A stretch of DNA of 64,000 nucleotides. It comes from a bacterium (GTDB lineage Bacteria > UBA8248 > JACPRG01 > G963555815). The translations under genes were made by a program, and so were the position numbers. Within the stretch, counting starts at the first letter, position 1, and every line of letters begins with the position of its first letter. Location of the stretch: NCBI GenBank assembly GCA_965261595.1, contig CBDHDG010000006.1, positions 480,001 through 544,000 of the forward strand, in the 5' to 3' direction. A model generated the notes under the pieces. It was not told the origin of the DNA, did not search any database, and was given only the letters and a program-made list of their open reading frames with translations. This document shows, piece by piece, positions 1 through 64,000 of this stretch.

Positions 1-183
1 ATGTTCGCGGACGCGGAGGGGTCGTTCGAGGTCGAAGTCCCCCTGAACGACGAGCGCTACACCTTCACCAAGACCACCGCCATCTGGATCCCCGCCGGGG
101 TGGATCACAACGTCAAGTACAACCGCATCGACGCCCCGATGATGGAGACGGGCATCGTCCTTGGACAGGGCCATTACAGTTGA
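1..183 (+). CDS. Partial (5'-truncated by window) cupin-like protein C-terminus
   Basis: IWIPAGVDH resembles cupin motif 2; N-terminus lies outside the window. Confidence 0.45.
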   Translation: MFADAEGSFEVEVPLNDERYTFTKTTAIWIPAGVDHNVKYNRIDAPMMETGIVLGQGHYS

Positions 184-256
184 CCGACATTTGCCCCCGA
201 CCCTTGGGTTTCAAAGGGTGTGGGGCAAACGGATCGGGTCCGGAGGCCCGAGGGCG

Positions 257-1366
257 TCAGGCCACACGCACGATGGCGGCCACGGTCCCCCCGCCGGGCG
301 GCCCCTGGTGCTCCGCGCCGCCGGAAACGTAGACCATCGAGTCTCCCACAATCGAGGAGATGACGGCGTTGACGGCGGCCCGCGCGTGGCGGGTGCTGTT
401 GATGTCGGAGTCGTCCAGCATGGTGTGCCGGCGGCCGCGGATTCGGCCGTCCGGGCTGGCCTCGCACTTGGCCAGGATGTTGACGACGCGCTCCCGTTGC
501 TCGGGCGACGGGCGCCAGTCGAAAGAGATTCCGGCGTTCTCCAGCGCGGCCTTCACCGCGTCGCCGTCGATGGCGTCCCGCATGACGCTGTGGCCGATGA
601 CGAGGTCCCCGCCCCACGAGGCGCTGTTGCCCAGCACCATGATCTCGTTGCACAGGAGCTCGATGCCCGAGGAGGTGGAGGCCACGCCCGATGAAAGGGA
701 CCAATCGCGGCCGATCACCTCGTCGCTCAACCGCCCTTCCGAGATTTCGCCCGTCACAAGGCCGACGCCCAGGGCCGAAGCGGCGCGCGAATACCCCATG
801 GATTTGTACGTGTTGTCCGAGCAAACGGTCTTTCCCCGCCGCGCGGCCTCCTCGGCCTGGTCCGTGCTGATCAAGGGGGTTTTGACCTGGACGAAATGGA
901 GGTCTCCGGCGCCCTCGATCCCCGCCTCCCCCATCAGGCGGCGCACCACGGCGGCCGTCTCGCGCACCTGCGCCATGCGGCCCATCTCCTCCGGGAGGAA
1001 ATCGCGCGTATGCCCGGAGGCCATGGCCAGGCGTTTTTCGCCGTTGCCCCCCCCCTCCCCCCCTTCCGGCGACTTGGCGAAAACGGTGAAATGCGGACTC
1101 ATGACCCCTTCGGTTCCGCCCGACATGATCAGGGCGATCCGCTCGCCGGTTTCTTCGCGCGAGATCCCGAGACACCGGCCGAAATAATCCGCCAGAACGA
1201 AATTGCTGAACCCGCGCGCGAAATCGTTGACGCAGCCGTTCCCCTCGGTCTTTCCCATGATGCAGACAACGTCCTCCGCCCCGCACCGGCCGCTGTCGAT
1301 CAGCTCGACGACTCCGCTGATGTCGTCCGGGGACGCCATCGGCACGCGAAAAACCTGTGCCTGCAT
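257..1366 (-). CDS. atzD: Cyanuric acid amidohydrolase (AtzD/barbiturase ring-opening amidohydrolase family)
   Basis: Motifs [55 protein letters not shown]. Confidence 0.9.
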
Positions 1367-1450
1367 ACCTTCGCTCTCCTTTTCCGTCGGGTAAAAAGGC
1401 CCCGGAAAGGCCCGGGCGCGCTCACATCGGATGGGACGCGGCGGTTGATC

Positions 1451-1852
1451 TCAGATTTCGACGCCGGACACCTTTTCCGTCCGGCCGAAGTCGGCCTGGT
1501 CCGCCTTGGGGACAAAATAGCTGATCTGCGTCGTGGGCTCCGACCCCCGGTTGGCCACGCCGTGAACCGCGCCGCTCTCGACGATGAGGGTCTCCCCCGG
1601 CCGGCACACGGACCGCCGCCCGCCGACGAGGGCGTGCACCTCGCCGTGGATAAAGTGAATCACCTCGGCGGTGTCATGAAAATGGGGCAGGACGGCCGCG
1701 CCGGGCTCTATCTTTTCGAAGAGGATTCGCCACAGCTTCAAGCCCAGCGACCCGGCTTCCTCCCGCGACAGGAGCTCCTTCACATTGACGTTCGGATTCC
1801 CGGGCAGCGGAGTCCACGGCAAATCATCAAACCGCCTGATCATCGATTCCAC
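1451..1852 (-). CDS. Cupin domain protein
   Basis: PHFHDTAEVIHFIHG and GETLIVESGAVHG cupin motifs; GTG start at 1852 chosen from the purine-rich RBS at 1859-1870. Confidence 0.8.
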   Translation of the reverse strand: MESMIRRFDDLPWTPLPGNPNVNVKELLSREEAGSLGLKLWRILFEKIEPGAAVLPHFHDTAEVIHFIHGEVHALVGGRRSVCRPGETLIVESGAVHGVANRGSEPTTQISYFVPKADQADFGRTEKVSGVEI

Positions 1853-2039
1853 GAGGCCACCTTTTCTCCCTTTCCAAGCCGGCCGCGAACCGGAAATCCG
1901 CGGACAGAGCCACCCTTTTCCCGGGATCCCCCCTCTCGTCTCCTTCGAATCCATCCCCGTCGTCATCGAAAGGGCCGAATCAGAATAACAAATCGGACCG
2001 CGGGAAAGAACCCGCCTGGAACCGATTTTCATTCCGTGT

Positions 2040-2068
2040 TTAGCGTGGCGCCTCCTTTCGGTTATACT
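2040..2068 (+). promoter_or_regulatory. Candidate sigma70 promoter for the 2253-9116 operon
   Basis: TTAGCG-N17-TATACT in the divergent intergenic region. Confidence 0.35.
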
Positions 2069-2252
2069 AGAGGCTGAAATTTCCAGTCAGGGTTTACAGG
2101 AGGAGAAGTCACTCAGGCGCCGCCGACGCCTTGAGCCGGCCGATGATTCAGCCCATATCCCGTGATGGAAGCAAACGTTCTCATCGCCATGGAAGTCAGA
2201 CTTTTCGAATAAGGGTATCCGTCCGTGCCGACCTCTCGAAAAGGAGCGTCTC

Positions 2253-3659
2253 ATGTTCTTCGAACAAGTCGTACGCCTGGAAACCGGCTGCGTCTCCTAT
2301 GTATGCGGTTGTCCCGGGGGCGGTGAGTGCGCGGTGATCGACCCGCTCTGGGACCCGGCGCCGTACGCACGCATCGCCCAATCTCAAGGCGTATCCATCC
2401 GATACGTCATCGACACCCATTCCCACGCAGACCACGTCTCCGGAGCCCGGCGGCTCGCGCGGCTCACGGGCGCCGAGCTTATCCTTCACGAACTGGCCGA
2501 AATCGAGTATCCCGCACAGCGCGTCAAAGACGGCGACACATTCCGGATGGGATCCGTCCGGATGGAGATCCTCCATACGCCGGGCCACCGGCCGGAGCAC
2601 ATCATCGTCGCCATCACCGATCTCAGCCGCACGCCCGAGCCCTGGATGATCTGCACGGGCGATTTCGTTCTCGTCGGCGACATCGCTCGGCCCGATCTGG
2701 CCCAATCCGCCGCGGAGGGCGCGGGGGAGCTGTTCGACAAGGCCCTGCCCCGCGTCGCCGGGCTGCCCGACCACGTCGAGGTCTACCCGGGCCACGTGGG
2801 GGGCTCGACGTGAGGACGCTCGCTCAGCGGCAAGTTTGCCACCACACTCGGATTTGAGCGCCGCCACAACGCGGCCTTCCAAATGAAGAAACGCGACGAC
2901 TTTATCCGCCACATGTCCGAGGGACTGCCCGATCGGCCGGCGAATATCGCGCGGATCGTCGCCAACAACCAGGGAACCCTCCCCCTGACCCTGGAGGCGC
3001 CCGAGGCCCGGCCGGTTCCGCCGTCGGAGGCGTCGCGGTGGATGGAGGAGGACCCGGCGATCCGGATGATCGACATGCGCGAACCCGCCGGCTTCGGCGA
3101 GGCCCACGTCCCCGGGGCGGGAAACCTCCCGATCTCCAGCGCCGAGTTCGAGCAGCGGGCCGGGTGGGTCTTCGACCCCGACACCCCGTTCCTCCTTCTC
3201 GGCGAAAACGACCGCGACGCCCGGCGAGCATCGCACAAGTTGGCCTTTGTGGGACTGGACAGCAACGTTCGGGGATTCATCCCGGGCGGAATGCCGGCTT
3301 GGCGCGACGCGGGACTTCCCTCCGCGTCCCTTGACCAGATCTCCGTCGAGGGGCTTCATGAGCACCTGCGCGGTGACGCCGGGAACGGCTGGAATATCGT
3401 CGACGTGCGAGAGGACGAGGAGTGGACGGAAGGGCACATCGAGGGGGCCCACCACATGAATTTCAAGAAGATGGGCAAAGCGGATCTTGACCTGCCTTTC
3501 CCCCGCGGGGAGACCCTGGCCGTCATCTGCGGCGGGGGGATACGCAGCAGCACCGGCGCAAGCCTTCTTCAGGGACACGGCTACTCCGGCGTGATCAACG
3601 TCGTGGGCGGCATGAGCGCGTGGCGCGCCGCCGACTACGAGGTCGCCACGGAGAATTGA
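2253..3659 (+). CDS. Persulfide dioxygenase (MBL fold)-rhodanese-rhodanese fusion, CstB-like; predicted selenoprotein (TGA 2811-2813 = Sec187), 468 aa
   Basis: ORFs 2253-2813 and 2883-3659 are in the same frame with one stop between them. Reads PGHVGGST-U-GRSLS, matching the family motif PGHGAGSxCG. Also HSHADH, HTPGH, TGD, and C-terminal rhodanese ICGGGIRS. Confidence 0.88.
2814..2843 (+). promoter_or_regulatory. Putative bacterial SECIS element
   Basis: Hairpin GGCAA-GT-TTGCC (2829-2840) with apical GT 21-22 nt after TGA, similar in shape and spacing to the E. coli fdhF SECIS (GCAG-GT-CTGC). Confidence 0.65.
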
Positions 3660-3750
3660 GGACACCGGGACCGGCCCGCGGTTCGAAAGCAATCCATTGA
3701 CGCGAAGAGGGCCAGGGCGGACAGTCCGCCGCGCCCACAGGGAGTGATTT

Positions 3751-5307
3751 GTGGTCACCTATGGATTCGTCATCGACAACCGGAAGTGCATCGGGTGCCA
3801 CGCCTGCACGGTCGCCTGCAAGGCCGAGAACGAGGTCCCCATCGGGGTGAACCGGACTTGGGTCAAGTACATCGAGAAGGGGGAGTTTCCCCTCACCCAG
3901 CGGAAGTTCTCCGTCATGCGGTGCAACCACTGCGCCGACGCCCCCTGTGTGGAAATCTGCCCGGTGACCGCCCTCTACACCCGGCCCGACGGAATCGTGG
4001 ACTTCGACAGCCAGCGGTGCATCGGCTGCAAGGCGTGCATGCAGGCGTGTCCCTACGACGCCATTTACATCGACCCGAACGATCAGACCGCCGCGAAATG
4101 CAATTATTGCTCCCACCGGACGGACGTCGGCCTCGCGCCCCCCTGTGTCACCGTCTGTCCCACGCACGCCATCATCTGCGGCGACCTGGAGGACCCGGGA
4201 AGCGAGATCGCGGGCCTCGTGAACCGCGAGGCGGTCCAGGTCCGAAAACCCGAGAAAGGGACGGACCCGAAGCTTTTCTACATCGAAGGGGACGCCGCTT
4301 CTCTCGACCCTACAGCGGCCTCTCCCGCGGACAGCTATATGTGGAGCCAGGGCGGGGGGGGCGGGGGGGAGACGCTCGAAACGCCCCGCGCCCTTTCCGG
4401 GGGGGGGGCGGCCGGTCCAGACCCCGCAAGCGGACTCGCCGGGCGTCTGGGGACCCTCGCCCGGCGCGTCTACGATGCGCCCCGTGAACAGATGGTCTGG
4501 GGGTGGAAGGTTTCTTTATACATCCTGACGAAGGCCGTCGCGGCCGGGGCGTTCGCCATCCCGCTGTTGGCCTTCGGCCCCGGCCGGCCGCCCGGCCCGA
4601 TGGGGTGGACGGGCGCCCTGCTCGGCCTCATCTTCCTCGGGCTGACCGGTCTCCTTCTCATCCAGGATCTTCGCCGGATGGACCGCTTTCTCTACATTTT
4701 CCTTCGCCCCCAGTGGAAGTCGTGGCTGGTCAAAGGGGGGTTTGTGTTGTTCGGGTTCGGCGGGGTGATCGGCCTGTGGCTCATCAGCGGAATCCTGGGA
4801 GGACGCGCCTTCCAGTCCGCTTTGACCTGGCCGGGGGTCGCCCTGTCTTTTCTGGCGGCCGTATACACGGCCTTCCTGTTCGCGCAGGCCAAAGGGCGGG
4901 ATTTCTGGCAGAGCCCGCTCCTATCGGTCCACATGCTCCTCCACGCGGTTTTGGCCGGGGGGGCGGCGTTGCTCCTGTTCAGCCCGTTCTTTCCGGCGGC
5001 GGCCGGCGACCGGTTGAAGGAGATCCTCCTGGGGGGGCTCGGGGTGAGCTTCCTGGCTTTCATGGGGGAGCTTTTCTTCCCCCACCCGACAAAAGACGCG
5101 CGCGCCGCGGCCCAAATGATCCTGCGCGGTCCCGGCGCGCTCCTGTTTTGGGGAGGCGTCGTGGCCCTGGGTCACGCCGCGGCCGCCGGCCTGCTGCTCT
5201 CGGGAATCGGCGGCCTCGAAGTCCTCAGCGCTCCCTTGATCCTGGGCGGGGTCTTCGCCGCCGCCCACCTCTGGGTGACCATTCCGCAGCGGATCCCGCT
5301 GAGTTGA
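3751..5307 (+). CDS. Fused 4Fe-4S subunit (NrfC/PsrB/DmsB-like) + NrfD/PsrC membrane anchor
   Basis: CIGCHACTVAC, CNHCADAPCVEICP, CIGCKACMQACP, KCNYC...PCVTVCP, then a Gly-rich linker and a multi-TM domain with DLRRMDRF and SWLVKGG motifs. Confidence 0.9.
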   Translation: MVTYGFVIDNRKCIGCHACTVACKAENEVPIGVNRTWVKYIEKGEFPLTQRKFSVMRCNHCADAPCVEICPVTALYTRPDGIVDFDSQRCIGCKACMQACPYDAIYIDPNDQTAAKCNYCSHRTDVGLAPPCVTVCPTHAIICGDLEDPGSEIAGLVNREAVQVRKPEKGTDPKLFYIEGDAASLDPTAASPADSYMWSQGGGGGGETLETPRALSGGGAAGPDPASGLAGRLGTLARRVYDAPREQMVWGWKVSLYILTKAVAAGAFAIPLLAFGPGRPPGPMGWTGALLGLIFLGLTGLLLIQDLRRMDRFLYIFLRPQWKSWLVKGGFVLFGFGGVIGLWLISGILGGRAFQSALTWPGVALSFLAAVYTAFLFAQAKGRDFWQSPLLSVHMLLHAVLAGGAALLLFSPFFPAAAGDRLKEILLGGLGVSFLAFMGELFFPHPTKDARAAAQMILRGPGALLFWGGVVALGHAAAAGLLLSGIGGLEVLSAPLILGGVFAAAHLWVTIPQRIPLS

Positions 5308-5317
5308 GGAGCGCCGA

Positions 5318-8206
5318 ATGAGCCACCAACCGAAACCCGGCTGGATCGAGCGAACGGCGGAGAGCCTCGGATGGATCCAACGGCTGGACCCGCCGCCCGC
5401 TCCCCGGGAAAAACGCCTGGCGCCGGAGGGGAAATTCGAGCAATATCCGCCCACCGACCGCTGGGGGGACTGGGCCGACCCGGTTCCGCCGGGCACCGAA
5501 GCGGACGCCTCGCGTGAGTGCGTCCTCATTCCCACCACCTGCTTCAACTGCGAAGCGGCCTGCGGCCTGCTCGCCTACGTGGACAAGGAGCGCCTGGAGG
5601 TCCGGAAGTTCGAGGGCAATCCCCTCCACCCGGGAAGCCGGGGGCGGAACTGCGCCAAGGGGCCGGCCACGATCAATCAGATTCGGGACCCCGATCGCAT
5701 CCTGCACCCCCTGAAGCGGGTGGGGCCGCGCGGCGGCGGCCGGTGGGAGCGGGTCGGGTGGGACGCGGTCCTGGACGACCTGGCCGCCCGCATCCGCGAA
5801 AGCCTCACCGGGGGAAAACCGGAGGAGGTGATGTATCACGTCGGCAGACCCGGCTACGAGGGATCCGTCGAGCGGGTCCTCAAGGCGTGGGGCATCGACG
5901 GCCACAACAGCCACACTAACGTCTGCTCGGCGGCCGCCCGTCTCGGTTATCACCTCTGGCAGGGGTCCGACCGTCCTTCCCCGGACCATCAACGGTCCCG
6001 CTTCATCCTCCTCATGAGCTCTCACCTGGAGGCGGGCCACTATTTCAACCCGCACGCCCAGCGCATCATCGAGGGCAAGCTGGCCGGCGCCAAACTGGCG
6101 GTCATCGACCCCCGGCTGTCGAATACGGCCGCCCGGGCGGATACCTGGCTCGCGCCTTATCCCGGGACCGAGGGGGCCCTTCTGCTGGCCATGGCCCATG
6201 TCCTCCTGGAAGAAGACCTCTTCGACCGGGCGTACGTGGAGACCTGGGTCAACTGGGAGGAGTATCTGAGGGAGGAGGCGGGCCTGTCCGGGGCCTCCTT
6301 TGATGTCTTTCTCTCAGAAATCAAAGAGGTCTACGCGGCGTACACGCCCGAATTCGCCGAAGCGGAGAGCGGCGTCCCGGCCGCGACGATCCGGAAGTTG
6401 GCCCGGGAGATCGGCCGGGCGGGGTCCGCCTTCGCGACCCACATCTGGCGGGGGGCCGCTTCGGGCCATCTGGGGGGGTGGCAGATCGCCCGCGCCCTTC
6501 ATTTCCTGAGCGTCCTGACCGGCAGCGTAGGGACCCCCGGGGGGACCGCGCCGGCGTCCTGGAACAAAACGAAACCGGCGCCCTTCGACACACCCCCCGC
6601 CGTCAAGTTCTGGAACGAGCTGATCTACCCGAGGGAATACCCCCTCTCGCATTATGAGATGAGCTTCCTCCTCCCCCACTTCCTGAAGGAGGACCGGGGA
6701 AAGCTCAGCGTATACTTCACCCGGGTCTACAACCCCATCTGGACCAACCCCGACGGCTTCACGTGGCTCGAAGTCCTCAAAGACGAGGAGAAGATCGGTC
6801 TGCACGCCGCAATGACGCCGACCTGGAACGAATCGGCCCTGTTCGCCGACTACGTCCTGCCCATGGGGCTCGCGGGCGAGCGTCACGACGTCCAGAGCCA
6901 GGAAACCCATTCGGGGATCTGGGTCTCGTTCCGCCAACCCGTCCTGCGGGTGGCGATGGAGCGGATGGGCAAACCCGTCCAGTGGACCTACGAGGCCAAC
7001 CCGGGGGAGGTGTGGGAAGAGGATGAGTTCTGGATCGAGCTCTCCTGGCGGATCGATCCGGATGGGGATCTCGGCATCCGGCGTCATTTCGAATCCCCCT
7101 ACCGGCCGGGGGAGAAGGTCACGGTCGAGGAATACTACCGCTGGATGTTCGAGAACAGCGTGCCGGGACTCCCGGAGAAGGTGGCCGAAGAGGGCCTCAC
7201 CCCCATCGAGTACATGAAAAAGTACGGGTCCTTCGAGATCCAAAAGGACATTTTCCAAAAGTACACCCGGCGGCTTCCGGCCGAAGAGATGGAGGGCGCG
7301 TCCATCGATCCCCGGACCCGCGTGGCTTCCAGAGACGGCCGGCCGATCGGCGTGGAGATCGCCGGGCGGGTCCTCGAGGGATTTCCGACCCCCTCGCGAA
7401 AACTGGAGTTCTATTCCTCCACGCTGAAGGATTGGGGCTGGCCCGAGCACGCCCTGCCCGGATACGTCTTCAGCCACATCCGTGAAGAAGACATGGGCCC
7501 GGGGGAGCTCATCCTCCTGCCGACCTTCCGCCTGCCCACGCTCATCCACACCCGGTCGGCCAACGCCAAGTGGCTGCTTGAGATCTCCCACCGGAACCCG
7601 GTCTGGATGCATCCGAAGGACTGCGGCCCGTTCGGGCTGAAGACGGGGGACCTGGTCAAGGTCCACACCGAGATCGGGTATTTCGTCAATCGCGTCTGGG
7701 TCACCGAGTCCATCCGGCCGGGGGTGATCGCCTGCTCCCACCACGCGGGCCGGTGGCGGCTGGACGAAAACGAGGGGGGAGGGGGGCGGATGGGCGCCGC
7801 CCTGGTCCGCCTGGAAGAACGGGAGAAGGGCCAATGGCTCCTCCGCCAGATTCACGGCATCAGGCCCTATGAAAGCGAGGACCCGGACACCGCCCGGATC
7901 TGGTGGCAGGACCCCGGCGTCCATCAGAACGCGGCCTTTCCCGTTCACCCGGACCCCGTGAGCGGGATGCACTGCTGGCATCAGAAGGTCCGCATCGAGA
8001 AGGCCGGCCCCGATGACCGGTACGGAGACGTCTTCGCGGACACCCGGAAGTCCTTTGAGATTTACCGCGAGTGGCTTCAGAAGACCCGTCCGGCGCCCGG
8101 CCCCGGCGGATTGAGACGTCCCCTCTGGCTGAATCGTCCCATTCCCTGCGAGCGGGACGCCTACCAATTGACCCCGGAACCGCCGGTGGACGGCCCCCAG
8201 GCGTGA
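5318..8206 (+). CDS. Molybdopterin (bis-PGD) oxidoreductase catalytic subunit, Psr/Phs/Sre/Soe-like, no Tat signal
   Basis: CFNCEAAC...NCAKG 4Fe-4S motif, SHTNVCS (Cys Mo ligand), ADYVLP, HTRS, C-terminal dinucleotide-binding domain; no RRxFLK at the N-terminus. Confidence 0.9.
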   Translation: MSHQPKPGWIERTAESLGWIQRLDPPPAPREKRLAPEGKFEQYPPTDRWGDWADPVPPGTEADASRECVLIPTTCFNCEAACGLLAYVDKERLEVRKFEGNPLHPGSRGRNCAKGPATINQIRDPDRILHPLKRVGPRGGGRWERVGWDAVLDDLAARIRESLTGGKPEEVMYHVGRPGYEGSVERVLKAWGIDGHNSHTNVCSAAARLGYHLWQGSDRPSPDHQRSRFILLMSSHLEAGHYFNPHAQRIIEGKLAGAKLAVIDPRLSNTAARADTWLAPYPGTEGALLLAMAHVLLEEDLFDRAYVETWVNWEEYLREEAGLSGASFDVFLSEIKEVYAAYTPEFAEAESGVPAATIRKLAREIGRAGSAFATHIWRGAASGHLGGWQIARALHFLSVLTGSVGTPGGTAPASWNKTKPAPFDTPPAVKFWNELIYPREYPLSHYEMSFLLPHFLKEDRGKLSVYFTRVYNPIWTNPDGFTWLEVLKDEEKIGLHAAMTPTWNESALFADYVLPMGLAGERHDVQSQETHSGIWVSFRQPVLRVAMERMGKPVQWTYEANPGEVWEEDEFWIELSWRIDPDGDLGIRRHFESPYRPGEKVTVEEYYRWMFENSVPGLPEKVAEEGLTPIEYMKKYGSFEIQKDIFQKYTRRLPAEEMEGASIDPRTRVASRDGRPIGVEIAGRVLEGFPTPSRKLEFYSSTLKDWGWPEHALPGYVFSHIREEDMGPGELILLPTFRLPTLIHTRSANAKWLLEISHRNPVWMHPKDCGPFGLKTGDLVKVHTEIGYFVNRVWVTESIRPGVIACSHHAGRWRLDENEGGGGRMGAALVRLEEREKGQWLLRQIHGIRPYESEDPDTARIWWQDPGVHQNAAFPVHPDPVSGMHCWHQKVRIEKAGPDDRYGDVFADTRKSFEIYREWLQKTRPAPGPGGLRRPLWLNRPIPCERDAYQLTPEPPVDGPQA

Positions 8207-8300
8207 GCGTCTTCGCCGGCCCGCCATGGCCCGGATGGAAGGCCCGCCCGCCCCGCCCCGCCCGACCAATCGCGGCGGGAACGGTTTGCGCGCAAGCTGA

Positions 8301-9116
8301 ATGGAAATGCTCTGGATCTATCTCCTGATCGGTCTCATTACGGGCTTTTGCTCCGGTCTGATCGGCGTGGGCGGGGGGTTTATTCTGATCCCGCTCCTCC
8401 TGCTCGCCCGCGTCCCCATGGAAGTGGCCGTCAGCACCAGCCTGGTTTTCGTCCTGTTCAGCGCGGCCTCCGGGGCGTTGCGACACGGGTTTCAAGGGAC
8501 GGTGGACCGGCGTCTGGCCGGGTCGGTCGCCCCGGTTTCGGTCCTGACCGCCTTCGCCGGCTCCCTGTTGACCGTCCGGTTCCCCACCTCCGTGCTTCAG
8601 TCGCTCCTGGGCATCTGCGTCCTGGCCGGTCTTTATCTCCTGAATCGCAAGGCCCGCCTCCAGGTGGAGCTCACCGCGACGGACCTGCCGGGCCGCTGGA
8701 CCTACGACCGGACGGTCGAGTGGGGGGAGGAATCCATTCACTATCGCCTGGACTTGAAGAAGGCGGCGGGGGTCGGCGGCGTGGTGGGTTTTCTGGCCGG
8801 CCTGTTGGGCGTCGGCGGGGGGTTCTTGATAATCCCCGCCTTCGTCGGCCTGATGGGCATCCCCCTGCGCGTCGCCATCGGAACCTCCCTCCTCACCATC
8901 CTGGCGTCCGCCTTCGTGGGGACTGTGATGCACTGGGGACAAGGAAGCATGGACCTCACCGTGGTCTGGACGACGATCCTGACCGGGATGATCGGGGCGC
9001 AGCTCGGAGCCCTCTGCGTGCCGAAAATGCAAGAGGCGGGGATGAAAATCCTGATGAACGTCCTGCTGGGACTCTCGGCGGCTTATCTATTCGTTCTGGC
9101 GGGAATCGGACTTTGA
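8301..9116 (+). CDS. Sulfite exporter TauE/SafE family
   Basis: Two GxxSGLxGVGGG repeats, AIGTSL, multiple TM helices. Confidence 0.9.
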   Translation: MEMLWIYLLIGLITGFCSGLIGVGGGFILIPLLLLARVPMEVAVSTSLVFVLFSAASGALRHGFQGTVDRRLAGSVAPVSVLTAFAGSLLTVRFPTSVLQSLLGICVLAGLYLLNRKARLQVELTATDLPGRWTYDRTVEWGEESIHYRLDLKKAAGVGGVVGFLAGLLGVGGGFLIIPAFVGLMGIPLRVAIGTSLLTILASAFVGTVMHWGQGSMDLTVVWTTILTGMIGAQLGALCVPKMQEAGMKILMNVLLGLSAAYLFVLAGIGL

Positions 9117-9200
9117 GTCCGCACGGTCTGGGAAAAAATACTGGACAGAAAAACGGCGACCCCCGAGCGGGGCCGCCGGCCACATCGGAATCCCTCCGTC

Positions 9201-9440
9201 TTACAGCGTGGCGTGCGTTCCGTCACACAGGGGTTTGTTCCCCGACTGCTTGCAGCCGCAGAATCCATACGTTTCACCCGCCTTCACTGAGTGGGTCATC
9301 GGCCGGAACGGGGTTTCCTTGTGGGAGCCGTCACAGAAGGGCTGGTTGCTGCTATGCCCACAAGCGCACCAATGAACCTCACCGTCTTTCTCGGCGGTGT
9401 GCTTGTAAGATCCTTTTTGAGCGATATTCGGCTTTTCCAT
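9201..9440 (-). CDS. CDGSH iron-sulfur domain protein (two motifs)
   Basis: WCACGHSSNQPFCDGSH and FCGCKQSGNKPLCDGTH. Confidence 0.92.
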   Translation of the reverse strand: MEKPNIAQKGSYKHTAEKDGEVHWCACGHSSNQPFCDGSHKETPFRPMTHSVKAGETYGFCGCKQSGNKPLCDGTHATL

Positions 9441-9710
9441 GAAAGGTGGTCTCCTTTTTGCTCATACACGGTCCCGGGGTGCACATAGGCCCCCGAAAAG
9501 ATGATGGACACGACTGCCGTCCGGGCAATCATATATGATGGGGTGCTCGGCGCACAACCGCCGAACTCACCGACACGGACCGGAAATTGGTGAAACGTCA
9601 AGCTTTCCGGCATTTTCCATTGTTGAAACACCTTAAGAACGCGCTTTTGCGGGGCCTCCCAGTCGGCCGGATAAGTCCGGCCGCCCTGGAATCTTCCGTC
9701 TCGCCCGACC

Positions 9711-10373
9711 TCAGGCGTGAACCGCGTCCGCCTTCTTTTCTCCGGCCTCCTGCTTCTCTTCAGCCAGGATTTCCCGGATAACGCCCTCCCGAACTTCCGG
9801 CTTCGTCCAGGTGCCCTTGTAGACGATGTTCCCCTCCCGGTCGGCGATGTACGCCATGTTGGACAGCCAACCGAAGGCCTCGTAAATCTTCTGGTCCATA
9901 CCGTCCACCAGAACCGTTACCTTCTTGATACCCTTTTGCTCGACCAGCTCCTTGGCGTAGCCCATTTTCTGCTCATACGAAGCGTGAGCTTCGTACTTGC
10001 CGAAGATCCCTTCATTCGCGTGCGGCGCGCGGACGTAGATGTTGAAAATCTCCAAATCGTCCCCGTACCTTTCGGCCAGATTTTCCATGTGCGGCACTTG
10101 CCGCCGGTACGGCGGTCACGTGATAGCGCCGAACTCGAAGAGCTGGAGCTTCTTTCCGATCAGGTCCACCGTATTGACGCGGCGGCCGTCCGTGGTCTCG
10201 AGCTGGACCGTCGGGATCTTCGAGCCGAGGGCCGCCGCGTCCTGGAATTTTGCGTACACGGCGCTCACCTTCTCGTTGAATTTTATCTTGACGAGCTTCC
10301 ACCAGTTCAGGAACAGGAACGAGTAGAACTTGCTCGGCGGGTTTCTGCCGAATTCACCTCTGGTCTGAATCAT
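9711..10373 (-). CDS. Iodothyronine deiodinase-like thioredoxin-fold protein; predicted selenoprotein (TGA 10118-10116), 220 aa
   Basis: ORFs 10116-10427 and 9711-10097 are in frame. Reads FEFGAIT-U-PPY (cf. deiodinase FGSxTUPxF), then IYVRAPH. GGAGG RBS lies 6 nt before ATG 10373. Confidence 0.88.
10088..10115 (-). promoter_or_regulatory. Putative bacterial SECIS element
   Basis: Hairpin GCGGC-AAGT-GCCGC (10104-10091) with GT 19-20 nt after TGA; shares GCGGCAAGT with the 2814 element. Confidence 0.65.
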
Positions 10374-10736
10374 CCAATCCTCCCTGTCGGCCTCGGGATT
10401 TGCATCTCCTCCGGACACTCGCCACACAAACGGCCGGCCTCAGCGAGAAACCCTGCGGCGATCACGCGAATCACCCCATTTTCCATTTTACCCCCTAAGA
10501 TTGTAAATAAGCGAGGGCGCGTAATATTCCACCCGATTGCTCCATTCGCCCGGCCGACCCGGTCCGGGAGACCCCGGCCAACCGTCCCGCCGGTTGAAGG
10601 AAAAAACCCTTTCTGTTAACATCCAGGCCGACCCTGAAGCGAAGCGCCATTCCCCACCGAGAACCTTATCCTTGACGGGTCGCCTCACAACAGGAGGGGA
10701 TGGGCAACGGCGCGCGGGAACGCGGAGATTGGAACG

Positions 10737-11447
10737 ATGAGCGTCCTGTCCATCCAGCACGTGGGATGCGAGCCCATGGGTCTGCTTGAGGAGATCCTGG
10801 AGGAATACCGGATCGGCTACAGGTACGTCCGGCCCTACCTCGGCGAGCCGGTCCCGCAGACCCATTTCGGAATCGACCTCCTTATCCTCATGGGCGGCCC
10901 CATGAACGTCTACGAGCACACCGCCCACCCCTGGCTCCTGGATGAGGACGTCCTGATCCGGAACTGCCTGAAGGAACGGACCCCCATCCTCGGCATTTGC
11001 CTGGGGTCCCAGCTCATCGCGAAAGCGGCCGACGTCGAGGTGAGGGCGGGTCACGCCAAAGAAATCGGTTGGCACCCGATTCAGCTGACCCCCGAGGCCC
11101 GGGCCGACCCGGTCTTCGCCGGGATGGAGGAGGAGTTCCCCGTCTTTCACTGGCACGGAGACACGTTCGACCTGCCGGAAGGGGCCGTCCGCCTCGCGGG
11201 CTCGGCGATGTATCCGAACCAGGCCTACTGCCTGGCGGACAACGTCTACGCCTTCCAGTTCCACGTGGAAGTCACCCAGCCGATGGTCCGCGCGTGGTGC
11301 GCGGAATACCCGGAAGACGTGGAGACGGTGGATACCGCCATCGATGATCCACCCGTTTACGAAGGCTGCCGGGAGCGGATCGGCCCCCTGCACGAGAAGG
11401 CGCGGCAAATTTTTGTCAATTACTTCAGGCACATCCATCTGATCTGA
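10737..11447 (+). CDS. Type 1 glutamine amidotransferase-like protein
   Basis: MGGPM, GICLGSQL nucleophile, FQFHVE. Confidence 0.9.
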   Translation: MSVLSIQHVGCEPMGLLEEILEEYRIGYRYVRPYLGEPVPQTHFGIDLLILMGGPMNVYEHTAHPWLLDEDVLIRNCLKERTPILGICLGSQLIAKAADVEVRAGHAKEIGWHPIQLTPEARADPVFAGMEEEFPVFHWHGDTFDLPEGAVRLAGSAMYPNQAYCLADNVYAFQFHVEVTQPMVRAWCAEYPEDVETVDTAIDDPPVYEGCRERIGPLHEKARQIFVNYFRHIHLI

Positions 11448-11514
11448 TTCGCCGCCTGTCGCGGGGGCGCGCGTCGGCGCCCCCGCGAAGCCCATCCGCC
11501 CAGGAGTCCCGTTG

Positions 11515-12495
11515 ATGAATGCGCCTACCCCCGAGGGCCCCGCCGTCCGGGCGCCACGATTCAGCGTTCAAATCCCGCAGCAGGACATCCCCTACGCCGA
11601 GCTGGTGGAGATCGCCCTGGAGGCGGAAGACCTGGGCTACGATTCGGTCTGGGTCTTCGATCATTTCTTCCCCATCATCGGACGCCCGGAGGGGCCCTGC
11701 ATGGACGGCTGGACGGTCCTCTCCGCGCTGGCGGCGCTGACAAAGCGGGTCCGCCTCGGCGTCCTGGTCAGTGGAATCACGTACCGTCATCCGTCCGTTC
11801 TGGCCAAGATGGCGACGACGATCGACATCATCAGCGGGGGGCGGCTGGATTTCGGCCTGGGGGGCGCCTGGTTCGAGCTGGAACACCGGGCGTTGGGCAT
11901 CCCGTTTCCCGGCATCCGCGAACGGCTCGAGCGGCTGGAGGAGGCCCTTCAGCTCACCCGCCTGCTCTGGACGCGGGGGACCGAGGGCAAGGTCGATTTC
12001 GAGGGAAAGCACTATCAGCTCCACGAGGCGCTTTGCAATCCCGCCCCGGTCCAGAAGCCTCACCCGCCCATCATGGTCGGCGGGGGGGGCGAGAAGCGAA
12101 CGCTGCGCACCGTCGCCCGCCACGCGGATCTGTGGAACACCTTCGGCTCGCCAGAGGTTTTTCGCCGCAAGCTCTCCATCCTGCGCGGACATTGCGAGGC
12201 CGAAGGCCGGAACCCGGACGACATCGAGAGCTCGGTTCTCCTTGCCACCTATGTCAGCGAGGATTCCCGATCGGTGGATCGGGTCGTGAAGGAAACCGCC
12301 GCGAAAATGGCTCAGTCGGAAGAGGGGGCCCGCCAAGCGATGCTTGTCGGGGACCCCGACGCGGTCACGGACCGGATCCGGGAGTATCACGACGCGGGCG
12401 TCACCCACATCTTTTTCGGGTGCATGCCGGTCTGGGATCGCCCCTCCCTGCGCCGGTTCGCCGCGGAAGTGATCCCGAGATTCAGGGACGCCTGA
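11515..12495 (+). CDS. Luciferase-like (LLM) flavin/F420-dependent oxidoreductase
   Basis: GYDSVWVFDHF, YRHPSVLAKMATTIDIISGGRL, PPIMVGGGGEKRTL. Confidence 0.88.
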   Translation: MNAPTPEGPAVRAPRFSVQIPQQDIPYAELVEIALEAEDLGYDSVWVFDHFFPIIGRPEGPCMDGWTVLSALAALTKRVRLGVLVSGITYRHPSVLAKMATTIDIISGGRLDFGLGGAWFELEHRALGIPFPGIRERLERLEEALQLTRLLWTRGTEGKVDFEGKHYQLHEALCNPAPVQKPHPPIMVGGGGEKRTLRTVARHADLWNTFGSPEVFRRKLSILRGHCEAEGRNPDDIESSVLLATYVSEDSRSVDRVVKETAAKMAQSEEGARQAMLVGDPDAVTDRIREYHDAGVTHIFFGCMPVWDRPSLRRFAAEVIPRFRDA

Positions 12496-12577
12496 GCGGC
12501 GGGTCCGGCCGGCCCGAATCCTGAAGGACCGTCCAAGTCGTCCCCATCCGGGACAGATATCCACTTCGGAGAAAACC

Positions 12578-13801
12578 ATGGATTCATTCGCCCGCGGAAC
12601 CTTCAACGTGGACTACGAGGCCCGCATCGATTGGGATCGCCTGCGACTTGAACGGGTCGAGAAGACCCAGCGGCGCATGAAGGCCGAGGGCATCGACGCC
12701 CTCCTTCTCTGGCAGGATGAGAACGTCCGCTACCTGACGAGTCAGCGGGCCATCATGCTCCAGTACCGCTCGGTGACCCACTACGGGGTGCTCCTCGGGC
12801 AGGAGGCCGGCCCGGTGCTGTTGACCTCGGGCGGAGAGATCGACCGGGTCCGGGAGGCGATGCCCTGGGTCCCGCACATCGAGGCCATCCCCCACATGAC
12901 CGAGCCGGGTCTGGTCGAGAACGTGACGCGAAACCAGATTCTCCCCCACCTCGAAGCGTTCGGCGCGGACCGGGGAAAGGTCGGAATCGACGCGGCCACG
13001 TTCACCATGCGCCAAGTCTTCGAGAAAGAGCTTGCGGGCGTCGAGTGGGTCGACGGCGAGCACTTCATGTACCTGTCGCGCGTCCGGAAGCTCCCGGACG
13101 AGATCCAGGCCCTCCAGGAGGCCACGGCCATCGCCGACGCCGTCACGCAAACGGCCATCGACCACGTCCGCGCGGGCGTGCGGGAGTGCGAGGTGGCGGC
13201 CGAGGCCATGCGGACGCTCTTCCGGCTCGGGGGGGAATTCGCCCACCTGGCCAGCCCGTTCGTGGCGTCGGGGGAGAGGATGTCGCCGCCGACCCGTTTC
13301 GCCACGGACAAGATCATCCGCCACGGCGACATCGTCTTCATCGACATCGGCGCCATGTGGGGGGGATACTTCGGAGACGTGGGGCGGACGGTGATTTGCG
13401 GAAAACCCTCCCGCCGCCAACAGGAGATCTACACCGCCGTCTACGAGTGCCTGCACGCCGGGGTCGAGCAAATGCGGCCCGGGAACACGAACGTCCAGGC
13501 CACCCGGGCGTTTCTCGACAAGGCCGCCGAGCACGGCCTGGAGAAAAACTTCATCAACCTCTACATCGGGCACGGCTGCGGCGTCAGCCCCAACGAGCCG
13601 CCCTACGTGGGCGAGGCGGCCACGGGGGCGATGGAGATCGAGTTCCGGCCCGACATGGTGTTCGCCATCGAGCCGCTCATCTGGGTCCCGAACGTCCGGG
13701 GCGGAGGCGGAGTCAGGGTGGAGGACATGATCTGGGTTCGGGAGGACGGTCCCGAGTACATGAGCCGCGCGCCGTACTGCGAGGAGCTTCTCATCCGATA
13801 A
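12578..13801 (+). CDS. M24 family (Xaa-Pro peptidase/creatinase-like) protein
   Basis: Creatinase N-domain; metal ligands in IDIG, GDVGRT, GHG, IEP, VED. Confidence 0.88.
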   Translation: MDSFARGTFNVDYEARIDWDRLRLERVEKTQRRMKAEGIDALLLWQDENVRYLTSQRAIMLQYRSVTHYGVLLGQEAGPVLLTSGGEIDRVREAMPWVPHIEAIPHMTEPGLVENVTRNQILPHLEAFGADRGKVGIDAATFTMRQVFEKELAGVEWVDGEHFMYLSRVRKLPDEIQALQEATAIADAVTQTAIDHVRAGVRECEVAAEAMRTLFRLGGEFAHLASPFVASGERMSPPTRFATDKIIRHGDIVFIDIGAMWGGYFGDVGRTVICGKPSRRQQEIYTAVYECLHAGVEQMRPGNTNVQATRAFLDKAAEHGLEKNFINLYIGHGCGVSPNEPPYVGEAATGAMEIEFRPDMVFAIEPLIWVPNVRGGGGVRVEDMIWVREDGPEYMSRAPYCEELLIR

Positions 13802-13817
13802 TCCGGTGTCTTTCATT

Positions 13818-13993
13818 GTAAGGGCGGGGCTCTGTACCCGCCCGCACCCGTAGGGGCGCACGGCCGTGCGCCCGCTTTCTGCCAACGCCAACCTACACAC
13901 GATCCTTCGTAGGGACGGGTCGGAGCCTGTGCTGATCCAAGCGAAGTATCCCGGCCTGAATCATCGTGGGTAGGGCGGGCTTCCAGCCCGCCT
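13818..13993 (+). repeat. Cluster of four GTAG-type REP palindromes
   Basis: GTAAGGGCGGG..CCCGCCC (13818), GTAGGGGCGCACGGCCGTGCGCCC (13850), GTAGGGACGGG..CCTGT (13909), GTAGGGCGGGCTTCCAGCCCGCC (13970), between convergent genes. Confidence 0.75.
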
Positions 13994-14025
13994 TCCAGCT
14001 TGCGCGCCGGCGCCTCCTTGCACGG

Positions 14026-14739
14026 TCAAACCGAAGGCTTGAGGATCTCCACGCCGAGCGGCTTGTTCTGCGGGCCGCTGCACCCCCCCGGGCAGGCGGA
14101 GATCGCGACGATGCAGTCCATCTCGGCGTACAGATCGATGGAATCCCCCTTCTTCGCTTCGGCGTCCAGGAAGAAGAGGCGGTCCCCCTCATCGATCCCT
14201 GTCGTCATGAAGATGTTGAACGCGTCGTGCACATGGTCGGGGCTCAGGCCGAATTCCGCGATCGCGCGGGCCAGGTTGTTCTGACAATTCGGGCGGCCCT
14301 TCTCGCCCGTCAACAGCTCGAAGTACACCTCGTTGCATCTCGAAAAAAGCAAATCGTGCGAGGCCGCGCCGTGCGGGAGGGGCCTGTGCTCAACCGTATC
14401 GGCGATGATCGTGAACATGGGACGCATCCCGGGCGGCGTGCTCCAAAGCTGACTTCCAACCGTCAGGTGCGCCCCCTCGAATATCCGGGTCCTCCCAGAC
14501 CAGAACATCTCCCGGGGGTCGTCTTTGCCGAAGGCGTTGAAATCCGCCACTTGGGATCCTTCAACCTCGATCACGCGCAGGACCTGACCCTTCTCGACGA
14601 CGAAGGCCCGGCCGGTTTCTTTCGGAATGACGAATTCCTGAAGCAGCTCGCCGTCCTCGCGGCCTTCGGCAAGCCTCTGATAGAAAGCTTCATCTTTGAC
14701 GTGGAACTTCGGATGTTGGTCGAACTTTTTCGGGTTCAT
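14026..14739 (-). CDS. DUF1989 / urea carboxylase-associated family protein
   Basis: QVADF, HDLLFSRC, NCQNNL, AFNIFM, ISACP. Confidence 0.88.
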   Translation of the reverse strand: MNPKKFDQHPKFHVKDEAFYQRLAEGREDGELLQEFVIPKETGRAFVVEKGQVLRVIEVEGSQVADFNAFGKDDPREMFWSGRTRIFEGAHLTVGSQLWSTPPGMRPMFTIIADTVEHRPLPHGAASHDLLFSRCNEVYFELLTGEKGRPNCQNNLARAIAEFGLSPDHVHDAFNIFMTTGIDEGDRLFFLDAEAKKGDSIDLYAEMDCIVAISACPGGCSGPQNKPLGVEILKPSV

Positions 14740-14887
14740 CCACGCTTCCCCATGATCCCGGCCTGAAATGAAAAGGCGGCCCCATCAGGGCCGCCCGCTT
14801 CGCCAATGAGAGACTCTTCCGGGGAGGAAGAGGGGGGGGTCCGGAAGAAGATGCCCGTAAAAAACCTCCGGAGCGAGATCCGCCTCC

Positions 14888-15541
14888 TTACCGCTTCACC
14901 GCCGCGCCCCGCTCGGCCCAAGCGGCGATGACCTCATCGGCCTTGCCGACCCGGCCGAAGAACCTGCGGGCGTTGGCGAGGGTGCCTTCGTGAAACTCCT
15001 TGCTCGTCGTCGCGCAGGCGTCCTCGACGATGACGACGTTGTAATCCAGCATGAAGCCCTCCCGGGCCGTGCTCTCGACACACACGTTCGTGGCCACGCC
15101 CGTCATGATGATCGTCTTCACGCCCAGGTTTCGCAGCATCAGGTCCAGGTTGGTCCCGGTGAATCCGCCGTAGCGGTTCTTCGTCAGGAGAACGTCGCCG
15201 TCCTTCGGCTCGAACCCCTCGCAAAGCTCCGCCCCCCAGCTTCCCTCTTCCACGATGGGGACGGCGTCGGGACCGAAGTTGAGCTCCTCCAGGCGCTGTT
15301 TGGCCGGCCAATCAGCCTCCGGCGAGCGGGCGACCCGGAAGATGACGACCTTGCAGCCGGCGCCGCGGGCCTCCTCCATCAGATTTTCAAGACGGGGGAG
15401 GATCTCCTGGATCGGGCCCATGTCCGTGCCCAGCTTCCCGAAGGCCCCCTCGTCATGGCAGAAATCGTTCTGAACGTCGATCACAATGAGCGCCGAGGTG
15501 GAGGGGTCCACCCATTCGCCCAGGTCGGTTACGTCCTTCAT
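14888..15541 (-). CDS. Cysteine hydrolase (isochorismatase family, RutB-like)
   Basis: IDVQNDF, KNRYGGF, GVATNVCVESTAR (D-K-C triad). Confidence 0.9.
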   Translation of the reverse strand: MKDVTDLGEWVDPSTSALIVIDVQNDFCHDEGAFGKLGTDMGPIQEILPRLENLMEEARGAGCKVVIFRVARSPEADWPAKQRLEELNFGPDAVPIVEEGSWGAELCEGFEPKDGDVLLTKNRYGGFTGTNLDLMLRNLGVKTIIMTGVATNVCVESTAREGFMLDYNVVIVEDACATTSKEFHEGTLANARRFFGRVGKADEVIAAWAERGAAVKR

Positions 15542-15670
15542 CGTCAGCCCTCCTCCCCCATTCGGTTAACGCCCAAGCGCCCTTGAAGCGCGGCGGAATT
15601 CAGCGGATTATTGAAAAACAGTCTAGGGGAAATGGACGCCCCAGTTCAAGCCAATCAAGCCGGTCCAGTA

Positions 15671-15825
15671 TAGAACCTATCTCAAAATCCCATTTCCCAC
15701 TCCTTGGGCCTTTGGTCGTCATTCCCGCGAAAGCGGGAATCCAGTGTTTTCAAGCTTCTCTGGATGCCCGCCTACGACATGAGGACATGACGGTTCGGAT
15801 ACGACCGATTTCGAGATAGGTTCTA
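15671..15825. mobile_element. 155-bp MITE-like element containing a CGTC-type REP pair
   Basis: Inverted ends TAGAACCTATCTCAAAATC / GATTTCGAGATAGGTTCTA (18/19 match). Internal CGTCATTCCCGCGAAAGCGGGAATCCAG (15717-15744) and a degenerate inverted copy (15760-15792). Confidence 0.75.
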
Positions 15826-16023
15826 GTGTCTCGTAAAAGGTTTTACATTTCGTGACCCGAATGGTCCCGCTCCGGCCGGGCAAGGAGTCAACCGACCCAA
15901 ACGCCCGGCCTGCCGAAAGGTGTAAACCCGGTGTTTTCAAAGGGAATTATATAGATAAGTGGCATTTCCCCCTTAACATCCGTGCCACTTTCCTATAGGA
16001 TTATCTGTAGGAGGTCAAGGGAG

Positions 16024-17011
16024 ATGGCACACAAAGCACCTGGAAAAGCCCACCGCGTAGGACTCGGATTCGTCCAGTTCACCGAGATGTTCCCCGACAA
16101 CGAGACGGCGGAGAAGTGGATTGCCGAAGTGCGGTGGCCCGATGGCCCGCGTTGCCCAGTGTGCGACTCGGACAAGGTGCAGCACCCGACCGGTCACAAG
16201 ACCATGCCGTACCGGTGCCAAGTCAAGGGATGCCGGCAGAAGTTCAGTGTGAAGACCGGCACCGTCATGGAATCGTCGAAGGTCACCTATCGGGAGTGGG
16301 CCATTGCCGTGTACCTGTTCTGTACGAACCTCAAGGGCGTGTCGTCCATGAAGCTGCACCGGGACCTGAACCGGACTCAAAAGACGAGCTGGCATCTTGC
16401 CCACCGGCTCCGCGAGGCATGGGTGCATGACGAAGGGTTTGCGTTCACCGGACCGGTTGAAGTAGACGAGACCTACATGGGTGGCAAGGAACGCAACAAG
16501 CATGGCGTCAAGAAGATCAACAAGGGTCGTGGGCCTGTTGGCAAGAAGGCGGTTATCGGCATGAAGGACCGGGACACCAACTGGGTCACCGCCATGACGA
16601 TAGACAGGACGGACGCGCCCACGTTGCAGGGTTTCGTGCTTGGGGCAGGTGGCACCCGACGCGAAGGTGTACACCGATGACCACGGCGGGTATTACGGCC
16701 TGCCGAACCACGAGACGGTCAAGCACTCCGTGGGCGAGTACGTGGACGGACAGGCCCACACGAACGGTATCGAGTCCTTTTGGTCCATGCTCAAGAGGGG
16801 CTACCACGGGGTGTACCACCGCATGAGTCCCGAGCACCTGGACAGGTACGTGACGGAGTTCTCGGGACGCCACAATCTGCGGAATGAGGATACGGTTGCC
16901 CAGATGGTCGCCGTGTTCCGGGGCACGGTCGGACGGCGGTTGAAGTACGATGACCTGATTGCCCCCAAGCTCGCTCCGGTGCTGACCGCGCCGGGGAGCG
17001 ACGTGTTCTAG
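16024..17011 (+). pseudogene. IS1595 transposase, +1 frameshift near 16642-16645
   Basis: Zn ribbon CPVC/C..GC, VEVDETY in one frame; VYTD, HTNGIESFWS, YVTEF in the next. An extra G in GGGG separates them (may be a sequencing error). Confidence 0.88.
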
Positions 17012-17062
17012 GGAGGCGGCTTGGCTGGGGAATTATAGCGGATAGCCAAGCCGCCCATGGCA

Positions 17063-17290
17063 TCAAGCGGAAATCCATTTGAGGTATGCGAAGACCAAGG
17101 AAAGTGCCGTGGCAATAGAGACTAGCGCGCCCATGACTACCTGGAACTTGGTGGGATAATGCTTGTCGAGATCATTGCGGAGGCCGGTGACTCTTTGTCC
17201 AAGAACGGCAACTTTGACTGCGATATCTTCCCTATCCTCACGGTCGCCTTCCTGTGGCGGGGGTCCGCCGGGAGGTCGCCGAACCGCCAT
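17063..17290 (-). CDS. Small hypothetical protein with C-terminal TM helix (IS cargo)
   Basis: Start overlaps the upstream stop (TAATG); short coiled segment then a hydrophobic helix. Confidence 0.55.
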   Translation of the reverse strand: MAVRRPPGGPPPQEGDREDREDIAVKVAVLGQRVTGLRNDLDKHYPTKFQVVMGALVSIATALSLVFAYLKWISA

Positions 17291-17574
17291 TACTTCCGAC
17301 TTTCAGCTTCCGTAAGCCACTCCCAAAGGGACGGCGACGTGTAGCCTGAATATGCGCCATTCAACTTGAAGACTGCGCCGGTCGCGGCGTCGACCTGCTG
17401 AGCCCCCTTGATGCCGATGTTTTCAGCAATCGTCTCGGTAAGCTCTCCCGAAACAAGATAGACCCTGTTGGAAAAGTCGTAATGGTTGGGGTAGTGCGCC
17501 TCGATTTTTTCGGTGACTGCCCCTACGGCATCATCGGGAATATCTTCGTCCAGCACAATAATGAAGATCGGCAT
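17290..17574 (-). CDS. Hypothetical 94-aa protein (IS cargo)
   Basis: G-rich RBS, alpha/beta pattern, ends LWEWL; coupled to the downstream ORF. Confidence 0.65.
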   Translation of the reverse strand: MPIFIIVLDEDIPDDAVGAVTEKIEAHYPNHYDFSNRVYLVSGELTETIAENIGIKGAQQVDAATGAVFKLNGAYSGYTSPSLWEWLTEAESRK

Positions 17575-17867
17575 TGGTCAACCCCCCCCTCTCTCGTGAG
17601 GCATGACCCCACTGTTAACACGAAACCGCCTTCCGTTCGAGAGGATTCTGACCCTCTTGTGCGCCCGTGGGTTGTGATGTGAATGGAGCACGCGACGTTG
17701 TACGACACAACGTGTACCGTGAAAAAATCTCGACCTTCCCGGTCATCAACCTCCGCGTTTCCGGTTGACATCTCCGCCCACCCTTCCTAGTCTCGCACCC
17801 GAACGCATCCAACGGGAGTCCCGGCAACCTCGCCGGGACATTGATCCGAACCAACGGGAGGCATGAC

Positions 17868-18619
17868 ATGAAGAAGGCCGGAGGAATCATCGGAGTCGTA
17901 GCGGGCACCTTGGGCGTGATCGCCGCTTTCATCACTCTGTTCGTGGGCGGGGTGGCTCTGCCCTCGAAGCGGAAGGAGCAAGCACGGTAGTCGGCCTCGG
18001 CTGGGCCGGCGTGTTCTGCTCGTTCTTGGTCATCGGGCTCGGCACCGCCACCATTGCCGCCAAGGGCAAGCTCTCCGCTTGGCTGCTCGTGGTCGTGTCC
18101 CTCATCACGGCGGTCGTAGGCGGAACGATTGTCGCCATCTTCATGGCCCTCGCCTTGCTGGGTGGCATCCTGGCACTCTTGGATCGCACCCCGTCAGCCT
18201 CGATAGGCGTACTGTTGCCTTTCCTGGCGGTTGCATTCACGCTTCCAGCTTTCTCGGCACCGGTTCCTGTCAAACTGTCCGAGTATGCGTTCGATTTTCC
18301 AAAGTACGGCCATGAGATCACGGTAGACGGCAAAACCCGGAACCTTCAGGAAAAACTGACGGCGGACGACTACATCACCATCGACGATGATGGGTACAAG
18401 CTGAAGACGCTCATTGACCGGATGGGCCGTAAAGATCGCCAGCAGTTTATTTCGTTCTTCAACGAACACTGCATCACAGGCTTTATGGGGAAGCCCTGCG
18501 CGATCACGGCCTCAGGGGAAATCGAGTTGAACGAAGACATGAAAATGATCTTCCGGATGAGTACGACGAAGATCAGCAAAGGCGGAGAAGAGTGGTCGAA
18601 TGCCAACAAGGCCAAGTGA
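17868..18619 (+). pseudogene. Membrane protein with C-terminal soluble domain, frameshift near 17954 (IS cargo)
   Basis: GGAGG + ATG 17868 gives MKKAGGIIGVVAGTLGVIAAFITLFVGGV. It continues as GSALEAEGASTVVGLGWAG into ORF 18011-18619 if one G is restored. Confidence 0.6.
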
Positions 18620-18640
18620 TCCCTGCGAGGAGAAAACCCG

Positions 18641-18847
18641 ATGAAGACCAAGGGCAAGCGGAAGCCTATCAAGCTGACCCACCCGGAGTACCAGCCGACG
18701 AAGGCCGAGCAGGAAGAACAGACGGTGCTGAGGAACGCGGACGGGTCGGTGCCCACGCCGACCGAAGTCATGCGCGCCCTGACCCGTCCCGTCGAAGTCG
18801 CCTACCTGGAGAAGCCCAAGAGAGCCAGCCTTTCACGCCCCTCCTAG
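18641..18847 (+). CDS. Small basic hypothetical protein at IS right end
   Basis: GAGGAG RBS, 68 aa, ends 14 nt before the right TIR. Confidence 0.6.
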   Translation: MKTKGKRKPIKLTHPEYQPTKAEQEEQTVLRNADGSVPTPTEVMRALTRPVEVAYLEKPKRASLSRPS

Positions 18848-18896
18848 CCTAGCAGGGAGCGTGCCACTTATCTATATAATTCCCTTTTCAAAACAG

Positions 18897-18920
18897 GTAG
18901 GGCGGGCATCTTGCCCGCCT
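18897..18920 (+). repeat. GTAG-type REP
   Basis: GTAGGGCGGGCATCTTGCCCGCCT; related copies at 13970 (+) and 30296-30319 (-). Confidence 0.7.
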
Positions 18921-19058
18921 TCTCCGCTCAGCGGGCCGGGAGGGGGAAAGGGGGAGGGGGGAGAGGGGGGGATTGATCCCGCCACGTTCACCGCTTTATA
19001 ATGACTTTCATCCTTCAATGAAGAATGGACTGACCCATCGCATGGGAGACCGATTGCC

Positions 19059-19685
19059 ATGACACCGGATGCCGGAGAAGTTCAAGGAGAAGTCCTCGAG
19101 GACCGAATCGTCGAGCCCCGGGGCCATTACGCACGGGAGGTCCGCCAGGGAGAGGTCCTTCGGATCATCGACATCCAAGGCCAGCAGGTGGCCGACTTCC
19201 TCGCCTTCAACCTCAACCGGCTGGAGGAGAGACTCTCGCCCGAGAACACGGTGAACCTGAACCGCTCGGTGTTCCCCAAGGTCGGCTACACGCTGTTTTC
19301 CGACGAGGCCGGAAAGCTCATGACCATCATCGCCGATACGTGCGGGGTCCACGACATGATCGCCGGGGCCTGCTCCCGGTTCACCAACGAGTACCGCTAC
19401 GGGGTGCCCGACACGCCCAACTGCCGGGACAACTTCGCCGCCGCCGTCAAACCCTGGGGCCTGAACTGGAAGGACGTTCCGTACAACATGAACGTCTTCA
19501 TGAACTGCCCCATCCAGCCCGACGGAACGTTCACCATTGAAACACCCAAATCCAAGGCGGGCGATTATGTCGATTTCCAGGCGGACATGGACGTCCTGGC
19601 GGCCATGTCCAACTGTCCGCAGGAGCGCAACCCCTGCAACTCGGGCGAGCTGAAACCCATGCGGGTCATCCACTACAAACCCTGA
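19059..19685 (+). CDS. DUF1989 / urea carboxylase-associated family protein
   Basis: QVADF, HDMIAGAC, NCRDNF, NVFM, SNCPQ..PCN. Confidence 0.9.
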   Translation: MTPDAGEVQGEVLEDRIVEPRGHYAREVRQGEVLRIIDIQGQQVADFLAFNLNRLEERLSPENTVNLNRSVFPKVGYTLFSDEAGKLMTIIADTCGVHDMIAGACSRFTNEYRYGVPDTPNCRDNFAAAVKPWGLNWKDVPYNMNVFMNCPIQPDGTFTIETPKSKAGDYVDFQADMDVLAAMSNCPQERNPCNSGELKPMRVIHYKP

Positions 19686-19757
19686 CGGGACCGTGACGAC
19701 GGCCGGCGGACACCCTTCAAACGCCCCCCCCCCCCCCGGCGCCCTGGAGACCGAGAC

Positions 19758-20582
19758 ATGCGCGGCTACAAAAACCCGGACCTTCTCTGGACCCCAGACC
19801 GGCTGCGGCGGACCCTGGACGGCGGCCCCCCCCTCCCTCCTCTGATTCTGGACATCCGGACGACGCAGGATTACGTGGCCGGGCACATCCCGGGCGCGGT
19901 CCACCTGGACCTCTTCGGCCTGTCCGTCCGGCACACCGGGCCGGAATCCCTGGACTCGTTCTTCTGGATGATGGAGGGCCTGTTCGGCAACCGGGGCGTC
20001 GATCACGGCAAGACCGTCGTCGTCTACGACGAACGGACGGGCACGAGAGCGGCGCGGGCCTTCTGGTTCCTGGAGTATTTCGGGCATGAAGACGTCCACG
20101 TCCTGGACGGCGGATACGACGCCTGGGAGATGGCCGCGCACCCCGTGAGCCGCGACCCGGTGATACCCGAGGGGGCGAGCTTCAAGGCCCGGCCGGTCGC
20201 GGACCGCCTCGCCACGGCGGAGACGATCCGGAAGGGACTCGACGACGGCGGATGCGTGGTCCTGGACACCCGCACCGACGGCGAGTATCACGGAACCGAG
20301 CTCCGCGCCAAGCGGGGCGGGGCGATCCCCGGCGCCGTCCACATCGAGTGGAAGAACAACGTCGAAGACGGCGCGTACAAGAACGCGGAGGACCTCGCCG
20401 CCCTCTACGCGCCGGCCGGCGTGACGCCGGACAAGGACGTATCGGCCTACTGCCAAGGCGGGTACCGCTCGGCTCACGCCTACCTCGCCCTCAGGCTGTT
20501 GGGGTACGAAAAGGTCCGGAACTACATATCGTCCTGGGCCGAATGGGGAGAGCGCGAGGAGCTGCCGATCGAGACGCCGTAG
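19758..20582 (+). CDS. Tandem-domain sulfurtransferase (rhodanese, SseA/CysA-like)
   Basis: GHIPGA, LDGG, active loop YCQGGYRS, SWAEW. Confidence 0.9.
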   Translation: MRGYKNPDLLWTPDRLRRTLDGGPPLPPLILDIRTTQDYVAGHIPGAVHLDLFGLSVRHTGPESLDSFFWMMEGLFGNRGVDHGKTVVVYDERTGTRAARAFWFLEYFGHEDVHVLDGGYDAWEMAAHPVSRDPVIPEGASFKARPVADRLATAETIRKGLDDGGCVVLDTRTDGEYHGTELRAKRGGAIPGAVHIEWKNNVEDGAYKNAEDLAALYAPAGVTPDKDVSAYCQGGYRSAHAYLALRLLGYEKVRNYISSWAEWGEREELPIETP

Positions 20583-20727
20583 ATTGCAAGGGCGCGCGGC
20601 CGGACGGGCGACAGCAGGATCGCTGATCCGATTGAAAGAAACAGGGCGGATGAATCACCATCCGATGACCTCGGCAGGCCGGGCCTCCCGCCCGGTCCTT
20701 CATTCCAGAATTCATCCAAAATCCCGC

Positions 20728-22119
20728 TTATAAATAATCTTCCAGCTTCACCTCATCCAGGAACGGGTATTCCAGAAGCTCGTATTCCGACCGGTCCACG
20801 CCTTCCGGGATGGTGGCGTCGATCCCCATCTTGGACGTGGTGGGCAGCGCGCCCTTGGGGAGCTGCGAGGCCCGAAGCGTGGGGTCCAGGTGCTTGCCGC
20901 GCGCGCCCGAGATGATGATCACGTCCTCGTCCGGCCGCACCCGGAAGGCCATCGCCCGTTCGAGATCCATCCAGTCGGTGATGTCCACGTCATCATCGGT
21001 GACGATGACCAGCTTGACGGCGTGCAGGGCCATGAGCGCCAGCAGGGCGTTCTTGCCCTCGCCCGGGCGTTTTTTGATGGACGCGAACAGGTGCCAGTAG
21101 CAGCAACTCGCCGGGGTCGAGTAGACCGCCGTCGTCTGGACGCTCGCCTCCCGCAGCGCCCGCCAGCCGGCCGCCTCCATGGGCGGCGCCTCCAGCCAGT
21201 CGTTCTCCCAGGGCATGAAAACAGTCTGGAAGATGGGGTCCTTCCTGTGGGTGATCGCCTTGACCTTGAACACCGGGTTCCAGCGAATCGAGCACTGGTG
21301 CCCCGTGAAGTCCCCGTACCGGCCCTCGTCGATGGTCCAGCCGTCGGCGGAGATCTCCCCTTCCAGGACGATCTCGGCCGAGGCCGGAACTTCCAGGTCC
21401 AGGGTGGCGCACTTCGTCAGTTGGACGGGCTCGCCGTAGAGCCCCCCCGCCACCGCGAACTCGTCGAACCCCGGCGGAGCCTTGTAGGCGGCGGAAAGGA
21501 TCTCGGGAATGCCCGTTCCCAGGGCGATGGCGATGGGAAGCGGCTCCCCCCGGTCGAGCGCCCGCTGATACGTGAACCGCATGTCCGAGGGCGACACCAG
21601 GTCGATCCCCGTCTCGTTGGGCGTGCGGTACATCAGGCGATAGCAGCCGACGTTGCGGCGCCCCTCTTCATCCTTGCAGACCGCGATCCCGGCGGAGATG
21701 TATGGGCCGCCGTCCTTTCGGTGCTGGAAGGGAATGGGGATCTCCGTCAGGTCCACCTCGTCCCCCACTTTCACGACCTCCTGGACGGGACCGTCCGGAA
21801 CGATTTCGGCGGGAATCGGGCGCTCCAGGGCGTCCATGAAGACCCGGCCCAGGACCTTCTCGTCGCTGGCCAGGCCCAGGGCCAGACGCCTCCGGGACCC
21901 AATCAGCCCGCCGACAACGGACATGCCGTAGTCCGCGACGTTCTCGAAGAGGACGGCCTGATTGGACTTGGAGAGAAGGGTGTGCATGTACTTCGGAGGG
22001 ACGGGCTTTTTGATCCGGAGCAGCTCCCCGTTCGCCTCCAGGTGATCCAGCAGGCCGCGCATGTCCCGGTAGGGGATCCGGCCGCTCATGGCGGCGCGCC
22101 CGCCGTTTTTGCCGTTCAT
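20728..22119 (-). CDS. UbiD family prFMN-dependent (de)carboxylase
   Basis: DGGPYI, NVGCYR, AEIVLEG, EGRYGD, VTDDDVD, KMGIDAT. Start may be 22089. Confidence 0.92.
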   Translation of the reverse strand: MNGKNGGRAAMSGRIPYRDMRGLLDHLEANGELLRIKKPVPPKYMHTLLSKSNQAVLFENVADYGMSVVGGLIGSRRRLALGLASDEKVLGRVFMDALERPIPAEIVPDGPVQEVVKVGDEVDLTEIPIPFQHRKDGGPYISAGIAVCKDEEGRRNVGCYRLMYRTPNETGIDLVSPSDMRFTYQRALDRGEPLPIAIALGTGIPEILSAAYKAPPGFDEFAVAGGLYGEPVQLTKCATLDLEVPASAEIVLEGEISADGWTIDEGRYGDFTGHQCSIRWNPVFKVKAITHRKDPIFQTVFMPWENDWLEAPPMEAAGWRALREASVQTTAVYSTPASCCYWHLFASIKKRPGEGKNALLALMALHAVKLVIVTDDDVDITDWMDLERAMAFRVRPDEDVIIISGARGKHLDPTLRASQLPKGALPTTSKMGIDATIPEGVDRSEYELLEYPFLDEVKLEDYL

Positions 22120-22184
22120 GGTTTGACTCCCTTTTTCCCGGTTGGCCGGATGGACGGCCGGACCTCAAGGTTCACACAGCGAGG

Positions 22185-22964
22185 TTAATTCATGTGCGAG
22201 CCGCCGTCCACCAGCAGGGTCTGGCCGGTGATGAAGTCCGCGGCGTCGGAGAGGAGGAAGACGACGGCGCCGACGATGTCCTCCGGAATCTGGCTGCGGG
22301 GAATGGCCCGGCCCGGGATCTGGGCGGCCTCGTCCTGGTCGACCAACTCGCCCCGGGCCGCGACAAGACTTTCGCTCCGCGTCAGTCCCGGGCCAATGGC
22401 GTTGACGCAGATCCCGTCTTTCCCCATCGACCGGGCGAGGACGCGCGTGAGGGTGATCACGGCCCCTTTCGAGACGGTGTAGTGGGCGAAGACCGGCGCG
22501 CCCTTGAACGGGACGCCCGAGGTGATGTTGATGATCTTCCCGAGGCCCGGACCGCCCGGCTCGCGGCCCTTCAGGTAGGGATAAACCGCCCTCGAAGTCA
22601 GCCAGGCGCCCTTGACGTTGACGGCCATCATCTTGTCCCATTCCTCGACGGTGACTTCGTCGAACGCCGCGTACCGCATGTCCGCGAAATAGGCGGCGTT
22701 GTTGAGGAGTCCGTCGATCCGGCCGAACTTCTCTTGGGCGGCCTTGGCGAGGGCTTCGACGCTCTTCTCATCGGTAACGTCGGCCTTCACATAGATCCCC
22801 TCTCCGCCCGCGTTGCGGATCTCCTCCACGGTCCCTTCGCCGTCAAGGATGTCGGAGACCACAACCTTCCCGCCCTCGGCGGCGATCCCCTTGGCGTACA
22901 CCTTCCCGATCCCGCGCGCCGCGCCGGTCACGATCACGACTTTGTCTTTAAGCTGCACGGTCAT
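22185..22964 (-). CDS. Short-chain dehydrogenase/reductase
   Basis: TGAARGIG, NNAA, YTVSK. Confidence 0.92.
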   Translation of the reverse strand: MTVQLKDKVVIVTGAARGIGKVYAKGIAAEGGKVVVSDILDGEGTVEEIRNAGGEGIYVKADVTDEKSVEALAKAAQEKFGRIDGLLNNAAYFADMRYAAFDEVTVEEWDKMMAVNVKGAWLTSRAVYPYLKGREPGGPGLGKIINITSGVPFKGAPVFAHYTVSKGAVITLTRVLARSMGKDGICVNAIGPGLTRSESLVAARGELVDQDEAAQIPGRAIPRSQIPEDIVGAVVFLLSDAADFITGQTLLVDGGSHMN

Positions 22965-23094
22965 TACTCCCTGAAAATCAACAAATGATTGACACAGTTT
23001 TCAGAGGGGCTTTTTTTAAAAACCGCCCCCCTGGAAGAAGTTGTTCATTATTTCGCGCTCCCATCAATAACGCACAAACAGTGGGCGCACCGCC

Positions 23095-23853
23095 TCACTT
23101 CATATAAGATCCGCCATCCACCATGAGCGTCTGGCCGGCGATGAAGTCGGCCCCCCCGGACAGGAAGAACACGATGGCCCCCACCAAGTCATCCGGCGTC
23201 TCGCTTCGGGGGATCGCGCGGGTATGGAGCATGTGCGCCTCCTCCTCGTCGAGCTCCGCTCCCCGGGCCGCCTGGAGGCTTTCGCTTCGCGTCAGTCCGG
23301 GGCCTACGCAGTTCACGCAGATTCCGTCCTTCCCCATTGAGCGGGCCAGGACGCGGGTGAGCGTCAGGACCGCGCCTTTGGACACCGTGTAGTGTGCGAA
23401 GTTGGGGTTGCCCTTGAAGGGGGTGCCGGAGGCGATGTTCACGATCTTCCCGGACCCCTGTGCTTTCATGTAGGGGTAGACCGCCTTCGAGGCCAGCCAG
23501 ACGCCCTTGACGTTGACGGCCATGACCGCGTCCCACTCCTCGACAGTGATCTCGTCGAACGGGCAATACCGTACGTCGGCGAAGATCGCGGCGTTGTTCA
23601 CGAGCCCATCGATCCGGCCGAACCGGGAGTGGACGGCTTCGGCCAGGACCTCGACGTTCTTCTCATCCGAGACGTCGGCGCGGACGTACATCGCCTCACC
23701 GCCCGCCTTTCGGACCTCCTCGACAGTCTCCTCGCCGTCCAGGATATCCGAGACCGCGACCCGGCCCCCCGCCTCGGCGATGCCTCGGGCGTAGACCTTC
23801 CCGATCCCTCGCGCCGCGCCGGTGACGATGACGACTTTATCTTGAAGCAGCAT
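23095..23853 (-). CDS. Short-chain dehydrogenase/reductase, tandem paralog of 22185-22964
   Basis: Same motifs; long identical stretches such as LTRVLARSMGKDGICVN. Confidence 0.92.
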   Translation of the reverse strand: MLLQDKVVIVTGAARGIGKVYARGIAEAGGRVAVSDILDGEETVEEVRKAGGEAMYVRADVSDEKNVEVLAEAVHSRFGRIDGLVNNAAIFADVRYCPFDEITVEEWDAVMAVNVKGVWLASKAVYPYMKAQGSGKIVNIASGTPFKGNPNFAHYTVSKGAVLTLTRVLARSMGKDGICVNCVGPGLTRSESLQAARGAELDEEEAHMLHTRAIPRSETPDDLVGAIVFFLSGGADFIAGQTLMVDGGSYMK

Positions 23854-23932
23854 GCCTCAACGCCCTCTCCCCGTCCCGCGGGCACAAGTCGCACCGCTCC
23901 ATCCGGACCGGCCCCGTTCGTCAATCCGTCCC

Positions 23933-24819
23933 TTACAAACCCCGCCACCAGACGACCACCTTCTCCGCCCAGACGAGAAGGCCGAACAGGATCAGGGACA
24001 TGACGGTGAGCATGACCAGGGCGGCGAACAGGACCGCCATATTGAGCTGGCTGCTGGTGATCAGGATGACGTTGCCCAGGCCGTGCTCCGCTCCGACGAA
24101 CTCCCCGATGATGGCGCCGATGATGGCGAGGGGCAGGGCGATCTTGGCCCCGTCGAAGATGTAGGGCAGGGAGTAGGGCATCCGGATCTTCCAGAAAATC
24201 TGAGCCGGGGACGCCCGCATCACCTGGACCAGCTCGACCATGTTCTTGGGAACATCCGTCAACCCCGAGAGGGTGTTGACAACGATGGGAAAAAACGCGA
24301 TGAAGAAGGCCATCACGAACTTCGGCATCAACCCCATCCCGAACCACACCGTCAGCACCGGCGCGATGGCCACCTTGGGAACCGCCTGGAAGGCGATCAG
24401 CATCGGGTAAAGCCCCTTGCGCAAGAATATCGAGTACCCGATTCCGACGGCGAGGTCCACCCCTCCAACCACACCCCAGACGAACCCGACCAGCGTCTCG
24501 ATCATGGTCACCTGGAGGTTCTTGAGGAGGTACGGGAAAAACTCGATCAGCGCGAGGACGATGTTCGTGGGGCTCGGGAGGATGTAGTCGGGCATGCCGG
24601 AGTAGCTGCTCACCTCCCAGATGACGAACAGCCCCCCCCACATGACGATCCCGGGGACGGACCCCCGCAAGGCTGCCTTCGCCTTTCCGCCCGCGACTTC
24701 CTTCCCGGACGCGCCGAGCGCCGCGGGGGGGGGGGGAGGGGGGAGAGGCTCTCCCCTACCCCTTCCCCTTCCTCCCCGGCGGTCACTTCGGTTCTGTGTT
24801 CAGCCTGATTTTGCGTCAC
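23933..24819 (-). CDS. NitT/TauT-type ABC permease; probable start 24819 needs a frameshift in the G12 tract (24725-24736), otherwise starts at 24670 or 24643
   Basis: ILPSP, PKVAIAP, IIGEF..A..GLG; the permease frame hits a stop at 24802. Confidence 0.8.
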
Positions 24820-24825
24820 TTCGGG

Positions 24826-25861
24826 TTACATCTTTCCGGGTAGGAAATCATTCGTGTAAAGGTCTTGCGCCTTCAGCGCCGCCTTGACCTTGAACCCTTC
24901 ACGGATGGTGTCGAGGGTCAGCTTGATCTTGGCCGCCTGAATGTTTCCGGCCCCCTCCTTCTCCCACCGGTCCCACTCGATCATGCTGTCCACCAGGGTG
25001 TCAATCTGCAAGCGGGTGACCTGTTTGTCCAGGATCGGGTGGGCCTTCATCAGGCTCTTGTAGGCCGCTTCGCGATCTTTCCGGGTCGCCCAGAACCCCC
25101 GATACGCCGCCTTGAGGAAGCTCCGGACCACCTTTGCGTCCTTCTCAAGCCTCTCCTCGTTGGCCCAGAACGTCATGCTGTAGATGTCGAGGCCAAATTT
25201 CCGGAAGGGCATGAAGTTGACCGTCTTCCCTCTCGCTTTGGCCTTGGTCATGGAGATTTCCTTCGAGCTGGCCTCCCACATGTCCGAGAGCTGGAACTTG
25301 CCCGCGAGGAACTGCGTGTGACCCACGCCGGGCTGGACCGTGATGACCCGCATGGTGGCGTAGTCCGCCCCGCTCCTGGCCATCATGATGGGAAGAAGCT
25401 GCCGCGTAATCGTGAAGGCCGAAAGGCCGATGGTCTTCCCTTCCAGGTCCTTCGGGTGGCTGAGGCGAATCGGCGACAGGGCGCCGACGCCCACGGGGCT
25501 ACTGTCCATGAACACCCCGATGACCCTGGTGGTCCCGCCCTTCGCCCGGGCAGGACGACGGCGGCCATGTCGCCGTAACCGAACTCCGTCTTTCCCGCGG
25601 CCACTTCGCCCGCCGTCTTGTTCGACCCGTAGCCCCGGATGATCTTGAGGTTGATTCCCGCTTCCTTGAACCAGCCCTGATTCAGTGCGTGGAAAACGGG
25701 CGCGGCCGTTCCTTCCGGAATCCAGTTCGTCGTCAGCGTCCGGTCGACGGCCCCGGCGGCCCCGGCGGACCCCTGGGCGAACCCGGACAGGGCCAGACCG
25801 CAAACCACCAAAACCGCCGCCGGAAAACGCCCTCGACCGACTTTTGCTTTCTTCATCATCT
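24826..25861 (-). pseudogene. NitT/TauT (NMT1/THI5-like) substrate-binding protein, frameshift near 25551
   Basis: Signal peptide and N-terminal part (GWFKEAGI..GYGS..FGYGD) in ORF 25383-25898; remainder (PKDLEGKTIG..YTNDFLP) in ORF 24826-25803. Confidence 0.8.
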
Positions 25862-25914
25862 TTCTCCCTTGATTGGGTGGTTGGCCGGGCCCCATCACCC
25901 GTCCCTCGCGAAGC

Positions 25915-26748
25915 TCAGGAAAACCGCTTCTTGTCTGCCGTGGCTTCCATGCCCTGTTTGGTCTCGGGATCCTCGAGGCCGAGCATCGAACCGATTTGCA
26001 CTTCCATCGCCTTGAAGGCGTCCTCTGTTTTGGTCTTCAAGATTCGAGGCTGATCCAGATCCACCGGGAGGATGTCCATGACCTTTCCGGGCCTGGCCGT
26101 CATGACCACAACCCGTTCGGCCAGGAGGATGGCCTCCGGAATGCTGTGGGTGATGAACAGAATCGTCGTCCGCGTCTCTTCCCAGATTCGCAGCAGGACG
26201 AACTGCATGCGATCCCGCGTCAGGGCGTCGAGGGCCCCGAAGGGCTCGTCCATCAGGAGTATCGGGGGGTCGCTGAGAAGCGCCCGCGCCAGCGCGACGC
26301 GCTGCTACATGCCGCCCGACAGCTCGTGCGGGTAGGCCTTCTCAAAACCGTCGAGACCCGTGAGATGAAGCAGGTCCCGGGTGCGCTCGGCCGCCTGGGC
26401 CATCGGGAGCCGGCAGACCTCGGCCGTCAGCATGACGTTATCGAACACGCTTCGCCACGGAAGGAGCGTCGCCTGCTGGAAGACAAAACCGATGTCCGCC
26501 TCGGACTCCTCGATAGAGCGGCCGCTCAGGCTGATCTCGCCCGAGGTGACCGGGATGAGGCCCGCGATGAGCCGGATGAGGGTGCTCTTCCCGCAGCCGC
26601 TCGGTCCCACGATGGTGAGAAGCTCACCCTCGCCGATTTCGAAGTCCATGCCGTCCAACGCCGTGACGGAACCGGTGCGGCCCTCAAAAACCTTACAGAG
26701 CCGGCGGCATTCAATCAAAGCCGTCGCGCTTGCGGCCACCATGAACAC
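25915..26748 (-). pseudogene. ABC ATPase with in-frame TAG (26307-26305) in the signature motif
   Basis: GPSGCGKS, LSGGM*QRVALARAL, LMDEPFGALD, ITH; both ORF pieces are in the same frame. Confidence 0.88.
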
Positions 26749-26832
26749 ACCTTTTCTCTTCAGCCGGGATCTCTTTGTCGATATCTCCCGGGATTATACA
26801 TGCAATTCGGAGGATTGGCTCTTCCTCCATGC

Positions 26833-27888
26833 CTACCCCGAGTCCACCTCCACCCCCAGTTCCCGCATGAACCGCCGGTAGGCCAGGGCCACGGCGTCCG
26901 GGCCTTTGAGGTGGAACTCTTCGGCCAAGTCCAGGGGCAGCTCCCAGGGGCGTTGGTTCTCGACGATAGGCTCGTCCTGATCGGCAATGGTGTCCATGGT
27001 CCTGACGGCCGCCGGGATCTCGAGGCCGTCGTCCCGCTTTCCCTCCGCGTCCTCCATCCACATGTCGTACTGCTCCACCCAGACCGGGCCGTGCCTGATT
27101 TCCGGGGCGTCCAGGTTGTAGTTCCGCCCAACCAGCTCGTACCGCGTGCTCTCGTTGATGGAGTGGGGCGTCACCGGATAGAAGAACACCTCCGTGTCCC
27201 CGTTCTCCTCGACCTTCCATTGGTAGATGGTGAACGGCCGGGTCACACGGTAGTTCCGCACATGGGGGAGGTGGTGCAGTCCGTCGGGGATGTTTTGAAG
27301 CTCGAACCGGAGGGACTCCCCTTCCCGCCGGATATCCACGAGCGAGACCTCTGTATGTTCGCGGTCCCCCAGGATCCCCTCGTGCACCCAGGGAAAGTGG
27401 CCGAAATCGATGAAGTTTTCAATCGACCGGGCGGCGCTGCACTTCCAGAACTTTCGCTGCCGGAAAAAGATCCGGTAGTCCGGGTCGTCGTGGGCCGGGA
27501 ACGCCGGGATGGGCGCGCGCGGCGCTTCGGAAAGACAGACCCACACCAGACCGTGGGCCTCCTCGGCGGGGTAAGGCGTGAGACAGGCCTTCCTGGGGAT
27601 GGGGTGACCAGGCGGAACGGATGGGATGCGGACGCATTTTCCGCCCGCCTCATACGCCCAGCCGTGATAGGCGCAGACGAGGGTCTCCCCCTCCACCCAG
27701 CCGAGGGAGAGCGGGGTCCCCCGGTGGATGCAGAGGTCCTGATAGGCCCGCACCTGACCGGCAATCCGGCAGACGACGACCTTCTCGTCCAGCAGCTTGA
27801 CGGCCAGGGGCTTGTCCGTCGCCTCCTTCGACCAACAAACCGGGTGCCAATACTCCCGCAAAGCCGGCCACAGGGCGGTTTCGTCCAC
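26833..27888 (-). CDS. Rieske non-heme iron oxygenase (VanA/NdmA-like), paralog 1
   Basis: CIH..CAYH, ENFIDFGHFPWVH, QD..IVENQ. Confidence 0.92.
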   Translation of the reverse strand: MDETALWPALREYWHPVCWSKEATDKPLAVKLLDEKVVVCRIAGQVRAYQDLCIHRGTPLSLGWVEGETLVCAYHGWAYEAGGKCVRIPSVPPGHPIPRKACLTPYPAEEAHGLVWVCLSEAPRAPIPAFPAHDDPDYRIFFRQRKFWKCSAARSIENFIDFGHFPWVHEGILGDREHTEVSLVDIRREGESLRFELQNIPDGLHHLPHVRNYRVTRPFTIYQWKVEENGDTEVFFYPVTPHSINESTRYELVGRNYNLDAPEIRHGPVWVEQYDMWMEDAEGKRDDGLEIPAAVRTMDTIADQDEPIVENQRPWELPLDLAEEFHLKGPDAVALAYRRFMRELGVEVDSG

Positions 27889-28117
27889 AATGCTCCCCCG
27901 AATCAAGCCATAATGCTACCTCTCGGCCGGAAAAAAATCAATCAATCGGAGTGCGCTCGCTGGCCGGAAACGCCTGTCCCAAACGGAACTCCTCTTCGTT
28001 TGCGTCGGGATCCATGCCGACCCGGCAAGCCTCCATCCGGGCCGGGTTTCCGGCCGTGTCGCATTGCGCTAAAGTCCTTCTTCTGAGGGAGACCGATTTT
28101 CCAAAGGGGGCGGGCGA

Positions 28118-29020
28118 ATGAGCACCTTCCCGCAAGAGCTTCTGGCGCGGGACGAGAAGAAGACCTCCGCCGTTGGGTGGCGGAGTTCTCGGGATTTCGC
28201 CACGGACGACTCAACCCTGAAGCGTTGGAGGAAACCGGCGAGCACCTCATCCATCTTCTCACGGAGCTCGGCCTCCCGGCCGGGACACGAGGATGACCAA
28301 CCCGCCCTCCTGGTCGGGGCGCATTACGACGGGATGGCGGGAACCCCCGGCGCGGATGATAACGCCAGCGGGGTGGCGGCTCTTCTGGCTGTTGCCAAGG
28401 CCCTGAGCACAACCCCAATCAGCAAGCCGGTCGAATTCGTGGGTTTCACACTGGAGGAGCCACAACATAGAACAGACGGTCGGTTCCGCCACGGGAGTCG
28501 GCGCTTTGCGAAGGACGCCCACCGAAGCGGACGGAAGTACGCGGGGGTCTACATCCTCGAATCGGTGGGGTGCACCGACGCCCGGTTCGGAAGCCAGCGG
28601 GTTCCCATGCGCACCGCGATCCCGGTCCCGGACGCCGGGACGTTCCTGTGCGTCGTCGGAAACCGGCGTAGCCGCGACCTGATGTGGCACTTCGGAAAGG
28701 CGGCCAAAGACCACGTTCCCGATCTGACGACCATTTCGTATCAGGCCCCGTTCAGCGGCCGCATTCTCCCGATGACGCGGTGGAGCAATCACGCGCCCTT
28801 CTGGGACCGGGGCTATCCCGCCCTGATGCTGACCGATACGGTCCCCTTGCGGAACCCCCATTACCACCAGCCGACGGACACGCCCGATACGCTCGATTAC
28901 GATTTCCTGACCCGCGTCACCCGGGCGCTTCTCGCGGCGATCCTCTGTTTCGACGTTCACTGCGCGGAGGGGCGAGAATGGGAAAAACCCCCACAAACCG
29001 CCCTGGGAGATTTCGAATGA
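28118..29020 (+). pseudogene. M28 family peptidase, degraded N-terminus
   Basis: GAHYD, GADDNASG, EE, YH..TD present. The natural-looking N-terminus is in another frame, and SDH is changed to SNH. Confidence 0.7.
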
Positions 29021-30234
29021 CGACAAAGATGCCGTACGGTTGGGGGAAGGTTCCGTTCGATCTTGAGGACCGGAAAAAGTGGATGGATCTGCCTTTCCCC
29101 ATAGAGGAATACGCGGCGCGCATCGAGCGCATGCGGGACAAGATGCGTATGCACGGTTTCGATGCCTTGGTAGTCTACGGAACCCGGGGAGACCGCGGAC
29201 CTATCCGCTACCTAACCAACTTCGAGGACTACTATAAAGGTGACAACCTCTGTGTCATCCCCCTGGAGGGAGAGCCAGCCTTCATCACCAACTCGGTCTT
29301 CCACGGCGAACCGATGCACTCGGGCATCCAGCATGTCTGGATGCAGGACGTTCGGTGCACCGCGCACCCCCGGACGGCCCCGGACGCCGCCTCGGTCTTC
29401 GACCACCTGGCTGAGGTCCTAAGCAATCGGGGTCTGGATAGTGGAAAGATCGCCCTTTCGGGTGACGCTGCGGCGGCTCTGAAGGAGCCGATCGAACGGG
29501 TCCTGCCCGGAGCTGGGCTTTCGGACGCGGGTAAGATCGTCGCCGAGGCGATGACGATCAAAAGCCCCGCCGAGGTCCAGGTCCTGAAAGAGAGCGCCCT
29601 AATCGTCGACGAGGCCCTTCACGCCGCGATGGTCAACGCCAAACCGGGGGTAAGCGAATTCGAACTCTCAGGCCTCGCGATGGAAGCGTTGTTCCGCAAC
29701 GGGGCCGAAGGTGGAAACTTCCCGATGGCGCTTTCCTCCGGACCTCGGGCCGGTTTTAAGCACGTCCCCCCTGTAAATCGGAGGCTCCAGAAAGGTGATT
29801 GGGTCTTCGCTGATTTGGGCGGAGTCTATAAGGGATACACCAGCGATGCCTCCCGACAAACGGTTGCGGGCGGACCCTCCAAAGTGCAGCGGGATTTCAT
29901 GGAGGCGCAGATCGCCATCGTCGAGGCGGTCCTGGCCGAGGCGAAGGCGGGCATCCGTATCTGTGACCTAGCGAAGGTCGGCATCGAGGTAGCGCGGGAA
30001 GCAGGGGTCGAGGACTACCTCTACTTTCGCGGTCACGGCATCAGCACATTCTCCCACGTCCCCCCCTCGATCAACCCAAAGAATGAGGCAGTTCTGGAAG
30101 AGGACATGGTGTTCTGCTTCGAGCCAATGCTGGTTCGATACGAGTTCGGCACGGCTTGCGTGGAGAACATGTACCACGTGACGAAGGACGGCCTGGTCAG
30201 TTTGAATGAATGCCCATGGCGGTATTGGGAGTGA
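29017..30234 (+). CDS. M24 family (creatinase/Xaa-Pro peptidase-like) protein
   Basis: FPIEEYAARI, ADLG..SD, GHG, FEP, VEN; ATGA overlap with the upstream ORF. Confidence 0.88.
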   Translation: MTTKMPYGWGKVPFDLEDRKKWMDLPFPIEEYAARIERMRDKMRMHGFDALVVYGTRGDRGPIRYLTNFEDYYKGDNLCVIPLEGEPAFITNSVFHGEPMHSGIQHVWMQDVRCTAHPRTAPDAASVFDHLAEVLSNRGLDSGKIALSGDAAAALKEPIERVLPGAGLSDAGKIVAEAMTIKSPAEVQVLKESALIVDEALHAAMVNAKPGVSEFELSGLAMEALFRNGAEGGNFPMALSSGPRAGFKHVPPVNRRLQKGDWVFADLGGVYKGYTSDASRQTVAGGPSKVQRDFMEAQIAIVEAVLAEAKAGIRICDLAKVGIEVAREAGVEDYLYFRGHGISTFSHVPPSINPKNEAVLEEDMVFCFEPMLVRYEFGTACVENMYHVTKDGLVSLNECPWRYWE

Positions 30235-30409
30235 AATTCGTGGACTTCATGGTAGAGCGGAAGAGAGTTGGCCGACCCTCCCACCCACCTTCGGAAGGCG
30301 GCCAAGATGTCCGCCCCATCCTCATTTCGCGTAAGGGGGCAAATGCCGCAGGGGCACCCTTGAATGAGTGGCCCCCGCGATGCTTGCTTCCGGCTAGTCA
30401 GATACCCGG

Positions 30410-32161
30410 CTAGGCGCCTTCTTTCGGCGGGATTATCGGCAGAAGGACGTAGGCAACTTGGCCAGGACCCATGTGAAGGGTTGTTTTGCCACCGAAGATC
30501 TCCGCCGGGCGGTCGCGCGGGTCGTCGTGGATGAACGGCCCGCAGCCCTTGAACTCGTTCTTCATCGTCCCGAGCGTTCCCCCACTTTCACCGGCATACT
30601 CGTAGTCCTTCCCGCGCACCGTCAGGGCGATCCGATGGCCGGCCGGCACGACGATAGAGGTCGGCCAGATTTCCACGTCCAGCGCAACCGCCTCTCCCGG
30701 CGTCAGCGGCTCTTTCTCATCGTGGGTGTGGTAGGGCCGGTAATCGGTGCTGAGACCCGGATCGAGCTTGCGGTGGGACGCCCGCAGCCAGCCTTGGCTG
30801 ATCGGCGTGTGCGGGTCGATGGCCCCCTGGAAAACCACCTCCTCCCCATCGGGGCCGAACACGCGCAGGACGAGAAAGAGGTCGGCGTCCGCCGTCGAGG
30901 ACGACACGAACAACCGGGCGGCCGAGGATCCGGTGATCTCCGTCTCCGCATCGAGCGGGGCCGAGGTGAAGGTGACGCCGTCGCCCAGGGCGTCGAACTC
31001 GACCCGTCCCTCGGCCGCCGCCGGTGCCGGACCGAGGCTGAGGTCGGCGGGGTTGAGATGAAAGCGCGTCCACCGGGTCCGGGCGATGGGCCATTCCCCC
31101 TCCATGCGCTCCGTGAAGCCGTCGATCCCGCGGACCTGGAGCTGGACGGCCGGCTGGTCCGCCCAACCGTTGTCGAGACCCTTGAGGAAGTAGTCGAAGA
31201 AGCGCTTCTGGAGGCAGACGCCGTAGTCGGTGTAAAAATGCGTCCAGTGCTCGATTCCGTGGATCTCGATCCACTTCCGCTCGGAGGCGGCGCGCACGAA
31301 GCCCTCGACGTTTCCGCGGAGATGAAGCCCCTGCCCCCCCCAGTTTCCCGTGGTGAGGAAGGGGACGGCGACCTTGTCCCAGACCGGCGAGCGCCCCTTG
31401 TGGTAGTCGTCATCGAGCGGGTGCGCGAGGATCTCGTTGCCCAGGTCGCACCGGTTGTTCGCCAACTCCTCCTCGGACAGCGTTTCCGGGCCGCAGACGA
31501 GCTCGCCGGTGACCCGGCTGCGCGGGCCCCGCTCGCCGAGGCCGTACTGAACGGTCTTGACCTGCATGTCGTACCAGTTCTCCCAGAACTGGCAGAGGAT
31601 GCCGCCGTGGTGCGTGCTGTCGCGGTACCAGTCGGCGGCGCCCTCCCAGATGCACATCGCCGCCAGATGGGGCGGCTGAAGCGAGGCCACCTGCCACTGG
31701 TTCATCGCGTAGTAGGAGATGCCGTTCAGGCCCACCTTTCCGTTGCTCCACGGCTGGACCCCCGTCCACTCGACGCAATTGTAGAAGTCCTTCGTCTCCC
31801 GGGGGGAGAAGTGGTCGATATACCCCGGCGTACGACCGGCGCCCCGGGAATCCACCCGCACGCAAACGTAACCGTCCGTCGCCCACTTCTCCGGATCGAC
31901 GACCTCCCAGCTCTGGTACTTGTTGGTCGAGCCCGCCGGGATGTCCGGATGCTCTTCGACCATCCGGTCCCATTGATCCGTGTAGCCCTCCTGGAAGGCG
32001 AGACCCTTGGCGTAGGGGCCGTAGGTCAGGATGACCGGGTGCCGGCCCTCCTCGACGGGCCGGTAGACGTCGGCCCGCAAGACCAATCCGTCGTCCATCT
32101 CGATCGGCACGTCCCAGTCGATCCGCATCCCGTCCCGGACTTCGCTCTTGACCTCGCTCAT
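30410..32161 (-). CDS. CocE/NonD family hydrolase
   Basis: LRADVYRP, DSRGAG, GISYYA nucleophile, C-terminal PepX domain. Confidence 0.92.
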   Translation of the reverse strand: MSEVKSEVRDGMRIDWDVPIEMDDGLVLRADVYRPVEEGRHPVILTYGPYAKGLAFQEGYTDQWDRMVEEHPDIPAGSTNKYQSWEVVDPEKWATDGYVCVRVDSRGAGRTPGYIDHFSPRETKDFYNCVEWTGVQPWSNGKVGLNGISYYAMNQWQVASLQPPHLAAMCIWEGAADWYRDSTHHGGILCQFWENWYDMQVKTVQYGLGERGPRSRVTGELVCGPETLSEEELANNRCDLGNEILAHPLDDDYHKGRSPVWDKVAVPFLTTGNWGGQGLHLRGNVEGFVRAASERKWIEIHGIEHWTHFYTDYGVCLQKRFFDYFLKGLDNGWADQPAVQLQVRGIDGFTERMEGEWPIARTRWTRFHLNPADLSLGPAPAAAEGRVEFDALGDGVTFTSAPLDAETEITGSSAARLFVSSSTADADLFLVLRVFGPDGEEVVFQGAIDPHTPISQGWLRASHRKLDPGLSTDYRPYHTHDEKEPLTPGEAVALDVEIWPTSIVVPAGHRIALTVRGKDYEYAGESGGTLGTMKNEFKGCGPFIHDDPRDRPAEIFGGKTTLHMGPGQVAYVLLPIIPPKEGA

Positions 32162-32429
32162 CTCGTCTTCCTCGGCTTGTTTTCTTTCAGCCCGCGGCGG
32201 GGGCGGGGAGCGGCCCGCCGCGCACCCTCCCGCCGCTCTGCGGACAATGGCTCTTTCACGGAAATCGGGCGCATTATACCCAGCTTGCCCGGTGTGATCA
32301 AAAAGGATAATCGGCCTGAGAGGCGCCCTCACGCGGGCCGGTCGACCCCTCGCTTGGATTGACGGCCCGGACGATCGTGGCGTCCAACCCGGTCCGCGTC
32401 TCCGATCAGAGATCGGCCTCCCCCCCCCC

Positions 32430-33104
32430 TCACGCCCTGTCCTGATGAAGAACCGCCTCGGACGCCCAGCACCGGCCGAGCGCCTCGCTCTCCGTGACGA
32501 CGCCGAAGTAGCAGGAAATGTTCTCCAGGGTCGCCTCATGGAGGACAGGGTTGTACGTCGCCACGCAGTCCCGGGGGCATACGATGTAGTAATTCTTGAA
32601 AAACCCCGCCCGAAGCGTGGATTCGACGCACACGTTCGTGGCCACCCCCGTCATCACCAGGGTCCGCACGTTGTGGTTTCGCAGGATCAGGTCCAGGTCG
32701 GTCCCCTCGAAGGCGTTGAAGCGGTGCTTGTTGACGACGATTCCCCCCCCCCCTTCTTCGGGCCGGACCCGGTAGAAATCCGCCCCCCAGCTCCCCTTCA
32801 GGCAGAGGGGAAGGTCCCGACTGTCCGCCCGCATCATCTCCACCATCGCGTCGCTGAGGTAACAATCGTCATAGTAAGACTGGATGAAGACCGGAAGGAT
32901 CCCCGCGCTGCGGGCGGCCTCCAGGAGCCCTTCCAGCCGGGGGACCATGGCCTGGATCTCGTCCATCCGAAAGCCTTTGGGCCCATAGGCCCGGTCGAGA
33001 AATCCCCCGTCCGCGCAGAAGTCGTTCTGGACGTCCACCACCACGAGGGCCGTGTGACGGGGATCCACCTTCTCCTCCAGGGTTTCCAGAAGCTCCCTTT
33101 TCAT
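32430..33104 (-). CDS. Cysteine hydrolase (isochorismatase family, RutB-like)
   Basis: VDVQNDF, KHRFNAF, GVATNVCVESTLR. Confidence 0.9.
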   Translation of the reverse strand: MKRELLETLEEKVDPRHTALVVVDVQNDFCADGGFLDRAYGPKGFRMDEIQAMVPRLEGLLEAARSAGILPVFIQSYYDDCYLSDAMVEMMRADSRDLPLCLKGSWGADFYRVRPEEGGGGIVVNKHRFNAFEGTDLDLILRNHNVRTLVMTGVATNVCVESTLRAGFFKNYYIVCPRDCVATYNPVLHEATLENISCYFGVVTESEALGRCWASEAVLHQDRA

Positions 33105-33129
33105 CGACTTCCTCCTTGAGATCCGAACC

Positions 33130-35457
33130 TCATGGGCGCACTTGGCTTTCAGACCGCTCCTGAATCGCCCGGAGCACCCGCTCCGGCGTGAAGGGAAGGG
33201 ACCGGATCTGAACGCCGATGGCGTTGTAGACGGCATTGGCGATGGCCGCGGCCGTCGGGGCGAGACCGGGCTCGCCGACCCCCTTGGCCCCGTAAGGGCC
33301 GTCGGGGTGAGGCTCCTCGACGACCATGGGAACCAGGGCCGGCATGTCGAGGGCGCAGGGGATCTTATAGTCGCCGAAGTTCGCGTTTACGACGGCCCCG
33401 CCCTCGAGACACATCTCTTCGAACAGGGCCGTCCCCAGGCCCTGGGCCAGGGCTCCCTCGATCTGCCCGTCGCAGCCCTGGGGGTTGATCGCCTTGCCGA
33501 CGTCGTGCGCCGCGGTCAGCTTGAGGAGGCGCACCTCCCCGGTCTCCTCGTCCACCTCGACCTCGGCCCCCTGGGCGGCGTACATCCAGAAGGACGCGGG
33601 CTTCCTGCCCATGCCCGATTCGGCGTCGGCCGGCGAGGACGGCAGCGGCGTGAAGTGGCCCCGACCGATGATCGGTCCCCCGGTGAATCCGCCGTCGGGC
33701 TTGAAGACCCCCATGGCGACGTCGGCGAAGGTCACGAACCGGTCGGGGGCGGCCCGGGTGAAAACCCGTCCGTCCCGGGTGTCGAGGTCCTCGGGGGCCG
33801 CCTCCAGGAGGACCGCCGCCGCCTGGAAAAGCTGGGCCTTGACGTCATCGGCCGCCCGGCAGATGGCGTTCCCGTCGAAGAAGGTGGTCTTGCTGGAGGA
33901 GGTCTCCCAGCCGTAGGGGGCCGTCGCGGTGTCGGGCTGGATCACGGAAATCCGGCCGGGGTCGACCCCGAGGGCTTCGGCCGCGATCTGCCTGAGCGCT
34001 GTGTGGGCCCCTTGGCCGTGTTCCACGGCGCTGGTGAGCAGGGCCACGCTCCCGTCCTCGTTCACCTTGATCACCGACATGACGTGGGCCGTCGGGACGG
34101 AGAATTTCCACATGCAGGCGATCCCCCATCCGCGCCGCTTCCCGGGGGGGGACGGCCGATCCTCCCTGTCGAGCGGCTCAACCGCCCGCCGGACGCATTC
34201 CTTGAGGCCCACGGCGTTCAGGGTCTCCCCCGTCGTGCTGACGTCCCCGTCTTCGACGCCGTTTCGGAGCCTGAGATCGACGGGGTCCATCCCGAGCTCC
34301 CGGGCGATGCGGTCGAGCTGGCCCTCGTAGCCAAAGCACGTCTCCGGCACGCCGAACCCCCGGTACGCCCCGGAGACGGGGTTGTTGGTGTAAACGCAGG
34401 AGGAATCCACCCGTACGTTGGGGATGCGGTAAGGCCCGTTGGCGGAGAAACCCGCGTACCGGGAGACGGCGATTTCGTACTCGCCGTACGCCCCCGTGTC
34501 CCAGAAGCACCGGACCTCCCGGGCCACCAGGTCCCCGTTCCGCATCACGCCGGTCTTGTAGATGACCTTGAGGGGCTGGCGGACGAACGTCGCGACGAAC
34601 TCCTCCTCGCGGGTGAGCTCGAGTCGGACGGGGAGGTGGCCGCTGTGCACGGCCAAGGCCCCCGCCAGGGTCTCGACGACCGCGCTGATCTTGCCGCCGA
34701 AGGCCCCACCCACCCAGGTGCAGATGATCCGTACTTCGCTCTGGGAAAGGCCCAGGGCCTGGGCCACCTGCTCCCGCGTCACGTACAGACCCTGCGTCGT
34801 CGTCCAAATCGTGAGCCCGCCCTGGGGGGAGAGCTGCGCGATGCAGGCGTGGGGCTCCAGTGGGCAGTGCTGGACCATGGGGACATGGAACGTGTCCTCG
34901 AATACAAGGTCCGATTGCCGGAACCCTTCCTCTACGTTTCCCAAACTGAACTCGAAGTGGTTGCAGATGTTCGTGCCGGGGACCGGCTTGAAGATGTTGC
35001 GCTGGTACTCATATTCGCCGAGGTCCGGATGGAGGAGGGGGGCGTCGGGGGCCATGGCCTCCTCCATGCCGAAAACGGCGGGAAGCTCCTCGTACTCCAC
35101 GCGGATCAGGCTCAGGGCCTCGAGGGCCGCGTCCTCGTCGACGGCGGCGACCCCGGCCACCGGCTCTCCCACGAAGCGAACCCGGTCCACGGCGTAAACG
35201 GGCCGGTCCTCGAGGCGCGTCCCCCATATCGCGTCGGGAAAATCCCGGCCCGAGACCGCCGCGCGCACGCCCGCCAGCCGCTTCGCCGGCGCCAAGTCCA
35301 CGTGAAGAACCTTGGCGTGGGGATGGGGGCTTCTCAGGATCTTGGCGTGGAGCATGCGGGGAGCGGTCACGTCCGGCCCGTAGGCCGCCATTCCCGTCGC
35401 CTTTTCGTAGCCGTCGCTCCGTTCGTAATCGACCCCGATCTTCGTTGGACCCGCCAT
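33130..35457 (-). CDS. Xanthine dehydrogenase family molybdopterin-binding subunit
   Basis: GGAFGGK, GAYRGFG, EHGQG, GQIEG, GAKGVGE. Confidence 0.93.
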   Translation of the reverse strand: MAGPTKIGVDYERSDGYEKATGMAAYGPDVTAPRMLHAKILRSPHPHAKVLHVDLAPAKRLAGVRAAVSGRDFPDAIWGTRLEDRPVYAVDRVRFVGEPVAGVAAVDEDAALEALSLIRVEYEELPAVFGMEEAMAPDAPLLHPDLGEYEYQRNIFKPVPGTNICNHFEFSLGNVEEGFRQSDLVFEDTFHVPMVQHCPLEPHACIAQLSPQGGLTIWTTTQGLYVTREQVAQALGLSQSEVRIICTWVGGAFGGKISAVVETLAGALAVHSGHLPVRLELTREEEFVATFVRQPLKVIYKTGVMRNGDLVAREVRCFWDTGAYGEYEIAVSRYAGFSANGPYRIPNVRVDSSCVYTNNPVSGAYRGFGVPETCFGYEGQLDRIARELGMDPVDLRLRNGVEDGDVSTTGETLNAVGLKECVRRAVEPLDREDRPSPPGKRRGWGIACMWKFSVPTAHVMSVIKVNEDGSVALLTSAVEHGQGAHTALRQIAAEALGVDPGRISVIQPDTATAPYGWETSSSKTTFFDGNAICRAADDVKAQLFQAAAVLLEAAPEDLDTRDGRVFTRAAPDRFVTFADVAMGVFKPDGGFTGGPIIGRGHFTPLPSSPADAESGMGRKPASFWMYAAQGAEVEVDEETGEVRLLKLTAAHDVGKAINPQGCDGQIEGALAQGLGTALFEEMCLEGGAVVNANFGDYKIPCALDMPALVPMVVEEPHPDGPYGAKGVGEPGLAPTAAAIANAVYNAIGVQIRSLPFTPERVLRAIQERSESQVRP

Positions 35458-35702
35458 CGTCTCCCCCCCCCTCCTCTTCCCCCCCAATTGACGGAGGCTC
35501 GCTGCCGGTGAAAGTCCATTTTGCCCTTTACCATTCAGTCTTACAAGGACCGCCGATCTTTTGATAGCCAGGTGGATGATCCCCCATGGTAGGATGAGTC
35601 ATCAGGCATCTGCAAAATGTCTTCCGGAATCCGGGTCGCCAATCGACCAAAAGGGGTCGGACCTCGCAAGATTGTCCGGAGGGAGAAAGGGGAGGGAGAG
35701 GG

Positions 35703-36677
35703 ATGGAGAAAATGCGCGAAGCCGATCTTTGGCCCATGGTCAGAGCGTATTGGCACCCGGTTGCCTTGGCCGAAAACGTGAAGGACCGGCCGTACGCCGC
35801 GACGCTTCTCGATGAACGGATCGTGATCTGCCGGCTGGGGGATCGGGTGGAGGCGTTCTCCGACCTCTGCATTCACCGCGGGACACCGATCTCGCTGGGC
35901 TGGATAGAGGGCGAGGAAGTCGTGTGCGCGTACCACGGCTGGGCCTACAACGCCGATGGAAAGTGCACCCGCATCCCCTCCATTCCGCCGGGGAGCCCCA
36001 TTCCCAAAAAGGCGTGCCTCACCCACTACCCCGCACAGGAGCGTTACGGGATTGTGTGGGTCTGCATGTCCGATGAGCCCCGGGCGCCCATTCCGAACCT
36101 TCCCTCCCTGGAGGACCCGGGCCACCATGTGACCGCCGCGGATCAGCGAAACTGGAAGTGCAGCGCCGCCCGCGCCATCGAGAACTTCATCGATTACTCC
36201 CATTTCGCCTGGATTCACGAAGGCATCCTGGGAGACCGCAGCCGTCCCGAGTCGCCTGAAGTGAACGTGGTCAGGGAGGGGGATGAAATCAAGTTTGATT
36301 TTTCAAACACACCCGACGGACTCCACGGGGCCCCGCACACGAACTACTACCGGCTGGTCCGGCCGTTTTCCATCATTTTGACGAAAGTCGAGCAGGACGG
36401 GAAAACCGAGGCGCTGAATTTCGTTTGCTCGCCCGTTTCGGCCGACGAGTGCACCCGGATATTCTTGATCACCCGGAACCACCCCCACGATATCGAGAAG
36501 GACGGCGGGACGGAAAAGTTCCTGGAGCTCGTCGCGGAACAGGACCGGCTGATCGTGGAAAACCAGCGGCCGCAGGACCTGCCGCTCGACCTGACCGAAG
36601 AGCTCCACGTCAAGGGGCCGGACGCCGGCTCCCTCGTGTACCGAAGGGCGCTCAGGGAGATCGGTCTTGACGAGTAG
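35703..36677 (+). CDS. Rieske non-heme iron oxygenase (VanA/NdmA-like), paralog 2
   Basis: CIH..CAYH, ENFIDYSHFAWIH, QD..IVENQ. Confidence 0.92.
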   Translation: MEKMREADLWPMVRAYWHPVALAENVKDRPYAATLLDERIVICRLGDRVEAFSDLCIHRGTPISLGWIEGEEVVCAYHGWAYNADGKCTRIPSIPPGSPIPKKACLTHYPAQERYGIVWVCMSDEPRAPIPNLPSLEDPGHHVTAADQRNWKCSAARAIENFIDYSHFAWIHEGILGDRSRPESPEVNVVREGDEIKFDFSNTPDGLHGAPHTNYYRLVRPFSIILTKVEQDGKTEALNFVCSPVSADECTRIFLITRNHPHDIEKDGGTEKFLELVAEQDRLIVENQRPQDLPLDLTEELHVKGPDAGSLVYRRALREIGLDE

Positions 36678-36775
36678 CGCGGAGGCGCGGGATTATCCCG
36701 AATTTCTCATCAACCATTCGACGCACAAGGGTGGCGGGGGGGCCAACTGCGGGTTCACCCATTCGCGAGAGCGGT

Positions 36776-36876
36776 GTAGCGCGGAGGGTTTAGCCTCCGC
36801 CTCCATGTCGCGCCCAAATGAAAACCAGCGGAGGCTAAGGGTCCACCGACCCGCAGGGTCACCCGACCCGCGCTAC
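36776..36876. repeat. Inverted GTAG-type REP pair (REPIN-like)
   Basis: GTAGCGCGGAGGGTTTAGCCTCCGC ... GCGGAGGCTAA...CGCGCTAC; the second copy is interrupted. Confidence 0.65.
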
Positions 36877-36912
36877 ATTCTTATTCAACCGCCGGCGTCC
36901 GGGTGCAACTCC

Positions 36913-37020
36913 CTACCGGGTCAGGACGATGAGCGTGACGGCGCCCAGGTCGCCCCGGCTGAGGCCATAGACCTCCCGGATCCTGCCGCTCGTCCCGCTG
37001 GTTTCGACGACTTGGGCCAC
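36913..37020 (-). CDS. 35-aa small ORF or truncated gene start
   Basis: GGAGG 6 nt before GTG 37020; MAQVVETSGTSGRIREVYGLSRGDLGAVTLIVLTR*. Confidence 0.35.
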   Translation of the reverse strand: MAQVVETSGTSGRIREVYGLSRGDLGAVTLIVLTR

Positions 37021-37099
37021 CTCGCGCCTCCTCACGGACGCGGCTCGCGGGTCCGTCCGGAAAACGGCGCCGATTTGGGAAATCGTCCGCTCAGGGTCT

Positions 37100-37993
37100 T
37101 CAAGCGGTTTGGCTCAGGGTCCCGTAAAGCTCCGGGCGTCGATCCCGGTAGACCATGAGGCGGCGGCGGGCCTCCACCACTTCGTCCAGATCGACGGTCC
37201 CCCGGACAAAGACCGGCCCTTCGGCTTCGGGTCCCTGGGCGATGACCCGGCCGTCGGGACCGGTGATGCAGCTGATCCCATAGTAGCGCGTATCGCGCCC
37301 ATCGACCGTCTCGACCCCCGCCTTGTTGCAACCGGCCGCGAACACGATGTTCTCCGCCGCGTTGGACCGAAGCCCGCAGACCCACATTTCCCAGACGTAC
37401 CCCGCCGAGGCCGTCGGAAGCAGGATCAACTCCGCCCCGTTCAGGGCGAGGACCCGCCATCCTTCCGGGAACCAGCGCTCGTAGCAAATCAGGCACCCGA
37501 TCTTCCCCAGATCGGTCTCGAAGACGGGGTGCCCCGACCCCAGCCGGAAGTAGAATTTCTCATCGTTCACCATCTCCCCCCAGCGAAAGTGGGAGATGTA
37601 GTTCTTTCGGGCGGCGGGCGTCCGCGTCCCGTCGGGGAGGACCCCTTCGATGACCTTTCCGTCCGGTCCGATCAAGACCGCGCTGTTGTAGAACTCCCCC
37701 TCCCTGGGCCCCTTCTCGTACATCGGAAGCAGGATGTGACAGTCGAGCTCTCGGGCCTTCTCGCCGAATATCTCCGTCGCCGGCCCCGGGACGGTTTCGG
37801 CCAGATCCATGAATTTCGGGTCCGTAAAACCCACGCAGAAGAACTGCGTGGTGAACATCTCGGGAAAGACGATCACGTCCACCGGCTCCCGGGCCGCCAG
37901 GTCGATGAGGTCCAGCCCCGCCTGGATGTTCTCCTCTTTGGAGGGGGAAGCCGGGCCCGGTTGAACCAGACAGATGTTGATCGCTCGCGACAT
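37100..37993 (-). CDS. Carbon-nitrogen hydrolase (beta-ureidopropionase / N-carbamoylase-like)
   Basis: E-K-C triad in FPEMF, RKNYI, ICYERWFPE; EKFYF; DRRPELY. Confidence 0.9.
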   Translation of the reverse strand: MSRAINICLVQPGPASPSKEENIQAGLDLIDLAAREPVDVIVFPEMFTTQFFCVGFTDPKFMDLAETVPGPATEIFGEKARELDCHILLPMYEKGPREGEFYNSAVLIGPDGKVIEGVLPDGTRTPAARKNYISHFRWGEMVNDEKFYFRLGSGHPVFETDLGKIGCLICYERWFPEGWRVLALNGAELILLPTASAGYVWEMWVCGLRSNAAENIVFAAGCNKAGVETVDGRDTRYYGISCITGPDGRVIAQGPEAEGPVFVRGTVDLDEVVEARRRLMVYRDRRPELYGTLSQTA

Positions 37994-38155
37994 ACGGTTT
38001 CTCTCCTGACCAAGCCCGGACGGACATCGGGGCCTATCACGCGGATTTTAGACGCCGCGGCCGGGCCGGTTCGTGACCGGGCGCGGTCGGTGATCTCTCC
38101 GCCGCGCATCGCCACCGTCCGCCGGACCCTGGTGAAGTTCTCGTGCGGTCCTCCA

Positions 38156-39565
38156 TCAAGGGCGATCACCCGCCCCCACCGAGGAAGTCACATACGCTTC
38201 CAGGTCGATCCCCTCCCAGAGCTCCCGTTTGACATCGCACCGCTCGGGGAAAGGGATATCCACCGGTTTGCTGGCGTCGATGCCGACGCGGGTGTTCATC
38301 CCCCCGTGTTCGCCGCGGCTTCTGCCCGTATGGCCCGAGGGGTCGATGATACACACGAAGGATCCCGGGACAAAGAAGAAATCCCGGTCCGGCTGGGTGC
38401 GGGTGGTCATGGCCCACATGACCTCGCGCTCACTGTAGATGTCCACATCCTCATCCACGACCACCACCATCTTCATATAGGGATCCGCCGCCAGGGCCGC
38501 CAGGGCCGCGTTCTTTCCCTGACCCTCGAACTCTTTGCGTATCTGGACAAACCCGGTCAAGCGGCAGCCGCCCGATTCCGCCACGACCACATTGCGCATG
38601 GACGGGATCGCTTCCTTCACCCGCTTGTACAGGTTGGACTCCCGGCCCAGCAGACCCAGGTAATTGTGGTCCAGGTACAGGTTGTTGAGATCTAGAAAAA
38701 TGGCGTCCCGCCGGTGGGTGATGGCCGTGATTTCGATAACGGGGTTTTCCCGGGCGGGGCCGTAGTGCCAGGTGAACTCGCCCAAGGGGCCTTCCTCTTC
38801 CCGGACACCGGCCCGGATTCGGCCCTCGATGACGATCTCGGCGCGCGCGGGGACGCCCAGGTCCACCGTCTCGCCCTTCACCAATTCCAGGGGCTCTCCC
38901 AGGAGCCCGCCGATGACGGCGAATTCATCCATGTCCAGGGGACCCCGGACCTGAGAGCCGTGACAGAAGGCGGGATGATGTCCCAGGGCCACGGCGAATT
39001 CCAGGTCTTCCCCCTTCCCTTCCCGCTTTCTCAGGATGTGCGCGAGGTGGGATTCCGGCCCGATGTCGATGCCCATCTCCCGGGGGTTCCGGTACATGTG
39101 CCGGTAGATTCCGGCGTTGTGGACTCCGGTGTCGGGGTCCTTGGCGATTCCCACGCCCGGGTTGATGTAGGGCCCGGCGTCCTTCTCTCCGTGCGTGACG
39201 ATGGGCAGGCGGGACAGGTCCGCCTCCTCGCCGATCCACTTGCACTCCTTGACCGGACCGTCCTCCACCCAGCGGGGCTCGATGGGCCGGTCCTCCCGGC
39301 GCATGTATTCGTTCAACGTGTCCTCGACGGGGACGTCCAGGGCCGCCGCCAGCTTCAGACGGGACGCGAAAAGGTTCGTCATGACCGGCATCGAGGAACC
39401 CTTCACGTCCTCGAACAGGAGGGTCGGGAATTGATTCTCGGCCTGGAACCTGCGGACAACGGCGGCGATCTCCCAGGCCGGGTCCACCGGGCGGGCCACC
39501 CGGACGATCTCGTTCGGATGCTCCTCGCTCAAAGAGTCGATGAAGGTTCGGAGGTCCTTCGGCAT
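38156..39565 (-). CDS. UbiD family prFMN-dependent (de)carboxylase
   Basis: DAGPYI, NAGIYR, AEIVIEG, EGPLGE, VDEDVD, GIDA. Confidence 0.92.
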   Translation of the reverse strand: MPKDLRTFIDSLSEEHPNEIVRVARPVDPAWEIAAVVRRFQAENQFPTLLFEDVKGSSMPVMTNLFASRLKLAAALDVPVEDTLNEYMRREDRPIEPRWVEDGPVKECKWIGEEADLSRLPIVTHGEKDAGPYINPGVGIAKDPDTGVHNAGIYRHMYRNPREMGIDIGPESHLAHILRKREGKGEDLEFAVALGHHPAFCHGSQVRGPLDMDEFAVIGGLLGEPLELVKGETVDLGVPARAEIVIEGRIRAGVREEEGPLGEFTWHYGPARENPVIEITAITHRRDAIFLDLNNLYLDHNYLGLLGRESNLYKRVKEAIPSMRNVVVAESGGCRLTGFVQIRKEFEGQGKNAALAALAADPYMKMVVVVDEDVDIYSEREVMWAMTTRTQPDRDFFFVPGSFVCIIDPSGHTGRSRGEHGGMNTRVGIDASKPVDIPFPERCDVKRELWEGIDLEAYVTSSVGAGDRP

Positions 39566-39577
39566 GCGCTCACTCCC

Positions 39578-42367
39578 CTATGGCTTTTTCTTCCACAGCA
39601 GGTCCAGGACCTTTTCCGGCGTTGCGGGCAGGTCCATCACCCGGACGCCCACGGCGTCATAGATGGCGTTGATGATCGCGGGGGCCGTCGGCAGGAGGCC
39701 CGCCTCGGCGAAGCCCTTGGCGCCGAAGGCCCCCTCGGGCTCGGGGTCCTGCACGATCATCTGCTCGATTTCCGGCATGTCCTTCAAGGTCGGGATCCCC
39801 GCCTGCGTGAGGGTTTGCGTGACGGGCCGCCCTTGGTCCATTTCATACCGCTCGGACAAGGCGTAGCCGAGGCCCATTGCGACGCACCCTTCGATCTGAC
39901 CCTCGAGGCCTTGCGGGTAGATGATGCGGCCGCAGTCCGCTGCGGCGATGATCTTGAGGACCTTCACCGCGCCGGTCTTCTCGTCCACCTCGACGATGGC
40001 CCCGTTGGCCACGAAGGAGAAGGCGAGATAGTTGCGGTAGTCGTCCGGGTCCACGTCGGAGGCGTCTTCGAGCAGGTTGTAGGTGCGGGGACTCATGTAC
40101 TTGTGGTCGGCTTGCAGGGACACCCCCTTGGCGGCGGCCCGATCGGCCACGGCCTTGTTTGCGGCGACGAGTTGTCCGCCCTTCGAATAAAAGGCCCGGC
40201 CGTCTCTCCACTCGATATCTTCGGCGGCGATCTCGAACTCCCCGGCGACGAAGCCCATGAGCTTCTCCCGGAACGCCCGCGCCGCGCCGACGGTGGCGTT
40301 GCCCGTGAAGAGGGTCTGGCGGGACGCGCTCGTTTGGCCCCCGTCGGGGGTGGTTTCCGTGTCCGGGGTCATGACGACGACCTCGTCGTACGGGATGCCC
40401 AGGGTCTCGGCGGCCATCTGGGCGACCACGGTGGTGCACCCCTCGCCCAAGTCGGCGGCCCCGCAGCGGACCTGAAGACGCCCCTCTCCGGTCAGCTCCA
40501 CTACGGCGCCGGCATGGTCCGGCACCCCCTGGCCGATGCCGCAATTCTTGAACGCCCCCGCCACGCCGACCCCGATCTTATCGCCCCCGCCGTTCGGACG
40601 ATGGGCCGAGAGGGCCTCGCGGAGCTGATTCAGGCATTCTTTGTAACCCACGCTCGCCTGGAGGACTTGCCCCGTGGAGATGGGTTTGCCCGGTTCCAGG
40701 GCGTTGCGGAGCCGGATCTCGATGGGGTCCAGGCCCAGCTCCCGGGCCAGGATGTCCAACTGGCTCTCCATGGCGAAGGTGGCCTGGTTGATCCCGAACC
40801 CCCGGAAGGCCCCGCAAGATGCCTTGTTGGTGTAGACGCGGATCCCCTCGATGTCGAGGTGCGGAACGTAGTAGGGGCCGGGGGCGAAGATGGCGCACTG
40901 GTGAATGATCATCGGACCGGCATAGGCGTAGGCGCCTCCATCGGCCGTGATCCGCGCTTGCAGCGCCGTGAGCTTTCCGTCCTTCGTCGCCCCGGTCTTA
41001 TAGCGCAGGCGCATGGCGTGTTTTTTGTGGTGGATGAGAAAGGACTCCGCCCGCGTTGTGGTGAGCTTGACCGGCCGGCCCGTCCGCATGGCCCCCAGGA
41101 GAACGTAGGGGTGCAAGGTGATGTCTTCCTTGCCCCCGAAGGCCCCCCCGATGGCCGGAATGATGAGCCGAATCTTCTCCACGGGCAGGTTCAGGATTTC
41201 GGTCAGCTGGTTCCGATCCCGGAACGGGGCCTGGGTGGCGATCCACAGCGTGGCCACCCCCCTTTCGTCCACGAAGCCAACGGCGGATTCCGGCTCGATG
41301 AAGGCGTGATCCACGCATGAGATGCCGTACTCGTTCTCGACGACGATGTCCGAATCGGCGAAGGCCTTGGCCGCGTCGCCCCGTTTGACCTCGACCCGCG
41401 CCAGGATGTTCCCGGTCTCGTTCTCCGGGTGGACGAGGGGCGCGCCCTCCTTCAGGGCTTCCGCGCTGTCGAAGACGGCGGGCAGCTCCCGATACGCCAC
41501 GCGGATCTTCTTCACGGCCTCGCGGCCGGCCTCCTCGGTCTCGGCGTAAACGGCCGCAACCACGTCGGTCCGCGCCCGCACCCGGTCATCGGCGAAGATG
41601 GGTTTGTCTTTGACCTTCACCCCGGTGAGATTGGTCCCCGGAAGGTCCTTGGCCGTCAGAACGCAGACAACCCCGGGGGCCTTCTCGGCCTCGGTCGTGT
41701 CGATGGAAAGGATCTCGGCGTGGGGGTGCTCGCTGAACAGCAGCTTGCAGTGGATCATCCCGTTGAGGTAGATGTCGTCGGCGAAACGGGCCTCCCCGGT
41801 GACTTTCGGGGCGCCGTCTTTGGGAGAAACGGCGACGCCGATGACCCCCTCGGTCTCCTGAACCACCTGGGTCCTCACCGGGGGCCATTTCCCCTCGGCC
41901 AGGAAGGCGGCGGCGTCCTCCACCGCTTGAACCACTTTGACATACCCCGTGCAGCGGCACAGCACGCCGGACAGGGCCTCTCGGATCTCCTCGGTCGTCG
42001 GCCGGGGGTTTTCGTCGAGGAGGGCCTTGGCCGCCATGATGAACCCCGGGGAGCAAAAGCCGCATTGCACCGCTCCGGCGCGGACGAAGGCCTCCTGAAC
42101 GGGATGGAGGGTGCCATTCCGGGCCAGGCCCTCGACGGTCTCCACCCGTTTCCCCTCCACCTGGGCCATCTCCATCAGGCAGGCCCTTTGGGGGCGGCCG
42201 TCCACAATCACCGTGCACGTCCCGCAGTCTCCGTCGCCCGGCGTGCAGCCGATCTTGGTCCCGGTCAGGCGGCGGTCATCACGCAGATGCCGGACCAAAG
42301 ACCGCTTCGAGGGGACGTCCGCCGTGACCGGCTCGCCGTTCAGCTCAAAGGAAACGCTCTCGCTCAT
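39578..42367 (-). CDS. Molybdenum hydroxylase with fused N-terminal 2x[2Fe-2S] domain; resembles the selenium-dependent xanthine dehydrogenase family
   Basis: GTKIGC...CGTCTV..C, QCGFC..CRC, GGAFGGKED, AFRGFG, KNCGIGQGVPD, SASRQTLFTG, GAKGFAE. Confidence 0.88.
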   Translation of the reverse strand: MSESVSFELNGEPVTADVPSKRSLVRHLRDDRRLTGTKIGCTPGDGDCGTCTVIVDGRPQRACLMEMAQVEGKRVETVEGLARNGTLHPVQEAFVRAGAVQCGFCSPGFIMAAKALLDENPRPTTEEIREALSGVLCRCTGYVKVVQAVEDAAAFLAEGKWPPVRTQVVQETEGVIGVAVSPKDGAPKVTGEARFADDIYLNGMIHCKLLFSEHPHAEILSIDTTEAEKAPGVVCVLTAKDLPGTNLTGVKVKDKPIFADDRVRARTDVVAAVYAETEEAGREAVKKIRVAYRELPAVFDSAEALKEGAPLVHPENETGNILARVEVKRGDAAKAFADSDIVVENEYGISCVDHAFIEPESAVGFVDERGVATLWIATQAPFRDRNQLTEILNLPVEKIRLIIPAIGGAFGGKEDITLHPYVLLGAMRTGRPVKLTTTRAESFLIHHKKHAMRLRYKTGATKDGKLTALQARITADGGAYAYAGPMIIHQCAIFAPGPYYVPHLDIEGIRVYTNKASCGAFRGFGINQATFAMESQLDILARELGLDPIEIRLRNALEPGKPISTGQVLQASVGYKECLNQLREALSAHRPNGGGDKIGVGVAGAFKNCGIGQGVPDHAGAVVELTGEGRLQVRCGAADLGEGCTTVVAQMAAETLGIPYDEVVVMTPDTETTPDGGQTSASRQTLFTGNATVGAARAFREKLMGFVAGEFEIAAEDIEWRDGRAFYSKGGQLVAANKAVADRAAAKGVSLQADHKYMSPRTYNLLEDASDVDPDDYRNYLAFSFVANGAIVEVDEKTGAVKVLKIIAAADCGRIIYPQGLEGQIEGCVAMGLGYALSERYEMDQGRPVTQTLTQAGIPTLKDMPEIEQMIVQDPEPEGAFGAKGFAEAGLLPTAPAIINAIYDAVGVRVMDLPATPEKVLDLLWKKKP

Positions 42368-42877
42368 CGCTCCTCTCCCGCACAAAGGGGGCTCCGGGGG
42401 CGCCTCTTGCCTATCCCGGAAACCGTGTTTGGCACATCCCGGCTTAAGACGAAGCCCAGACCGGACAATGTTCACCCGGCCGATGGAAGGCTCGCATTCA
42501 TTCTCCCATCGCGGAAAGACGCCGTTCGGGGTCCAGGATTCTTCGGCTTCGCGATGCCGCCGCCTTCCTCAACTCGGATCTTTCGTGGAATCATAACGTC
42601 ATTTCGGTCAGAGATCGAAAAAAATACCGGGCATCCGGTATGATCCGGCAGACCGGCTTCATGGGGAAAACGGCGTGTTGTTCATACCGACTGGCGGTCG
42701 ACCCGCCCTGATGCGGGCTTCAAGAAGCTGTTGACCGGGACATTGGAAGAGGTTCAATGTGTCCAATTGGCGATGGGGATCGGAAAGATATCGCCCGCGG
42801 GATGAAATGGAAAAATATCCCTGGAGAGGCAGGCCTCCGGTTTGGTCTTGTAGGGTCGCGGGAAAGGGAGACATTCC

Positions 42878-43726
42878 ATGATTCGCAGAGAATGGGAAGG
42901 GGATTTCGTTCTCATCCCTCAGCCGGAGCACGCCCGGCTCTCGGGCGTCCTGGCGGAGCACTGGGGCGCCGGTGAATTCGTCCGCCCCGAACCCTGGGAT
43001 GAAGTTCTTCTGGCGACTTACGAGCACGACGAAGGCTGGGTGGAATGGGAGAAAAGACCCACCCTGGACGCGGACCATTTTTTGGTCAACTTCAACAGAA
43101 CCCCTCTGGAAGTCACCATCGACAACTTCCGGCGCACCGTGGAGAAGGCCTACAAGAAGGGACGCCCTTACGCGGCCGCGCTGGTCAATCGCCACGCGAT
43201 CAACGTGTATGAGCTCGTTCTAAGTCTCCGCGGTTTGGGGCCGGAAGAAGAAGCCAAAATCCACGGCTATGTCTCGGAACTGGAAGGCAGGCAGGCGGAG
43301 ATCTTCCGCGAATTGGCGGGTCAGCCGGAATTCGAGCGGGCGATGACGGATGAAGCCGTCCACCGAAACGGCCGGTTCGTGACGGTGCTGGACTTGCTCT
43401 CGCTCATCCTGTGCAACGGTTGGACCCACCTGGACCGGATGGCGGGCGTCCCCATGGGGGAAGACCACTTTGGCGACATCGGCGTCAAGTGGGCCGACCC
43501 GGGGGGTCCCGACCCCGGGGGTCCAGACCCCGTGGGTCCCGGCCCGGTGAGTCCAATCGGGATGTGTCTCGAACTGACGCCCTGGCCCTTCAGCCGCGAT
43601 TCGCTCGAAGGATCCGCCCAGGGTCTCCGCATCCCCGGGCATCCGTTCGACACGGAGGAGGACCTCCACGCCGCTTTGCGGGAAGCCCCCCCGTTCGAGA
43701 TGAGTTTTCGTGTGATCCCCGGTTGA
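42878..43726 (+). CDS. DUF3891 family protein
   Basis: QPEHARLSGVLAEHW, HDEGW, DLLSLILC, PWPF. Confidence 0.8.
   Translation: MIRREWEGDFVLIPQPEHARLSGVLAEHWGAGEFVRPEPWDEVLLATYEHDEGWVEWEKRPTLDADHFLVNFNRTPLEVTIDNFRRTVEKAYKKGRPYAAALVNRHAINVYELVLSLRGLGPEEEAKIHGYVSELEGRQAEIFRELAGQPEFERAMTDEAVHRNGRFVTVLDLLSLILCNGWTHLDRMAGVPMGEDHFGDIGVKWADPGGPDPGGPDPVGPGPVSPIGMCLELTPWPFSRDSLEGSAQGLRIPGHPFDTEEDLHAALREAPPFEMSFRVIPG
43496..43555 (+). repeat. Four imperfect 15-bp in-frame tandem repeats (DPGGP)n
   Basis: GACCCGGGGGGTCCC GACCCCGGGGGTCCA GACCCCGTGGGTCCC GGCCCGGTGAGTCCA. Confidence 0.75.
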
Positions 43727-43856
43727 ATTCACCCCCCGGGTCTCCATGGGGTCCAGCCCCGGATGGGGCCTTGCGTCGGAAGGGGTCTTGCCCCGAAAGG
43801 GGCTTTGCGCCGGAGACGGCGGCTGAAATTTCGTTTCTTTTGAGGATTGCGGGAAA

Positions 43857-45200
43857 GTGAACAACCGAACAGCCAAACGCGGACAGCGGGCCATCGTGAT
43901 TGGCGGCAGCTTCGCCGGATTGATGGCGGCCCGGGTTCTCAGCGATCACTTCGAGCGGGTCACACTCATCGAGCGCGACGAAATCAACGACCGGCCCGAA
44001 GCGCGCAAGGGACAGCCCCAGGTCCGTCACCCGCACACCGTGCTGGCCAACGGACTGAATGTGCTGACCCGGTACTTTCCCGATCTGCCTGACGCATTGC
44101 GCAAGGGCGGTGCCTCCATTACGGATGTGGGAACCGCCATCCGCTGGCACGTTTCCGGCGGCTACCGGCGGCAATTCAAGAGCGGCGTGTATTTCGCCTT
44201 GGCGAGCCGGCCGTTCCTCGAGTGGGAGGTTCGCCGCCGCGTGTTCTCCCTGCCCAACGTCTCCGCGGTTGACCGCTCCACGGTCACGGCCCTGCTCTCG
44301 AGCGGCAAAGGCGGCCGCGTCACCGGGGTGCGGACCGTCCGCCGGGGCGAGAACAGCCGGGAAGAGGAGTGGGCGGCCGAATTGGTGATTGACGCCACGG
44401 GTCGCGGGTCCGCCGGACTGAGATGGCTGGAGGCGTTGGGTTACGCCGGCCCGGAGGAGAACGCCGTCAAGATCGGCCTTGGCTACACCACGCGCATCTA
44501 CCGCCGCCGGCCCGGTGATCTCGTAGGCGCGGAGTTGATCATCATCGCGGCCGCTCCGCCGGGCACCAAGCGCGCCGGCCTCTTTGCCCCGATGGAGGAT
44601 GACCGCTGGAACGTATCGCTGGTCGGCTGGGGAGGCGATCACGCCCCGGCCGACGAGGCGGGTTTCCTCGAATTCGCCCGCGGCCTGGCCGCGCCGGACA
44701 TCTACAACATCCTCCCTCACCTTGAGCCCCTGACCGATTTCTTCCACCATAAAACCCCGTCCAATCTGCGCCGCGAGTATCAGAAATTAACCCGATTTCC
44801 GGGCGGCTATCTTGTCCTGGGGGACGCCATCGCCAGTTTCAATCCGTTCTATGCGCAAGCGATGGCCTCGGCCGCACTGCAAGCGGCCGTACTGGACGAG
44901 GTCTTGACCGGCCGCGGGCCGTTGGACACGCTGTGGAAGCCGTTCTTCAAACGGACGGCCAAGGTGGTGGACCTCGCGTGGGCATTAGCGGCGGGCCAGG
45001 ATTTCAATTTCCCGGAAACCCGGGGCAGGAAGACCCGCGGGACTAATCTGAAAAATGCCTACATGGCCAAATTACAGCGGGCGACACAGCGCGATACGGT
45101 TGTGTATGGCGCGTTTCTGAGAGTTGCCAATCTGTTGGCCCCCCGGAAGAGCCTGTTCCAACCGCCCATCATGTGGCGGGTGCTTCGGGGGGGAAAGTGA
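43857..45200 (+). CDS. FAD-dependent oxidoreductase/monooxygenase
   Basis: VIGGSFAGL, DATGRGS, GDAIASFNP. Confidence 0.85.
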   Translation: MNNRTAKRGQRAIVIGGSFAGLMAARVLSDHFERVTLIERDEINDRPEARKGQPQVRHPHTVLANGLNVLTRYFPDLPDALRKGGASITDVGTAIRWHVSGGYRRQFKSGVYFALASRPFLEWEVRRRVFSLPNVSAVDRSTVTALLSSGKGGRVTGVRTVRRGENSREEEWAAELVIDATGRGSAGLRWLEALGYAGPEENAVKIGLGYTTRIYRRRPGDLVGAELIIIAAAPPGTKRAGLFAPMEDDRWNVSLVGWGGDHAPADEAGFLEFARGLAAPDIYNILPHLEPLTDFFHHKTPSNLRREYQKLTRFPGGYLVLGDAIASFNPFYAQAMASAALQAAVLDEVLTGRGPLDTLWKPFFKRTAKVVDLAWALAAGQDFNFPETRGRKTRGTNLKNAYMAKLQRATQRDTVVYGAFLRVANLLAPRKSLFQPPIMWRVLRGGK

Positions 45201-45230
45201 ACATCATCGATGGAATGACCTTCGCGGAGG

Positions 45231-45285
45231 GGGGGGACGACCATACTTATCTTTAAAAGAAATTAAGTATGGTGTCCCCAGAATC
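45231..45285. repeat. Inverted pair of GTATGGTGTCCCC-type REP motifs
   Basis: GGGGACGACCATACTTA...TAAGTATGGTGTCCCCAGAATC; the same motif occurs at 47839, 48254 and 49375-49400. Confidence 0.7.
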
Positions 45286-45305
45286 CCCCAGTAGGCATTT
45301 CCCAC

Positions 45306-45512
45306 ATCGAGGAGGGCAAGTACGTCCTGAACTGGACGCGCCTGTCCTGCCACGGCTTTGAAGAAAATCCGGTTCGCCTGCAACTGTTTACCTTGGCGTA
45401 CAACCTGGGAAATTTCCTGCGGAGGCTGGCATGGCCGAGAGCGGTGAAGCACCGGTCGCTGACAACTCTTCGGGAAAAGCTGATTAAGATCGGTGCGAAG
45501 GTGGCTACCCAT
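45306..45512 (+). pseudogene. IS1380-family transposase C-terminal fragment
   Basis: Translates IEEGKYVLNWTRLSCHGFEENPVRLQLFTLAYNLGNFLRRL...LTTLREKLIKIGAKV; no start codon. Confidence 0.85.
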
Positions 45513-45643
45513 GACGTGACGGAGCCAGAGGAATAAGTCTGTGCCGATTTCCTGTGAGCGTGGCGGTAGAGTTGGGTTCCCCCGCTCTAGGGTTTTGTTG
45601 GACACTCGATTGATCCATGATTCATGGAGAAAGGGGTGTCGCG

Positions 45644-46030
45644 ATGAACGAACAAAAGCAAGAGGGGGCTTTGGCGGAGGGCGCCCGCAGGGCGAACGGA
45701 GCCAAGGCCCCAGGGCATCGCAGTGAGCGGGGTCGGTTCTCCTGCCAGCGCAAGCGGGAGGCGGTCCTGCGTCTTTTGCGGGGCGAGAGCCTGGAGACGC
45801 TCTGCCGCGAGTTGGGCACGACAGCGGCTCGGCTTTCCGCCTGGCGCGAGGCGTTCCTTCGCGGGGGCGAGGCGGCACTCAAAGCCCGCCCGGCGGATGA
45901 GCGGGACGAGGAGAACGCCCGGCTCAAGGCCAAGGTGGGCGAACTCACGATGGAGGGCGAGGTCCTGCGGGAGAAGATCGACCGCCTGGAGGCCGGCCGC
46001 CCTTTAGCCGGCAGGAGGTGGAGGCGATGA
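45644..46030 (+). CDS. IS3 OrfA (HTH)
   Basis: RKREAVLRLLRGESL..LSAWR, coiled coil RLKAKVGEL. Confidence 0.85.
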   Translation: MNEQKQEGALAEGARRANGAKAPGHRSERGRFSCQRKREAVLRLLRGESLETLCRELGTTAARLSAWREAFLRGGEAALKARPADERDEENARLKAKVGELTMEGEVLREKIDRLEAGRPLAGRRWRR

Positions 46031-46935
46031 GTCAGGCCCGCTTCACCTCCACGGGCAGAGCCTACGGCCTGAAGCGGGTGTGCGCCCTTTGGGGCTTGGC
46101 GCGCTCCACGGTCTACGCGCAACGGCGGCGAGAGGCGGTCCCCGTTCATGAACGCCCCACGCCCAATAAGCGCGGCCCTGTGGGCCCGTGCACCGATGCG
46201 GAACTCCTCGGCCACATCCGGCAGGTCCTGGAGGACTCTCCCTTCCATGGCGAGGGCTACCGCAAGGTGTGGGCGAGGCTGCGCTTCGCGGGCATCCGCA
46301 CCAGCAAGGAGCGGGTGCGTCGCCTGATGCGGGAGGCGGGGCTTCAGGCCCCCCACCGGGTGGGCAAACCCCGAGGTCCCAAGGCCCACAACGGGACCAT
46401 CCGCACCGAGCGGCCCGACCGAATGTGGGGCACGGACATGACGACGACGGTGACCACCGAGGAGGGGATGGCCTCGGTGTTCGTGGCGGTGGATCACTGC
46501 TCGGTGGACTGCGTGGGGATCCATGCGGCCAAGAGCGGCAACCGCTTCGAGGCCCTGGAGCCGATCCGGCAGGGGGTCGCCGAGCGCTTCGCCGGCTTGG
46601 AGGCGGACGTCGCCGAGGGGCTTAAAGTTCGTCACGACCACGGCCCCGCCTATCTGTCCGATGACTTTCAGCGGGAGATCGCCTACCTGGGCATGACCAG
46701 TTCGCCCAGCTTCGTGCGGGCGCCCGAGGGAAATGGCTACTGTGAGTGGTTCATCCGCATCTTGAAGGAGAATCTCCTGTGGGTGCGCTCTTTCGCCACC
46801 GTAGAGGAACTGCGGTGGGCGCTGCTTGAGTTCAAGAACCTGTACAACCATCATTGGATTCTCGAGGGCTACGGCTACCGAACGCCGGCCCAGGCAAGGC
46901 AGGAAAAACTCGCTCAAGTTGCGGAGGCCGCATGA
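46027..46935 (+). CDS. IS3 OrfB DDE transposase
   Basis: GYRKV, WGTD, RHDHG, NGYCE..LKE, YN; ATGA overlap with orfA. Confidence 0.9.
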   Translation: MSQARFTSTGRAYGLKRVCALWGLARSTVYAQRRREAVPVHERPTPNKRGPVGPCTDAELLGHIRQVLEDSPFHGEGYRKVWARLRFAGIRTSKERVRRLMREAGLQAPHRVGKPRGPKAHNGTIRTERPDRMWGTDMTTTVTTEEGMASVFVAVDHCSVDCVGIHAAKSGNRFEALEPIRQGVAERFAGLEADVAEGLKVRHDHGPAYLSDDFQREIAYLGMTSSPSFVRAPEGNGYCEWFIRILKENLLWVRSFATVEELRWALLEFKNLYNHHWILEGYGYRTPAQARQEKLAQVAEAA

Positions 46936-47185
46936 GGTCGAATACCCTCACCCGAGTGTCCAATAACCCAGGGGCGGTCCAGGGTCTTCAAGAGATTTCG
47001 GCTTTGAGCCGGCCGTAGCCGCTCGATTGAGCAGAGGGTTCGGCAAAGAGACCCTGGATCAGTGTAAAATGAGCACCTTGATGACACATGAGGACCGCTG
47101 CATCGCTAAACTCTCGTCATCTGGGAAATCCCGGATTCATGTTGTTCGACACGAGAAATGAGATGTTCCTAACAGCCTTCGTCAA

Positions 47186-47722
47186 ATGGGACAGTTTACA
47201 CCTATGGAAAATGCGCGGACCCGAATGATCGAAGGAAAGTCCTCGCCGTTCCTCAAAGCCGGACGGGAACTCCGGTTCTGTTTGCTGGCCATGTCTTTGC
47301 TCTTCTCGGGCGGATGCGCCGCACTTCTCGCCGGAGGCGCGACCAGCACGCTCAAGGGGTTCGAGTATTCGGTTGAAAATATTGCCGATAGGAGTTTTAC
47401 AACGAGTCTGTCGACGCTGAAGCTTGCTTCTGTCGAGGCGCTGGATGAGATGGCCTTTCAACCTGAAACGCCCGTTCCGACCAAAACCGGCTTCCGCATC
47501 TTGGCAGCCACTCCCAAACTTGATATACAAGTTGATCTCAAGCGAGTCACGGACCGTGTCTCGCGGATCAGCGTGAACGCGAAGAGGGGATTTTTCCGGA
47601 AGGATCGCGCGACCGCGGCGGAGATCATCCGGATGAGAGGCGCCGTGATCGAGCGACGGGTTACAAAGGCCGAAACGGAAATCGGAAAATATTCAAGCCC
47701 CCTGATCCTCATGGCGCCGTAG
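47186..47722 (+). CDS. DUF3568-like lipoprotein
   Basis: Lipobox-like LLFSGGC; KDRATAAEII C-terminal motif. Start uncertain (47186, 47204 or 47225). Confidence 0.7.
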   Translation: MGQFTPMENARTRMIEGKSSPFLKAGRELRFCLLAMSLLFSGGCAALLAGGATSTLKGFEYSVENIADRSFTTSLSTLKLASVEALDEMAFQPETPVPTKTGFRILAATPKLDIQVDLKRVTDRVSRISVNAKRGFFRKDRATAAEIIRMRGAVIERRVTKAETEIGKYSSPLILMAP

Positions 47723-47838
47723 CGGTCTCGATGAAATCCATCAGCAACAGGCGAAGAGTGCTACGCCCAGGTCTCTGCAAATTTCCAACAGGCTGTACCC
47801 ATAGCGGAAACGGACCTTGCGGATGGTCCGGTCTGGGT

Positions 47839-48277
47839 AATCCGGGGGGACACCATCCTCATTTCTGCTTGCGCCCCCTTTTTCGCCCTGGCTCCGCCGT
47901 TGCAGGCTACGACCCAATGCCCCTCCGATTATCAGCGATGGAGTTTTCCGGTGCCTCCCTAGAGCCCCTTCAAGCTTCCCAACAAAACCGTCATTCCCAA
48001 GGGTCTGCCTGTCCTGTCATGACGTCGTATCCTCTCGATCTCCTCCTCGGATACGCCACCCAGAAGAAAGTCCCTCCAATTCCCGACCCTTTCAAGCAGG
48101 GGCTTGACCTTCATCAGATAGTCGCCTCCGCCTGAGATATGCGCCGCTCCATGGATAAGCCCCGAGGTCCCCAGCCCGTACCGGATTGAGTTCCACGTAC
48201 AATGCGATTCTTGGCATGCACCGACACGATGGAGATGCAAACCAAAAGCCGAGAATAATGTATGGTGTCCTAGAATC
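47839..48277 (-). mobile_element. Internally deleted REP-associated tyrosine transposase (RAYT) relic flanked by inverted REP motifs
   Basis: Minus strand YVELNPVRAG (48199-48170), YPWS, IRRHDRTGRPLG with frameshifts; flanked by GGATGGTGTCCCC (47839-47864, -) and GTATGGTGTCC (48254-48277, +). Confidence 0.8.
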
Positions 48278-48311
48278 ACCCTGGTCGGGCTTTCTGGTGC
48301 CCGAACGCCTG

Positions 48312-48341
48312 TTGACAGGTACCGGTAGAGGGTGATCTAAT
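48312..48341 (+). promoter_or_regulatory. Candidate sigma70 promoter for the DMT gene
   Basis: TTGACA-N18-TCTAAT with an extended TG. Confidence 0.4.
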
Positions 48342-48453
48342 CGTGCTAAACAGCAGCGAATGGTAGGTGCAGGTCTGTCCGGATTTGAAATGGGAAAATT
48401 CCGGTCAGCATCTTTTTCGATCTCGTCCGGGGGACTGGAGTTCCGGCCGCCTC

Positions 48454-49323
48454 ATGTTCTACACACCTGTCTCCCTTGCCCTGTACTCTGCCACGGCATT
48501 CGCCTGTTCGGAATTCGCGGCGCGCATCGCGGTGCGGTACGCATCCCCGTATACGGGGGCGCTGATGCAGGCCGTCGTCCACCTCATCATTTTCGGACTC
48601 CTGGCCCTTTCGATTTCCCCCCGCCCCGACATCTTCAATGCTGGAGGCTGGTGGTTTTTCGCTTCAGGCGCCTTTGACCCCGGTCTCGCCGTCATCTGCT
48701 ATTTTGCGGCTTTCGCCCGAATCGGCGTCGCCCGATCAGCGACGGTTTTGGGAACCTCTCCCATATTCAGCGCCGCCGCGGCTATCCTTTTTCTGGGAGA
48801 ACGGCCGAATGCCTGGGTTTGGCTGGGGACCCTGACCATAATCGTCGGCGTGGGCGCAATCGCTTATAAAAAAAAGGGAATCGCAGAAAATAAATCAGGC
48901 TATGCGTTTGCCGTGCTGGCGGCCATTATGTTCGCTGTATCGCACACCTTCAGGAAAATTGGGCTTGCTTACATCCCATCATCGACAACGGGTATGGCGA
49001 TCGGGAATTTGGGGGCGGTGCTGGCGCTCATCCTGGTGCTTCCTGTCATGCCAGCGGGCTCCAGGCTGACCCTCCACCCCAAGGGGTTGGCCTTATATTT
49101 CATTCACATGCTGGGGATCGCCCTGGCCCTCTACATGCTGATGGAGGGTCTTCGTTTGGGCAACGTGAGCGTCGTCATTCCGCTGGTCCACACCTTCCCT
49201 CTCCTTGTGGTGTTGATCGCCTGGATCTTCCTGAGGGAAAAAGAGCAGGTCACAGCCCGGCTCTTTCTCGGGTCTGCCCTGATTGTGGTGGGTGCGGCCG
49301 TTATCACGGGCCTGGGGCATTAA
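48454..49323 (+). CDS. EamA/DMT family transporter
   Basis: About 10 TM helices, duplicated FLGE/FLREKE motifs. Confidence 0.88.
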   Translation: MFYTPVSLALYSATAFACSEFAARIAVRYASPYTGALMQAVVHLIIFGLLALSISPRPDIFNAGGWWFFASGAFDPGLAVICYFAAFARIGVARSATVLGTSPIFSAAAAILFLGERPNAWVWLGTLTIIVGVGAIAYKKKGIAENKSGYAFAVLAAIMFAVSHTFRKIGLAYIPSSTTGMAIGNLGAVLALILVLPVMPAGSRLTLHPKGLALYFIHMLGIALALYMLMEGLRLGNVSVVIPLVHTFPLLVVLIAWIFLREKEQVTARLFLGSALIVVGAAVITGLGH

Positions 49324-49344
49324 GCCACTCGGCAGTCCGGGACG

Positions 49345-49400
49345 GAGAATTCCAGGGAGAGAATTCCAGGGAGAGAATTCCAGGGACACCATACTCATTT
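49345..49400 (-). repeat. 3 x 14-bp tandem repeat running into a REP motif
   Basis: (GAGAATTCCAGGGA)x3 at 49345-49386, then CACCATACTCATTT. Confidence 0.9.
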
Positions 49401-50222
49401 CTGAAGATCGTCCGGGGTTATGGGGCGGGGGATACGGCGAAGCAGGGGGCGTCGGGGGCCGTTCCCTTCGGCGGCGGAGACACCTCGGCCTTGATTGTGG
49501 GCCGGAGTGAAGGATGGAAGAGCAGGATTGTGGCCATGAAGTATCAAAAGGCCGCCTTGGCTTACTTCACCCTTGTGGGCTCCGGAATCAAGGGGCCCAA
49601 GGACCTCGTGGGTCGCAAGATCGGCGAGCCGCCGGGAGGCGCGATTCGGGTCTTGTTCCCGGCTTTTGCCGAGGCCAACGGCTTCGAGAAGGACAAGGTC
49701 AAATTCATCCACATGTCCCCCGCGACCACCATCCCCAGCCTGCTCGCCGGAAAGGTCGACGCCATCGGGCTGTACACGAGCACCGCCCCGATCCTGATCC
49801 TGAGGGCCAAGAAGCTGGGCAAGAAGGTTCACGGAATCGTCTGGGCGGACCACGGCCTCAAGCTCTACGGCAACAGCCTCCAGGTCCTCGACAAGTTGAT
49901 CGCCGAGAAGCCCGCTCTGATTCGGGGGGTGATCGGGAGCATCATGAAGGGCTATCAATGGAATTTGAAGAACCCCGAAAAGGCCACGGACATCTTCCTG
50001 AAGTTCCTCCCCACCTCGAACCGAACAATCATTCTCAGCCAGTTCAAGATCTTCCAGAATCACATGATCACGCCCATTGTCCGGGAAAAGGGGCTAGGCT
50101 ATATGGACAAAAAGGATATGATCCATTCCCGGGACCTGATCGCCAAACTGTTCAAGCTGAAGACGCGCGTTCCCGTCGAGGACATTTACGCGAACGAGTT
50201 TCTCCCGGGGATCAAGCCGTAA
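49401..50222 (+). pseudogene. 5'-truncated NMT1/THI5-like ABC substrate-binding protein
   Basis: Frame reads LKIVRGYGAGDTAK..GD from 49401, matching internal LKIIRGYGSNKTA..GD of the 24826-25861 paralog; no signal peptide. Confidence 0.8.
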
Positions 50223-50298
50223 GATAGAGTCCGGGAAGCTCTCCGCCATTCCAACACCAAGGCCGGATACGTGCGCCCGCCGATTGGGAGGGAATCGG

Positions 50299-51576
50299 AT
50301 GAACATCGATACGGTTCTGGCCGGCATCGACCGGCAAGAGCTGGCGGAGCTGGCTTTGCGTCTGGCGAACATCCCGAGCCCGACCGGGAGCGAAGAGGCC
50401 ATGGGAGAGGCGGTCTTCGGCTGGCTGACGGAAAACGGATTCGATCCCCGGAAGATAACGGTCGCCCCCGGGCGGTTCAACGTGGCCGCCTTGCTCAAGG
50501 GAACGGGCGGGGGCGCTTCCCTCATCTTCAACGCCCACATGGACACCAAGTACGGGGGGGCGGACGACTTCTGGTCCGCCGGGGATATCCTGCCAGAGTA
50601 CACACGGGCCTGGAGAGAAGGCGACCTCCTGTTCGGCCACGGGGTGATGAACGACAAGGGGCCGCTCGCGGCCACGTTCCTGGCGGCCAGGGCCATCCGG
50701 GACGGCAGCGTGCGGCTCAAAGGCGACCTCCACCTCACCGCCGTGGTCGGGGAGATCGGCTCGGCCCCGGTGGACGAGTTCCAATCTTCCCGGTACGTGG
50801 GAAAGGGGGTGGGGGCGCGCCGGCTGGTGGACCACGGCGTCTTCGCCGACTACGCCCTGGTGGCCGAGTGCACCGACTTCTCCACGACCTGGGCCCAGTG
50901 CGGGTGCACGTACTTTCAGATCACCGTCCGGGGCACGGCGTACTACACCCCCACCATTCCCCGGCCCACCACCTTCGCCGACAACCCCAACGCCATCGTC
51001 CGGATGGCCCGGGTCGTCAACGCCCTGGAGAGCTGGGCGAACGAATACATCGAGCGCGAAAGCATGGAATTCGAGGGGGGCCTCATCCGGCCCAACGCGT
51101 GCATGGGCGCCATCCGGGCCGGGGTCCCGACCAAGCTCGCCAATACCGCGGGCCGGTGCAGTCTCTATCTGGACGTCCGGATCCCTCCCGGGAAGGACCC
51201 CCTGTTCGTCCAGCCGGAGATCGAGCGGGTCATCGCCGAGACGGGCGTCGAGGCCGAGGTTCGTCCCTACATGACGCGCAGGGGATACATCGCGAAGGGG
51301 CACGAACCGTTGGTCGAGGCCATCCGGCGGGCTCACGACCAGGTCGTGGGCGAACCCATGAAGACCGTCCCCCCGCCCATCACCAGCATGTGGCGCGACA
51401 TGAACATCTTCAACGAGGTCCAAATCCCGGCGGCCACGTATGGACCTTCCTTCGGCATGGACCTCACCGAGGGGAAATTGCGGATGGCCATTCACGCGGA
51501 CGACCTGTGGAAAGCCGCCAGGGCCTACGCCCGTGTGGCGATGGATATCTGTAATCGAGAGGCCGGGGCGGGCTGA
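50299..51576 (+). CDS. M20 family (ArgE/DapE-like) metallohydrolase, atypical ligands
   Basis: IPSPTGSE, NAHMDT, NDKG, dimerisation domain, YGP. Confidence 0.85.
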   Translation: MNIDTVLAGIDRQELAELALRLANIPSPTGSEEAMGEAVFGWLTENGFDPRKITVAPGRFNVAALLKGTGGGASLIFNAHMDTKYGGADDFWSAGDILPEYTRAWREGDLLFGHGVMNDKGPLAATFLAARAIRDGSVRLKGDLHLTAVVGEIGSAPVDEFQSSRYVGKGVGARRLVDHGVFADYALVAECTDFSTTWAQCGCTYFQITVRGTAYYTPTIPRPTTFADNPNAIVRMARVVNALESWANEYIERESMEFEGGLIRPNACMGAIRAGVPTKLANTAGRCSLYLDVRIPPGKDPLFVQPEIERVIAETGVEAEVRPYMTRRGYIAKGHEPLVEAIRRAHDQVVGEPMKTVPPPITSMWRDMNIFNEVQIPAATYGPSFGMDLTEGKLRMAIHADDLWKAARAYARVAMDICNREAGAG

Positions 51577-51652
51577 GGGGAAGCCGTGAAGGCGCGGCAT
51601 CCAGCGCCCTGACCGGGAGGCAGAATTGGCACGGGGAGATTCGAGAAAGAAA

Positions 51653-52603
51653 ATGCGCGAAGGCGACCTTTGGCCCGCGTTGCGGGAATACTGGCACCCG
51701 GTCACCCTGGCGGAAAATGTGAGGGAGCGGCCTTACGCGGCAAGGCTCCTGGACGAGCGAATCGTCATTTGCCGTCTGGGAAATCGGTGGGCGGCGTTCA
51801 ACGACCTCTGCATTCACCGGGGAACCCCCCTATCGCTCGGGTGGGTGGAGGGCGAGGAGATCGTCTGCGCGTATCACGGCTGGTCTTACAACGCCGAGGG
51901 CAGGTGCACCCGCATTCCCTCCGTTCCGCCGGACCACCCCATTCCGAAGAAGGCCTGCCTCACCCGGCACCGGGCCGAGGAGCGGTACGGCATCGTTTGG
52001 GTCTGCATGTCCGAAAAATCCCGGACGCCCATTCCCGAGCTTCCGGCCATCGAGGACCCGAGCCACCGCATTGTCGTCCGGGACCAGCGGAACTGGAAAT
52101 GCGGTGCCGCTCGGGCCATCGAGAACTTCGTGGACTTCGCCCATTTCCCGTGGATTCACGAAGGCATCCTGGGGGACCGCGATCATCCGCGAATACCCGA
52201 CATCGACGTGGAGCGGGATGGGGAAGAGCTCCGCTTCGGCTATACGAACCTCCCCGACCGGGTCCACCCGGTTCCCCATACACGCAACTACCGCCTGACC
52301 CGGCCTTTTTCCATCTATCAGTGGAAGGACGAAACCGACGGCAGGCGGGAGACGCTGAGCTTTGTTTGCATGCCGGTATCGGCCGATGAGTGCACACGGT
52401 TTCTGATCATCACCCGAAACTATGACCAGGAAGGAAATCCGCAAAGGTTCGCGGAAATTATCAACAACCAAGATCAGGTGATTGTGGAAAATCAGCGGCC
52501 GGAGGAGCTTCCGCTGGACCTGACCGAAGAGCTTCACGTCAAGGGACCCGACGGCGTCGCCCTCGCGTACCGGAGGCTCCTAAGAGAAATTGGCGTGGAG
52601 TAA
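51653..52603 (+). CDS. Rieske non-heme iron oxygenase (VanA/NdmA-like), paralog 3
   Basis: CIH..CAYH, ENFVDFAHFPWIH, QD..IVENQ. Confidence 0.92.
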   Translation: MREGDLWPALREYWHPVTLAENVRERPYAARLLDERIVICRLGNRWAAFNDLCIHRGTPLSLGWVEGEEIVCAYHGWSYNAEGRCTRIPSVPPDHPIPKKACLTRHRAEERYGIVWVCMSEKSRTPIPELPAIEDPSHRIVVRDQRNWKCGAARAIENFVDFAHFPWIHEGILGDRDHPRIPDIDVERDGEELRFGYTNLPDRVHPVPHTRNYRLTRPFSIYQWKDETDGRRETLSFVCMPVSADECTRFLIITRNYDQEGNPQRFAEIINNQDQVIVENQRPEELPLDLTEELHVKGPDGVALAYRRLLREIGVE

Positions 52604-52742
52604 GGACCGGATTCCTTTCGGGCGGCGGGGGAGAGAAAGGCTCGACTCTGTTTGGAAGCCGGACGGGACGGATTGGCGTTTCGCTTCGAGGCCGAATGGA
52701 GAATGAGCCCCCGCCTCTTCGCTTATCCATGGGAGAACGACC

Positions 52743-53741
52743 GTGGCGAACATCAAGATCGATTTTGCGTGCTCGGAATACGACCGGATCAAGGCCCTGG
52801 AGGATGGAACGGTCAAACCCGTCGGGATTGACCTGAACTTCATCCGCCTGCCAGTGATAGACACCTTCTGGCGGATGTGTCAACACCAGGAGTTCGATGC
52901 CTCGGAGATGAGCTTCTCCGCCTATTTGATCTTTCGCTCGCGGCCCAATCCCCCGTTTGTCGCGATCCCCGTTTTCCTTTCCAAAATCTTCCGACACGCG
53001 TGCGTGTTCATCAACAAGAACGCCGGGATCCAAAAGCCGGAGGACCTTGCTGGGAGACGCATAGGGGTTCCCGAGTACGCCATGTCGGCCGTGGTGTGGA
53101 TTCGTGGGATCATGCACCACGAGCACGGCGTGGACCCGGAAGGCGTGACCTGGGTCACGGGCGGACAGGAGGAATGGGGCCGCAAGGAGCGAGTGGATCT
53201 CAACCTGCCCCCTTCCATTACCATCGAGTCCGCTCCCGAGCCCAAGACGCTCGACGAAATGCTGGATTCCGGCGAGATCGACGCCCTGTTCACCGCCACG
53301 GCCCCTCCGTCATTCTTCAGGCCTTCGTCCAACGTCGTCCGGCTTTTCCCCAACTACAAAGAAGCGGAGATCGACTACCATTACAGGCGGACGGGGTGCT
53401 TTCCGATCATGCACCTGGTGGTCATCAAGGAGTCCGTTCACCAACAATACCCCTGGGCGGCCCGGAACCTGTACACCGCCTTCTGTGAGGCCAAAGACCG
53501 TTGCATGAAAATCCTGGAGCACACGGGAGCGCCGGGGGCCGCCCTCCCCTGGCTGATCGGCGAGATCGAGGAGTGCAAGAAAATCCTCGGCGAGGACTAC
53601 TGGGCGTACGGCGTAGAGGCCAACCGGACCACGATTGAAACGTTCACCCGGTATTCGTTCGAGCAGGGGCTGTCGGAGCGGATTCTCGCCCCGGAGGAGG
53701 TGTTCGCCGAATCAACGCTGCTCGACCTCGCGATGGTCTGA
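52743..53741 (+). CDS. 4,5-dihydroxyphthalate decarboxylase-like protein (PBP2 fold)
   Basis: YDRIKALEDG, FDASEMS, IFRH, GVPEYAMSA, FPIMH, YGVEANR. Confidence 0.82.
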   Translation: MANIKIDFACSEYDRIKALEDGTVKPVGIDLNFIRLPVIDTFWRMCQHQEFDASEMSFSAYLIFRSRPNPPFVAIPVFLSKIFRHACVFINKNAGIQKPEDLAGRRIGVPEYAMSAVVWIRGIMHHEHGVDPEGVTWVTGGQEEWGRKERVDLNLPPSITIESAPEPKTLDEMLDSGEIDALFTATAPPSFFRPSSNVVRLFPNYKEAEIDYHYRRTGCFPIMHLVVIKESVHQQYPWAARNLYTAFCEAKDRCMKILEHTGAPGAALPWLIGEIEECKKILGEDYWAYGVEANRTTIETFTRYSFEQGLSERILAPEEVFAESTLLDLAMV

Positions 53742-53894
53742 AGGAAGTCCGCGGGCGGCCCGAATGGAAATTGTGGACTCACCCCGATTTCGCGGGCTGA
53801 CCCGCCGCGCGGGATTGGGCCCGAGGTCCCGCGAACCTGTTTGAATGGAAAGCGCAACGCCGCGTGAAAACGGCCCGCACAATGACCGCCGCCC

Positions 53895-54647
53895 TTACGC
53901 GCCGCCGTCCCCCCTCTCCTTCCCATTTTCCACAGTCCTGAGCAACCGTCCGTAGCCCTGGACGGGGTCCTTCACGTTGGTCATCCGGAGTCCCGCCCAC
54001 AGGGCCGCCTGATTGCTGGTCACCACGGGCAGCCCCAGGTCCCTTTCGAGGGTTTCGATGACCTCGAACGTCCGGAGCCCCCCGCAGCTGATCAAGACCC
54101 CGTCCGCGCCGGAGACCTCCTTCGCCGCATCCATCGTCAGGCGGTAAGCCGCGCTCGGCGGGAGCCGGTGGATGTCCCAGTTGTACCGCTCGCGAAGACC
54201 CTTCAGGGCCAGGACCTCGAAACCGGCCTCTTCCAGAAACGTCCGGAGGAGGTCGTTCAGCTCGTCGATGTACGCGGTGGCGACGACGATCCTGCGGAGA
54301 CCGAGCTCGCGCAGGGCCTCCACGGCCGCCGTGGCCTGGGTCTTGCTGGGCAGGCCGGACGCCTCCCTGGCGCGCCCGGTGAGCTCCAGGTTGAAAGCGT
54401 GGCCCTTGAAGAAGCCGGCCGGCGTCCCGCACACGAGGCAGCAATCGGCCTTCATGATGGCGACCTCCCGGGCCGCCCGCTCGACGTGCGTGACCATCTC
54501 CTCGAGCCCCTTCGGGCTCACCTCCTCGACGTACATCCTGGTGCTGGCGAAGGTGACGCCCTCGGGCGCCGCCATCCTGACTTCGTCTTCGGGAACGGGA
54601 CCCCCCGCCGGCCAAATCATCCCGATCAACGCCCGCCATCCATACAT
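53895..54647 (-). CDS. Maleate isomerase / arylmalonate decarboxylase (Asp/Glu racemase) family
   Basis: YGWRALIG, VCGT, ISCGG, PVVTSNQA. Confidence 0.85.
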   Translation of the reverse strand: MYGWRALIGMIWPAGGPVPEDEVRMAAPEGVTFASTRMYVEEVSPKGLEEMVTHVERAAREVAIMKADCCLVCGTPAGFFKGHAFNLELTGRAREASGLPSKTQATAAVEALRELGLRRIVVATAYIDELNDLLRTFLEEAGFEVLALKGLRERYNWDIHRLPPSAAYRLTMDAAKEVSGADGVLISCGGLRTFEVIETLERDLGLPVVTSNQAALWAGLRMTNVKDPVQGYGRLLRTVENGKERGDGGA

Positions 54648-54748
54648 CCGCCGCACCTCCTGAAAACCTGCCGGAGTCGATCCCCAAAAAGCCCCGCCGG
54701 AAGGCTGAAAACCCGGCGGAACCCGATAAACGCTCTGCCCCTCCTTAC

Positions 54749-55846
54749 CTACCCAACCTCCGCCAGGACGTCGTCCGGGTGTCCGTATCTGGAGGCGAAC
54801 TCGCGGACTTCGGGGTCGTCGAGGGCCGTGAGCCTTCCATTTTCGACCAGGACGACGTCTCCCAGCGTGAGCGTCGGATGGAGGCCGCCGCCGTCCCAGT
54901 GCCAATCGCTCGACACCTCCACGCCCGGGGCGCCCCACTTGCCCACGGCGCAGTGGAAGGTCCCCGAGTGGCGGTGGGCGATGGTGTCCATCGCCCGGGT
55001 CTTCAGCCCCACCGAGACCGGGGCCTTCGGGTGAGCGCCGATGGCGACCTCGCAGAAATAGTTCCCGTTCTCGTAGCGGTCCATCCGGTCCCGGAACCAG
55101 CGGGCCTCCTCACCCCCCTCGACCCGCGTCACCCACTGGTCTTCGATCGTCAGGCGGATGGGCTCGCTCAGAAATCCCTCGAACCCCTCCAGCTGCTCAA
55201 AGACCAGCGTGCCGTCGACCGGAGGGGCCGGGAGCTCTGCCATCTCCCCGCCCGGGAAGAACTGCCACTTCTTCGGCGGCTCAACGTACTTGAAGCCGTA
55301 CACGTAGGGAATGCGGCCCGTCAAGTCGGAGCCGCGGGGATCGGTCAAGCGGAAGACATCGGTCCCCGAGGACAGGGCCTGGTCGCGGACTTTCCGGTAG
55401 ATGAAGAAGAGGAGCTCGGCGGGAAATCGCGCCCACTCCGAAGCCAGAAGCTCGGGCGTCAGGCTGATGACGGCCGTGTTCCGAAGCGGGGTGGAAAACA
55501 AGAGGGCGGAAATATCGTTGTTGTGGATCGTCGCCGCGTTTTCGAGCCGCTGAAAGCTCAGGAGGACGTCCGCCTCCTTCATGGCGGCGAGCACGGGCTT
55601 TTGCAAGGGCTGTTTGAGACGATGGATCACCGACCCGGAGGACAGGAGAAACGCCTCGGCCCCGACTTCCTCCACCGCCACGCCGAAGGCCTCCACCACC
55701 CGGGGATCGACCTCGGCCGAACGGTCCGTCCAGAGGCAGACCTTTTCCCCCGACTTGACGCGGGTATAGCCTCGAACGCAGTTCCGCGCCCCTTCCATCA
55801 GATCCAATAGCGAGTCCAAGATTTCCTCCGTCGGACCTGGACGCAA
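54749..55846 (-). CDS. M29 aminopeptidase-fold / NicX-like protein
   Basis: VKSGEKV, GSDLTG, PGGE, DGTLVF, EPIRLTIE..VTRVEGG, CEVAIGAHP, HCAVG, HWD. Start uncertain. Confidence 0.65.
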   Translation of the reverse strand: MRPGPTEEILDSLLDLMEGARNCVRGYTRVKSGEKVCLWTDRSAEVDPRVVEAFGVAVEEVGAEAFLLSSGSVIHRLKQPLQKPVLAAMKEADVLLSFQRLENAATIHNNDISALLFSTPLRNTAVISLTPELLASEWARFPAELLFFIYRKVRDQALSSGTDVFRLTDPRGSDLTGRIPYVYGFKYVEPPKKWQFFPGGEMAELPAPPVDGTLVFEQLEGFEGFLSEPIRLTIEDQWVTRVEGGEEARWFRDRMDRYENGNYFCEVAIGAHPKAPVSVGLKTRAMDTIAHRHSGTFHCAVGKWGAPGVEVSSDWHWDGGGLHPTLTLGDVVLVENGRLTALDDPEVREFASRYGHPDDVLAEVG

Positions 55847-55945
55847 AGCTTCAATCGGAAAATTGTCTACAATCCTAAAGCCTGGATGGCCGCCGTGTCA
55901 AACCAGGGGGGTTTGCAAGGAACAGGAAGGGTTAACCCTTTTACG

Positions 55946-56803
55946 TCACCGGGCGGCCCAGACCCTGAGGGCGATCCACATCTTCTGTAAGCGGGAGAGA
56001 GAAACGGTGTTGCGGAAAACATCGTACCGGAGGTTTTCGATCTCCCGGAGGAGCCGGCGGTAGATGCCGCCCATGATCTCGGCGGCCAGCATGCCGGGCC
56101 GGTCTTCGGGGACGAGGGCCTCCCGGGCCTCTTCGTAGAAGCGGTGCGCCCGCTCGCACTGGAACTTCATGAGGGCGATGAACCGATCGCCGTAGACGCC
56201 GCCCAGGATCTCTTCCTCCCGGCAGCCGAATCGGTCCAGGTCTTCCCGGGGGAGATAGATGCGCCCCCGCTCGGCGTCGGGCCTGACGTCGCGCAAAATA
56301 TTGGTGAGCTGAAAAGCGATGCCCAGCTTCTCGGCGTAGCGCTTGGCGCTCTCGGTGCGGTAGCCGAAGACCTCGATGCACATCAGACCGATGACCGAGG
56401 CCACGTGGTAGCAGTAGCGATAGAGATCCTCGAAGGTCTCGTAGCGGCCGCGGGCGAGGTCCATCTCGCAGCCGTCAATGAGGGCGAGGGGGAGCTCCCG
56501 GGGGATGTGGAAGGCCCGGACGGCTTCGGCCATCTGGACGGCGATGGGGTGCTCCGGCCGCCCCCCCCCGCCGCCGTACATCCGGTCCACCTCCCGCCGC
56601 CATTCGGCCAGGCCCTCGGCCGCCCGCGCCGGGTCGGCCATTTCATCCACCACGTCGTCCACGGCCCGGGAAAACGCGTACACCGCGTAAATCGCCTCGC
56701 GGCGCGGCCGGGGCAAAAACAGGAAAGAATAAAAAAAGTTCGACCGGCTGCGGCGGGTGAGCTTTCTGCAATAATCCAGGGACCGGGCGGCGACGGACTG
56801 CAT
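55946..56803 (-). CDS. hpnD: Presqualene diphosphate synthase (squalene/phytoene synthase family)
   Basis: SNFFYSFLFLP, YAFSRAVDDVVD, YCYHVAS, QLTNILRD, GRIYLP. Confidence 0.82.
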   Translation of the reverse strand: MQSVAARSLDYCRKLTRRSRSNFFYSFLFLPRPRREAIYAVYAFSRAVDDVVDEMADPARAAEGLAEWRREVDRMYGGGGGRPEHPIAVQMAEAVRAFHIPRELPLALIDGCEMDLARGRYETFEDLYRYCYHVASVIGLMCIEVFGYRTESAKRYAEKLGIAFQLTNILRDVRPDAERGRIYLPREDLDRFGCREEEILGGVYGDRFIALMKFQCERAHRFYEEAREALVPEDRPGMLAAEIMGGIYRRLLREIENLRYDVFRNTVSLSRLQKMWIALRVWAAR

Positions 56804-56993
56804 TTCGGGTTTCCAGCCTCGGAATCGATGACCGACGGGTCGAGGACCCTCCGGGTCGGAGGACCCCCCGGGTCGCGAGACGGTCGGGTCACCCGTTCAT
56901 TGGGCGCATCAGGTATGCGTAGAAGGGATCATGCAGGAACTCGCTTTCAATGTGAAGCGCCCCGACGCGCCTCGAATCCTGAACCCGGGCCTG

Positions 56994-57368
56994 CTACCTG
57001 TACGTCACCCGGCCGGTCACGGTCACCTCGTACCGACGCTTGAGCCTCTTCCGGTTGACCGTGACCCGCAAATCCCGCTTCGAGAACTCCCTGGGCGTCC
57101 GGCCGACGCGCGTGGCCAGCCACACGGCAATCTGGACAAAAGTCGATTTTGCGTTCTCTTGTATTTTCCTGCCATTCGAAAACACGCCCTCCTCGTAATA
57201 AAAAACTTTCAAGTCGAAGCCGTTCGTCCTTTCATCGGTGATCAGGTATCCGGCCTTCGGCTCGACGAGAAAATCGCGCTGAAATTGGTCGGGGATGGGC
57301 GAACGGCATCCCAACAAGGCTGCGGAAAGCAGGACGGGTCCGGCAACTCGGAAAATGGTTTTTGTCAT
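56994..57368 (-). CDS. Hypothetical lipoprotein
   Basis: Signal with lipobox LLGC; 124 aa. Confidence 0.6.
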   Translation of the reverse strand: MTKTIFRVAGPVLLSAALLGCRSPIPDQFQRDFLVEPKAGYLITDERTNGFDLKVFYYEEGVFSNGRKIQENAKSTFVQIAVWLATRVGRTPREFSKRDLRVTVNRKRLKRRYEVTVTGRVTYR

Positions 57369-57658
57369 TGTATCGGGTGATTCCTTCCCGCGATGTGATT
57401 CTTCCGACATGCAACGCGAGGCTCGAAGTGTCCTCCCGCGCAAGCGGACGCCCGGGACCGCTCGGCGGTGAATCCGTCGAATCGCCCGGCGCGGAAAAAT
57501 CATCCCACAAGGTTTTCGGGGGTGTCAATCGCGGAGAGCCGCGTCGCCGGCAACGCCCCGGTGGAAAGGGGCCATCCCTGGGGAGAGGAAGCGCCCCGCC
57601 GTTGGGCCACTCCCCCCCCGATGGACAGTCGGTCGTGGAGACGGATCGGGCGGGCGGG

Positions 57659-58606
57659 TTAGAGGCCGGCGAACGGATCCGGCTCGGGGGGATGGATTTC
57701 CACGTCGCTTCGGGCGCAGACGAAGGATTCGTAGGGAAAGAGCCAGCGGCCGGCCAGGCCCATGATCCACCACCAATGGGTCTTGAACCCCCGCACCCCC
57801 ATTTGGCTTCGATACGTAAACAGCGCCCGGCGCTTTCTTCGGAGATCGCGACGGATGTCCAGCCGCGTGGTGATGGCGTCGTCCGGCGTTCCGACCTTGT
57901 TCTCGTCGAAGTCGGGGTTGTCCATGGGGGTCTTTCTGCCGAGAAATTTCAGCGTCCTCCACAGGCGGAGCATGTCCGACCGGCTCCAGGCGGTGTAATA
58001 GAGCTTTTTCACGCGCCAGGGATCCGGGACGTCATCCCCGCCGTCCCTCTCCCCCCCGTCCCCCCGTCCATCCCCTGTTGGGCCTTCCGCCGCCTCCAGG
58101 GCCGCCAGGGTCGCCTGGTGGGTCATGATGTGGTCGGGGTGGCCATAGCCGCCGTTTTCGTTGTACGTGACAACCACGTCCGGACGGTGCCAGCGGATGA
58201 CCTCGGCAATGCGCCCGGCGACCTCGTCCAGGTCCGCGTTCATGAACACGCCGGGGTCGTTGTTTTGTTCCCACCCGGCCATGCCCGAGTCCCGGTAGTC
58301 CAGGTTGTAGACGTGCGTGATGTCCAGGATCTTCACCGCCTTGGCCTGTTCCTGTTTCCGGAGCTCGATCAGCCGCTTGCGGTCTTCAAGATTTTCCCAC
58401 GGCTTCAGCGGGTGGCGCGGGTCCTTGGCCTCGCCCATCTCCCCGTTGGTGCAGGTGATCAAGATCGTCGTGCGCCCCGCCGCGGCCGACTGGATCAACA
58501 ACCCTCCCGTCCCGCTGCACTCATCGTCCGAATGGGCGTGGACGGCGAGGAGCGTGAGGGTGTCCGGGTGATCGGCTCGCGCGGCGGGTGAGGAGTCTCT
58601 ATTCAC
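57659..58606 (-). CDS. PIG-L family deacetylase (MshB/Mca-like)
   Basis: HAHSDDE, TNGEMG, YRDSGM, GGYGHPDH, SQ. Confidence 0.88.
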   Translation of the reverse strand: MNRDSSPAARADHPDTLTLLAVHAHSDDECSGTGGLLIQSAAAGRTTILITCTNGEMGEAKDPRHPLKPWENLEDRKRLIELRKQEQAKAVKILDITHVYNLDYRDSGMAGWEQNNDPGVFMNADLDEVAGRIAEVIRWHRPDVVVTYNENGGYGHPDHIMTHQATLAALEAAEGPTGDGRGDGGERDGGDDVPDPWRVKKLYYTAWSRSDMLRLWRTLKFLGRKTPMDNPDFDENKVGTPDDAITTRLDIRRDLRRKRRALFTYRSQMGVRGFKTHWWWIMGLAGRWLFPYESFVCARSDVEIHPPEPDPFAGL

Positions 58607-58738
58607 GTGGGTTTCATGGGTCGCGGAAAAAAAGGGAAGACGCGCGTCGACGCCTTCCCACGGACAAACATTGTCTTGTCTAGATAGGCGCGGCGGGCGG
58701 GAGCGTCGAGGGGGAAAACAGGTTTTCGCCGAGCCGCC

Positions 58739-59545
58739 TCACGTGAGCGAGGTCCACAGGACCACAAGGCCCAGCGCCCAGAGGTAGAAGGAGACCAGGT
58801 AGAGATTTCCGGAGATGGTGAGCCGGATGAGCACCTTCAATCCAAAGAAGCCGACCACGCCCGCGATGACCGTCCCCAGGAGAATGGGGCCGATCCCCAT
58901 CCCCCCCGTCTGGCCGGACAGGTCGCCGGCCTTCAGGACCAAAGCGCCGAGGATGGCGGGGATGCCCATCAGGAACGAGAACCGGACCGCCAGGCTTCGC
59001 TCGATGCCCAGGAAGAGGCCGCTTCCGATCGTCATCCCGCTGCGGGAGATTCCGGGCAGGAGGGCGATGGCCTGATAGACCCCGACCCACAAGGCGTCCC
59101 GGACGCCTAAATCCTCCTCCGACCGCTTGCCCTCCTTATTCCGGACGGCAAACAACAGGAGGCCCGTGATGATGAACATCCCCCCGATCAACGGAAGGAT
59201 GTTGAAGGCCCTCTCTATCCACCGATTGAACAAGACGCCGATCACGCCGATGGGGACGGTCCCGAGGATGACCAGCCAGCCCATGCGGGCGGCGGCGGGA
59301 GATTGTCCGCCCCCTTTCGCGAACATGGAGGACAGAACGATCCGGATGTCTTTGGAAAACACCACGAGGATGGCGGCGAGCGTTCCCGCGTGAAGCATGA
59401 CGTCCAGGAACAACACGGGCCCCTGGACATCCAGGATTTTCTGGAGAACAGCCAAGTGGCCCGAGCTGCTGACCGGAAGAAACTCGGTCACTCCCTGGAG
59501 GGCGCCGAGGAGCGCGGCCTTGAGATAATCGCTGAACCCCTCCAT
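58739..59545 (-). CDS. uppP: Undecaprenyl-diphosphate phosphatase
   Basis: QGVTEFLPVSSSGH, PGISRSG. Confidence 0.93.
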   Translation of the reverse strand: MEGFSDYLKAALLGALQGVTEFLPVSSSGHLAVLQKILDVQGPVLFLDVMLHAGTLAAILVVFSKDIRIVLSSMFAKGGGQSPAAARMGWLVILGTVPIGVIGVLFNRWIERAFNILPLIGGMFIITGLLLFAVRNKEGKRSEEDLGVRDALWVGVYQAIALLPGISRSGMTIGSGLFLGIERSLAVRFSFLMGIPAILGALVLKAGDLSGQTGGMGIGPILLGTVIAGVVGFFGLKVLIRLTISGNLYLVSFYLWALGLVVLWTSLT

Positions 59546-59596
59546 CGGTCGGACTCTCCCCACCCGGTTGGAAATGGAGCCGAAAGCCGCAAAGGA

Positions 59597-60688
59597 TTAT
59601 AGATACTTGTCCAACCGCTTCCGCTTCAGAGCCTCGACCACCTTCCGGACATCCTGCGCCCGACTCCGCGGACAGATTAAGAGCGCGTCGCCGGCGTCCA
59701 CCACGATCAAATCCTTGATGCCCACAGTGACCACAAGTTTCCCGGGAGCGTAGACGATCAGGTTGTCGCTGTCCACGCCGATGTGCTCGCCCGCCACGGC
59801 GCCTTTCCCGGACGGACCGGAGAGCAGGTCGCCGATCGCGCGGAAATCCCCGATGTCGCTCCACCCCACCCGGCAGGGCAAGGAGGCCACAAGGCCCTCC
59901 CGCGCGGCGGCCTCCATCAAGCCGAAATCGATGGAGACGGCCGGGAGCCGGGGAAACGTCTCTCTCAGCGTTTTCCCTTCCGTCCTTTTTCCCAGGGATC
60001 GCTCGATCCGCAAGAGCCCCCGGTGAAGCGCCGGCAGGCGGCGGGCCATCTCGTTCATCACCCGTTCCGCCGAGAGAACAAAGATCCCGCTGTTCCACGC
60101 GCACCCGCCCGCGGCCAGGCGCCGCTTGGCCGTTCGCGGGCTCGGCTTCTCCAAGAAGGCCGCCACGCGATGGACGGGGTAGCCGCCCGAGGTTCCGATC
60201 GAGTCCCCTTCGCACAGGTAGCCGTATCCCGTTTCCGGCCGATCGGCAGGCGCCCCCAGCGTCACGATGTCGTCGGTCTCCCAGGACCACGCCAAGGCGG
60301 CCTCGAGGATTTTGCGGAACTCGGGTTCATTCCGGATGAAATGATCGGCTGGCAGGACGGCCAGCAGGGCCTTGGGATTCCGGCGGCGCACGTGGAGGGC
60401 GGCGTAGCCGATGCTCGCGGCCGTGTTCCGGCCCTCGGGCTCGGGGAGGAGGTTTTCCTTCGGCAGACGCGGCAACTCCGCGGCCACAGCGGAGGCCGTC
60501 TCGGCCCCCGTCACCACGAACGTGCGGGAGGGGGGGATCAGTCCGCGAAGCCGGTTCTGCGTGGCGCGGATGAGAGAGATCCCGCCGAACAGTTTCAGAA
60601 AGGGTTTCGGCGTTTGTCTTCGGCTGATCGGCCACAGCCGGGCGCCGGGTCCGCCCGCCAGGATCACCGCGTAGGCCGCCGGGTTCAT
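59597..60688 (-). CDS. manC: Mannose-1-phosphate guanylyltransferase
   Basis: LAGG.G.RLWP.SR..PK, EPEGRNTA, PADH, ETGYGY, FLEKP, WNSG, WSDIG. Confidence 0.92.
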   Translation of the reverse strand: MNPAAYAVILAGGPGARLWPISRRQTPKPFLKLFGGISLIRATQNRLRGLIPPSRTFVVTGAETASAVAAELPRLPKENLLPEPEGRNTAASIGYAALHVRRRNPKALLAVLPADHFIRNEPEFRKILEAALAWSWETDDIVTLGAPADRPETGYGYLCEGDSIGTSGGYPVHRVAAFLEKPSPRTAKRRLAAGGCAWNSGIFVLSAERVMNEMARRLPALHRGLLRIERSLGKRTEGKTLRETFPRLPAVSIDFGLMEAAAREGLVASLPCRVGWSDIGDFRAIGDLLSGPSGKGAVAGEHIGVDSDNLIVYAPGKLVVTVGIKDLIVVDAGDALLICPRSRAQDVRKVVEALKRKRLDKYL

Positions 60689-61299
60689 GAGGATTCCGAT
60701 GGGGCCTTCCCGTGCCGGCCCAGGGCGAGCTTCACGAGCAAAAATCCCAGAACGAGGAGGACGACAAACGCCATGGACAGGAGGTTGAAATACCGGTCGA
60801 TGAACGCGCGAATCACATCACCGTAGAAGTAGATCAATCCGGCCACCAGGAAAAACCGCGCGGACCGGCCGATGATGGAGGCGATCACGAACGTCCCGAA
60901 GCGGATCCGAAAGGCCCCGGCGGCGATGGTGAATATCTTGTACGGGATCGGGGTGAAAGCGGCGATGACAACCGCCCAGGCGTCGTAGCGTTCGAACAGC
61001 CGCTTGATGGACTCCCACTTGGCTTCGGCCCCGTAGAATCTAAGGATGCGGCTCCCGACGGTCCCCATGAGCCCCATCCCGATCAGATAGCCCAGGACGC
61101 CACCGGCCACCGAGGCCGCAGAGCAGATCAGCGCAAACCACAGGGCCTTCTCGGGGGCGCCCAGCGCCAGCGCGATGAGAAGCGGATCGGGCGGAAGGGG
61201 GAAGAAGGAAGACTCCGCGAAGGCCAGCAGGCCCAGGGCCCAACTCCCGTAGGGTGTTTCCGCCCAATGAAGCATCCAGTCATAAAGTGATTTAACCAT
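60685..61299 (-). CDS. YqaA/DedA (VTT) family membrane protein
   Basis: AESSFFPLPPD, TPIPYKIFTI, GRSARF. Confidence 0.9.
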   Translation of the reverse strand: MVKSLYDWMLHWAETPYGSWALGLLAFAESSFFPLPPDPLLIALALGAPEKALWFALICSAASVAGGVLGYLIGMGLMGTVGSRILRFYGAEAKWESIKRLFERYDAWAVVIAAFTPIPYKIFTIAAGAFRIRFGTFVIASIIGRSARFFLVAGLIYFYGDVIRAFIDRYFNLLSMAFVVLLVLGFLLVKLALGRHGKAPSESS

Positions 61300-62665
61300 T
61301 CACGCCCTCGACTTGAGGAAACGCCTTCAAGTGGCCCAGGATCTCCGAGCGGATCTCTTCGAGCCGCTCCGCGGACTCGGCCTCGAAGCGGACGGTCAGG
61401 GCCTCGGTCGTATTGGAGGCGCGCACCAGACCCCAGCCGTCGCCGAAATCCACCCGGACGCCGTCGAGGGTGATCAGGGGGAAGCGGCCTTCCAGCCGGT
61501 CCCGCAGGGCCTCGACGACGTGGAACTTTTCGGCGTCCGGGCATGGAAGCTTGATTTCGGGGGACGCGAAGAGCGGTGGAACGTCGGCCAGGAGGCTGGA
61601 GAGCGGCGCGTCGGCGCGGGCGCGCAAATCCAGGAGCCGCAGGGCTGCGTAGAGTGCGTCGTCGTATCCGTAGTAATCGTCCGCGAAAAACATGTGGCCG
61701 GAGAACTCACCCGCCAGGGGCGCGTTCTCTTCCTTCAGCTTTTTTTTGATGAGGGAATGGCCAGCCTTCCACATCACCGGCCGGCCCCCCGCATTCTCGA
61801 TGGCCCGGATGAGGTTCATCGAGCATTTCACCTCGAATACGATGGGGGCCCCGGGCCTGCGGGAAAGAACGTCGCGGGCAAAGAGGATCATCAGGTAATC
61901 GGGCCAGAGGATGGCCCCCTTTTCGTCGACCGCGCCGAGGCGGTCGCCGTCTCCATCGAATGCTACGCCGAGGTCCGCGCCTTCGGTCCGGACCGTTTCG
62001 ATGAGGTCTTCCAGGTTCTCCGCAACGGAAGGGTCCGGGTGATGATGGGGAAAGTCGCCGTCCGGCTCGCAATAAAGCGGAATGACCTGATGGCCGAAGG
62101 ATTCGATGACCCGCACCGCCAACTCGCCCATGACCCCGTTGCCGCCGTCCACGACCACCTTGAGCGGCCGGTCGAAAGAGAACTTGGCGCCCAGGACCGC
62201 CCGGTAGTCGTCGAGGACATCCACCCGGACGGCGCGGCCGTTGCCCTGGACGAAATCGCGGCGCTCGATGATATCGGCCAGGGCGCGAATCTCCTCTCCC
62301 GCCAAAGATTCTACGCCCCGGGAAATCTTGAATCCATTGAACTCCGGGGGGTTATGACTCGCCGTGACCATGACGGCGCCGTCGCTTTCGAGGTGAATCG
62401 CGGCGAAGTACAAAACCGGTGTGGGGACAATGCCGACGTCGCTCACCTGTGCGCCCGTGGCGCGAAGACCGTCGATGAGGCTCACCCGGATGGCGGGCGA
62501 GCTCGGCCGCACGTCCCGGCCCACAACGAACGTGGCGCCGTCTTGAACGCGAAGGGCCGTCCCGATGGCGCGCCCGATCGCACGAACCGCGGGGACGTCC
62601 AGATCCTCTTCCACCACACCCCGAATGTCGTATTCTCTGAAGATTTCGCGGTTGACAGTTGGCAT
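61292..62665 (-). CDS. Phosphomannomutase/phosphoglucomutase
   Basis: FREYDIRG, TASHNP, DGDGDR, GEFSGH, RASNT. Confidence 0.95.
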   Translation of the reverse strand: MPTVNREIFREYDIRGVVEEDLDVPAVRAIGRAIGTALRVQDGATFVVGRDVRPSSPAIRVSLIDGLRATGAQVSDVGIVPTPVLYFAAIHLESDGAVMVTASHNPPEFNGFKISRGVESLAGEEIRALADIIERRDFVQGNGRAVRVDVLDDYRAVLGAKFSFDRPLKVVVDGGNGVMGELAVRVIESFGHQVIPLYCEPDGDFPHHHPDPSVAENLEDLIETVRTEGADLGVAFDGDGDRLGAVDEKGAILWPDYLMILFARDVLSRRPGAPIVFEVKCSMNLIRAIENAGGRPVMWKAGHSLIKKKLKEENAPLAGEFSGHMFFADDYYGYDDALYAALRLLDLRARADAPLSSLLADVPPLFASPEIKLPCPDAEKFHVVEALRDRLEGRFPLITLDGVRVDFGDGWGLVRASNTTEALTVRFEAESAERLEEIRSEILGHLKAFPQVEGVNG

Positions 62666-62917
62666 CGAGTACCGGAGGGTTCAAGCAATGGGGAGAAAGA
62701 TGAGGGCGCCTATCGCTGGGCTCTACGATAGCACAAGGCGTGGAAGGCCCGCAACTCATGCGCCCCCCCGACCCCCCCTCCGGCCCGAAAACGGGCGTTC
62801 GGATATCAGGTCCACAGCACGGAAATCTTCCGGCGGGGTTCGGCCCGGACTATGGTATGATCCGTATGCGCCTTGCGAATTCGACAAGCTTTTAATCCAC
62901 CAAGTCATTCATGGGTC

Positions 62918-63661
62918 ATGGCCAATACCATCAGAAGCGAGGTCTTGAGGAAATCGGCGCCTTCGGGCTGGAGGAGGCCCGAGGGGATCCTGAAGCCCCT
63001 GTGGTATCTCTGGGTCTGGTTTTCCCTGAGCCTCATTCTCCTTTATCTGAAAGTCTTCAACCGCACCCGTTTCGAGGGGCTTGAACACATTCCCGAAGAC
63101 GGCCCCGTGGTGATCGTCAGCAACCACATCTCGGACCTGGACCCGGTGCTGATCCCGGCGGCCATCCTGATTCGGTATCCGACTCAACTGGCCCGATCCG
63201 TGGCCAAGACCGAGCTCGAAAGGGTTCCCTTTCTCGGCGCTTTCCTGAAGAGTTACGGCTCCATCTTCGTGAACCGGACAGGTCGAGACCTTCGGGGCAT
63301 GCGCCAGATCATCCAGGCGATGAAAACGGGGAAGGTTGTGATCTACCCCGAGGGGACCCGGAGCATGGACGGAAAGCTCCTTCCGGGAAAACGGACCGTG
63401 GGCAGATTGATTCATCTGGCCCGGCCGGTCGTGATTCCAGCCGCGGTGTGGGGGACCATCCTGGCCATACCGCCCACCAGCCCATGGCCCCGCGTCGGAA
63501 AGGATCTCGGCGTCCGGTTCGGCCCCCCGTTGGACATGGAACCTCTCTACGCGTTGCCGCCCACCAAAGAGAACAGCCAGCAAATCATCGATCACGTCAT
63601 GTCGGCCATCGGCGGGCTCGTGGAAGAAGTCAAAGCCGAAGGCCGGGTCGTCGAGATATGA
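62918..63661 (+). CDS. Lysophospholipid acyltransferase (PlsC-like)
   Basis: NHISDLD, PEGTRS. Confidence 0.9.
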   Translation: MANTIRSEVLRKSAPSGWRRPEGILKPLWYLWVWFSLSLILLYLKVFNRTRFEGLEHIPEDGPVVIVSNHISDLDPVLIPAAILIRYPTQLARSVAKTELERVPFLGAFLKSYGSIFVNRTGRDLRGMRQIIQAMKTGKVVIYPEGTRSMDGKLLPGKRTVGRLIHLARPVVIPAAVWGTILAIPPTSPWPRVGKDLGVRFGPPLDMEPLYALPPTKENSQQIIDHVMSAIGGLVEEVKAEGRVVEI

Positions 63662-64000
63662 GCGGCTTCACCCCTGTGGGGTCGATCCTTCGTGATCTCA
63701 CCCGGTCCGCCCCATGGGGACCGGGGATTCAACGCTACGAGGTCATCCGGAACTGGGAGGAGGCCGTCGGCCCGACGGTGGCCCGAATGACAAATCCAGT
63801 GGAAGTGAAAGGACGAACATTATACGTAGAGGTTCGGGATCCCGTGTGGTTGCAACAGATGGTGTTCCTCAGCGAGAAAGTCCGCTGTGCGCTCAATCAA
63901 GCGGTGGGCCGGGACGTCCTGGACCGGATCTTTTTCCGCCAGGCGGACACACCGTGGAGGCCCGCGGCCCCGGAGGACGAACTCGAGGCCGAAAAGGCGC
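63658..64000 (+). CDS. DUF721/DciA family protein (runs off window; absent from the ORF track)
   Basis: ATGA overlap; WEEAVGPTVARMTNP..LYVEV.DPVWLQQM..LN. Confidence 0.82.
   Translation, partial: MSGFTPVGSILRDLTRSAPWGPGIQRYEVIRNWEEAVGPTVARMTNPVEVKGRTLYVEVRDPVWLQQMVFLSEKVRCALNQAVGRDVLDRIFFRQADTPWRPAAPEDELEAEKA

Follow-up and report, generated by a model that had tools for sequence, protein, structure and literature searches.

Besides the persulfide dioxygenase CstB, the cst operon of Staphylococcus aureus also has a tauE gene, and the genes of SoeABC, a sulfite:quinone enzyme with three separate subunits, are arranged in the order soeA-soeB-soeC. Published papers name TauE and persulfide dioxygenase together. 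According to a 2026 preprint (PMC12934615), CstB makes thiosulfate with no release of sulfite, and its Cys201 becomes self-S-sulfonated. A further molybdenum (Mo) enzyme family has been named in several ways: a genome note on a green sulfur bacterium counts ‘2 genes encoding PSRLC3’ (PMC5473276), the family was tentatively named a sulfite oxidiser (PMC6338057), and Calisto and Pereira (2021; PMC8076601) assigned the CT0494 complex of C. tepidum to formate:quinone oxidoreductase, with the tentative name ‘FqoABC’, and placed CT0494-type anchors in a group separate from SoeC that differs from it in taxonomic range. Some NCBI records label members of this Mo family formate dehydrogenase, and IMG gives them a generic COG name only.

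The window analysed here is a stretch of 64,000 nucleotides of bacterial DNA. All four co-oriented genes described in the original prediction were found on the plus strand at 2253–9116, and their order recurs in the genomes G001 and G003, the latter from another genus, with 61–77% protein identity. The features of the locus are as follows.

2253–3659, plus strand: gene 1, CstB-type persulfide dioxygenase-rhodanese with predicted selenocysteine (Sec), 468 aa (Pfam, phmmer)
2811–2813, plus strand: UGA predicted to be read as selenocysteine U187, motif GGST-U-GRS, aligned with the catalytic Cys of homologues
2827–2842, plus strand: conserved SECIS-like hairpin G(C/U)GGCA-AGUU-UGCCAC, starting 13 nt past the UGA
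3528–3530, plus strand: codon of the rhodanese catalytic Cys426, loop CGGGIRS, aligned with CstB C408 (3R2U chain residue 432)
3751–5307, plus strand: gene 2, fused NrfC-NrfD (Pfam, single open frame)
5318–8206, plus strand: gene 3, Mo-bisPGD catalytic subunit without Tat signal, PSRLC3 / ‘FqoA’ family, 962 aa (profile matches, alignments)
8301–9116, plus strand: gene 4, predicted anion exporter of the TauE/SafE family, 271 aa, 8 predicted helices (Pfam PF01925)
9154–9178, no strand assigned: GC-rich hairpin, likely a two-way terminator, between the convergent TauE and CDGSH genes

The gaps between the four genes measure, in order, 91, 10 and 94 nt, and none of them contains a terminator-like site; a strong hairpin, with 10 pairs (9 of them G-C) and a T-run on the minus strand, lies after TauE. 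The upstream neighbours, a cupin gene and AtzD/TrzD, are divergent. In four RNA libraries, contigs were found that cover the four genes and span the 3659/3751 and 5307/5318 junctions, and none of them bridges the Mo/TauE junction; carried-over DNA is a possible source of such contigs, which cannot show a single transcript. The 10-nt gap between the NrfCD and Mo genes and the order kept in another genus fit an operon. Genes for CstR, CstA and SQR were not found within the cluster. A second selenoprotein gene, deiodinase-like, lies less than 8 kb away at 9711–10427.

Conservation of the neighbourhood, which the original prediction had proposed as a check, holds within a narrow range. The cluster order is kept only in G000, G001 and G003, which belong to one family of genomes, and all ten of the other Sec-dioxygenase loci fetched (~5–10 kb each side) are without Mo, NrfCD and TauE genes.

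The gene 1 product contains a metallo-β-lactamase (MBL) fold (Lactamase_B, E = 1.8e-13) and two rhodanese stretches in Pfam searches. Its domain order is a persulfide dioxygenase domain, a middle rhodanese-like domain whose loop (LLLGENDRD) lacks Cys, and a rhodanese domain at the C-terminus that carries Cys426. Full-length phmmer matches were obtained to PDB 3TP9 (E = 2.8e-74) and to CstB of S. aureus (PDB 3R2U, residues 1–453, E = 3.5e-61). The metal motifs HSHADH 56 (HxHxDH), HTPGH 108, TGDF 135 and YPGH 178 align with those of both structures. Gene 1 thus has the three-domain order, metal motifs, Cys-Gly loop position and rhodanese Cys (Cys426, the equivalent of Cys408) in common with CstB, and differs in having selenocysteine where CstB has Cys201. 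By homology with CstB, we infer that its product would catalyse O2- and Fe(II)-dependent conversion of persulfide to thiosulfate.

There is a single in-frame TGA in gene 1, at residue 187, matching the position of the cysteine in the HGAGS(A/P)CGK motif of Cys homologues. U187 stands opposite 3R2U chain residue 225, which is CstB C201 (24-residue offset), so that U187-G188 takes the position of the Cys-Gly loop (C201-G202 of CstB) and Cys appears to be replaced by selenocysteine. G001, G003, G036, G039 and G041 share this TGA, which brings the number to six of the seven matching genomes of the phylum (51 searched), and it also occurs in 12 of 12 close matches (E ≤ 1e-100) from 401 sampled Acidobacteriota. 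The genome encodes selA, selB, selD and tRNA-Sec (selC), all above curated cut-offs, and selB was also found in the five other carriers of the Sec dioxygenase that were tested. The TGA at 2811–2813 therefore very probably encodes selenocysteine, in agreement with the Sec dioxygenase-rhodanese originally proposed. In a quick tree, the Sec dioxygenases group on a branch of their own (SH-aLRT 99), and their identity to the Cys forms found does not exceed 40%. Selenocysteine at the catalytic position of a CstB-type persulfide dioxygenase would represent a selenoprotein type found in none of the catalogues searched.

Gene 2 comprises an NrfC-type part (~residues 1–190) with 16 Cys in four [4Fe-4S] cluster groups, a Gly-rich linker and an NrfD-type quinone anchor (residues 256–504, 8 predicted helices). 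In gene 3, the FS0 cysteines are C75/78/82/112, and the Mo ligand Cys203 (codon 5924–5926) is aligned with Sec140 of E. coli FdhH. The N-termini of the NrfCD and Mo subunits contain no twin-arginine motif, and the positive-inside count is 12 versus 4 K+R; by these two features, the Mo complex is placed facing the cytoplasm. The predicted Cys ligand, the lack of a Tat signal and the cytoplasmic orientation are thus all borne out. The TauE assignment of gene 4 is likewise clear (PF01925, 167.3 bits versus a gathering score of 32.6, residues 7–263, E = 6e-49). Elsewhere in the genome, one other candidate sulfite oxidase fold is present, Oxidored_molyb.

The gene 2–gene 3 complex is a member of the very widespread two-gene family PSRLC3 / ‘FqoABC’. 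Of 68 related loci that hold both NrfC and NrfD parts, 67 have them fused, and in 66 of 73 loci the NrfD and Mo genes lie side by side on the same strand; the fusion and the two-gene make-up were therefore correctly predicted but are not peculiar to this locus, and the compact novelty envisaged for the complex gives way to a known family. Both this complex and that of green sulfur bacteria (C. tepidum CT0494-0496) are without Tat signals. Gene 3 is 60% identical to its orthologue in Chlorobium sp. N1, where, as here, a fused NrfCD lies upstream and TauE downstream of the Mo gene; the identification of that locus (L097) as PSRLC3 rests on the single close Mo match in that genome, with no named reference sequence. 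A TauE gene 3' of the Mo gene is also found in G001 and G003. Unlike the green sulfur bacteria, the present organism is not a phototroph, and its complex is linked to a selenocysteine dioxygenase. By the description in PMC8076601, SoeABC of Allochromatium vinosum and Aquifex aeolicus is, like this complex, predicted to consist of a Mo-bisPGD subunit facing the cytoplasm, an FeS subunit with four clusters and a haem-less quinone-reactive anchor. SoeABC has three separate subunits, while the present complex has two genes, with the fused B-C gene preceding A.

The gene context of the Mo family in other genomes was compared in 83 loci. A dioxygenase of the gene 1 type is near the Mo genes in 24 of these, and such dioxygenases belong to at least four separate lineages, which supports the proposed tie between persulfide dioxygenase and Mo enzyme. 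Further neighbours are SulP (22 loci), YeeE/YedE-type transporters (8), SQR-like proteins with DUF1641 (5), TauE (3) and DsrE with TusA (3). In Thermomicrobium roseum, a CsoR-type regulator lies immediately upstream of the Mo-family genes; in Rhodococcus jostii, the pRHL3 genes are flanked by DsrE, TusA and ArsR-type regulators, with DsrE/TusA adjoining the complex; and in Chlorobium, DsrE and TusA genes follow it. For the most part, the partners of the Mo family are Cys-type dioxygenases and sulfur transporters, and many loci, for example most of those in Acidobacteriota, have none of the tested sulfur genes nearby.

We propose the following pathway, its first step by analogy with CstB. The dioxygenase would move sulfane sulfur from low-molecular-weight persulfides onto selenocysteine 187, where the Fe(II) site and O2 would oxidise it, and the oxidised group would pass towards persulfidated Cys426. 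Sulfite might be released directly, or regenerated from thiosulfate by rhodanese. It would then be oxidised by the cytoplasm-facing PSRLC3-type Mo enzyme, the SoeABC-like sulfite:quinone reaction and its direction being suggested by gene context in other genomes. Electrons would flow from Mo and FS0 through the four [4Fe-4S] clusters of NrfC to quinone in the fused NrfD, and TauE may export the sulfur oxyanion. Since CstB chemistry gives thiosulfate, the sulfite step is uncertain, and the sulfite link between dioxygenase and Mo enzyme in the original prediction is an assumption that the preprint (PMC12934615) does not favour. On balance, we lean towards the four genes being a lineage-specific operon for oxidative sulfane-sulfur disposal that includes the whole of this pathway with sulfite oxidation. 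A bolder proposal, which we put forward tentatively and regard as rather doubtful, is a widespread uncatalogued selenoprotein family using Se-S catalysis (a selenenyl-persulfide, then a seleno-sulfonate) and handing sulfite straight to a Soe-like quinone-reducing Mo enzyme in this lineage. If true, a heterotroph would possess a complete cytoplasmic, respiration-linked route from persulfide to sulfate.

The operon could also be real with a Mo enzyme that acts on thiosulfate or on sulfane sulfur carried by a thiol or a TusA/DsrE-type protein, either oxidising it or reducing it with quinol as Psr/Phs do. The thiosulfate-only product of CstB-type enzymes in the preprint (PMC12934615) speaks for this, as do the YeeE/YedE-type transporters and the DsrE/TusA genes beside the complex noted above. 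Outside its own family, the Mo subunit is most closely related to Psr/Phs-like sulfur enzymes, which supports the original prediction; these relatives match the PhsA thiosulfate-reductase model best (19 of 24 representatives with E ≤ 1e-90, all under its cut-off), and among solved structures the Thermus polysulfide/thiosulfate reductase comes closest. However, Psr/Phs-like relatives have Tat signals and are periplasmic (the motif RRxFLK is present in distant relatives), whereas the PSRLC3 family has none. In the cytoplasm, reducing thiosulfate with quinol is energetically unfavourable, which counts against the reductive variant, and sulfate as the final product would suit the SulP sulfate permeases that neighbour the Mo genes in 22 of the 83 loci. 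Assignment of the Mo subunit itself as a Psr/Phs reductase was rejected, with 186 bits against a cut-off of 694 for the PhsA model and no Tat motif. A non-sulfite substrate is thus fairly unlikely, and sulfite remains the preferred one.

It is improbable that the genes are mere neighbours, with the Mo complex a general respiratory enzyme, for example for formate, and the dioxygenase and TauE a small cst-like detoxification pair. Such an arrangement would account for the Mo gene being found in 41 of the phylum's 51 genomes searched versus 7 for the dioxygenase, for the many loci with no tested sulfur gene near the Mo gene, and for the formate labels in NCBI records and in PMC8076601. It is opposed by the dioxygenases of at least four lineages beside the Mo complex, the sulfur-responsive regulator types flanking it in two cultured organisms, and the 10-nt gap and kept order. 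A formate dehydrogenase was also rejected on its active site: Cys203 is followed by an invariant Ser204 where FdhH has His after Sec140, and the Arg-bearing stretch of FdhH is a gap in all family members aligned (these FdhH residues we take to be His141 and Arg333).

A cluster devoted to selenium, by selenopersulfide oxidation or selenium oxyanion reduction, would fit two selenoprotein genes within 8 kb of each other (U187 and the deiodinase-like gene). Selenate or selenite is the substrate of some Mo enzymes in the wider superfamily, which reduce it, and the Mo subunit gives weak matches to the YnfE/YnfF models. But those scores are far under their cut-offs, use of selenocysteine is phylum-wide (selB in 48 of 51 genomes), the Sec dioxygenase usually has no Mo enzyme nearby, and the Mo family keeps company mostly with Cys-type dioxygenases and sulfur transporters, which makes a selenium function very unlikely beside the sulfur route.

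Downstream of the TGA, the frame is open and conserved for 276–291 codons in 13 of 14 sequences, the 14th being cut short at 152, and the first in-frame ATG comes 24–34 codons on. In gene 1, the 23 codons from the TGA to the next in-frame ATG are conserved at the protein level (GRSLSGKFATTLGFERRH) and alignable with CstB; codon identity over the 12 codons past the TGA is unexceptional, being equalled in 21 of 221 windows. In public protein sets, 109 of 120 short relatives listed end exactly before the TGA; among the matches listed, 108 of 109 short relatives of 180–200 aa terminate in PGHxxxST, with one further relative of 241 aa. The dioxygenase of G001, the closest relative, matches in four pieces in different frames and may be broken or poorly assembled. 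The hairpin after the UGA has 6 bp and an AG(U/G)U loop, kept in 14 sequences from two phyla, in which 77 of 78 cells are paired, with one G-C to G-U change and zero double compensatory changes; its folding energy is no better than that of shuffles (z = −0.06 to −2.3), and its region has no Rfam match. A true stop, leaving a truncated MBL protein of 186 aa with the rhodanese as a protein of its own, or a pseudogene, agrees with public annotations that call exactly those two pieces, with the apparent frame-shift in G001 and with the insignificant hairpin energy, but is hardly credible, since it would delete the catalytic Cys position and the remaining dioxygenase domain, the frame past the TGA is conserved, the TGA occupies an invariant codon position in two phyla, and an RNA-library contig runs through it with the codon unchanged.

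As described in PMC1557815, SelTryp of Kinetoplastida is a selenoprotein with the same domain set as gene 1, an MBL fold and two rhodanese domains. Its Sec lies in a CxxU tail at the C-terminus and depends for decoding on a eukaryotic 3'-UTR SECIS, whereas gene 1 has Sec in the dioxygenase active-site loop, followed by a bacterial-type in-frame hairpin.

The original prediction placed four co-oriented genes here, and this was confirmed, with all four on the + strand downstream of two divergent genes.

Features of the four-gene cluster and of the genes upstream of it
257-1366, - strand: AtzD/TrzD-type gene, divergent
1451-2032, - strand: cupin gene, divergent
2253-3659, + strand: gene 1 (protein P0001), candidate Sec-type CstB-like persulfide dioxygenase-rhodanese; MBL fold plus two rhodanese stretches (Pfam), with one in-frame TGA at 2811-2813
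3751-5307, + strand: gene 2 (NrfCD), a single frame joining an NrfC-type part (16 Cys in four groups) and an NrfD-type part (eight predicted helices)
5318-8206, + strand: gene 3 (protein P0003), 962-aa Mo-bisPGD subunit with FS0 cysteines and Cys203 at the Mo-ligand position, without a twin-arginine motif
8301-9116, + strand: gene 4, TauE/SafE protein

The gaps between the four genes are 91, 10 and 94 nt. A terminator scan found no terminator-like sites within them, and a GC-rich hairpin lies 3' of TauE. The promoter region (2000-2260) showed no inverted repeat, a promoter scan upstream of gene 1 returned nothing, and the window has no Rfam match and no tRNA. Contigs from four RNA libraries, which are assembled, of low depth, and to which DNA carry-over or related strains may contribute, align to each of the four genes with 0-3 differences. 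Of these, one (3580-3828) crosses the gene 1/2 gap and another (5219-5369) the gene 2/3 gap; no contig from the four libraries bridges the gap between the Mo gene and TauE, and the stretches 3305-3545, 4269-4509, 7161-7401 and 9089-9300 are uncovered in the four RNA runs. In the Mo/TauE spacer, at 8243, one RNA-library contig lacks 14 nt, a strain variant.

The TGA of gene 1, unchanged in the RNA-library contig 2781-3037, very probably encodes selenocysteine (U187), which would make gene 1 a true selenoprotein. This part of the original prediction is supported by the Cys alignment, the conservation of the TGA and of the frame beyond it, truncated public calls, the Sec machinery and a hairpin. 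Of the 22 tblastn matches of P0001 at related loci, 19 have a conserved HGAGSxC motif at the U187 position, with the variant HGAGS(A/S)CGK in 16 of the 19; of the other three matches, one is without the Cys, one does not reach the site and one is rhodanese-only. P0001 has matches at E ≤ 1e-30 in seven of the phylum's 51 genomes. Six of these (the source genome G000, its congener G001, G003 from another genus, and G036, G039 and G041) have one TGA, at an identical codon position, and the seventh (G007) has a Cys form that is 39% identical. Among a sample of 401 Acidobacteriota genomes, 12 match at E ≤ 1e-100; a single TGA is present in all 12, one of which also has a TAG.

The first in-frame ATG after the TGA lies 24-34 codons on, and the codons in between are conserved as protein (GRSLSGKFATTLGFERRH in the phylum of the source genome) and align with CstB. 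In 13 of 14 sequences the frame stays open past the TGA for another 276-291 codons; the remaining one is cut off after 152. Public proteins shorter than 257 aa that match P0001 at E ≤ 1e-20 number 1212. Among the 120 matches listed, 109 are of 180-200 aa, 108 of these ending in PGHxxxST, as does one listed match of 241 aa; all such ends lie just before the TGA. Separate public proteins of 245-252 aa begin at the next Met after the TGA, and some such pieces come from contigs as long as 3.7 Mb. The TGA-cut relatives (109 of the 120 listed) are named "MBL fold metallo-hydrolase" or "hydroxyacylglutathione hydrolase", with the rhodanese halves filed separately; source names of the short relatives include Gemmatimonadota, Acidobacteriota, Krumholzibacteriia and Tectomicrobia.

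Matches to selA, selB, tRNA-Sec and selD in the source genome all scored above cut-offs. The selD match (contig C5, 89297-90265, - strand) holds one in-frame TGA, so SelD is itself probably a selenoprotein in this genome. selB was found in all five other carriers of the Sec dioxygenase tested and in 48 of the 51 genomes of the phylum, and because it is near-universal its correlation with the Sec dioxygenase is not discriminating. Each of the 14 sequences, drawn from two phyla, has a hairpin, G(U/C)GGCA-AG(U/G)U-UGCCAC, that begins 13 nt past the UGA, with pairing in 77 of 78 cells and one G-C to G-U change; it shows conservation, not covariation. Single-sequence folds of this region gave energies no better than shuffles, a codon-identity window test was not significant (21 of 221 windows were as high), and RNAalifold returned a single compensatory pair, in an outer helix only. 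The 13 Sec forms fall on one branch (SH-aLRT 99) of a quick maximum-likelihood tree, separate from the Cys forms found in Bacteroidota, Ktedonobacterales, KSB1 and Rhodococcus; several Cys rows are long branches, and the tree omits dioxygenase-cluster ORFs of <400 aa, the related locus L106 and the pieces from G001.

P0001 aligns over its full length with solved MBL-rhodanese proteins (3TP9, E = 2.8e-74; S. aureus CstB, 3R2U, E = 3.5e-61). Residue 187 pairs with 3R2U chain residue 225, which is Cys201 (24-residue chain offset), and chain residue 432 (Cys408) lies opposite the C-terminal rhodanese Cys426. For CstB, a 2026 preprint (PMC12934615) reports that C201-G202, located in a mobile loop, stands in for glutathione at the Fe(II) site and undergoes self-S-sulfonation, the group then being handed to persulfidated C408 to give thiosulfate. 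Where CstB has the C201-G202 pair, gene 1 has U187-G188. Selenium would occupy exactly the residue that the preprint identifies as CstB's internal glutathione mimic and carrier of the sulfonate, and a comparison of the Sec with the Cys forms offers a ready-made test of this mechanism.

In its main text, a 2026 review of selenoproteins in prokaryotes (PMC13188914) lists several rhodanese-only forms but mentions no lactamase/MBL/PF00753, hydrolase, dioxygenase, persulfide, glyoxalase or ETHE1. The BSepDB paper makes no mention of lactamase/PF00753, persulfide or rhodanese, the deep-Sep paper and four supplements make none of lactamase/MBL/PF00753, dioxygenase or glyoxalase, and P0001 reached no NCBIfam model. 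A literature search for selenoproteins combining MBL and rhodanese domains found only SelTryp of Kinetoplastida, which shares the domain set of gene 1 but has the Sec in a CxxU tail at its C-terminus. The enzyme is uncatalogued as far as these papers, the literature search and NCBIfam reach. The new element is the Sec at the CstB C201 position; the family is common in metagenomes and is systematically mis-called as two genes. Recognising it would mean a further family among bacterial selenoproteins and corrections to many public database entries.

From the genes, residues, Sec evidence, orientation, cofactor motifs, genomic company and missing formate-dehydrogenase residues, we infer a pathway; all of its chemistry is inferred, as are what the Mo enzyme acts on, in which direction it works and how the two enzymes are coupled. 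Sulfane sulfur of thiol persulfides would be taken up by Sec187 and oxidised with O2 at the Fe(II) site, and the oxidised sulfur would leave as thiosulfate via Cys426, or as sulfite. The inward-facing Mo enzyme would then convert sulfite to sulfate with transfer of electrons to quinone, and TauE would export the anion. We lean slightly towards this pathway as a whole, and give sulfite oxidation by the Mo enzyme an even chance. In the main alternative the operon stands, but its Mo enzyme acts on thiosulfate or on sulfane sulfur bound to a carrier.

Outside the Mo family, the nearest full-length relatives of P0003 are 31-41% identical, most with RRxFLK signals; 19 of the 24 tested score highest against the PhsA thiosulfate-reductase model, none of them reaching its cut-off. 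Among solved structures, ArrA and Thermus Psr/Phs match best. On this evidence, the Mo family is a branch that faces inward, standing among sulfur and arsenic enzymes of the periplasm. Neither NrfCD nor the Mo subunit has a signal peptide, and the anchor loops carry 12 K+R on the N-terminal side versus 4 on the other, so that the complex is predicted to face the cytoplasm, as had been proposed. The proteins P0131 (1115 aa; 48% identical to P0003) and P0175 (1123 aa) have a twin-arginine signal, yet keep the family Mo-ligand motif HTN(I/V)CS(A/S), which indicates that a periplasmic sister of the inward-facing family exists.

A tblastn search of plasmids for a SoeA reference matched only family members and other Mo enzymes. 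As SoeA sources, the loci of Azoarcus KH32C and Sulfurovum mangrovi were rejected as Tat/TorD-type B-C-A clusters, and the matches in Pseudohalocynthiibacter, Allorhizobium and Caballeronia as unrelated soluble Mo enzymes. On the S. mangrovi plasmid (locus L099), 6001-8950 holds a Mo relative, 39% identical, that matches in two pieces, has no annotated gene and is flanked by nrfD, TorD and FeS genes; it may be a pseudogene or a Sec gene missed in annotation. ESM Atlas gave only generic names for the Mo relatives, and ten distant Mo representatives had no useful names among their cluster members.

The pairing of NrfCD with a Mo subunit is textbook. Relatives of P0003 number in the thousands (57-77% identity, many phyla), a pattern scan of species genomes returned at least 744 encoding stretches, and the family is present in 41 of the 51 genomes of the phylum. 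Across 83 loci, made up of the window itself, two plasmid records and 80 related loci, the NrfD gene adjoins the Mo gene on one strand in 66 of 73 and NrfC and NrfD form one frame in 67 of 68, so the fusion is a family hallmark. At L028, L034, L040, L051, L057 and L071, which have full 8-kb flanks, no NrfC/NrfD gene is detectable near the Mo gene, and at L039 the order is reversed, with Mo preceding NrfCD. Cultured carriers of the enzyme are Thermomicrobium roseum (62.5% identity to P0003), Rhodococcus jostii RHA1 (58.6%, on pRHL3) and Flavilitoribacter nigricans; further members occur in haloarchaea (51-54%) and in Chlorobium sp. N1 (60%, the sole close match in that genome). The gene pair is TRD_RS12035/12030 in T. 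roseum and RHA1_RS43840/43835 in R. jostii RHA1.

The Mo complex has already been noticed in print, under tentative functional names. A passage in PMC6338057, citing Frigaard and Dahl 2008, describes the cytoplasm-facing 'PSRLC3' of green sulfur bacteria as an alternative sulfite-oxidising system, and a line in a genome note (PMC5473276) counts PSRLC3 as '2 genes'. In the relevant section of Calisto and Pereira (PMC8076601), the C. tepidum CT0494 complex is tentatively named formate:quinone oxidoreductase 'FqoABC', is found in Actinobacteria, Chlorobi, Crenarchaeota, Chloroflexi and Deltaproteobacteria, and is grouped apart from SoeC. A large bSreA/SoeA lineage with very similar members figures in part of Wells et al. 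(PMC10100899).

Near the Mo genes, a CstB-type dioxygenase is found in 24, a SulP sulfate permease in 22, YeeE/YedE-type sulfur transporter halves in 8, an SQR-like flavoprotein with DUF1641 in 5, TauE in 3, and DsrE plus TusA in 3 of the 83 loci, which are not independent, roughly half being from Bacteroidota. Most Acidobacteriota loci show none of the tested sulfur neighbours. In T. roseum a CsoR-type regulator lies directly 5' of the Mo genes, and in R. jostii the NrfCD-Mo pair is surrounded by DsrE, TusA, three MBL proteins, ArsR-type regulators and a thioredoxin. The dioxygenases adjoining the Mo complex stem from at least four separate lineages in the quick tree, which argues for a functional tie rather than one inherited cluster. 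A full-text literature search for this combination found no paper.

The Mo subunit lacks catalytic residues of formate dehydrogenase: in the alignment, Cys203 pairs with Sec140 of E. coli FdhH, the catalytic His following it is Ser in every Mo family member, and the FdhH stretch bearing the active-site Arg is a gap. Together with the recurrent dioxygenase pairing, the absence of these residues favours a sulfur role over the name "formate:quinone oxidoreductase" for the PSRLC3-type enzyme. The argument bears on an enzyme that at least 744 species genomes encode.

Co-conservation of the cluster held in part. The order dioxygenase-NrfCD-Mo-TauE is kept in G003 (61-77% identity) and in G001; at ten other Sec-dioxygenase loci (nine Acidobacteriota and G039), no Mo, NrfCD, TauE or other tested sulfur gene lies within ~5-10 kb per side. 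The Acidobacteriota neighbours include nothing consistent or sulfur-related, only thioesterase, GluRS and DUF547 genes. In G001 (contig C1, 99271-100705, - strand) the Sec dioxygenase is in four pieces in different frames, with NrfCD, Mo and TauE intact, reflecting either gene decay or an assembly error in this 190-contig genome.

Outside the cluster, the window up to 40 kb is catabolic, with amidohydrolases, peptidases, and UbiD-type and Rieske-type genes. Amid these, 7-11 kb 3' of the cluster, are an IS1595-type transposase fragment (15982-16677, + strand) and a two-domain rhodanese of 274 aa (19758-20579, + strand). Convergent to TauE lie a gene whose 79-aa product has two CDGSH-type iron-sulfur motifs (9201-9440, - strand; Pfam zf-CDGSH, E = 2.3e-19) and, beyond it, a deiodinase-like second selenoprotein candidate (9711-10427, - strand; TGA at 10116-10118), both likewise kept in position beside the cluster in G001 and G003. 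The latter has a thioredoxin fold and the motif FGAIT-U-PPY (Pfam T4_deiodinase, E = 9.7e-13); its type is an established one among bacterial selenoproteins, and PF00837 appears in the 2026 review (PMC13188914).

Follow-up and report, generated by a model that had tools for sequence, protein, structure and literature searches.

The closest described systems to the gene analysed here are CstB from Staphylococcus aureus (PDB code: 3r2u) and the Alicyclobacillus protein of PDB code 3tp9. According to the available text of a preprint (PMC12934615), C201 of CstB lies 3.4 Å from the Fe(II), is persulfidated and is oxidised to an S-sulfonate, and the loop that carries it is mobile, so that the C201 S-sulfonate is shuttled about 27 Å to C408 with formation of thiosulfate. 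The same text describes the C201-G202 loop as a glutathione mimic, calls F148 stacked on L205 invariant in CstB-like proteins and reports the Q13T variant as inactive. Position 13 therefore matters, and the chemistry of an enzyme that differs there may differ from that of CstB.

The window, that is, the whole 64,000-nucleotide stretch of bacterial DNA that was analysed, holds a related gene that the ORF finder returned as two ORFs, 2253-2813 and 2883-3659. An earlier note on this DNA had proposed that one in-frame TGA unites an ORF for a metallo-β-lactamase (MBL) domain with a rhodanese ORF, and translation agrees: 186 amino acids are followed by the TGA as codon 187 and then by 281 open codons, giving a single gene of 468 codons whose own terminal stop is a TGA at 3657-3659 (Table 1). 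No stop interrupts the 23 codons from the internal TGA to the next ATG (2883), as the note had stated; they read GRSLSGKFATTLGFERRHNAAFQ. No ribosome-binding site is present upstream of ATG 2883, in contrast to ATG 2253 with its AAGGAG. The GC content at third codon positions is 0.82 in the N-half, 0.74 in the 23 intervening codons and 0.85 in the C-half. A promoter scan did not find a sigma-70 site. Also, short contigs of the gene occur in two metatranscriptome runs of seawater type; being contigs, they cannot show transcription or its level. The note had advised a look at other reads of the codon, and contigs from two other studies (X5 and X11, the latter possibly the source of this DNA) cover it with no alternative letter; because these contigs agree and the codon is kept in genes with as little as about 41% identity, a sequencing error is rejected.

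Table 1. Features of the predicted selenocysteine gene and its neighbours (positions in the window).
Feature	Position	Strand	Basis and remarks
Ribosome-binding site AAGGAG	2241..2246	+	Sequence; 6 nt 5' of ATG 2253
Single 468-codon gene, MBL/persulfide dioxygenase, pseudo-rhodanese and rhodanese	2253..3659	+	Pfam, PDB matches, AlphaFold, Foldseek
Cys13, at the CstB Q13 position, second sphere of the iron	2289..2291	+	Alignment to 3r2u
Predicted Fe(II) facial triad H56 (2418), H112 (2586), D137 (2661)	2418..2663	+	CstB H56/H119/D145 in the available text of PMC12934615
In-frame TGA, predicted Sec187, equivalent of CstB C201, loop PGHVGGST-U-GR	2811..2813	+	Alignment, homologs
SECIS-type hairpin	2827..2842	+	Synonymous-site invariance, pair table, consensus fold, bSECIS model
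Rhodanese active site R386 (3408), C426 (3528), R431 (3543)	3408..3545	+	CstB R370, C408, R413
4Fe-4S and NrfD fusion (electron transfer, membrane anchor)	3751..5307	+	Pfam Fer4_11 and NrfD; 91 nt downstream
Uncharacterised Mo/W-bisPGD oxidoreductase	5318..8206	+	Cys at ligand position, HNSHTNVC motif
TauE/SafE-family exporter	8301..9116	+	Pfam PF01925, E 6e-49

Over its entire length the read-through protein matches 3tp9 (E 2.8e-74) as well as 3r2u (E 3.5e-61), and Pfam assigns PF00753 and PF00581 to it. Its domains are an MBL domain (residues ~1-240), a Cys-less pseudo-rhodanese (~255-355) and a catalytic rhodanese (~360-465). The MBL and rhodanese parts named in the earlier note stand, and its single rhodanese gives way to two rhodanese folds, the middle one Cys-less and the last catalytic, as in CstB. 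In the alignments to 3tp9 and 3r2u, the TGA column coincides with the Cys of GSxCG; given the offset of 24 residues in chain 3r2u_A, this Cys is C201, the residue at which the note had placed the TGA, and with it H119, D145, F148 and R154 also take the numbers that they have in the available text of the CstB preprint (PMC12934615). The AlphaFold model has a pLDDT of 93.8, with the catalytic-loop block as its lowest 10-residue block (pLDDT 69), in keeping with the mobility of the CstB loop. Foldseek gives a TM of 0.89 to 3tp9.

The note had also suggested a search for homologs with Cys and with TGA at this column, and both kinds exist. In the phylum set of 51 genomes, searched with query residues 1-256 (match at E<=1e-30), seven genomes match; six have one TGA at the column and the seventh (G041, 42% identical) has TGC. 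The nearest relative, a copy in the same genus (L030, G001:C1:99271-100705), keeps the TGA and the hairpin described below, and lies in four pieces with three frame breaks that may be decay or assembly error; G038 holds only a remnant of the gene. The refuting conditions that the note had set (TGC or TGT in reads, a genome without Sec machinery, or no TGA in other homologs together with pseudogene decay of the halves) were all examined, and none of them refutes its reading. A TGA-targeted pattern scan of metagenomes, from which a Sec:Cys ratio is not derivable, gave at least 120 loci, two of which were left out; 76 of the 118 examined are homologs, each open past the TGA as far as the DNA reaches. 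Taken together with the genome loci, they give 41 distinct full-length genes, with pairwise identities of 41-99.8% (median 57%), which have exactly one in-frame TGA each, always at column 187. One Sec-form gene (L108) is ~200 codons longer than the others, with 480 codons after the TGA.

Protein records agree with this distribution. When the N-half (186 aa) was searched against them, 119 of the best 120 of 1151 matches stop exactly before the Cys column (118 ending in ..GST and one in ..DST), and the remaining one continues with Cys. With the full-length protein as query, 119 of the best 120 of 4073 matches have Cys at the column and one is a split C-half. As a control, none of the 120 best short matches to a Cys-clade query ends at the Cys column. 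Of 150 representatives among the matches listed, three stop at this column, and each of them carries the ..GST motif seen in the Sec clade; among the best matches listed no independent gain of Sec was seen elsewhere in the superfamily. The few named sources of N-half matches include Gemmatimonadota, Acidobacteriota and Ca. Krumholzibacteriia; moreover, the TGA is present in a 'Nitrospinae' MAG, and in a Tectomicrobia MAG the contig stops short of the codon. Judged from these sequences, the predicted Sec form is common in uncultured bacteria.

Comparison of the active site with that of CstB reveals both conserved and altered positions. H56, H58, H112, D137 and R146 (R154 in CstB) are invariant in the 41 Sec genes, as are the loop residues G184, U187 and G188 (G198 and C201-G202 in CstB, with Sec for Cys) and the rhodanese residues C426 and R386, R431 being present in 40 of the 41. 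Besides the predicted Fe triad, the window protein has both H58 and H61. The C-terminal rhodanese Cys, which the note had described as intact, is C426 within ICGGGIRS (3528-3530). Codon 20, at the position of CstB C20, is TGT. Cys13 is invariant in Sec forms (41/41) and in Cys forms (119/119). The F148 position (140) holds L in 29 and M in 12 of the 41 genes, F not being kept, and the L205 position (191) holds T in 29, S in 6, L in 5 and K in 1, so that it is mostly not kept. In view of the departures at Q13, F148 and L205, both the product and the Se-S chemistry are predictions made by analogy; with this reservation, Se-S chemistry at an O2-using iron, as the earlier note had it, is supported. 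By architecture the protein is a type III PDO, a class defined in the available text of PMC5702731, and would work like CstB, without being a strict CstB, since neither the F148/L205 pair nor Q13 is kept.

Downstream of the TGA, the sequences compared contain a SECIS-type element that purifying selection maintains. It lies 14-29 nt 3' of the UGA, with a core stem of 2829-2832 with 2837-2840 and a loop AGUU at 2833-2836, 19 nt after the UGA and with G in second place; the family consensus of the loop is AG[G/U]U at the same distance. Third codon positions +18, +21, +24 and +27 are invariant in 73/73 distinct downstream sequences, and +15 is T in 70. Across the 41 genes, two of 126 fourfold-degenerate columns are invariant, at codons 193 and 196, both in the hairpin stem; the next lowest entropy among the other fourfold columns is 0.84 bits and the median 1.55 bits. 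A 6-bp stem has 99.1% of its cells paired, versus 28-78% when slid, and one stem pair alternates between G-C (39) and G-U (32). In the window copy, C at 2828 breaks one outer pair, which places this copy among the three of the 73 sequences in which an outer pair is broken.

The bSECIS model, as given in the available text of PMC13188914, comprises a stem of 4-16 bp, a loop of 3-9 nt with G in its first two places, a distance of 16-37 nt from the UGA and a minimum free energy (MFE) of <= -7.5. The element agrees with this model: the stem has 4-6 bp, and the +1..+45 fold reaches -7.9 in the window and <= -7.5 in 81/81 sequences. Taken alone, the 16-nt hairpin of the window is weak at -5.2 kcal/mol, with z of -0.1 to -1.3 versus shuffles, values that are uninformative. 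Rfam gave no match to the hairpin. No compensatory double change occurs in any hairpin pair of the pair table and consensus fold, and covariation was rejected as support for the stem, as the majority of pairs show no variation at all and the shuffle control gave a degenerate result (500/500). All Sec forms have V or F at the hairpin-loop codon, and a different residue stands there in 10 of the 11 Cys forms nested among them, as expected if the RNA and not the protein constrains this codon. A natural G-to-T variant at 2838 (run X15; locus L100, 98.5% identical) breaks a C-G stem pair and is possibly a weak-SECIS allele.

The selenocysteine machinery that the note had advised looking for (selA, selB, selC and selD) is present in full in the source genome, whose assembly is 96.7% complete with 5.6% contamination. 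A profile search places selA and selB side by side on contig C6, both above curated cut-offs, and selD, with one in-frame TGA of its own, on C5 above its curated cut-off. ARAGORN finds the tRNA-Sec (selC) at C6:845075, with 72 bits for Rfam RF01852 versus a gathering score of 47, and this is the sole tRNA with a TCA anticodon found in the genome. selB occurs in 48 of the 51 phylum genomes, including all six with a TGA-form gene, and co-occurrence within the phylum is therefore expected and adds little weight. In the 41 family genes the Trp codon is TGG (312 times), and the terminal stops are 17 TGA, 15 TAG and 7 TAA, two being cut; a reassignment of the code is therefore excluded. Taken from the sequence data, the mid-gene TGA almost certainly encodes selenocysteine within one gene that is read through, and we have very little doubt that readthrough at codon 187 is real.

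Regarding its history, a quick tree covered all 41 Sec forms, the 11 Cys forms that carry the ST motif and a set of 36 out of the 108 other Cys forms. All Sec forms fall in one clade (support 100), in which the 11 Cys proteins, known as proteins only, are nested at three places, and an AU test on a 38-row subset rejects a Sec-only clade (p 0.010). Because the hairpin is shared, the comparison favours one predicted gain of Sec followed by reversions to Cys, and several gains of Sec are the alternative left beside it.

Among the genes around this family, a sulfur-gene context is seen in part of the loci. The closest solved relative of the Mo enzyme is PsrA (PDB code: 2vpw, E 1e-38); it scores far below every NCBIfam cut-off, and its first 70 residues lack a twin-arginine motif. 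Members of the Mo enzyme family (53-95% identical) adjoin the Sec gene in 11 of the 42 loci whose flank reaches 1 kb or more on one side; in a further 39 loci the flank is shorter. These 11 loci belong to three tree groups with differing gene orders and often include a YeeE pair (in 6) or a chaperone of TorD type (in 6). The other 31 show no Mo enzyme in their flanks, and most loci have unrelated neighbours; the Mo enzyme is found in 42 of the 51 phylum genomes, mostly without a Sec-PDO gene (the predicted selenoprotein gene is so called hereafter). Therefore, the association is real but loose. Other neighbours, among 30 loci scanned, are a SulP-rhodanese (L090), a type III sulfide:quinone oxidoreductase (SQR)-like gene (L073), sulfurtransferases (L031, L032) and CBS/CGL-like genes (L057). 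The source genome has a heme-copper oxidase subunit I. A Sec ligand in the Mo enzyme was considered and rejected: seven matches showed one TGA, and the six examined all have TGC at the ligand column, the TGA being the terminal stop in three and the alignment ending before any stop in the other three.

Several further observations concern other genes of this genome. A second split gene at 9711-10427 on the minus strand is deiodinase-like, with an in-frame TGA at 10121-10119 in GAIT-U-PP and, after it, a GGCAAG..GCC hairpin that resembles that of Sec-PDO; it falls in a selenoprotein family that is already known (NF038285, with E 6e-19 and a score below cut-off). A cyanuric acid amidohydrolase AtzD (257-1366, minus strand; NF052395 above cut-off) lies two genes upstream of the Sec-PDO gene, and an ORF at 15982-16680 on the plus strand resembles an IS1595-type transposase. 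Elsewhere in this genome, a formate dehydrogenase alpha subunit (G000:C6:1626902-1628953) has no in-frame TGA despite the Sec-rich genome. A genome-wide TGA scan gave many candidates at CxxU/UxxC-like sites, by eye AhpD-, Prx-, Trx- and DsbA-like, as well as three genes that resemble one another and share a GxGxU-LLT/TLT motif (C5:439283, C6:1062511 and C7:962913); it missed the Sec-PDO gene, selD and the deiodinase-like gene, and is therefore incomplete and yields no count.

Based on these data, SelB and tRNA-Sec would read through the UGA, guided by the hairpin, to give one 468-aa selenoprotein. By analogy with CstB, Sec187 at the tip of a mobile loop beside the Fe(II) would take sulfane sulfur from small persulfides or polysulfides of any kind (Se-S-), Fe and O2 would oxidise the Sec-bound sulfur, and the loop would pass it to the persulfidated rhodanese Cys426, with release of thiosulfate or sulfite. 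The substitution of Sec for the sulfur-carrying Cys proposed in the earlier note stands, with a change of cargo, given that the CstB residue bears an S-sulfonate made at the iron and not plain sulfur (available text of PMC12934615). In line with general Sec chemistry, selenium would probably load and release faster and resist irreversible over-oxidation beside the O2-activating iron; Cys13 may serve as a resolving partner, and the product would probably leave the cell (through TauE or YeeE) or serve the neighbouring Mo enzyme. A CstB-like dioxygenase that oxidises sulfane sulfur with Sec as covalent carrier is, on this analogy, the probable function. The fuller scheme, to which we give slightly less than an even chance, has Sec as a covalent substrate carrier whose Se-S-sulfonate is made at the iron, swung to the rhodanese and tuned by Cys13, coupled in several lineages to a probably cytoplasm-facing Mo-bisPGD/NrfD complex that would lead from sulfane sulfur to quinone.

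Other explanations have to be weighed against a CstB-like selenoprotein. The separate records of the two halves in databases (P0002) and the broken copies in G001 and G038 would suit a true stop, in a pseudogene or in a gene split into two proteins. Nonetheless, the TGA keeps its column in 41 genes down to 41% identity, neither TAA nor TAG occurs there in the five relatives that a protein search found, conservation extends to the 23 codons in between and ATG 2883 has no ribosome-binding site; moreover, the break would fall inside the catalytic loop of the MBL domain and synonymous constraint lies just 3' of it, which makes a stop exceedingly improbable. Least probable of all is a TGA reassigned to Trp, Gly or Cys, or misread in sequencing, for which no evidence was found: TGA terminates the gene itself and 17 of 41 family genes, TGG encodes Trp, the one tRNA found with a TCA anticodon is tRNA-Sec, and the contigs of other studies show TGA. 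A two-metal hydrolase like glyoxalase II instead of a dioxygenase is very improbable too. The full dinuclear motif (H56, H58, D60, H61, H112, D137 and H181) is present and CstB has Phe at H61, but the persulfide dioxygenase of PDB code 8zbd also has His there, the glyoxalase II model GloB (TIGR03413) scores 65.7 bits versus a cut-off of 200.8, the best folds are 3tp9 and CstB, then PDOs, before glyoxalases II, and the rhodanese fusion and sulfur neighbours suit sulfur oxidation.

The remaining rival accepts Sec and gives it a chemistry unlike that of CstB, either a Sec187-Cys13 selenenyl-sulfide redox pair, or hydrolysis of the oxidised sulfur on Se to free sulfite that would go to the neighbouring Mo enzyme, or selenium species in place of persulfides as substrates. 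The invariant Cys13 where CstB has Q13, the loss of F148/L205, and the TauE and the Cys-ligand Mo enzyme without a Tat motif next door all speak for it, as does ScPDO of S. coelicolor, a type III fusion described as a sulfite producer in the available text of PMC7533328. On the other hand, the rhodanese arginines that capture the S-sulfonate in CstB are kept, and Cys13 is equally invariant in Cys forms and is therefore not a Sec-specific partner. We consider this rival unlikely, and the CstB-like carrier function remains the preferred reading.

The note's remark that this is not known as a characterised selenoprotein family agrees with the sources at hand: no NCBIfam 20 model is above cut-off for Sec-PDO, and none of the 119 prokaryotic selenoprotein families in Table 1 of a May 2026 review (PMC13188914) has an MBL fold. 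'Lactamase', 'dioxygenase' and 'persulfide' are absent from the available text of that review, of the BSepDB paper (PMC13326102) and of the deep-Sep paper (PMC12013277). No paper reporting the family was found in the literature, judged from listings and abstracts, the nearest being that on SelTryp (PMC1557815), and Deng et al. 2026 could include it. Their work reportedly comprises unvalidated selenoprotein candidates from 44,000 MAGs. Set against the catalogues that can be searched, the predicted protein is a new selenoprotein family on a known enzyme type, widespread and stored in databases as 186-aa fragments. The Sec would occupy the very residue that is pivotal to the swinging-loop mechanism recently proposed for CstB; Sec and Cys versions with about 50% identity coexist in nature, and therefore both this mechanism and the gain of Sec over Cys are directly testable. 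The question of Sec versus Cys is one of speed or resistance to over-oxidation, here next to an O2-activating iron, and the uncharacterised Mo enzyme would be a likely partner where uncultured bacteria of marine and other environments oxidise sulfur.

Finally, Sec-PDO can be compared with other selenoproteins and with CstB itself. Rhodanese-like selenoproteins of forms 1-5 (Table 1 of PMC13188914, in its available text; NF041203, NF045694) likewise use Sec in a sulfur-transfer setting, but theirs is in or at the rhodanese, whereas Sec-PDO keeps Cys in the rhodanese and has its predicted Sec in the MBL dioxygenase loop; NF041203 gives it 23 bits versus a cut-off of 115. SelTryp of Kinetoplastida, compared by its description in the available text of PMC1557815, is likewise a selenoprotein with a predicted MBL fold and two rhodanese domains; however, this eukaryotic protein has Sec in a C-terminal CxxU tail and not in the metal-site loop. 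A type III SQR selenoprotein subtype (NF049943) also places Sec in sulfide and sulfane-sulfur metabolism, and one Sec-PDO gene (L073) adjoins an SQR-like gene, but the SQR is a flavoprotein of another fold acting at another step of the pathway. In the source genome an SQR was not found with a single query, no cstR/cstA/sqr operon was seen and no CsoR-type gene occurs among the neighbours scanned; the cst operon of CstB comprises cstR, cstA, sqr and tauE; here TauE is present, and the Mo-bisPGD/NrfD enzyme is the recurrent neighbour. With CstB and 3tp9, at ~30-34% identity in structure alignments, Sec-PDO shares the three-domain architecture, and with CstB also the Fe triad, H58, R154, the loop G198 and x201-G202, C408/R370/R413 and a nearby TauE, whereas it differs by a predicted Sec at C201, Cys at Q13 and, in the window protein, His at F61.

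Follow-up and report, generated by a model that had tools for sequence, protein, structure and literature searches.

Positions 2253-3659 of the window, by which we mean the whole 64,000-nucleotide (64-kb) stretch of DNA analysed, very probably form one gene for a CstB-type persulfide dioxygenase (PDO)-sulfurtransferase, in which the UGA at 2811-2813 would be decoded as selenocysteine (Sec), directed by a candidate SECIS. Judging from its relatives, the gene most likely belongs to a widespread selenoprotein form, unannotated to date, of the CstB-type enzyme. The alignments described below establish that UGA stands in place of an otherwise invariant Cys and is kept as UGA across a large multi-phylum clade, and also that the reading frame and the hairpin of this TGA clade are under selection. 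The same concealed TGA design most likely recurs in many environmental bacteria.

A PDO-rhodanese reading frame across a TGA codon

A direct reading of the frame bore out the preliminary description, which had a single in-frame TGA linking an MBL ORF to a rhodanese ORF and 23 open codons downstream of it. From the ATG at 2253 the frame is uninterrupted until the TGA; past it, the same frame is open for 23 codons (GRSLSGKFATTLGFERRHNAAFQ) to an internal ATG at 2883, and continues through this to a terminal stop that is again TGA (3657-3659). The sequence, read directly, has a Shine-Dalgarno-like motif 6 nt 5' of the ATG at 2253 and no comparable purine-rich stretch upstream of ATG 2883. The elements of the gene are:

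2253..3659, + strand: whole gene, CstB-type PDO-rhodanese, 468 codons plus stop, with one predicted Sec codon
2241..2246, + strand: Shine-Dalgarno-like AAGGAG
2253, + strand: start ATG
2811..2813, + strand: in-frame TGA, predicted Sec187, followed by Gly188; counterpart of C201-G202 of CstB

The read-through protein of 468 residues has Pfam matches to Lactamase_B (residues 13-149) and two rhodanese stretches, scores above cut-off against no NCBIfam family, and ends in ...YEVATEN, a C-terminus with neither Cys nor Sec. Pfam, full-length structure alignments and the AF2/Foldseek comparison gave its domain order as PDO (MBL fold), middle pseudo-rhodanese and C-terminal catalytic rhodanese. Its full-length matches were to 3tp9 (E-value 2.8e-74) and 3r2u (3.5e-61). 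The AF2 model (pLDDT 91.3) is weak only in two blocks, residues 141-150 and 181-190, the latter being the Sec loop, and by Foldseek it superimposes on 3tp9 with TM 0.87-0.88 and on CstB 3r2u with TMt 0.85-0.88.

Residues were mapped by alignment to PDB 3r2u, the Staphylococcus aureus CstB structure, in which the CstB number equals the chain numbering minus 24; the list of iron ligands is that given in the accessible text of PMC12934615. The following codons were located:

2418..2420, + strand: His56, predicted Fe(II) ligand, equivalent to CstB H56
2586..2588, + strand: His112, predicted Fe(II) ligand, equivalent to CstB H119
2661..2663, + strand: Asp137, predicted Fe(II) ligand, equivalent to CstB D145
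3528..3530, + strand: Cys426 (TGC, in ICGGGIRS), rhodanese active site, equivalent to CstB C408

In addition, Arg431 and Arg386 align with CstB R413 and R370 (residue roles as in the accessible text of PMC12934615), and H58 of CstB is also matched by H58 here. H56, H58, H112 and D137 are invariant in both homolog alignments (A1 and A3), as are C426, R386 and R431. Gly188, which follows the predicted Sec, and Gly184, the equivalent of CstB G198, are invariant too, and the loop nucleophile column between them holds TGA instead of Cys. The mapping thus demonstrates, at the level of aligned residues, that all the residues that make CstB work are present in the window gene; it places the TGA column at CstB C201 and finds the rhodanese Cys intact, both as the preliminary description had it. 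Decay of the two halves, which it had raised as the mark of a pseudogene, was not seen, every mapped catalytic residue being kept.

Conservation of the TGA column and of a downstream hairpin

Both kinds of homolog that the preliminary description had suggested looking for, with Cys and with TGA at this column, are present. The column is Cys in all 26 aligned full-length homologs, and likewise in 119/119 full-length homologs among the matches listed (117 found by one pattern and 2 by a looser one). The best 120 short database relatives behave differently, 119 of them stopping exactly before the TGA column, at ...PGHxxGST; among the matches listed, these short relatives are 59-91% identical to the query, whereas the Cys forms reach at most 53%. 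At the level of DNA, the codon at this column is TGA in 80/80 related genomic loci, with no TAA, TAG or Cys codon, although these loci were retrieved with patterns derived from the truncated clade, so that the count cannot be taken as an unbiased measure of Sec to Cys. The 80 loci come from various species of at least five phyla, and the downstream frame is open and conserved in all of them. A TGA set against an invariant Cys, and the same TGA in every one of the 80 loci, is far beyond chance. Genome-wide reassignment of TGA was ruled out, as TGA is the normal stop for 25 of the 41 genes of the window.

Shortly downstream of the TGA we identified the following element from an RNAalifold consensus built from 30 sequences:

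2826..2843, + strand: candidate bSECIS hairpin, stem 2827-2832/2837-2842, loop AGUU at 2833-2836

The hairpin begins 13 nt 3' of the TGA, and in the family it has a 6-bp stem and a 4-nt loop, AGGU or AGUU. The bSECIS model, as set out in the accessible text of a 2026 review (PMC13188914), has a loop of 3-9 nt on an upper stem of 4-16 bp, with the loop 16-37 nt from the UGA and a G within the first two loop positions that is followed by G or U. The family consensus falls within this geometry (6-bp stem, AGGU/AGUU loop, 19 nt from UGA to loop). The folding energy of the window copy lies within the bSECIS limit over 60 nt (-16.8 kcal/mol) and outside it for the 18-nt hairpin alone (-5.2 kcal/mol), the hairpin of the 80 loci being at -6.3 to -9.6 kcal/mol. 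The window copy has a C.A mismatch at 2828/2841, where it carries AGC versus the family's AGT, which leaves four contiguous pairs and one more beyond the mismatch.

The evidence for selection on this element comes from codon usage. Among 79 unique sequences, third-codon positions 18, 21, 24, 27 and 30 do not vary except for the window's own change at 18, and flanking third-codon positions have 1.2-1.9 bits of entropy. On the 5' side of the hairpin, the four codons for Ser192, Gly193, Lys194 and Val195 rank lowest in codon entropy among 292 conserved columns; at Ser192, 80 of 81 sequences use AGT, whereas conserved Ser columns of the AGY type elsewhere mostly have AGC. None of the six stem pairs showed a compensatory double change in the 30 sequences examined by RNAalifold, and it is therefore conservation that makes the case for an RNA element. 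Folded by itself as a single sequence, the region did no better than shuffled sequences (z -0.71 and -0.67). Rfam gave no match in the whole window at the gathering threshold, and at E-values up to 10 only a chance IRES match on 2780-2900.

Sec machinery and alternative readings of the TGA

No selA, selB or selD domains were found by Pfam in the 48 + 47 ORFs of the window, and ARAGORN identified no tRNA in it. Likewise, the flanks of related loci L001-L060, the part of L001-L080 scanned with ARAGORN, yielded no tRNA-Sec, and at 12 of the 80 loci the flanking ORFs had no Pfam match to sel genes. A deiodinase-like gene in the window does contain another TGA/Cys pair, and it is this second pair that argues for the presence of the Sec trait in the source organism.

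These results bear on the possibility that decoding of the TGA does not insert Sec, or does so inefficiently: the hairpin might aid near-cognate read-through by Trp or Cys, or the weakened hairpin of the window might leave the UGA mostly a stop, with the gene poorly expressed and drifting to loss. We consider this improbable. It would accord with 64 kb lacking visible Sec machinery, with the window sequence having the sole stem mismatch among 81 sequences, and with a hairpin that no covariation ties to a specific structure; however, all Cys-form homologs have Cys at the column, a pattern that marks Sec/Cys exchange, the same window has the second TGA/Cys pair, the loop carries a G and then a G or U at the spacing of SelB-dependent elements, and the remainder of the window gene is free of decay.

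It is very improbable that the TGA is a true stop separating two proteins, an MBL-fold protein of 186 residues and a rhodanese protein of 258 residues translated from ATG 2883. The 23-codon stretch from the TGA to this ATG is conserved as protein in 80/80 loci and is homologous to the CstB loop and the PDO core, a protein of 186 residues would be missing the last third of the dioxygenase domain, ATG 2883 has no Shine-Dalgarno sequence, and all 80 loci have TGA as the stop, none TAA or TAG; such a split is nevertheless how gene callers annotate the gene, with databases listing the halves apart (a 258-aa entry 99% identical, and 186-aa entries), and the internal ATG is available. Close to refuted, in our view, is a pseudogene or a sequencing error, in which a Cys codon (TGC or TGT) was mutated to, or misread as, TGA in this genome. 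A single change turns TGC into TGA, and elsewhere in the window a nonsense codon interrupts an ABC ATPase gene, a transposase is split between frames and there is an IS3-type element, but the identical TGA occurs in 80/80 loci of different species and phyla, the closest relatives are all of the TGA type, selection at the RNA level is seen immediately downstream of the TGA, and both halves retain every catalytic residue. Decoding of the UGA as Sec is the reading followed below.

Proposed mechanism, known relatives and gene context

In CstB, C201 lies 3.4 A from the Fe(II) and carries S-sulfonate to persulfidated C408, and a self-S-sulfonation mechanism proposed in 2026 hinges on this residue (accessible text of PMC12934615). 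The preliminary description had C201 passing sulfur to the rhodanese Cys; the transfer to C408 stands, while the cargo, according to the same text, is a sulfonate on the Cys persulfide and not sulfane sulfur alone. By analogy with CstB, we infer selenium chemistry and an Fe(II)/O2-dependent thiol persulfide to thiosulfate activity for the window protein. In such a scheme, the hairpin starting 13 nt past the UGA within the coding sequence would act as a bSECIS directing Sec decoding, and Sec187-Gly188 would form the tip of a mobile loop beside a non-heme Fe(II) bound by H56, H112 and D137. Sec187 would accept sulfane sulfur from a thiol persulfide to give Se-S-H, which Fe(II) and O2 would oxidise to a Se-bound sulfonate; the loop would then carry the Se-sulfonate to persulfidated Cys426 of the C-terminal rhodanese, with release of thiosulfate. 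Selenium may be the better nucleophile and leaving group for both transfers, and near an O2-activating iron it may be more easily rescued from over-oxidation.

Taken to its full extent, this scheme would describe a new kind of selenoenzyme, in which Sec is a swinging covalent substrate carrier and not a peroxidase-type redox residue, is located ~3-4 A from an O2-activating Fe(II), and has its Se-S-H dioxygenated to a Se-sulfonate that is passed over ~27 A to the rhodanese persulfide, and in which the Sec form may be ancestral in the multi-phylum clade, the Cys forms nested within it having reverted later. We put this forward tentatively, as a proposal with slightly less than an even chance of being right.

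Among the closest known systems is CstB of S. aureus (PDB 3r2u), which has the same order of PDO, pseudo-rhodanese and rhodanese domains and the His2Asp Fe(II) triad, and, according to the accessible text of PMC12934615, a mobile loop with a nucleophile-Gly pair beside the iron and a rhodanese Cys with two Arg. It is only ~28-30% identical to the window protein and differs in the loop nucleophile, which is Cys in CstB (GAGSPCGK) and TGA, predicted Sec, in the window gene (GGSTUGR). The best solved full-length relative is the beta-lactamase/rhodanese protein of Alicyclobacillus acidocaldarius (3tp9; 34% identity, TM 0.87-0.88), which is a Cys form with Cys at the aligned TGA column. We know of no biochemical study of this protein. 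BpPRF, an ETHE1-type fusion of Burkholderia phytofirmans (PDB 5ve3/5ve4/5ve5), also joins a persulfide dioxygenase to a rhodanese (E-value 7.7e-21), but it has two domains, is glutathione persulfide-dependent, superimposes poorly overall (TMq 0.43-0.44) and, according to the accessible text of PMC12934615, is without the CstB-specific Cys-Gly loop.

Two groups of known selenoproteins share domains with the window protein. SelTryp, described in the accessible text of PMC1557815 as Kinetoplastida-specific, likewise has its MBL fold at the N-terminus and two rhodanese domains after it, but it is eukaryotic, uses a 3'-UTR SECIS and has its Sec in a C-terminal CxxU tail, whereas the predicted Sec of the window protein is in the metal-site loop and its C-terminus has no CxxU. 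The rhodanese-like bacterial selenoproteins forms 1-5 share the PF00581 domain and sulfur/selenium transfer; the table in the accessible text of PMC13188914 gives rhodanese models only for them (PF00581 and NCBIfam rhodanese-type) and lists form 1 as UxxS (WP_010941598.1). In the window gene, the rhodanese codon is an ordinary TGC (3528-3530) and the predicted Sec187 is in the MBL domain.

The preliminary description knew of no characterised selenoprotein family of this kind, and our literature search likewise found no description of one: judged by titles or abstracts, there was no Sec-containing persulfide dioxygenase, and no relevant paper was found on an MBL-fold or lactamase-type bacterial selenoprotein. 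The accessible text of the 2026 review (PMC13188914) does not mention lactamase, dioxygenase, persulfide, PF00753, glyoxalase, ETHE1 or COG0491, and nothing relevant on lactamase-, glyoxalase-, hydrolase- or rhodanese-type selenoproteins was found in the BSepDB, GOS, Sargasso Sea and deep-Sep papers, each covered for a subset of these. If our reading is correct, it would add a widespread family of selenoproteins whose genes are divided into two by current gene callers, with halves named 'MBL fold metallo-hydrolase' or 'hydroxyacylglutathione hydrolase' by NCBI and JGI, and the use of selenium would be under-counted in Chloroflexota, Acidobacteriota and Gemmatimonadota. A natural Sec version would also be a built-in probe of the Fe-chalcogen distance and of the persulfide and sulfonate intermediates of CstB, accessible by Se K-edge spectroscopy, 77Se NMR and anomalous scattering, and a clear-cut setting in which to study the choice of selenium over sulfur beside an oxygen-activating metal. 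Were the Sec form ancestral with Cys reversions, nature would already have compared Sec with Cys in the CstB mechanism several times over.

The genes downstream in the window are:

3751..5307, + strand: 4Fe-4S protein fused to an NrfD-type membrane subunit (Pfam; best NCBIfam match TtrB-like, below cut-off)
5318..8206, + strand: DMSO-reductase-family molybdopterin oxidoreductase (Pfam; best NCBIfam matches dmsA/ynfE and PhsA, all below cut-off)
8301..9116, + strand: TauE/SafE-type sulfite exporter family protein (Pfam, E-value 6e-49)

The gene at 3751..5307 is possibly in the same operon as 2253..3659. The 4Fe-4S/NrfD and molybdopterin oxidoreductase neighbours also occur at related loci L011, L005, L016 and L009, and some of the examined genomes have the gene next to a molybdopterin/FeS/NrfD oxidoreductase and sulfite or thiosulfate transporters, a context that fits a role in the oxidative disposal of reactive sulfur. 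Elsewhere in the window, the codon that breaks the ABC ATPase gene is a plain nonsense codon, TAG, and the frame-split transposase and the IS3-type element are further features of the same stretch.

A conserved in-frame TGA

The gene proposed to encode a CstB-type persulfide dioxygenase (PDO)-sulfurtransferase, with a TGA read as selenocysteine (Sec, U187), has the following elements.

Elements of the target gene, read from the sequence
2241-2246, + strand: AAGGAG upstream of the ATG
2253, + strand: start codon ATG
2811-2813, + strand: in-frame TGA, candidate Sec codon
3657-3659, + strand: final stop TGA

Beyond the TGA, 23 codons are open in the same frame, GRSLSGKFATTLGFERRHNAAFQ, reaching ATG 2883, where gene callers place the start of a second ORF; on inspection, no purine-rich ribosome-binding site was found upstream of this ATG. 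The read-through product of 468 residues comprises a metallo-beta-lactamase (MBL) domain and two rhodanese stretches. This bears out the preliminary description of an in-frame TGA, an open frame beyond and two ORFs joined; in public annotations the halves of genes of this type are entered as separate proteins.

A protein search listed 119 full-length relatives (40–53% identity), all with Cys at the TGA column (117 via one pattern, the remaining two via a looser one). When 26 of these were aligned, both this Cys and the rhodanese Cys were invariant, and the alignment crossed the TGA position unbroken. Alignment to S. aureus CstB (PDB 3r2u; CstB residue numbers are its chain numbering minus 24) equates the TGA column with C201, as the preliminary description had proposed, and the rhodanese Cys with C408. 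A search for shorter proteins gave 1222 matches at E ≤ 0.001, and 119 of the best 120, which we examined, stop exactly at ...PGHxxGST, one residue ahead of the TGA column; the other, cut by a contig end, continues with Cys. Those ending at the column are 59–91% identical to the query, nearer than any Cys form. With an alignment of 85 short relatives plus the target as query, a scan of one genome per species matched at least 588 stretches, at least 568 of them relatives; the top 80 were retained (L001–L080). The column codon is TGA in 80 of 80, and TAA, TAG or a Cys codon in none, a count uninformative on the overall Sec:Cys ratio as the scan patterns derive from the short, TGA-type clade. All 80 read on in frame as GR(V/S)(T/L/S)SGK..T(T/S).G(Y/F)E(R/K/Q), and the taxa given in the titles of their records are Chloroflexota, Gemmatimonadota, Acidobacteriota, Nitrospinae and Krumholzibacteriia. 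The two kinds of homolog to which the preliminary description had looked, with Cys and with TGA at the column, are thus both present. Because the stop is always TGA, the frame downstream is conserved and TGA is otherwise the normal stop in the window (25 of 41 genes), we conclude on sequence grounds that the TGA is conserved and no accident.

A candidate bSECIS and the Sec-decoding trait

Counted from the T of the TGA, third-codon positions 18, 21, 24, 27 and 30 do not vary among 79 unique sequences (81 in total), the window being the single exception; flanking third-codon positions around the hairpin have entropies of 1.2–1.9 bits. Ser192, Gly193, Lys194 and Val195 show the four lowest codon entropies among 292 conserved, degenerate columns of the gene (median normalised codon entropy 0.82), and the Ser192 codon is AGT in 80 of 81 sequences, AGC being commoner at other conserved AGY-type Ser columns. 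A 6-bp stem is predicted, pairing 17–22 with 27–32 (from the T of the TGA) around a loop of AGGU or AGUU. This geometry is consistent with the consensus bacterial SECIS (bSECIS) model quoted in PMC13188914 (loop of 3–9 nt, stem of at least 4 bp, loop 16–37 nt from the UGA, and a G at loop position 1 or 2 with G or U next to it on the 3' side). The stem lacks covariation: one pair switches between G-C and G.U, and double changes occur in none of the six pairs. The window is the sole exception: its Ser192 codon is AGC, so that one pair becomes C.A, and the hairpin has an energy of -5.2 kcal/mol versus -6.3 to -9.6 kcal/mol in the 80 loci. No Rfam match to the element or the window was found. Judging from these nucleotide patterns, the region downstream of the TGA holds an RNA element, a candidate bSECIS.

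The window contains a second selenoprotein candidate.

9711-10373, - strand: deiodinase-like thioredoxin-fold gene, with an in-frame TGA (10116-10118) in FEFGAITUPPY

In the sole relative found for it, database protein P0243 (identity 32%), the U column holds Cys, and the alignment spans the TGA. At 14 nt past this TGA the sequence can fold into a GC-rich hairpin (GCGGC-AAGU-GCCGC, -9.8 kcal/mol), which has GGCAAGU in common with the target hairpin. This gene likely encodes a second selenoprotein, and the occurrence of two independent TGA/Cys pairs in 8 kb speaks for a Sec-decoding trait in the source organism. Nothing of the machinery itself was seen: we found no tRNA genes in the 64 kb of the window, no SelA, SelB or SelD domains among its 95 ORFs scanned, and no tRNA-Sec in the flanks of L001–L060.

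Fold, possible mechanism and evolution

The best solved relatives of the read-through protein were 3tp9 (E = 2.8e-74) and CstB 3r2u (E = 3.5e-61). An AlphaFold2 model (33 sequences; pLDDT 91.3, pTM 0.88), with a low-confidence block at the Sec loop (residues 181–190), superposes full-length on 3tp9 (TM 0.87–0.88) and on the PDO and middle domains of CstB (TMt 0.85–0.88). According to the CstB preprint PMC12934615, CstB binds Fe(II) through H56, H119 and D145; C201-G202 forms a dynamic loop tip 3.4 A from the iron and is a glutathione mimic; C201 undergoes self-S-sulfonation, the sulfonate being shuttled 26.8 A to persulfidated C408, which sits behind R370 and R413; and the C201A and C408A variants are inactive. 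All the key CstB positions have their counterparts in the target, and these do not vary across the family (H56, H112, D137, H58, G184, U187-G188, R386, C426 and R431). Since every one is kept, we propose that the enzyme would follow the CstB cycle with Se replacing S on the arm.

In the literature searched, which was covered partially so that an earlier report is possible, we found no description of a Sec-containing PDO or MBL-fold bacterial selenoprotein. There was no matching entry in the selenoprotein family table of a 2026 review (PMC13188914), and NCBIfam has no model for the read-through protein. Among published selenoproteins, kinetoplastid SelTryp comes nearest: it shares the domain order but, unlike U187, has its Sec within a CxxU tail at the C-terminus (PMC1557815).

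In a FastTree analysis (81 TGA and 119 Cys forms), a single starred clade of 92 held all TGA forms plus 11 Cys forms, and the window clustered with L011, L001, L002 and L003. A quick IQ-TREE tree of 50 rows (4 + 20 TGA forms, the 11 Cys forms nested among them and 15 further Cys forms as outgroup; L003, truncated, was omitted) recovered this clade, here of 35 (SH-aLRT 100%), with the window's group sister to the rest and Cys forms interleaved among TGA forms. The inner branches are weak, and the starred branches are compatible with a single Sec/Cys change. As both TGA groups have the same hairpin, we favour one Sec gain followed by reversions to Cys. Sec and Cys versions coexist in one genome in L005 and L039, where an extra Cys-type CstB-like paralog (WPAHGAGSACGK; near 21221 and 3729, respectively) is less than 11 kb away from the Sec-type gene.

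Genomic context

Three features lie downstream of the target gene in the window.

4Fe-4S/NrfD fusion
DMSO-reductase-family molybdoenzyme (NCBIfam matches all below cut-off)
TauE-type exporter

Among the 12 of 80 loci whose flanks were scanned, the FeS-NrfD and molybdoenzyme pair adjoins the gene in L011, L005, L016 and L009 and is fragmentary in L008, and L005, L008, L009 and L016 carry genes for YeeE-type sulfur transporters. Only a TauD-family dioxygenase adjoins the gene in L056, only a two-domain rhodanese (directly upstream) in L002, and the scanned flanks of L014, L033, L047 and L077 showed no sulfur context. A link to sulfur oxidation is suggestive and not universal among the scanned loci.

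A separate two-domain rhodanese similar to that of L002 lies at 19758-20582 (+) in the window (best NCBIfam match 3-mercaptopyruvate sulfurtransferase, below cut-off). In L041 a gene of the 56-kDa selenium-binding protein family (SBP56; E = 4e-208; 7616-8992) is just upstream of the Sec-type gene, and CoA-binding and 2Fe-2S genes come after it. Downstream of the Sec-type gene in L050, at a distance of ~3.7 kb, 22 tRNA genes are arrayed in 2.4 kb (8286-10690, -).

Upstream of the gene, both in the window (257-1450, -) and in its closest relative, L011 (7236-8336, -), is an AtzD/TrzD-type ring-opening amidohydrolase. The window also abounds in Rieske oxygenases, UbiD decarboxylases, amidohydrolases and molybdoenzymes of the xanthine-dehydrogenase type, a content that suggests a heterocycle-degradation region. 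An ABC-transporter ATPase (25915-26793, -) has an in-frame TAG (26305-26307) inside its signature motif (LSGGM*QRVAL), which is a nonsense mutation, pseudogene or assembly error. Insertion-sequence remnants or elements are an IS1595-type transposase split across two frames (15955-17011, +) and an IS3-type pair, HTH_Tnp_1 and rve (45614-46935, +).

Follow-up and report, generated by a model that had tools for sequence, protein, structure and literature searches.

Two probable selenoprotein genes with putative SECIS elements of the usual bacterial type that share a nine-nucleotide sequence

Two genes interrupted by an in-frame TGA, one encoding a CstB-type persulfide dioxygenase (gene 1) and the other a deiodinase-like protein (gene 2), are found in the window, which is the whole stretch of 64,000 nucleotides analysed here (Table 1). 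As judged from sequence comparison, both TGAs are very probably selenocysteine (Sec) codons and not errors. This reading follows from the alignment of both positions with an invariant catalytic Cys/Sec, from the retention of both TGAs in a related contig and from the truncation of homologues exactly at these points. The original prediction had taken the 9-mer GCGGCAAGT, which occurs after both TGAs, for a lineage-specific SECIS consensus. The best explanation is probably a plainer one, namely two genuine Sec genes, each with an ordinary bacterial SECIS element, in which the common 9-mer goes back to protein motifs and codon choice. As the question was posed, the outcome is a further pair of ordinary bacterial SECIS elements.

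Table 1. Positions of the features discussed (nt numbers count from the U of the respective UGA)
Feature	Positions	Strand	Description
Gene 1	2253..3659	+	CstB-type persulfide dioxygenase (MBL fold) + pseudo-rhodanese + rhodanese; 468 aa counting Sec187
In-frame UGA of gene 1 (probable Sec187)	2811..2813	+	U187-G188 aligned with CstB C201-G202
Site-1 extended SECIS-like structure	2821..2860	+	7-bp lower stem (nt 11-17 / 44-50) bearing the apical hairpin
9-mer GCGGCAAGT, copy 1	2827..2835	+	codons S-G-K-F; +14..+22 after TGA 2811-2813
Site-1 apical hairpin	2829..2840	+	GGCA[AGUU]UGCC; nt 19-30; G24 U25
Intervening operon	3751..9116	+	Fe-S/NrfD fusion (Psr/Ttr B+C-like), DMSO-reductase-family molybdoenzyme, TauE/SafE exporter (Pfam)
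Gene 2	9711..10427	-	deiodinase-like / redoxin thioredoxin-fold probable selenoprotein; 238 aa counting Sec104
Site-2 alternative long stem-loop	10061..10115	-	nt 4-58; 9-mer paired with downstream CUGGCCG
Site-2 apical hairpin	10091..10104	-	GCGGC[AAGU]GCCGC; nt 15-28; G22 U23; seen in the 40-nt fold
9-mer GCGGCAAGT, copy 2	10104-10096	-	codons R-R-Q-V; +12..+20 after TGA 10118-10116
In-frame UGA of gene 2 (probable Sec104)	10116..10118	-	Cys in 10/11 full-length homologues aligned, Ser in 1

Selenocysteine reading of the two genes

Gene 1 has Pfam matches to Lactamase_B and, twice, to Rhodanese, and it aligns end to end with its best solved relatives, 3tp9 and 3r2u (S. aureus CstB). A CstB-type protein is recognized by a metal-ligand MBL/PDO domain, a middle pseudo-rhodanese domain, a C-terminal rhodanese domain with its catalytic Cys and a Cys-Gly loop adjoining the metal. 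The three domains are found in gene 1, with the HxHxDH motif and the rhodanese Cys both present, and the loop residue is predicted to be Sec, not Cys. The Sec187 column holds Cys in all 119 full-length homologues that cover it, and 119 of the 120 best short homologues (identity 59-91%) end right before it, some of them on contigs of up to 3.7 Mb. From the TGA to the next ATG, the family motif G-R..S-G-K..T-T-L-G-F-E-R-R-x-N runs on in frame. Gene callers cut the members of this family to 186-aa 'MBL fold hydrolases'.

Gene 2 is matched in Pfam by T4_deiodinase (a modest 48.4 bits), Redoxin and AhpC-TSA, and the NCBIfam model deiodinase_rel scores below its cut-off. Its best solved relatives are the type II and type III iodothyronine deiodinases, on whose active-site Sec/Cys U104 falls. 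A near-homologue protein search with gene 2 returned nothing, and a search at the level of representatives gave split fragments, among them P0008 and P0049, N-terminal pieces whose last residues, ...FEFGAIT, precede U104. When plasmids were searched by tblastn, gene 1 gave 638 records and gene 2 a single one; the gene-1 matches listed, like the gene-2 match, were all single-piece Cys-type genes of at most 43% identity, and no Sec-type DNA was among the matches listed.

Both genes thus have an in-frame TGA opposite Cys in homologues with conserved flanks, and TGA-containing orthologues occur elsewhere, in contig L001 (both genes), among the short gene-1 homologues and as the two gene-2 fragments. 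The DNA comparison was made with one relative, L001, a 20.7-kb locus of about 5.7x that is about 95% identical to the window and was the single locus turned up by a scan with one protein. Both TGAs are kept in this independent contig, which bears out the original prediction that they are not sequencing errors. Otherwise TGA is the commonest stop in the window, where 29 predicted genes end in it, so it has not been reassigned. Other same-frame ORF pairs split by TGA (18617, 19683, 1453-1451 and 55948-55946) are separate genes whose linkers translate into junk, and no further gene with an in-frame TGA besides genes 1 and 2 was found in the window.

A single step turns TGC or TGT into TGA, no Sec machinery is in view within the 64-kb window (neither selA, selB nor selD, and 0 tRNA genes), both genes are frameshifted in L001 by uncompensated 1-nt insertions, and the nonsynonymous to synonymous ratio between the window and L001 is high (1.37 and 1.67). 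These points would suit TGAs that arose by nonsense mutation or belong to pseudogenes, mistakes in the assembly, or a gene product that is naturally made as two polypeptides. Such an account is hardly credible, because the stop recurs at the identical position in nearly all of the best short gene-1 homologues, large contigs included, because both TGAs coincide with catalytic Cys/Sec positions and because the conserved gene-1 motif goes on past the TGA; the window copies, besides, show no break over their full length when aligned with solved structures. The insertions and the low depth of L001 imply that its own copies may be decaying or mis-assembled.

Hairpins downstream of the two UGA codons

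That both sites fold with GU at the apex, as predicted, was found in local folds (Table 1). At site 1, the apical hairpin (-3.7 kcal/mol by simple evaluation, -5.2 in a 22-nt fold) has a 4-bp stem and the loop AGUU, with 19 nt between UGA and loop, and the minimum free energy (MFE) is -16.8 kcal/mol over 60 nt (z = -0.88) and -8.8 over 40 nt. At site 2, the apical hairpin (-8.4 kcal/mol) has 5 bp and the loop AAGU, with a spacing of 16 nt, and the MFE is -24.0 kcal/mol over 60 nt (z = -1.82) and -12.7 over 40 nt. The 89 nt after the gene-1 TGA are all identical in L001, and gene 1 overall differs at 7.5% of sites.

The bSECISearch consensus, as set out in PMC13188914 (Fig. 2 legend), has a loop of 3-9 nt, an upper stem of 4-16 bp, a spacing of 16-37 nt, an MFE of at most -7.5 kcal/mol and a G at loop position 1 or 2, usually with G/U after it. 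Both sites show a stem-loop within the ORF just 3' of the UGA whose loop, stem, spacing and MFE lie within these values. Site 1 also agrees in the position of G (AGUU), while the AAGU of site 2 breaks that rule and its L001 orthologue, CGGU, obeys it. Folding energies are unremarkable, the 60-nt MFE being no better than in shuffles or synonymous resamples, and a strict bSECIS-like hairpin follows 19% of control codons. A GU tetraloop hairpin beginning at nt 20-26, a criterion set after the data were seen, follows only 0.8% of 12,845 in-frame control codons and none of the 29 true TGA stops. Among 3000 synonymous resamples, which leave the protein unchanged, an equally good hairpin turned up in 5.5% for site 1 and in 4.1% for site 2; the observed hairpins contain the minority codons TTT (18%) and CAA (27%). 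Rfam gave no match at gathering thresholds in the window, nor at E <= 10 for the two 141-nt sites.

In the 60-nt MFE of site 2, a longer alternative displaces the small hairpin, and the 9-mer becomes one strand of its long stem. All three L001 substitutions strengthen this structure (A20C, A21G and U39G add or keep pairs, and the energy moves from -24.0 to -30.4 kcal/mol, z = -3.04), and its apical loop begins about 23 nt past the UGA, within the 16-37 range. From this it might be argued that the small hairpins are not functional and that the true SECIS of gene 2, perhaps also that of gene 1, is the longer structure, the 9-mer match being coincidental. We regard this as quite unlikely: the apex of the long structure is weak, a 2-bp helix with a 6-nt loop, the three changes are pair gains rather than compensatory and are all non-synonymous, and the small hairpin begins at nt 15, precisely the start of the E. 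coli minimal element (PMC8659212).

The shared 9-mer: consensus or protein-derived match

The arrangement of the 9-mer was described correctly at the outset. Its offsets after both TGAs are exact, with spacers of 11-13 nt, ACG precedes both TGAs in the window, and the frames differ, AGC GGC AAG T reading S G K F and cGG CGG CAA GTg reading R R Q V. The ACG was rejected as a signal, being the commonest Thr codon (44%) for a Thr that is a family residue, and L001 has ACA before the gene-1 TGA. On both strands of the window (128 kb), GCGGCAAGT has two exact copies only; dinucleotide shuffles hold 0.41 copies on average, with two or more in 6 of 100. When 200,000 random pairs of in-frame coding segments from this window were compared over their first 45 nt, with the register held within +-3 nt, 0.30% shared a 9-mer or longer, which is an upper bound since overlapping pairs were kept in. 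Given the two protein sequences, the chance of a common 9-mer is estimated at 0.006. At up to two mismatches, 17 copies have a TGA 8-16 nt upstream, in frame only for the two exact copies; none follows a true stop codon, and the 29 true TGA stops lack the motif. The sharing is real and mildly improbable (p about 0.003-0.006), as a post hoc comparison with n=2.

The argument that the 9-mer lies beyond the reach of protein constraint is not supported. SGK is present in all 11 of the closest Cys-type homologues of gene 1, and the Cys-type homologues of gene 2 have the Q in 7 of 11 and ARxQV in 5 of 11. Such Cys-type genes need no SECIS. A fixed lineage-specific consensus is likewise not supported by L001, whose gene-1 9-mer is conserved and whose gene-2 copy reads GCGGCCGGT, with AA changed to CG in the loop (CGGU) and the stem and GU unchanged.

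It has to be weighed whether GCGGCAAGU (or GCGGC-NN-GU) is nevertheless a consensus recognized by the SelB of this lineage and common to its selenoprotein genes. The two copies follow the only two in-frame TGAs found and do so with near-identical offsets, no other exact copy exists in the 128 kb, the chance values are low both for random coding pairs and for the two given proteins, GCGGC..GU survives in L001, and one SelB has to bind both elements. The idea is still unlikely, since AA is replaced in the closest relative, the encoded residues are conserved where no SECIS is needed, there are only two cases and the structural register differs: at site 1 the GU occupies loop positions 2-3 and the GC of the 9-mer is unpaired, whereas at site 2 the GU lies at positions 3-4 and the GC is paired. 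The site-1 apex, moreover, is largely identical to that of E. coli fdhF and hence not lineage-specific.

Under the preferred explanation, in which ordinary SECIS elements carry a protein-derived match, each UGA would be followed within the coding sequence by a short G+C stem with a 4-nt GU loop, about 20 nt downstream. This element would be bound by the organism's SelB-GTP-Sec-tRNA(Sec) with the ribosome at the UGA, and Sec would presumably be inserted at both UGAs. The common 9-mer would form the 5' strand of each stem and the loop up to GU. It can be shared because one run of bases is able to encode both ancestral motifs, S-G-K and R-x-Q-V, when read in different frames, and because the choice of codons at each site would have been tuned toward a GU hairpin. 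The functional requirement would then be generic, a stem with a correctly spaced GU rather than the 9-mer itself. A sequence common to two SECIS elements in different frames therefore need not be an RNA consensus, since protein motifs older than the switch from Cys to Sec can be the source of each copy.

Genomic context and comparison with known systems

The genes of the intervening operon (Table 1) gave no NCBIfam equivalog above cut-off. Tentatively, gene 1 may represent a widespread, so far uncatalogued Sec-containing CstB-type family, and the flanking selenoproteins with the Psr/Ttr-like operon could suggest a selenium-dependent persulfide/polysulfide module. No mention of a Sec-type CstB family was found in PMC9312934 or PMC13188914 (main text), nor for the terms checked in PMC12013277, PMC13326102 and PMC2398784, and a literature search turned up only the SelTryp paper, on eukaryotes; the family list in BSepDB Table S2 could include it. 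Should the clade indeed be undescribed, sulfide/persulfide detoxification would gain a selenoenzyme, and there would be a natural Sec/Cys pair at the residue proposed to carry the S-sulfonate intermediate (2026 preprint, PMC12934615). For annotation, standard gene calling splits both genes, and a like truncation affects at least 119 clusters of gene-1 homologues.

Compared with S. aureus CstB (PDB 3r2u; PMC12934615), gene 1 has the same three-domain architecture and keeps the rhodanese catalytic Cys. The sequence similarity is distant (phmmer E = 3.5e-61), and Sec appears to replace Cys at position 201. In CstB, this mobile-loop Cys acts as a glutathione mimic, and the C201-G202 loop undergoes persulfidation and S-sulfonation beside the Fe(II) (preprint PMC12934615).

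Bacterial deiodinase-like selenoproteins (PF00837) are known from the Sargasso Sea and GOS selenoproteomes (PMC1088965, PMC2398784). Gene 2 resembles them in its thioredoxin fold, a predicted Sec at the deiodinase active site, Cys homologues and a putative SECIS directly downstream. The family motif is UxxC according to reviews, whereas gene 2 has U-P-P-Y, without the resolving Cys at +3.

The SECIS of E. coli fdhF is a SelB-binding hairpin with a minimal element of nt 15-31, a bulged U17 and loop G23 U24, as described in PMC8659212. Its geometry had been cited correctly in the original prediction, G23/U24 being found on E. coli K-12 fdhF as well as in that source. As a positive control, the same scanner returned GGUC, 4 bp and a spacing of 18 nt for fdhF. 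Both sites differ from fdhF in having no bulged U on the 5' strand, and site 2 further in its GU at loop positions 3-4 and its GC-only 5-bp stem. The loop begins at nt 23 (site 1) and nt 20 (site 2), compared with nt 22 in fdhF; the apex GCA[AGUU]UGC of site 1 is identical to GCA[GGUC]UGC of fdhF at 8 of 10 positions; and all three hairpins follow the UGA immediately, within the coding sequence, with a 4-nt GU apical loop on a short stem.

Probable selenocysteine codons in the two genes

Gene 1, the CstB-type persulfide dioxygenase-rhodanese, contains an MBL-fold and two rhodanese-type domains and can be aligned over its full length to S. aureus CstB (3r2u) and to 3tp9; no NCBIfam model scored above its cut-off. 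The family motif G-R..S-G-K..T-T-L-G-F-E-R-R-x-N lies in frame between its TGA and the next ATG, which excludes a simple split gene. Among the matches listed, all 119 full-length homologues covering the TGA column have Cys there (120 matches, one being a C-terminal fragment). The aligned Cys is residue 225 of the 3r2u chain, corresponding to C201 after a 24-residue alignment offset. A 2026 preprint (PMC12934615) reports C201-G202 of CstB to be an essential site adjoining Fe(II) that undergoes persulfidation and S-sulfonation. Furthermore, 119 of the 120 best short matches (59-91% identity, mostly 184-186 aa) stop directly before the TGA position, and the single exception carries Cys at it. Some of these short homologues are on contigs up to 3.7 Mb, some bear the source names Gemmatimonadota, Acidobacteriota or Krumholzibacteriia, and the database labels them 'MBL fold metallo-hydrolase' or 'hydroxyacylglutathione hydrolase'. 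Judged from these alignments, the TGA of gene 1 is very probably a Sec codon, and gene 1 would be part of a large clade of CstB-like persulfide dioxygenase-rhodaneses that carry Sec in place of CstB C201.

A bacterial MBL/PDO-type selenoprotein is not mentioned in the main text and tables of the 2022 and 2026 reviews, none was found in the main texts of deep-Sep, BSepDB and GOS, and in the records returned by a literature search only the eukaryotic SelTryp paper surfaced. The absence of this family from the catalogues is provisional, since the BSepDB family table and metagenome collections lay outside the search.

Gene 2 matches the T4_deiodinase, Redoxin and AhpC-TSA families. In deiodinase structures of types II and III, the residue opposite its TGA is the active-site Sec/Cys. 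Of 11 full-length homologues, 10 carry Cys in this column and one carries Ser, and two homologous N-terminal database fragments, P0008 (78% identity) and P0049 (91%), terminate at ...FEFGAIT. The Sec-type homologues of gene 2 also comprise about 20 clusters of C-terminal fragments. This TGA, too, very probably encodes Sec. The deiodinase-like family is already known among bacterial selenoproteins (PMC1088965; review tables), and the active site of gene 2 reads U-P-P-Y, whereas the reviews give UxxC for this family. Among the ordinary stops of the window, TGA is also the most frequent (29 predicted genes), so it has not been reassigned. No selA, selB, selD or tRNA genes were found within the 64-kb window.

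Features of the window; hairpin positions are numbered from the U of the UGA (nt 1)
Feature	Position	Strand	Detail
Gene 1 TGA	2811-2813	+	inside one continuous reading frame, 2253-3659
Gene 2 TGA	10118-10116	-	within frame 10427-9711
Site 1 hairpin, after the gene 1 UGA	nt 19-30		GGCA[AGUU]UGCC; G24 U25; atop a 7-bp lower stem
Site 2 hairpin, after the gene 2 UGA	nt 15-28		GCGGC[AAGU]GCCGC; G22 U23
9-mer, gene 1 copy	2827-2835	+	
9-mer, gene 2 copy	10104-10096	-	
Psr/Ttr-like module	3751-9440		flanked by both selenoprotein genes; includes 962-aa molybdoenzyme and CDGSH iron-sulfur protein
Uncompensated insertions in L001	3079, 3322, 9987		window-equivalent positions
Segment replaced by 43 bp in L001	15942-18949		~3.0 kb
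IS1595-family transposase frames	15982-16680, 16640-17011		overlapping
Small lower-GC3 ORFs	18011-18619, 18641-18847		no Pfam matches
ABC-transporter ATPase gene	25915-26748	-	in-frame TAG at 26307-26305
IS3-type element	45617-46935	+	
ORFs downstream of IS3-type element	47186-48135		no family matches
Paralogous catabolic genes	257-2032, 14026-15541, 19059-22119, 26833-27906, 33130-42475, 51626-52603		

Neighbourhood and nearest relative

The genes that separate gene 1 from gene 2 encode an Fe-S/NrfD fusion, a DMSO-reductase-family molybdoenzyme for which no NCBIfam equivalog passed its cut-off, a TauE/SafE exporter and a CDGSH protein; this neighbourhood fits a sulfur-compound redox setting, consistent with a CstB-type enzyme. 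Elsewhere in the window, paralogous catabolic genes are abundant, including an AtzD/barbiturase-like ring-opening amidohydrolase, two DUF1989 proteins, two UbiD-type decarboxylases, a nitrilase-family CN hydrolase, three Rieske/VanA-type oxygenases and two xanthine-dehydrogenase-type molybdoenzymes, which jointly look like an N-heterocycle/aromatic degradation region. The TAG of the ABC-transporter ATPase gene falls in the signature motif LSGGM*QRVALARAL, with the frame intact beyond it and the locus outside L001 coverage; it is a nonsense mutation, a pseudogene or an error. The segment with the split IS1595-family transposase is probably a recent mobile insertion. In the IS3-type element, an HTH_Tnp_1 ORF overlaps an rve integrase ORF that is read in a different frame, an arrangement typical of programmed frameshifting in such elements, and about 2.5 kb of weak coding signal follows downstream.

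The nearest relative, L001, is a syntenic contig of an uncultured-bacterium MAG (~5.7x coverage, N runs present) that differs from the window by 5.15% over 19,544 aligned positions and retains both TGAs. The comparison covered 20.7 kb of this 113.7-kb contig. The 89 nt after the gene 1 TGA are identical in L001, against 7.5% difference across the gene; zero-difference 90-nt windows make up only 4.6% of 1,902. Within the compared coding regions, uncompensated single-base insertions occur in L001 only in the two selenoprotein genes. Its cupin gene has a compensated indel pair, the Fe-S/NrfD fusion, AtzD-like gene and rhodanese gene have net in-frame indels only, and the remaining genes have none. 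The nonsynonymous/synonymous ratios of gene 1 (1.37) and gene 2 (1.67) rank near the top for this region (the 14 further compared genes with differences span 0.15-1.58), and the CDGSH gene shows no difference in 80 codons. The insertions are due either to misassembly at low coverage or to both genes decaying in L001; in the latter case, the SECIS constraint read from L001 is weaker than it appears.

Hairpins downstream of the UGA codons

The identical scanner, run on E. coli K-12 fdhF as a positive control, recovered the known GGUC loop, starting at nt 22 and closed by an uninterrupted 4-bp stem, in agreement with the minimal element as described in PMC8659212 (nt 15-31, U17, G23, U24). Measured against the published bSECIS model as set out in the Fig. 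2 legend of PMC13188914, both sites satisfy the rules for loop, stem, spacing and energy; G in the first two loop positions is present at site 1 and absent at site 2. Strict bSECIS-like hairpins (≤ -3.7 kcal/mol) also follow 19.0% of 12,845 in-frame control codons, 15.1% of 1,691 other TGAs and 6 of 29 true TGA stops. GU-containing tetraloops starting at nt 20-26, a class that includes both sites and was defined post hoc with the data already seen, follow 0.8% of control codons, 0.8% of other TGAs and none of the 29 true TGA stops. Folding energies are unremarkable overall (z -0.88 at site 1, -1.82 at site 2). With the protein fixed, equally good hairpins arose in 5.5% (site 1) and 4.1% (site 2) of 3000 synonymous resamples, and the hairpins contain the minority codons TTT (18%) and CAA (27%), which together suggest modest RNA-level selection on codon choice at both sites.

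At site 2, the functional structure could instead be a long stem-loop of nt 4-58, in which 60-nt folds pair the 9-mer with a downstream CUGGCCG (-24.0 kcal/mol). The L001 substitutions A20C, A21G and U39G each add or keep pairs in this stem, reaching -30.4 kcal/mol (z -3.0); however, these are gained pairs, not compensatory changes, and all three substitutions are non-synonymous. The small hairpin starts at nt 15, as does the E. coli minimal element, and is for that reason the likelier predicted SelB site, the long stem-loop being the less likely structure.

The shared 9-mer and comparison with fdhF

The original prediction took the 9-mer GCGGCAAGT found after both TGAs for a lineage-specific SECIS consensus. 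Both strands of the window (63.7% G+C) hold exactly two copies; shuffled windows hold 0.41 on average and reached two in 6 of 100 shuffles. The offsets of the 9-mer after the TGAs were correct on the sequence, translation gave the different frames described (SGKF versus RRQV), and ACG does precede each TGA in the window; in L001, the codon before the gene 1 TGA is ACA. Motif copies with at most two mismatches and a TGA 8-16 nt upstream number 17; the TGA is in frame only for the two exact ones, and none of the copies (0/17) lies behind a true stop, so the motif is not equally common after stops.

As a literal consensus, the 9-mer has four results against it: the L001 variant, protein constraint, structural register and likeness to fdhF. 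The gene 2 copy in L001 is GCGGCCGGT, which changes loop AA to CG (Q110P) and leaves the 5-bp stem and the GU unchanged; the resulting loop CGGU obeys the bSECIS G rule. Protein constraint had been dismissed as an explanation, yet the bases are largely set by residues (SGK, A-R-x-Q-V) found in Cys-type homologues, which have no need of a SECIS. S-G-K occurs in 11/11 closest Cys-type homologues of gene 1, and of the 11 for gene 2, seven have Q at the equivalent position and five have A-R-x-Q-V. With both protein sequences fixed and codons weighted by their usage in the window, the 9-mer has a probability of 0.092 x 0.066 = 0.006; random coding pairs share at least a 9-mer in near register at a frequency of 0.003. 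The 9-mer is structurally non-equivalent between the sites: at site 1 its initial GC stays unpaired and the GU takes loop positions 2-3; at site 2 that GC is base-paired and the GU takes loop positions 3-4.

Both SECIS candidates are probably additional members of the established bacterial type. The site 1 apex, GCA[AGUU]UGC, is identical to that of E. coli fdhF, GCA[GGUC]UGC, at 8 of 10 positions; the features common to both sites look canonical rather than lineage-specific.
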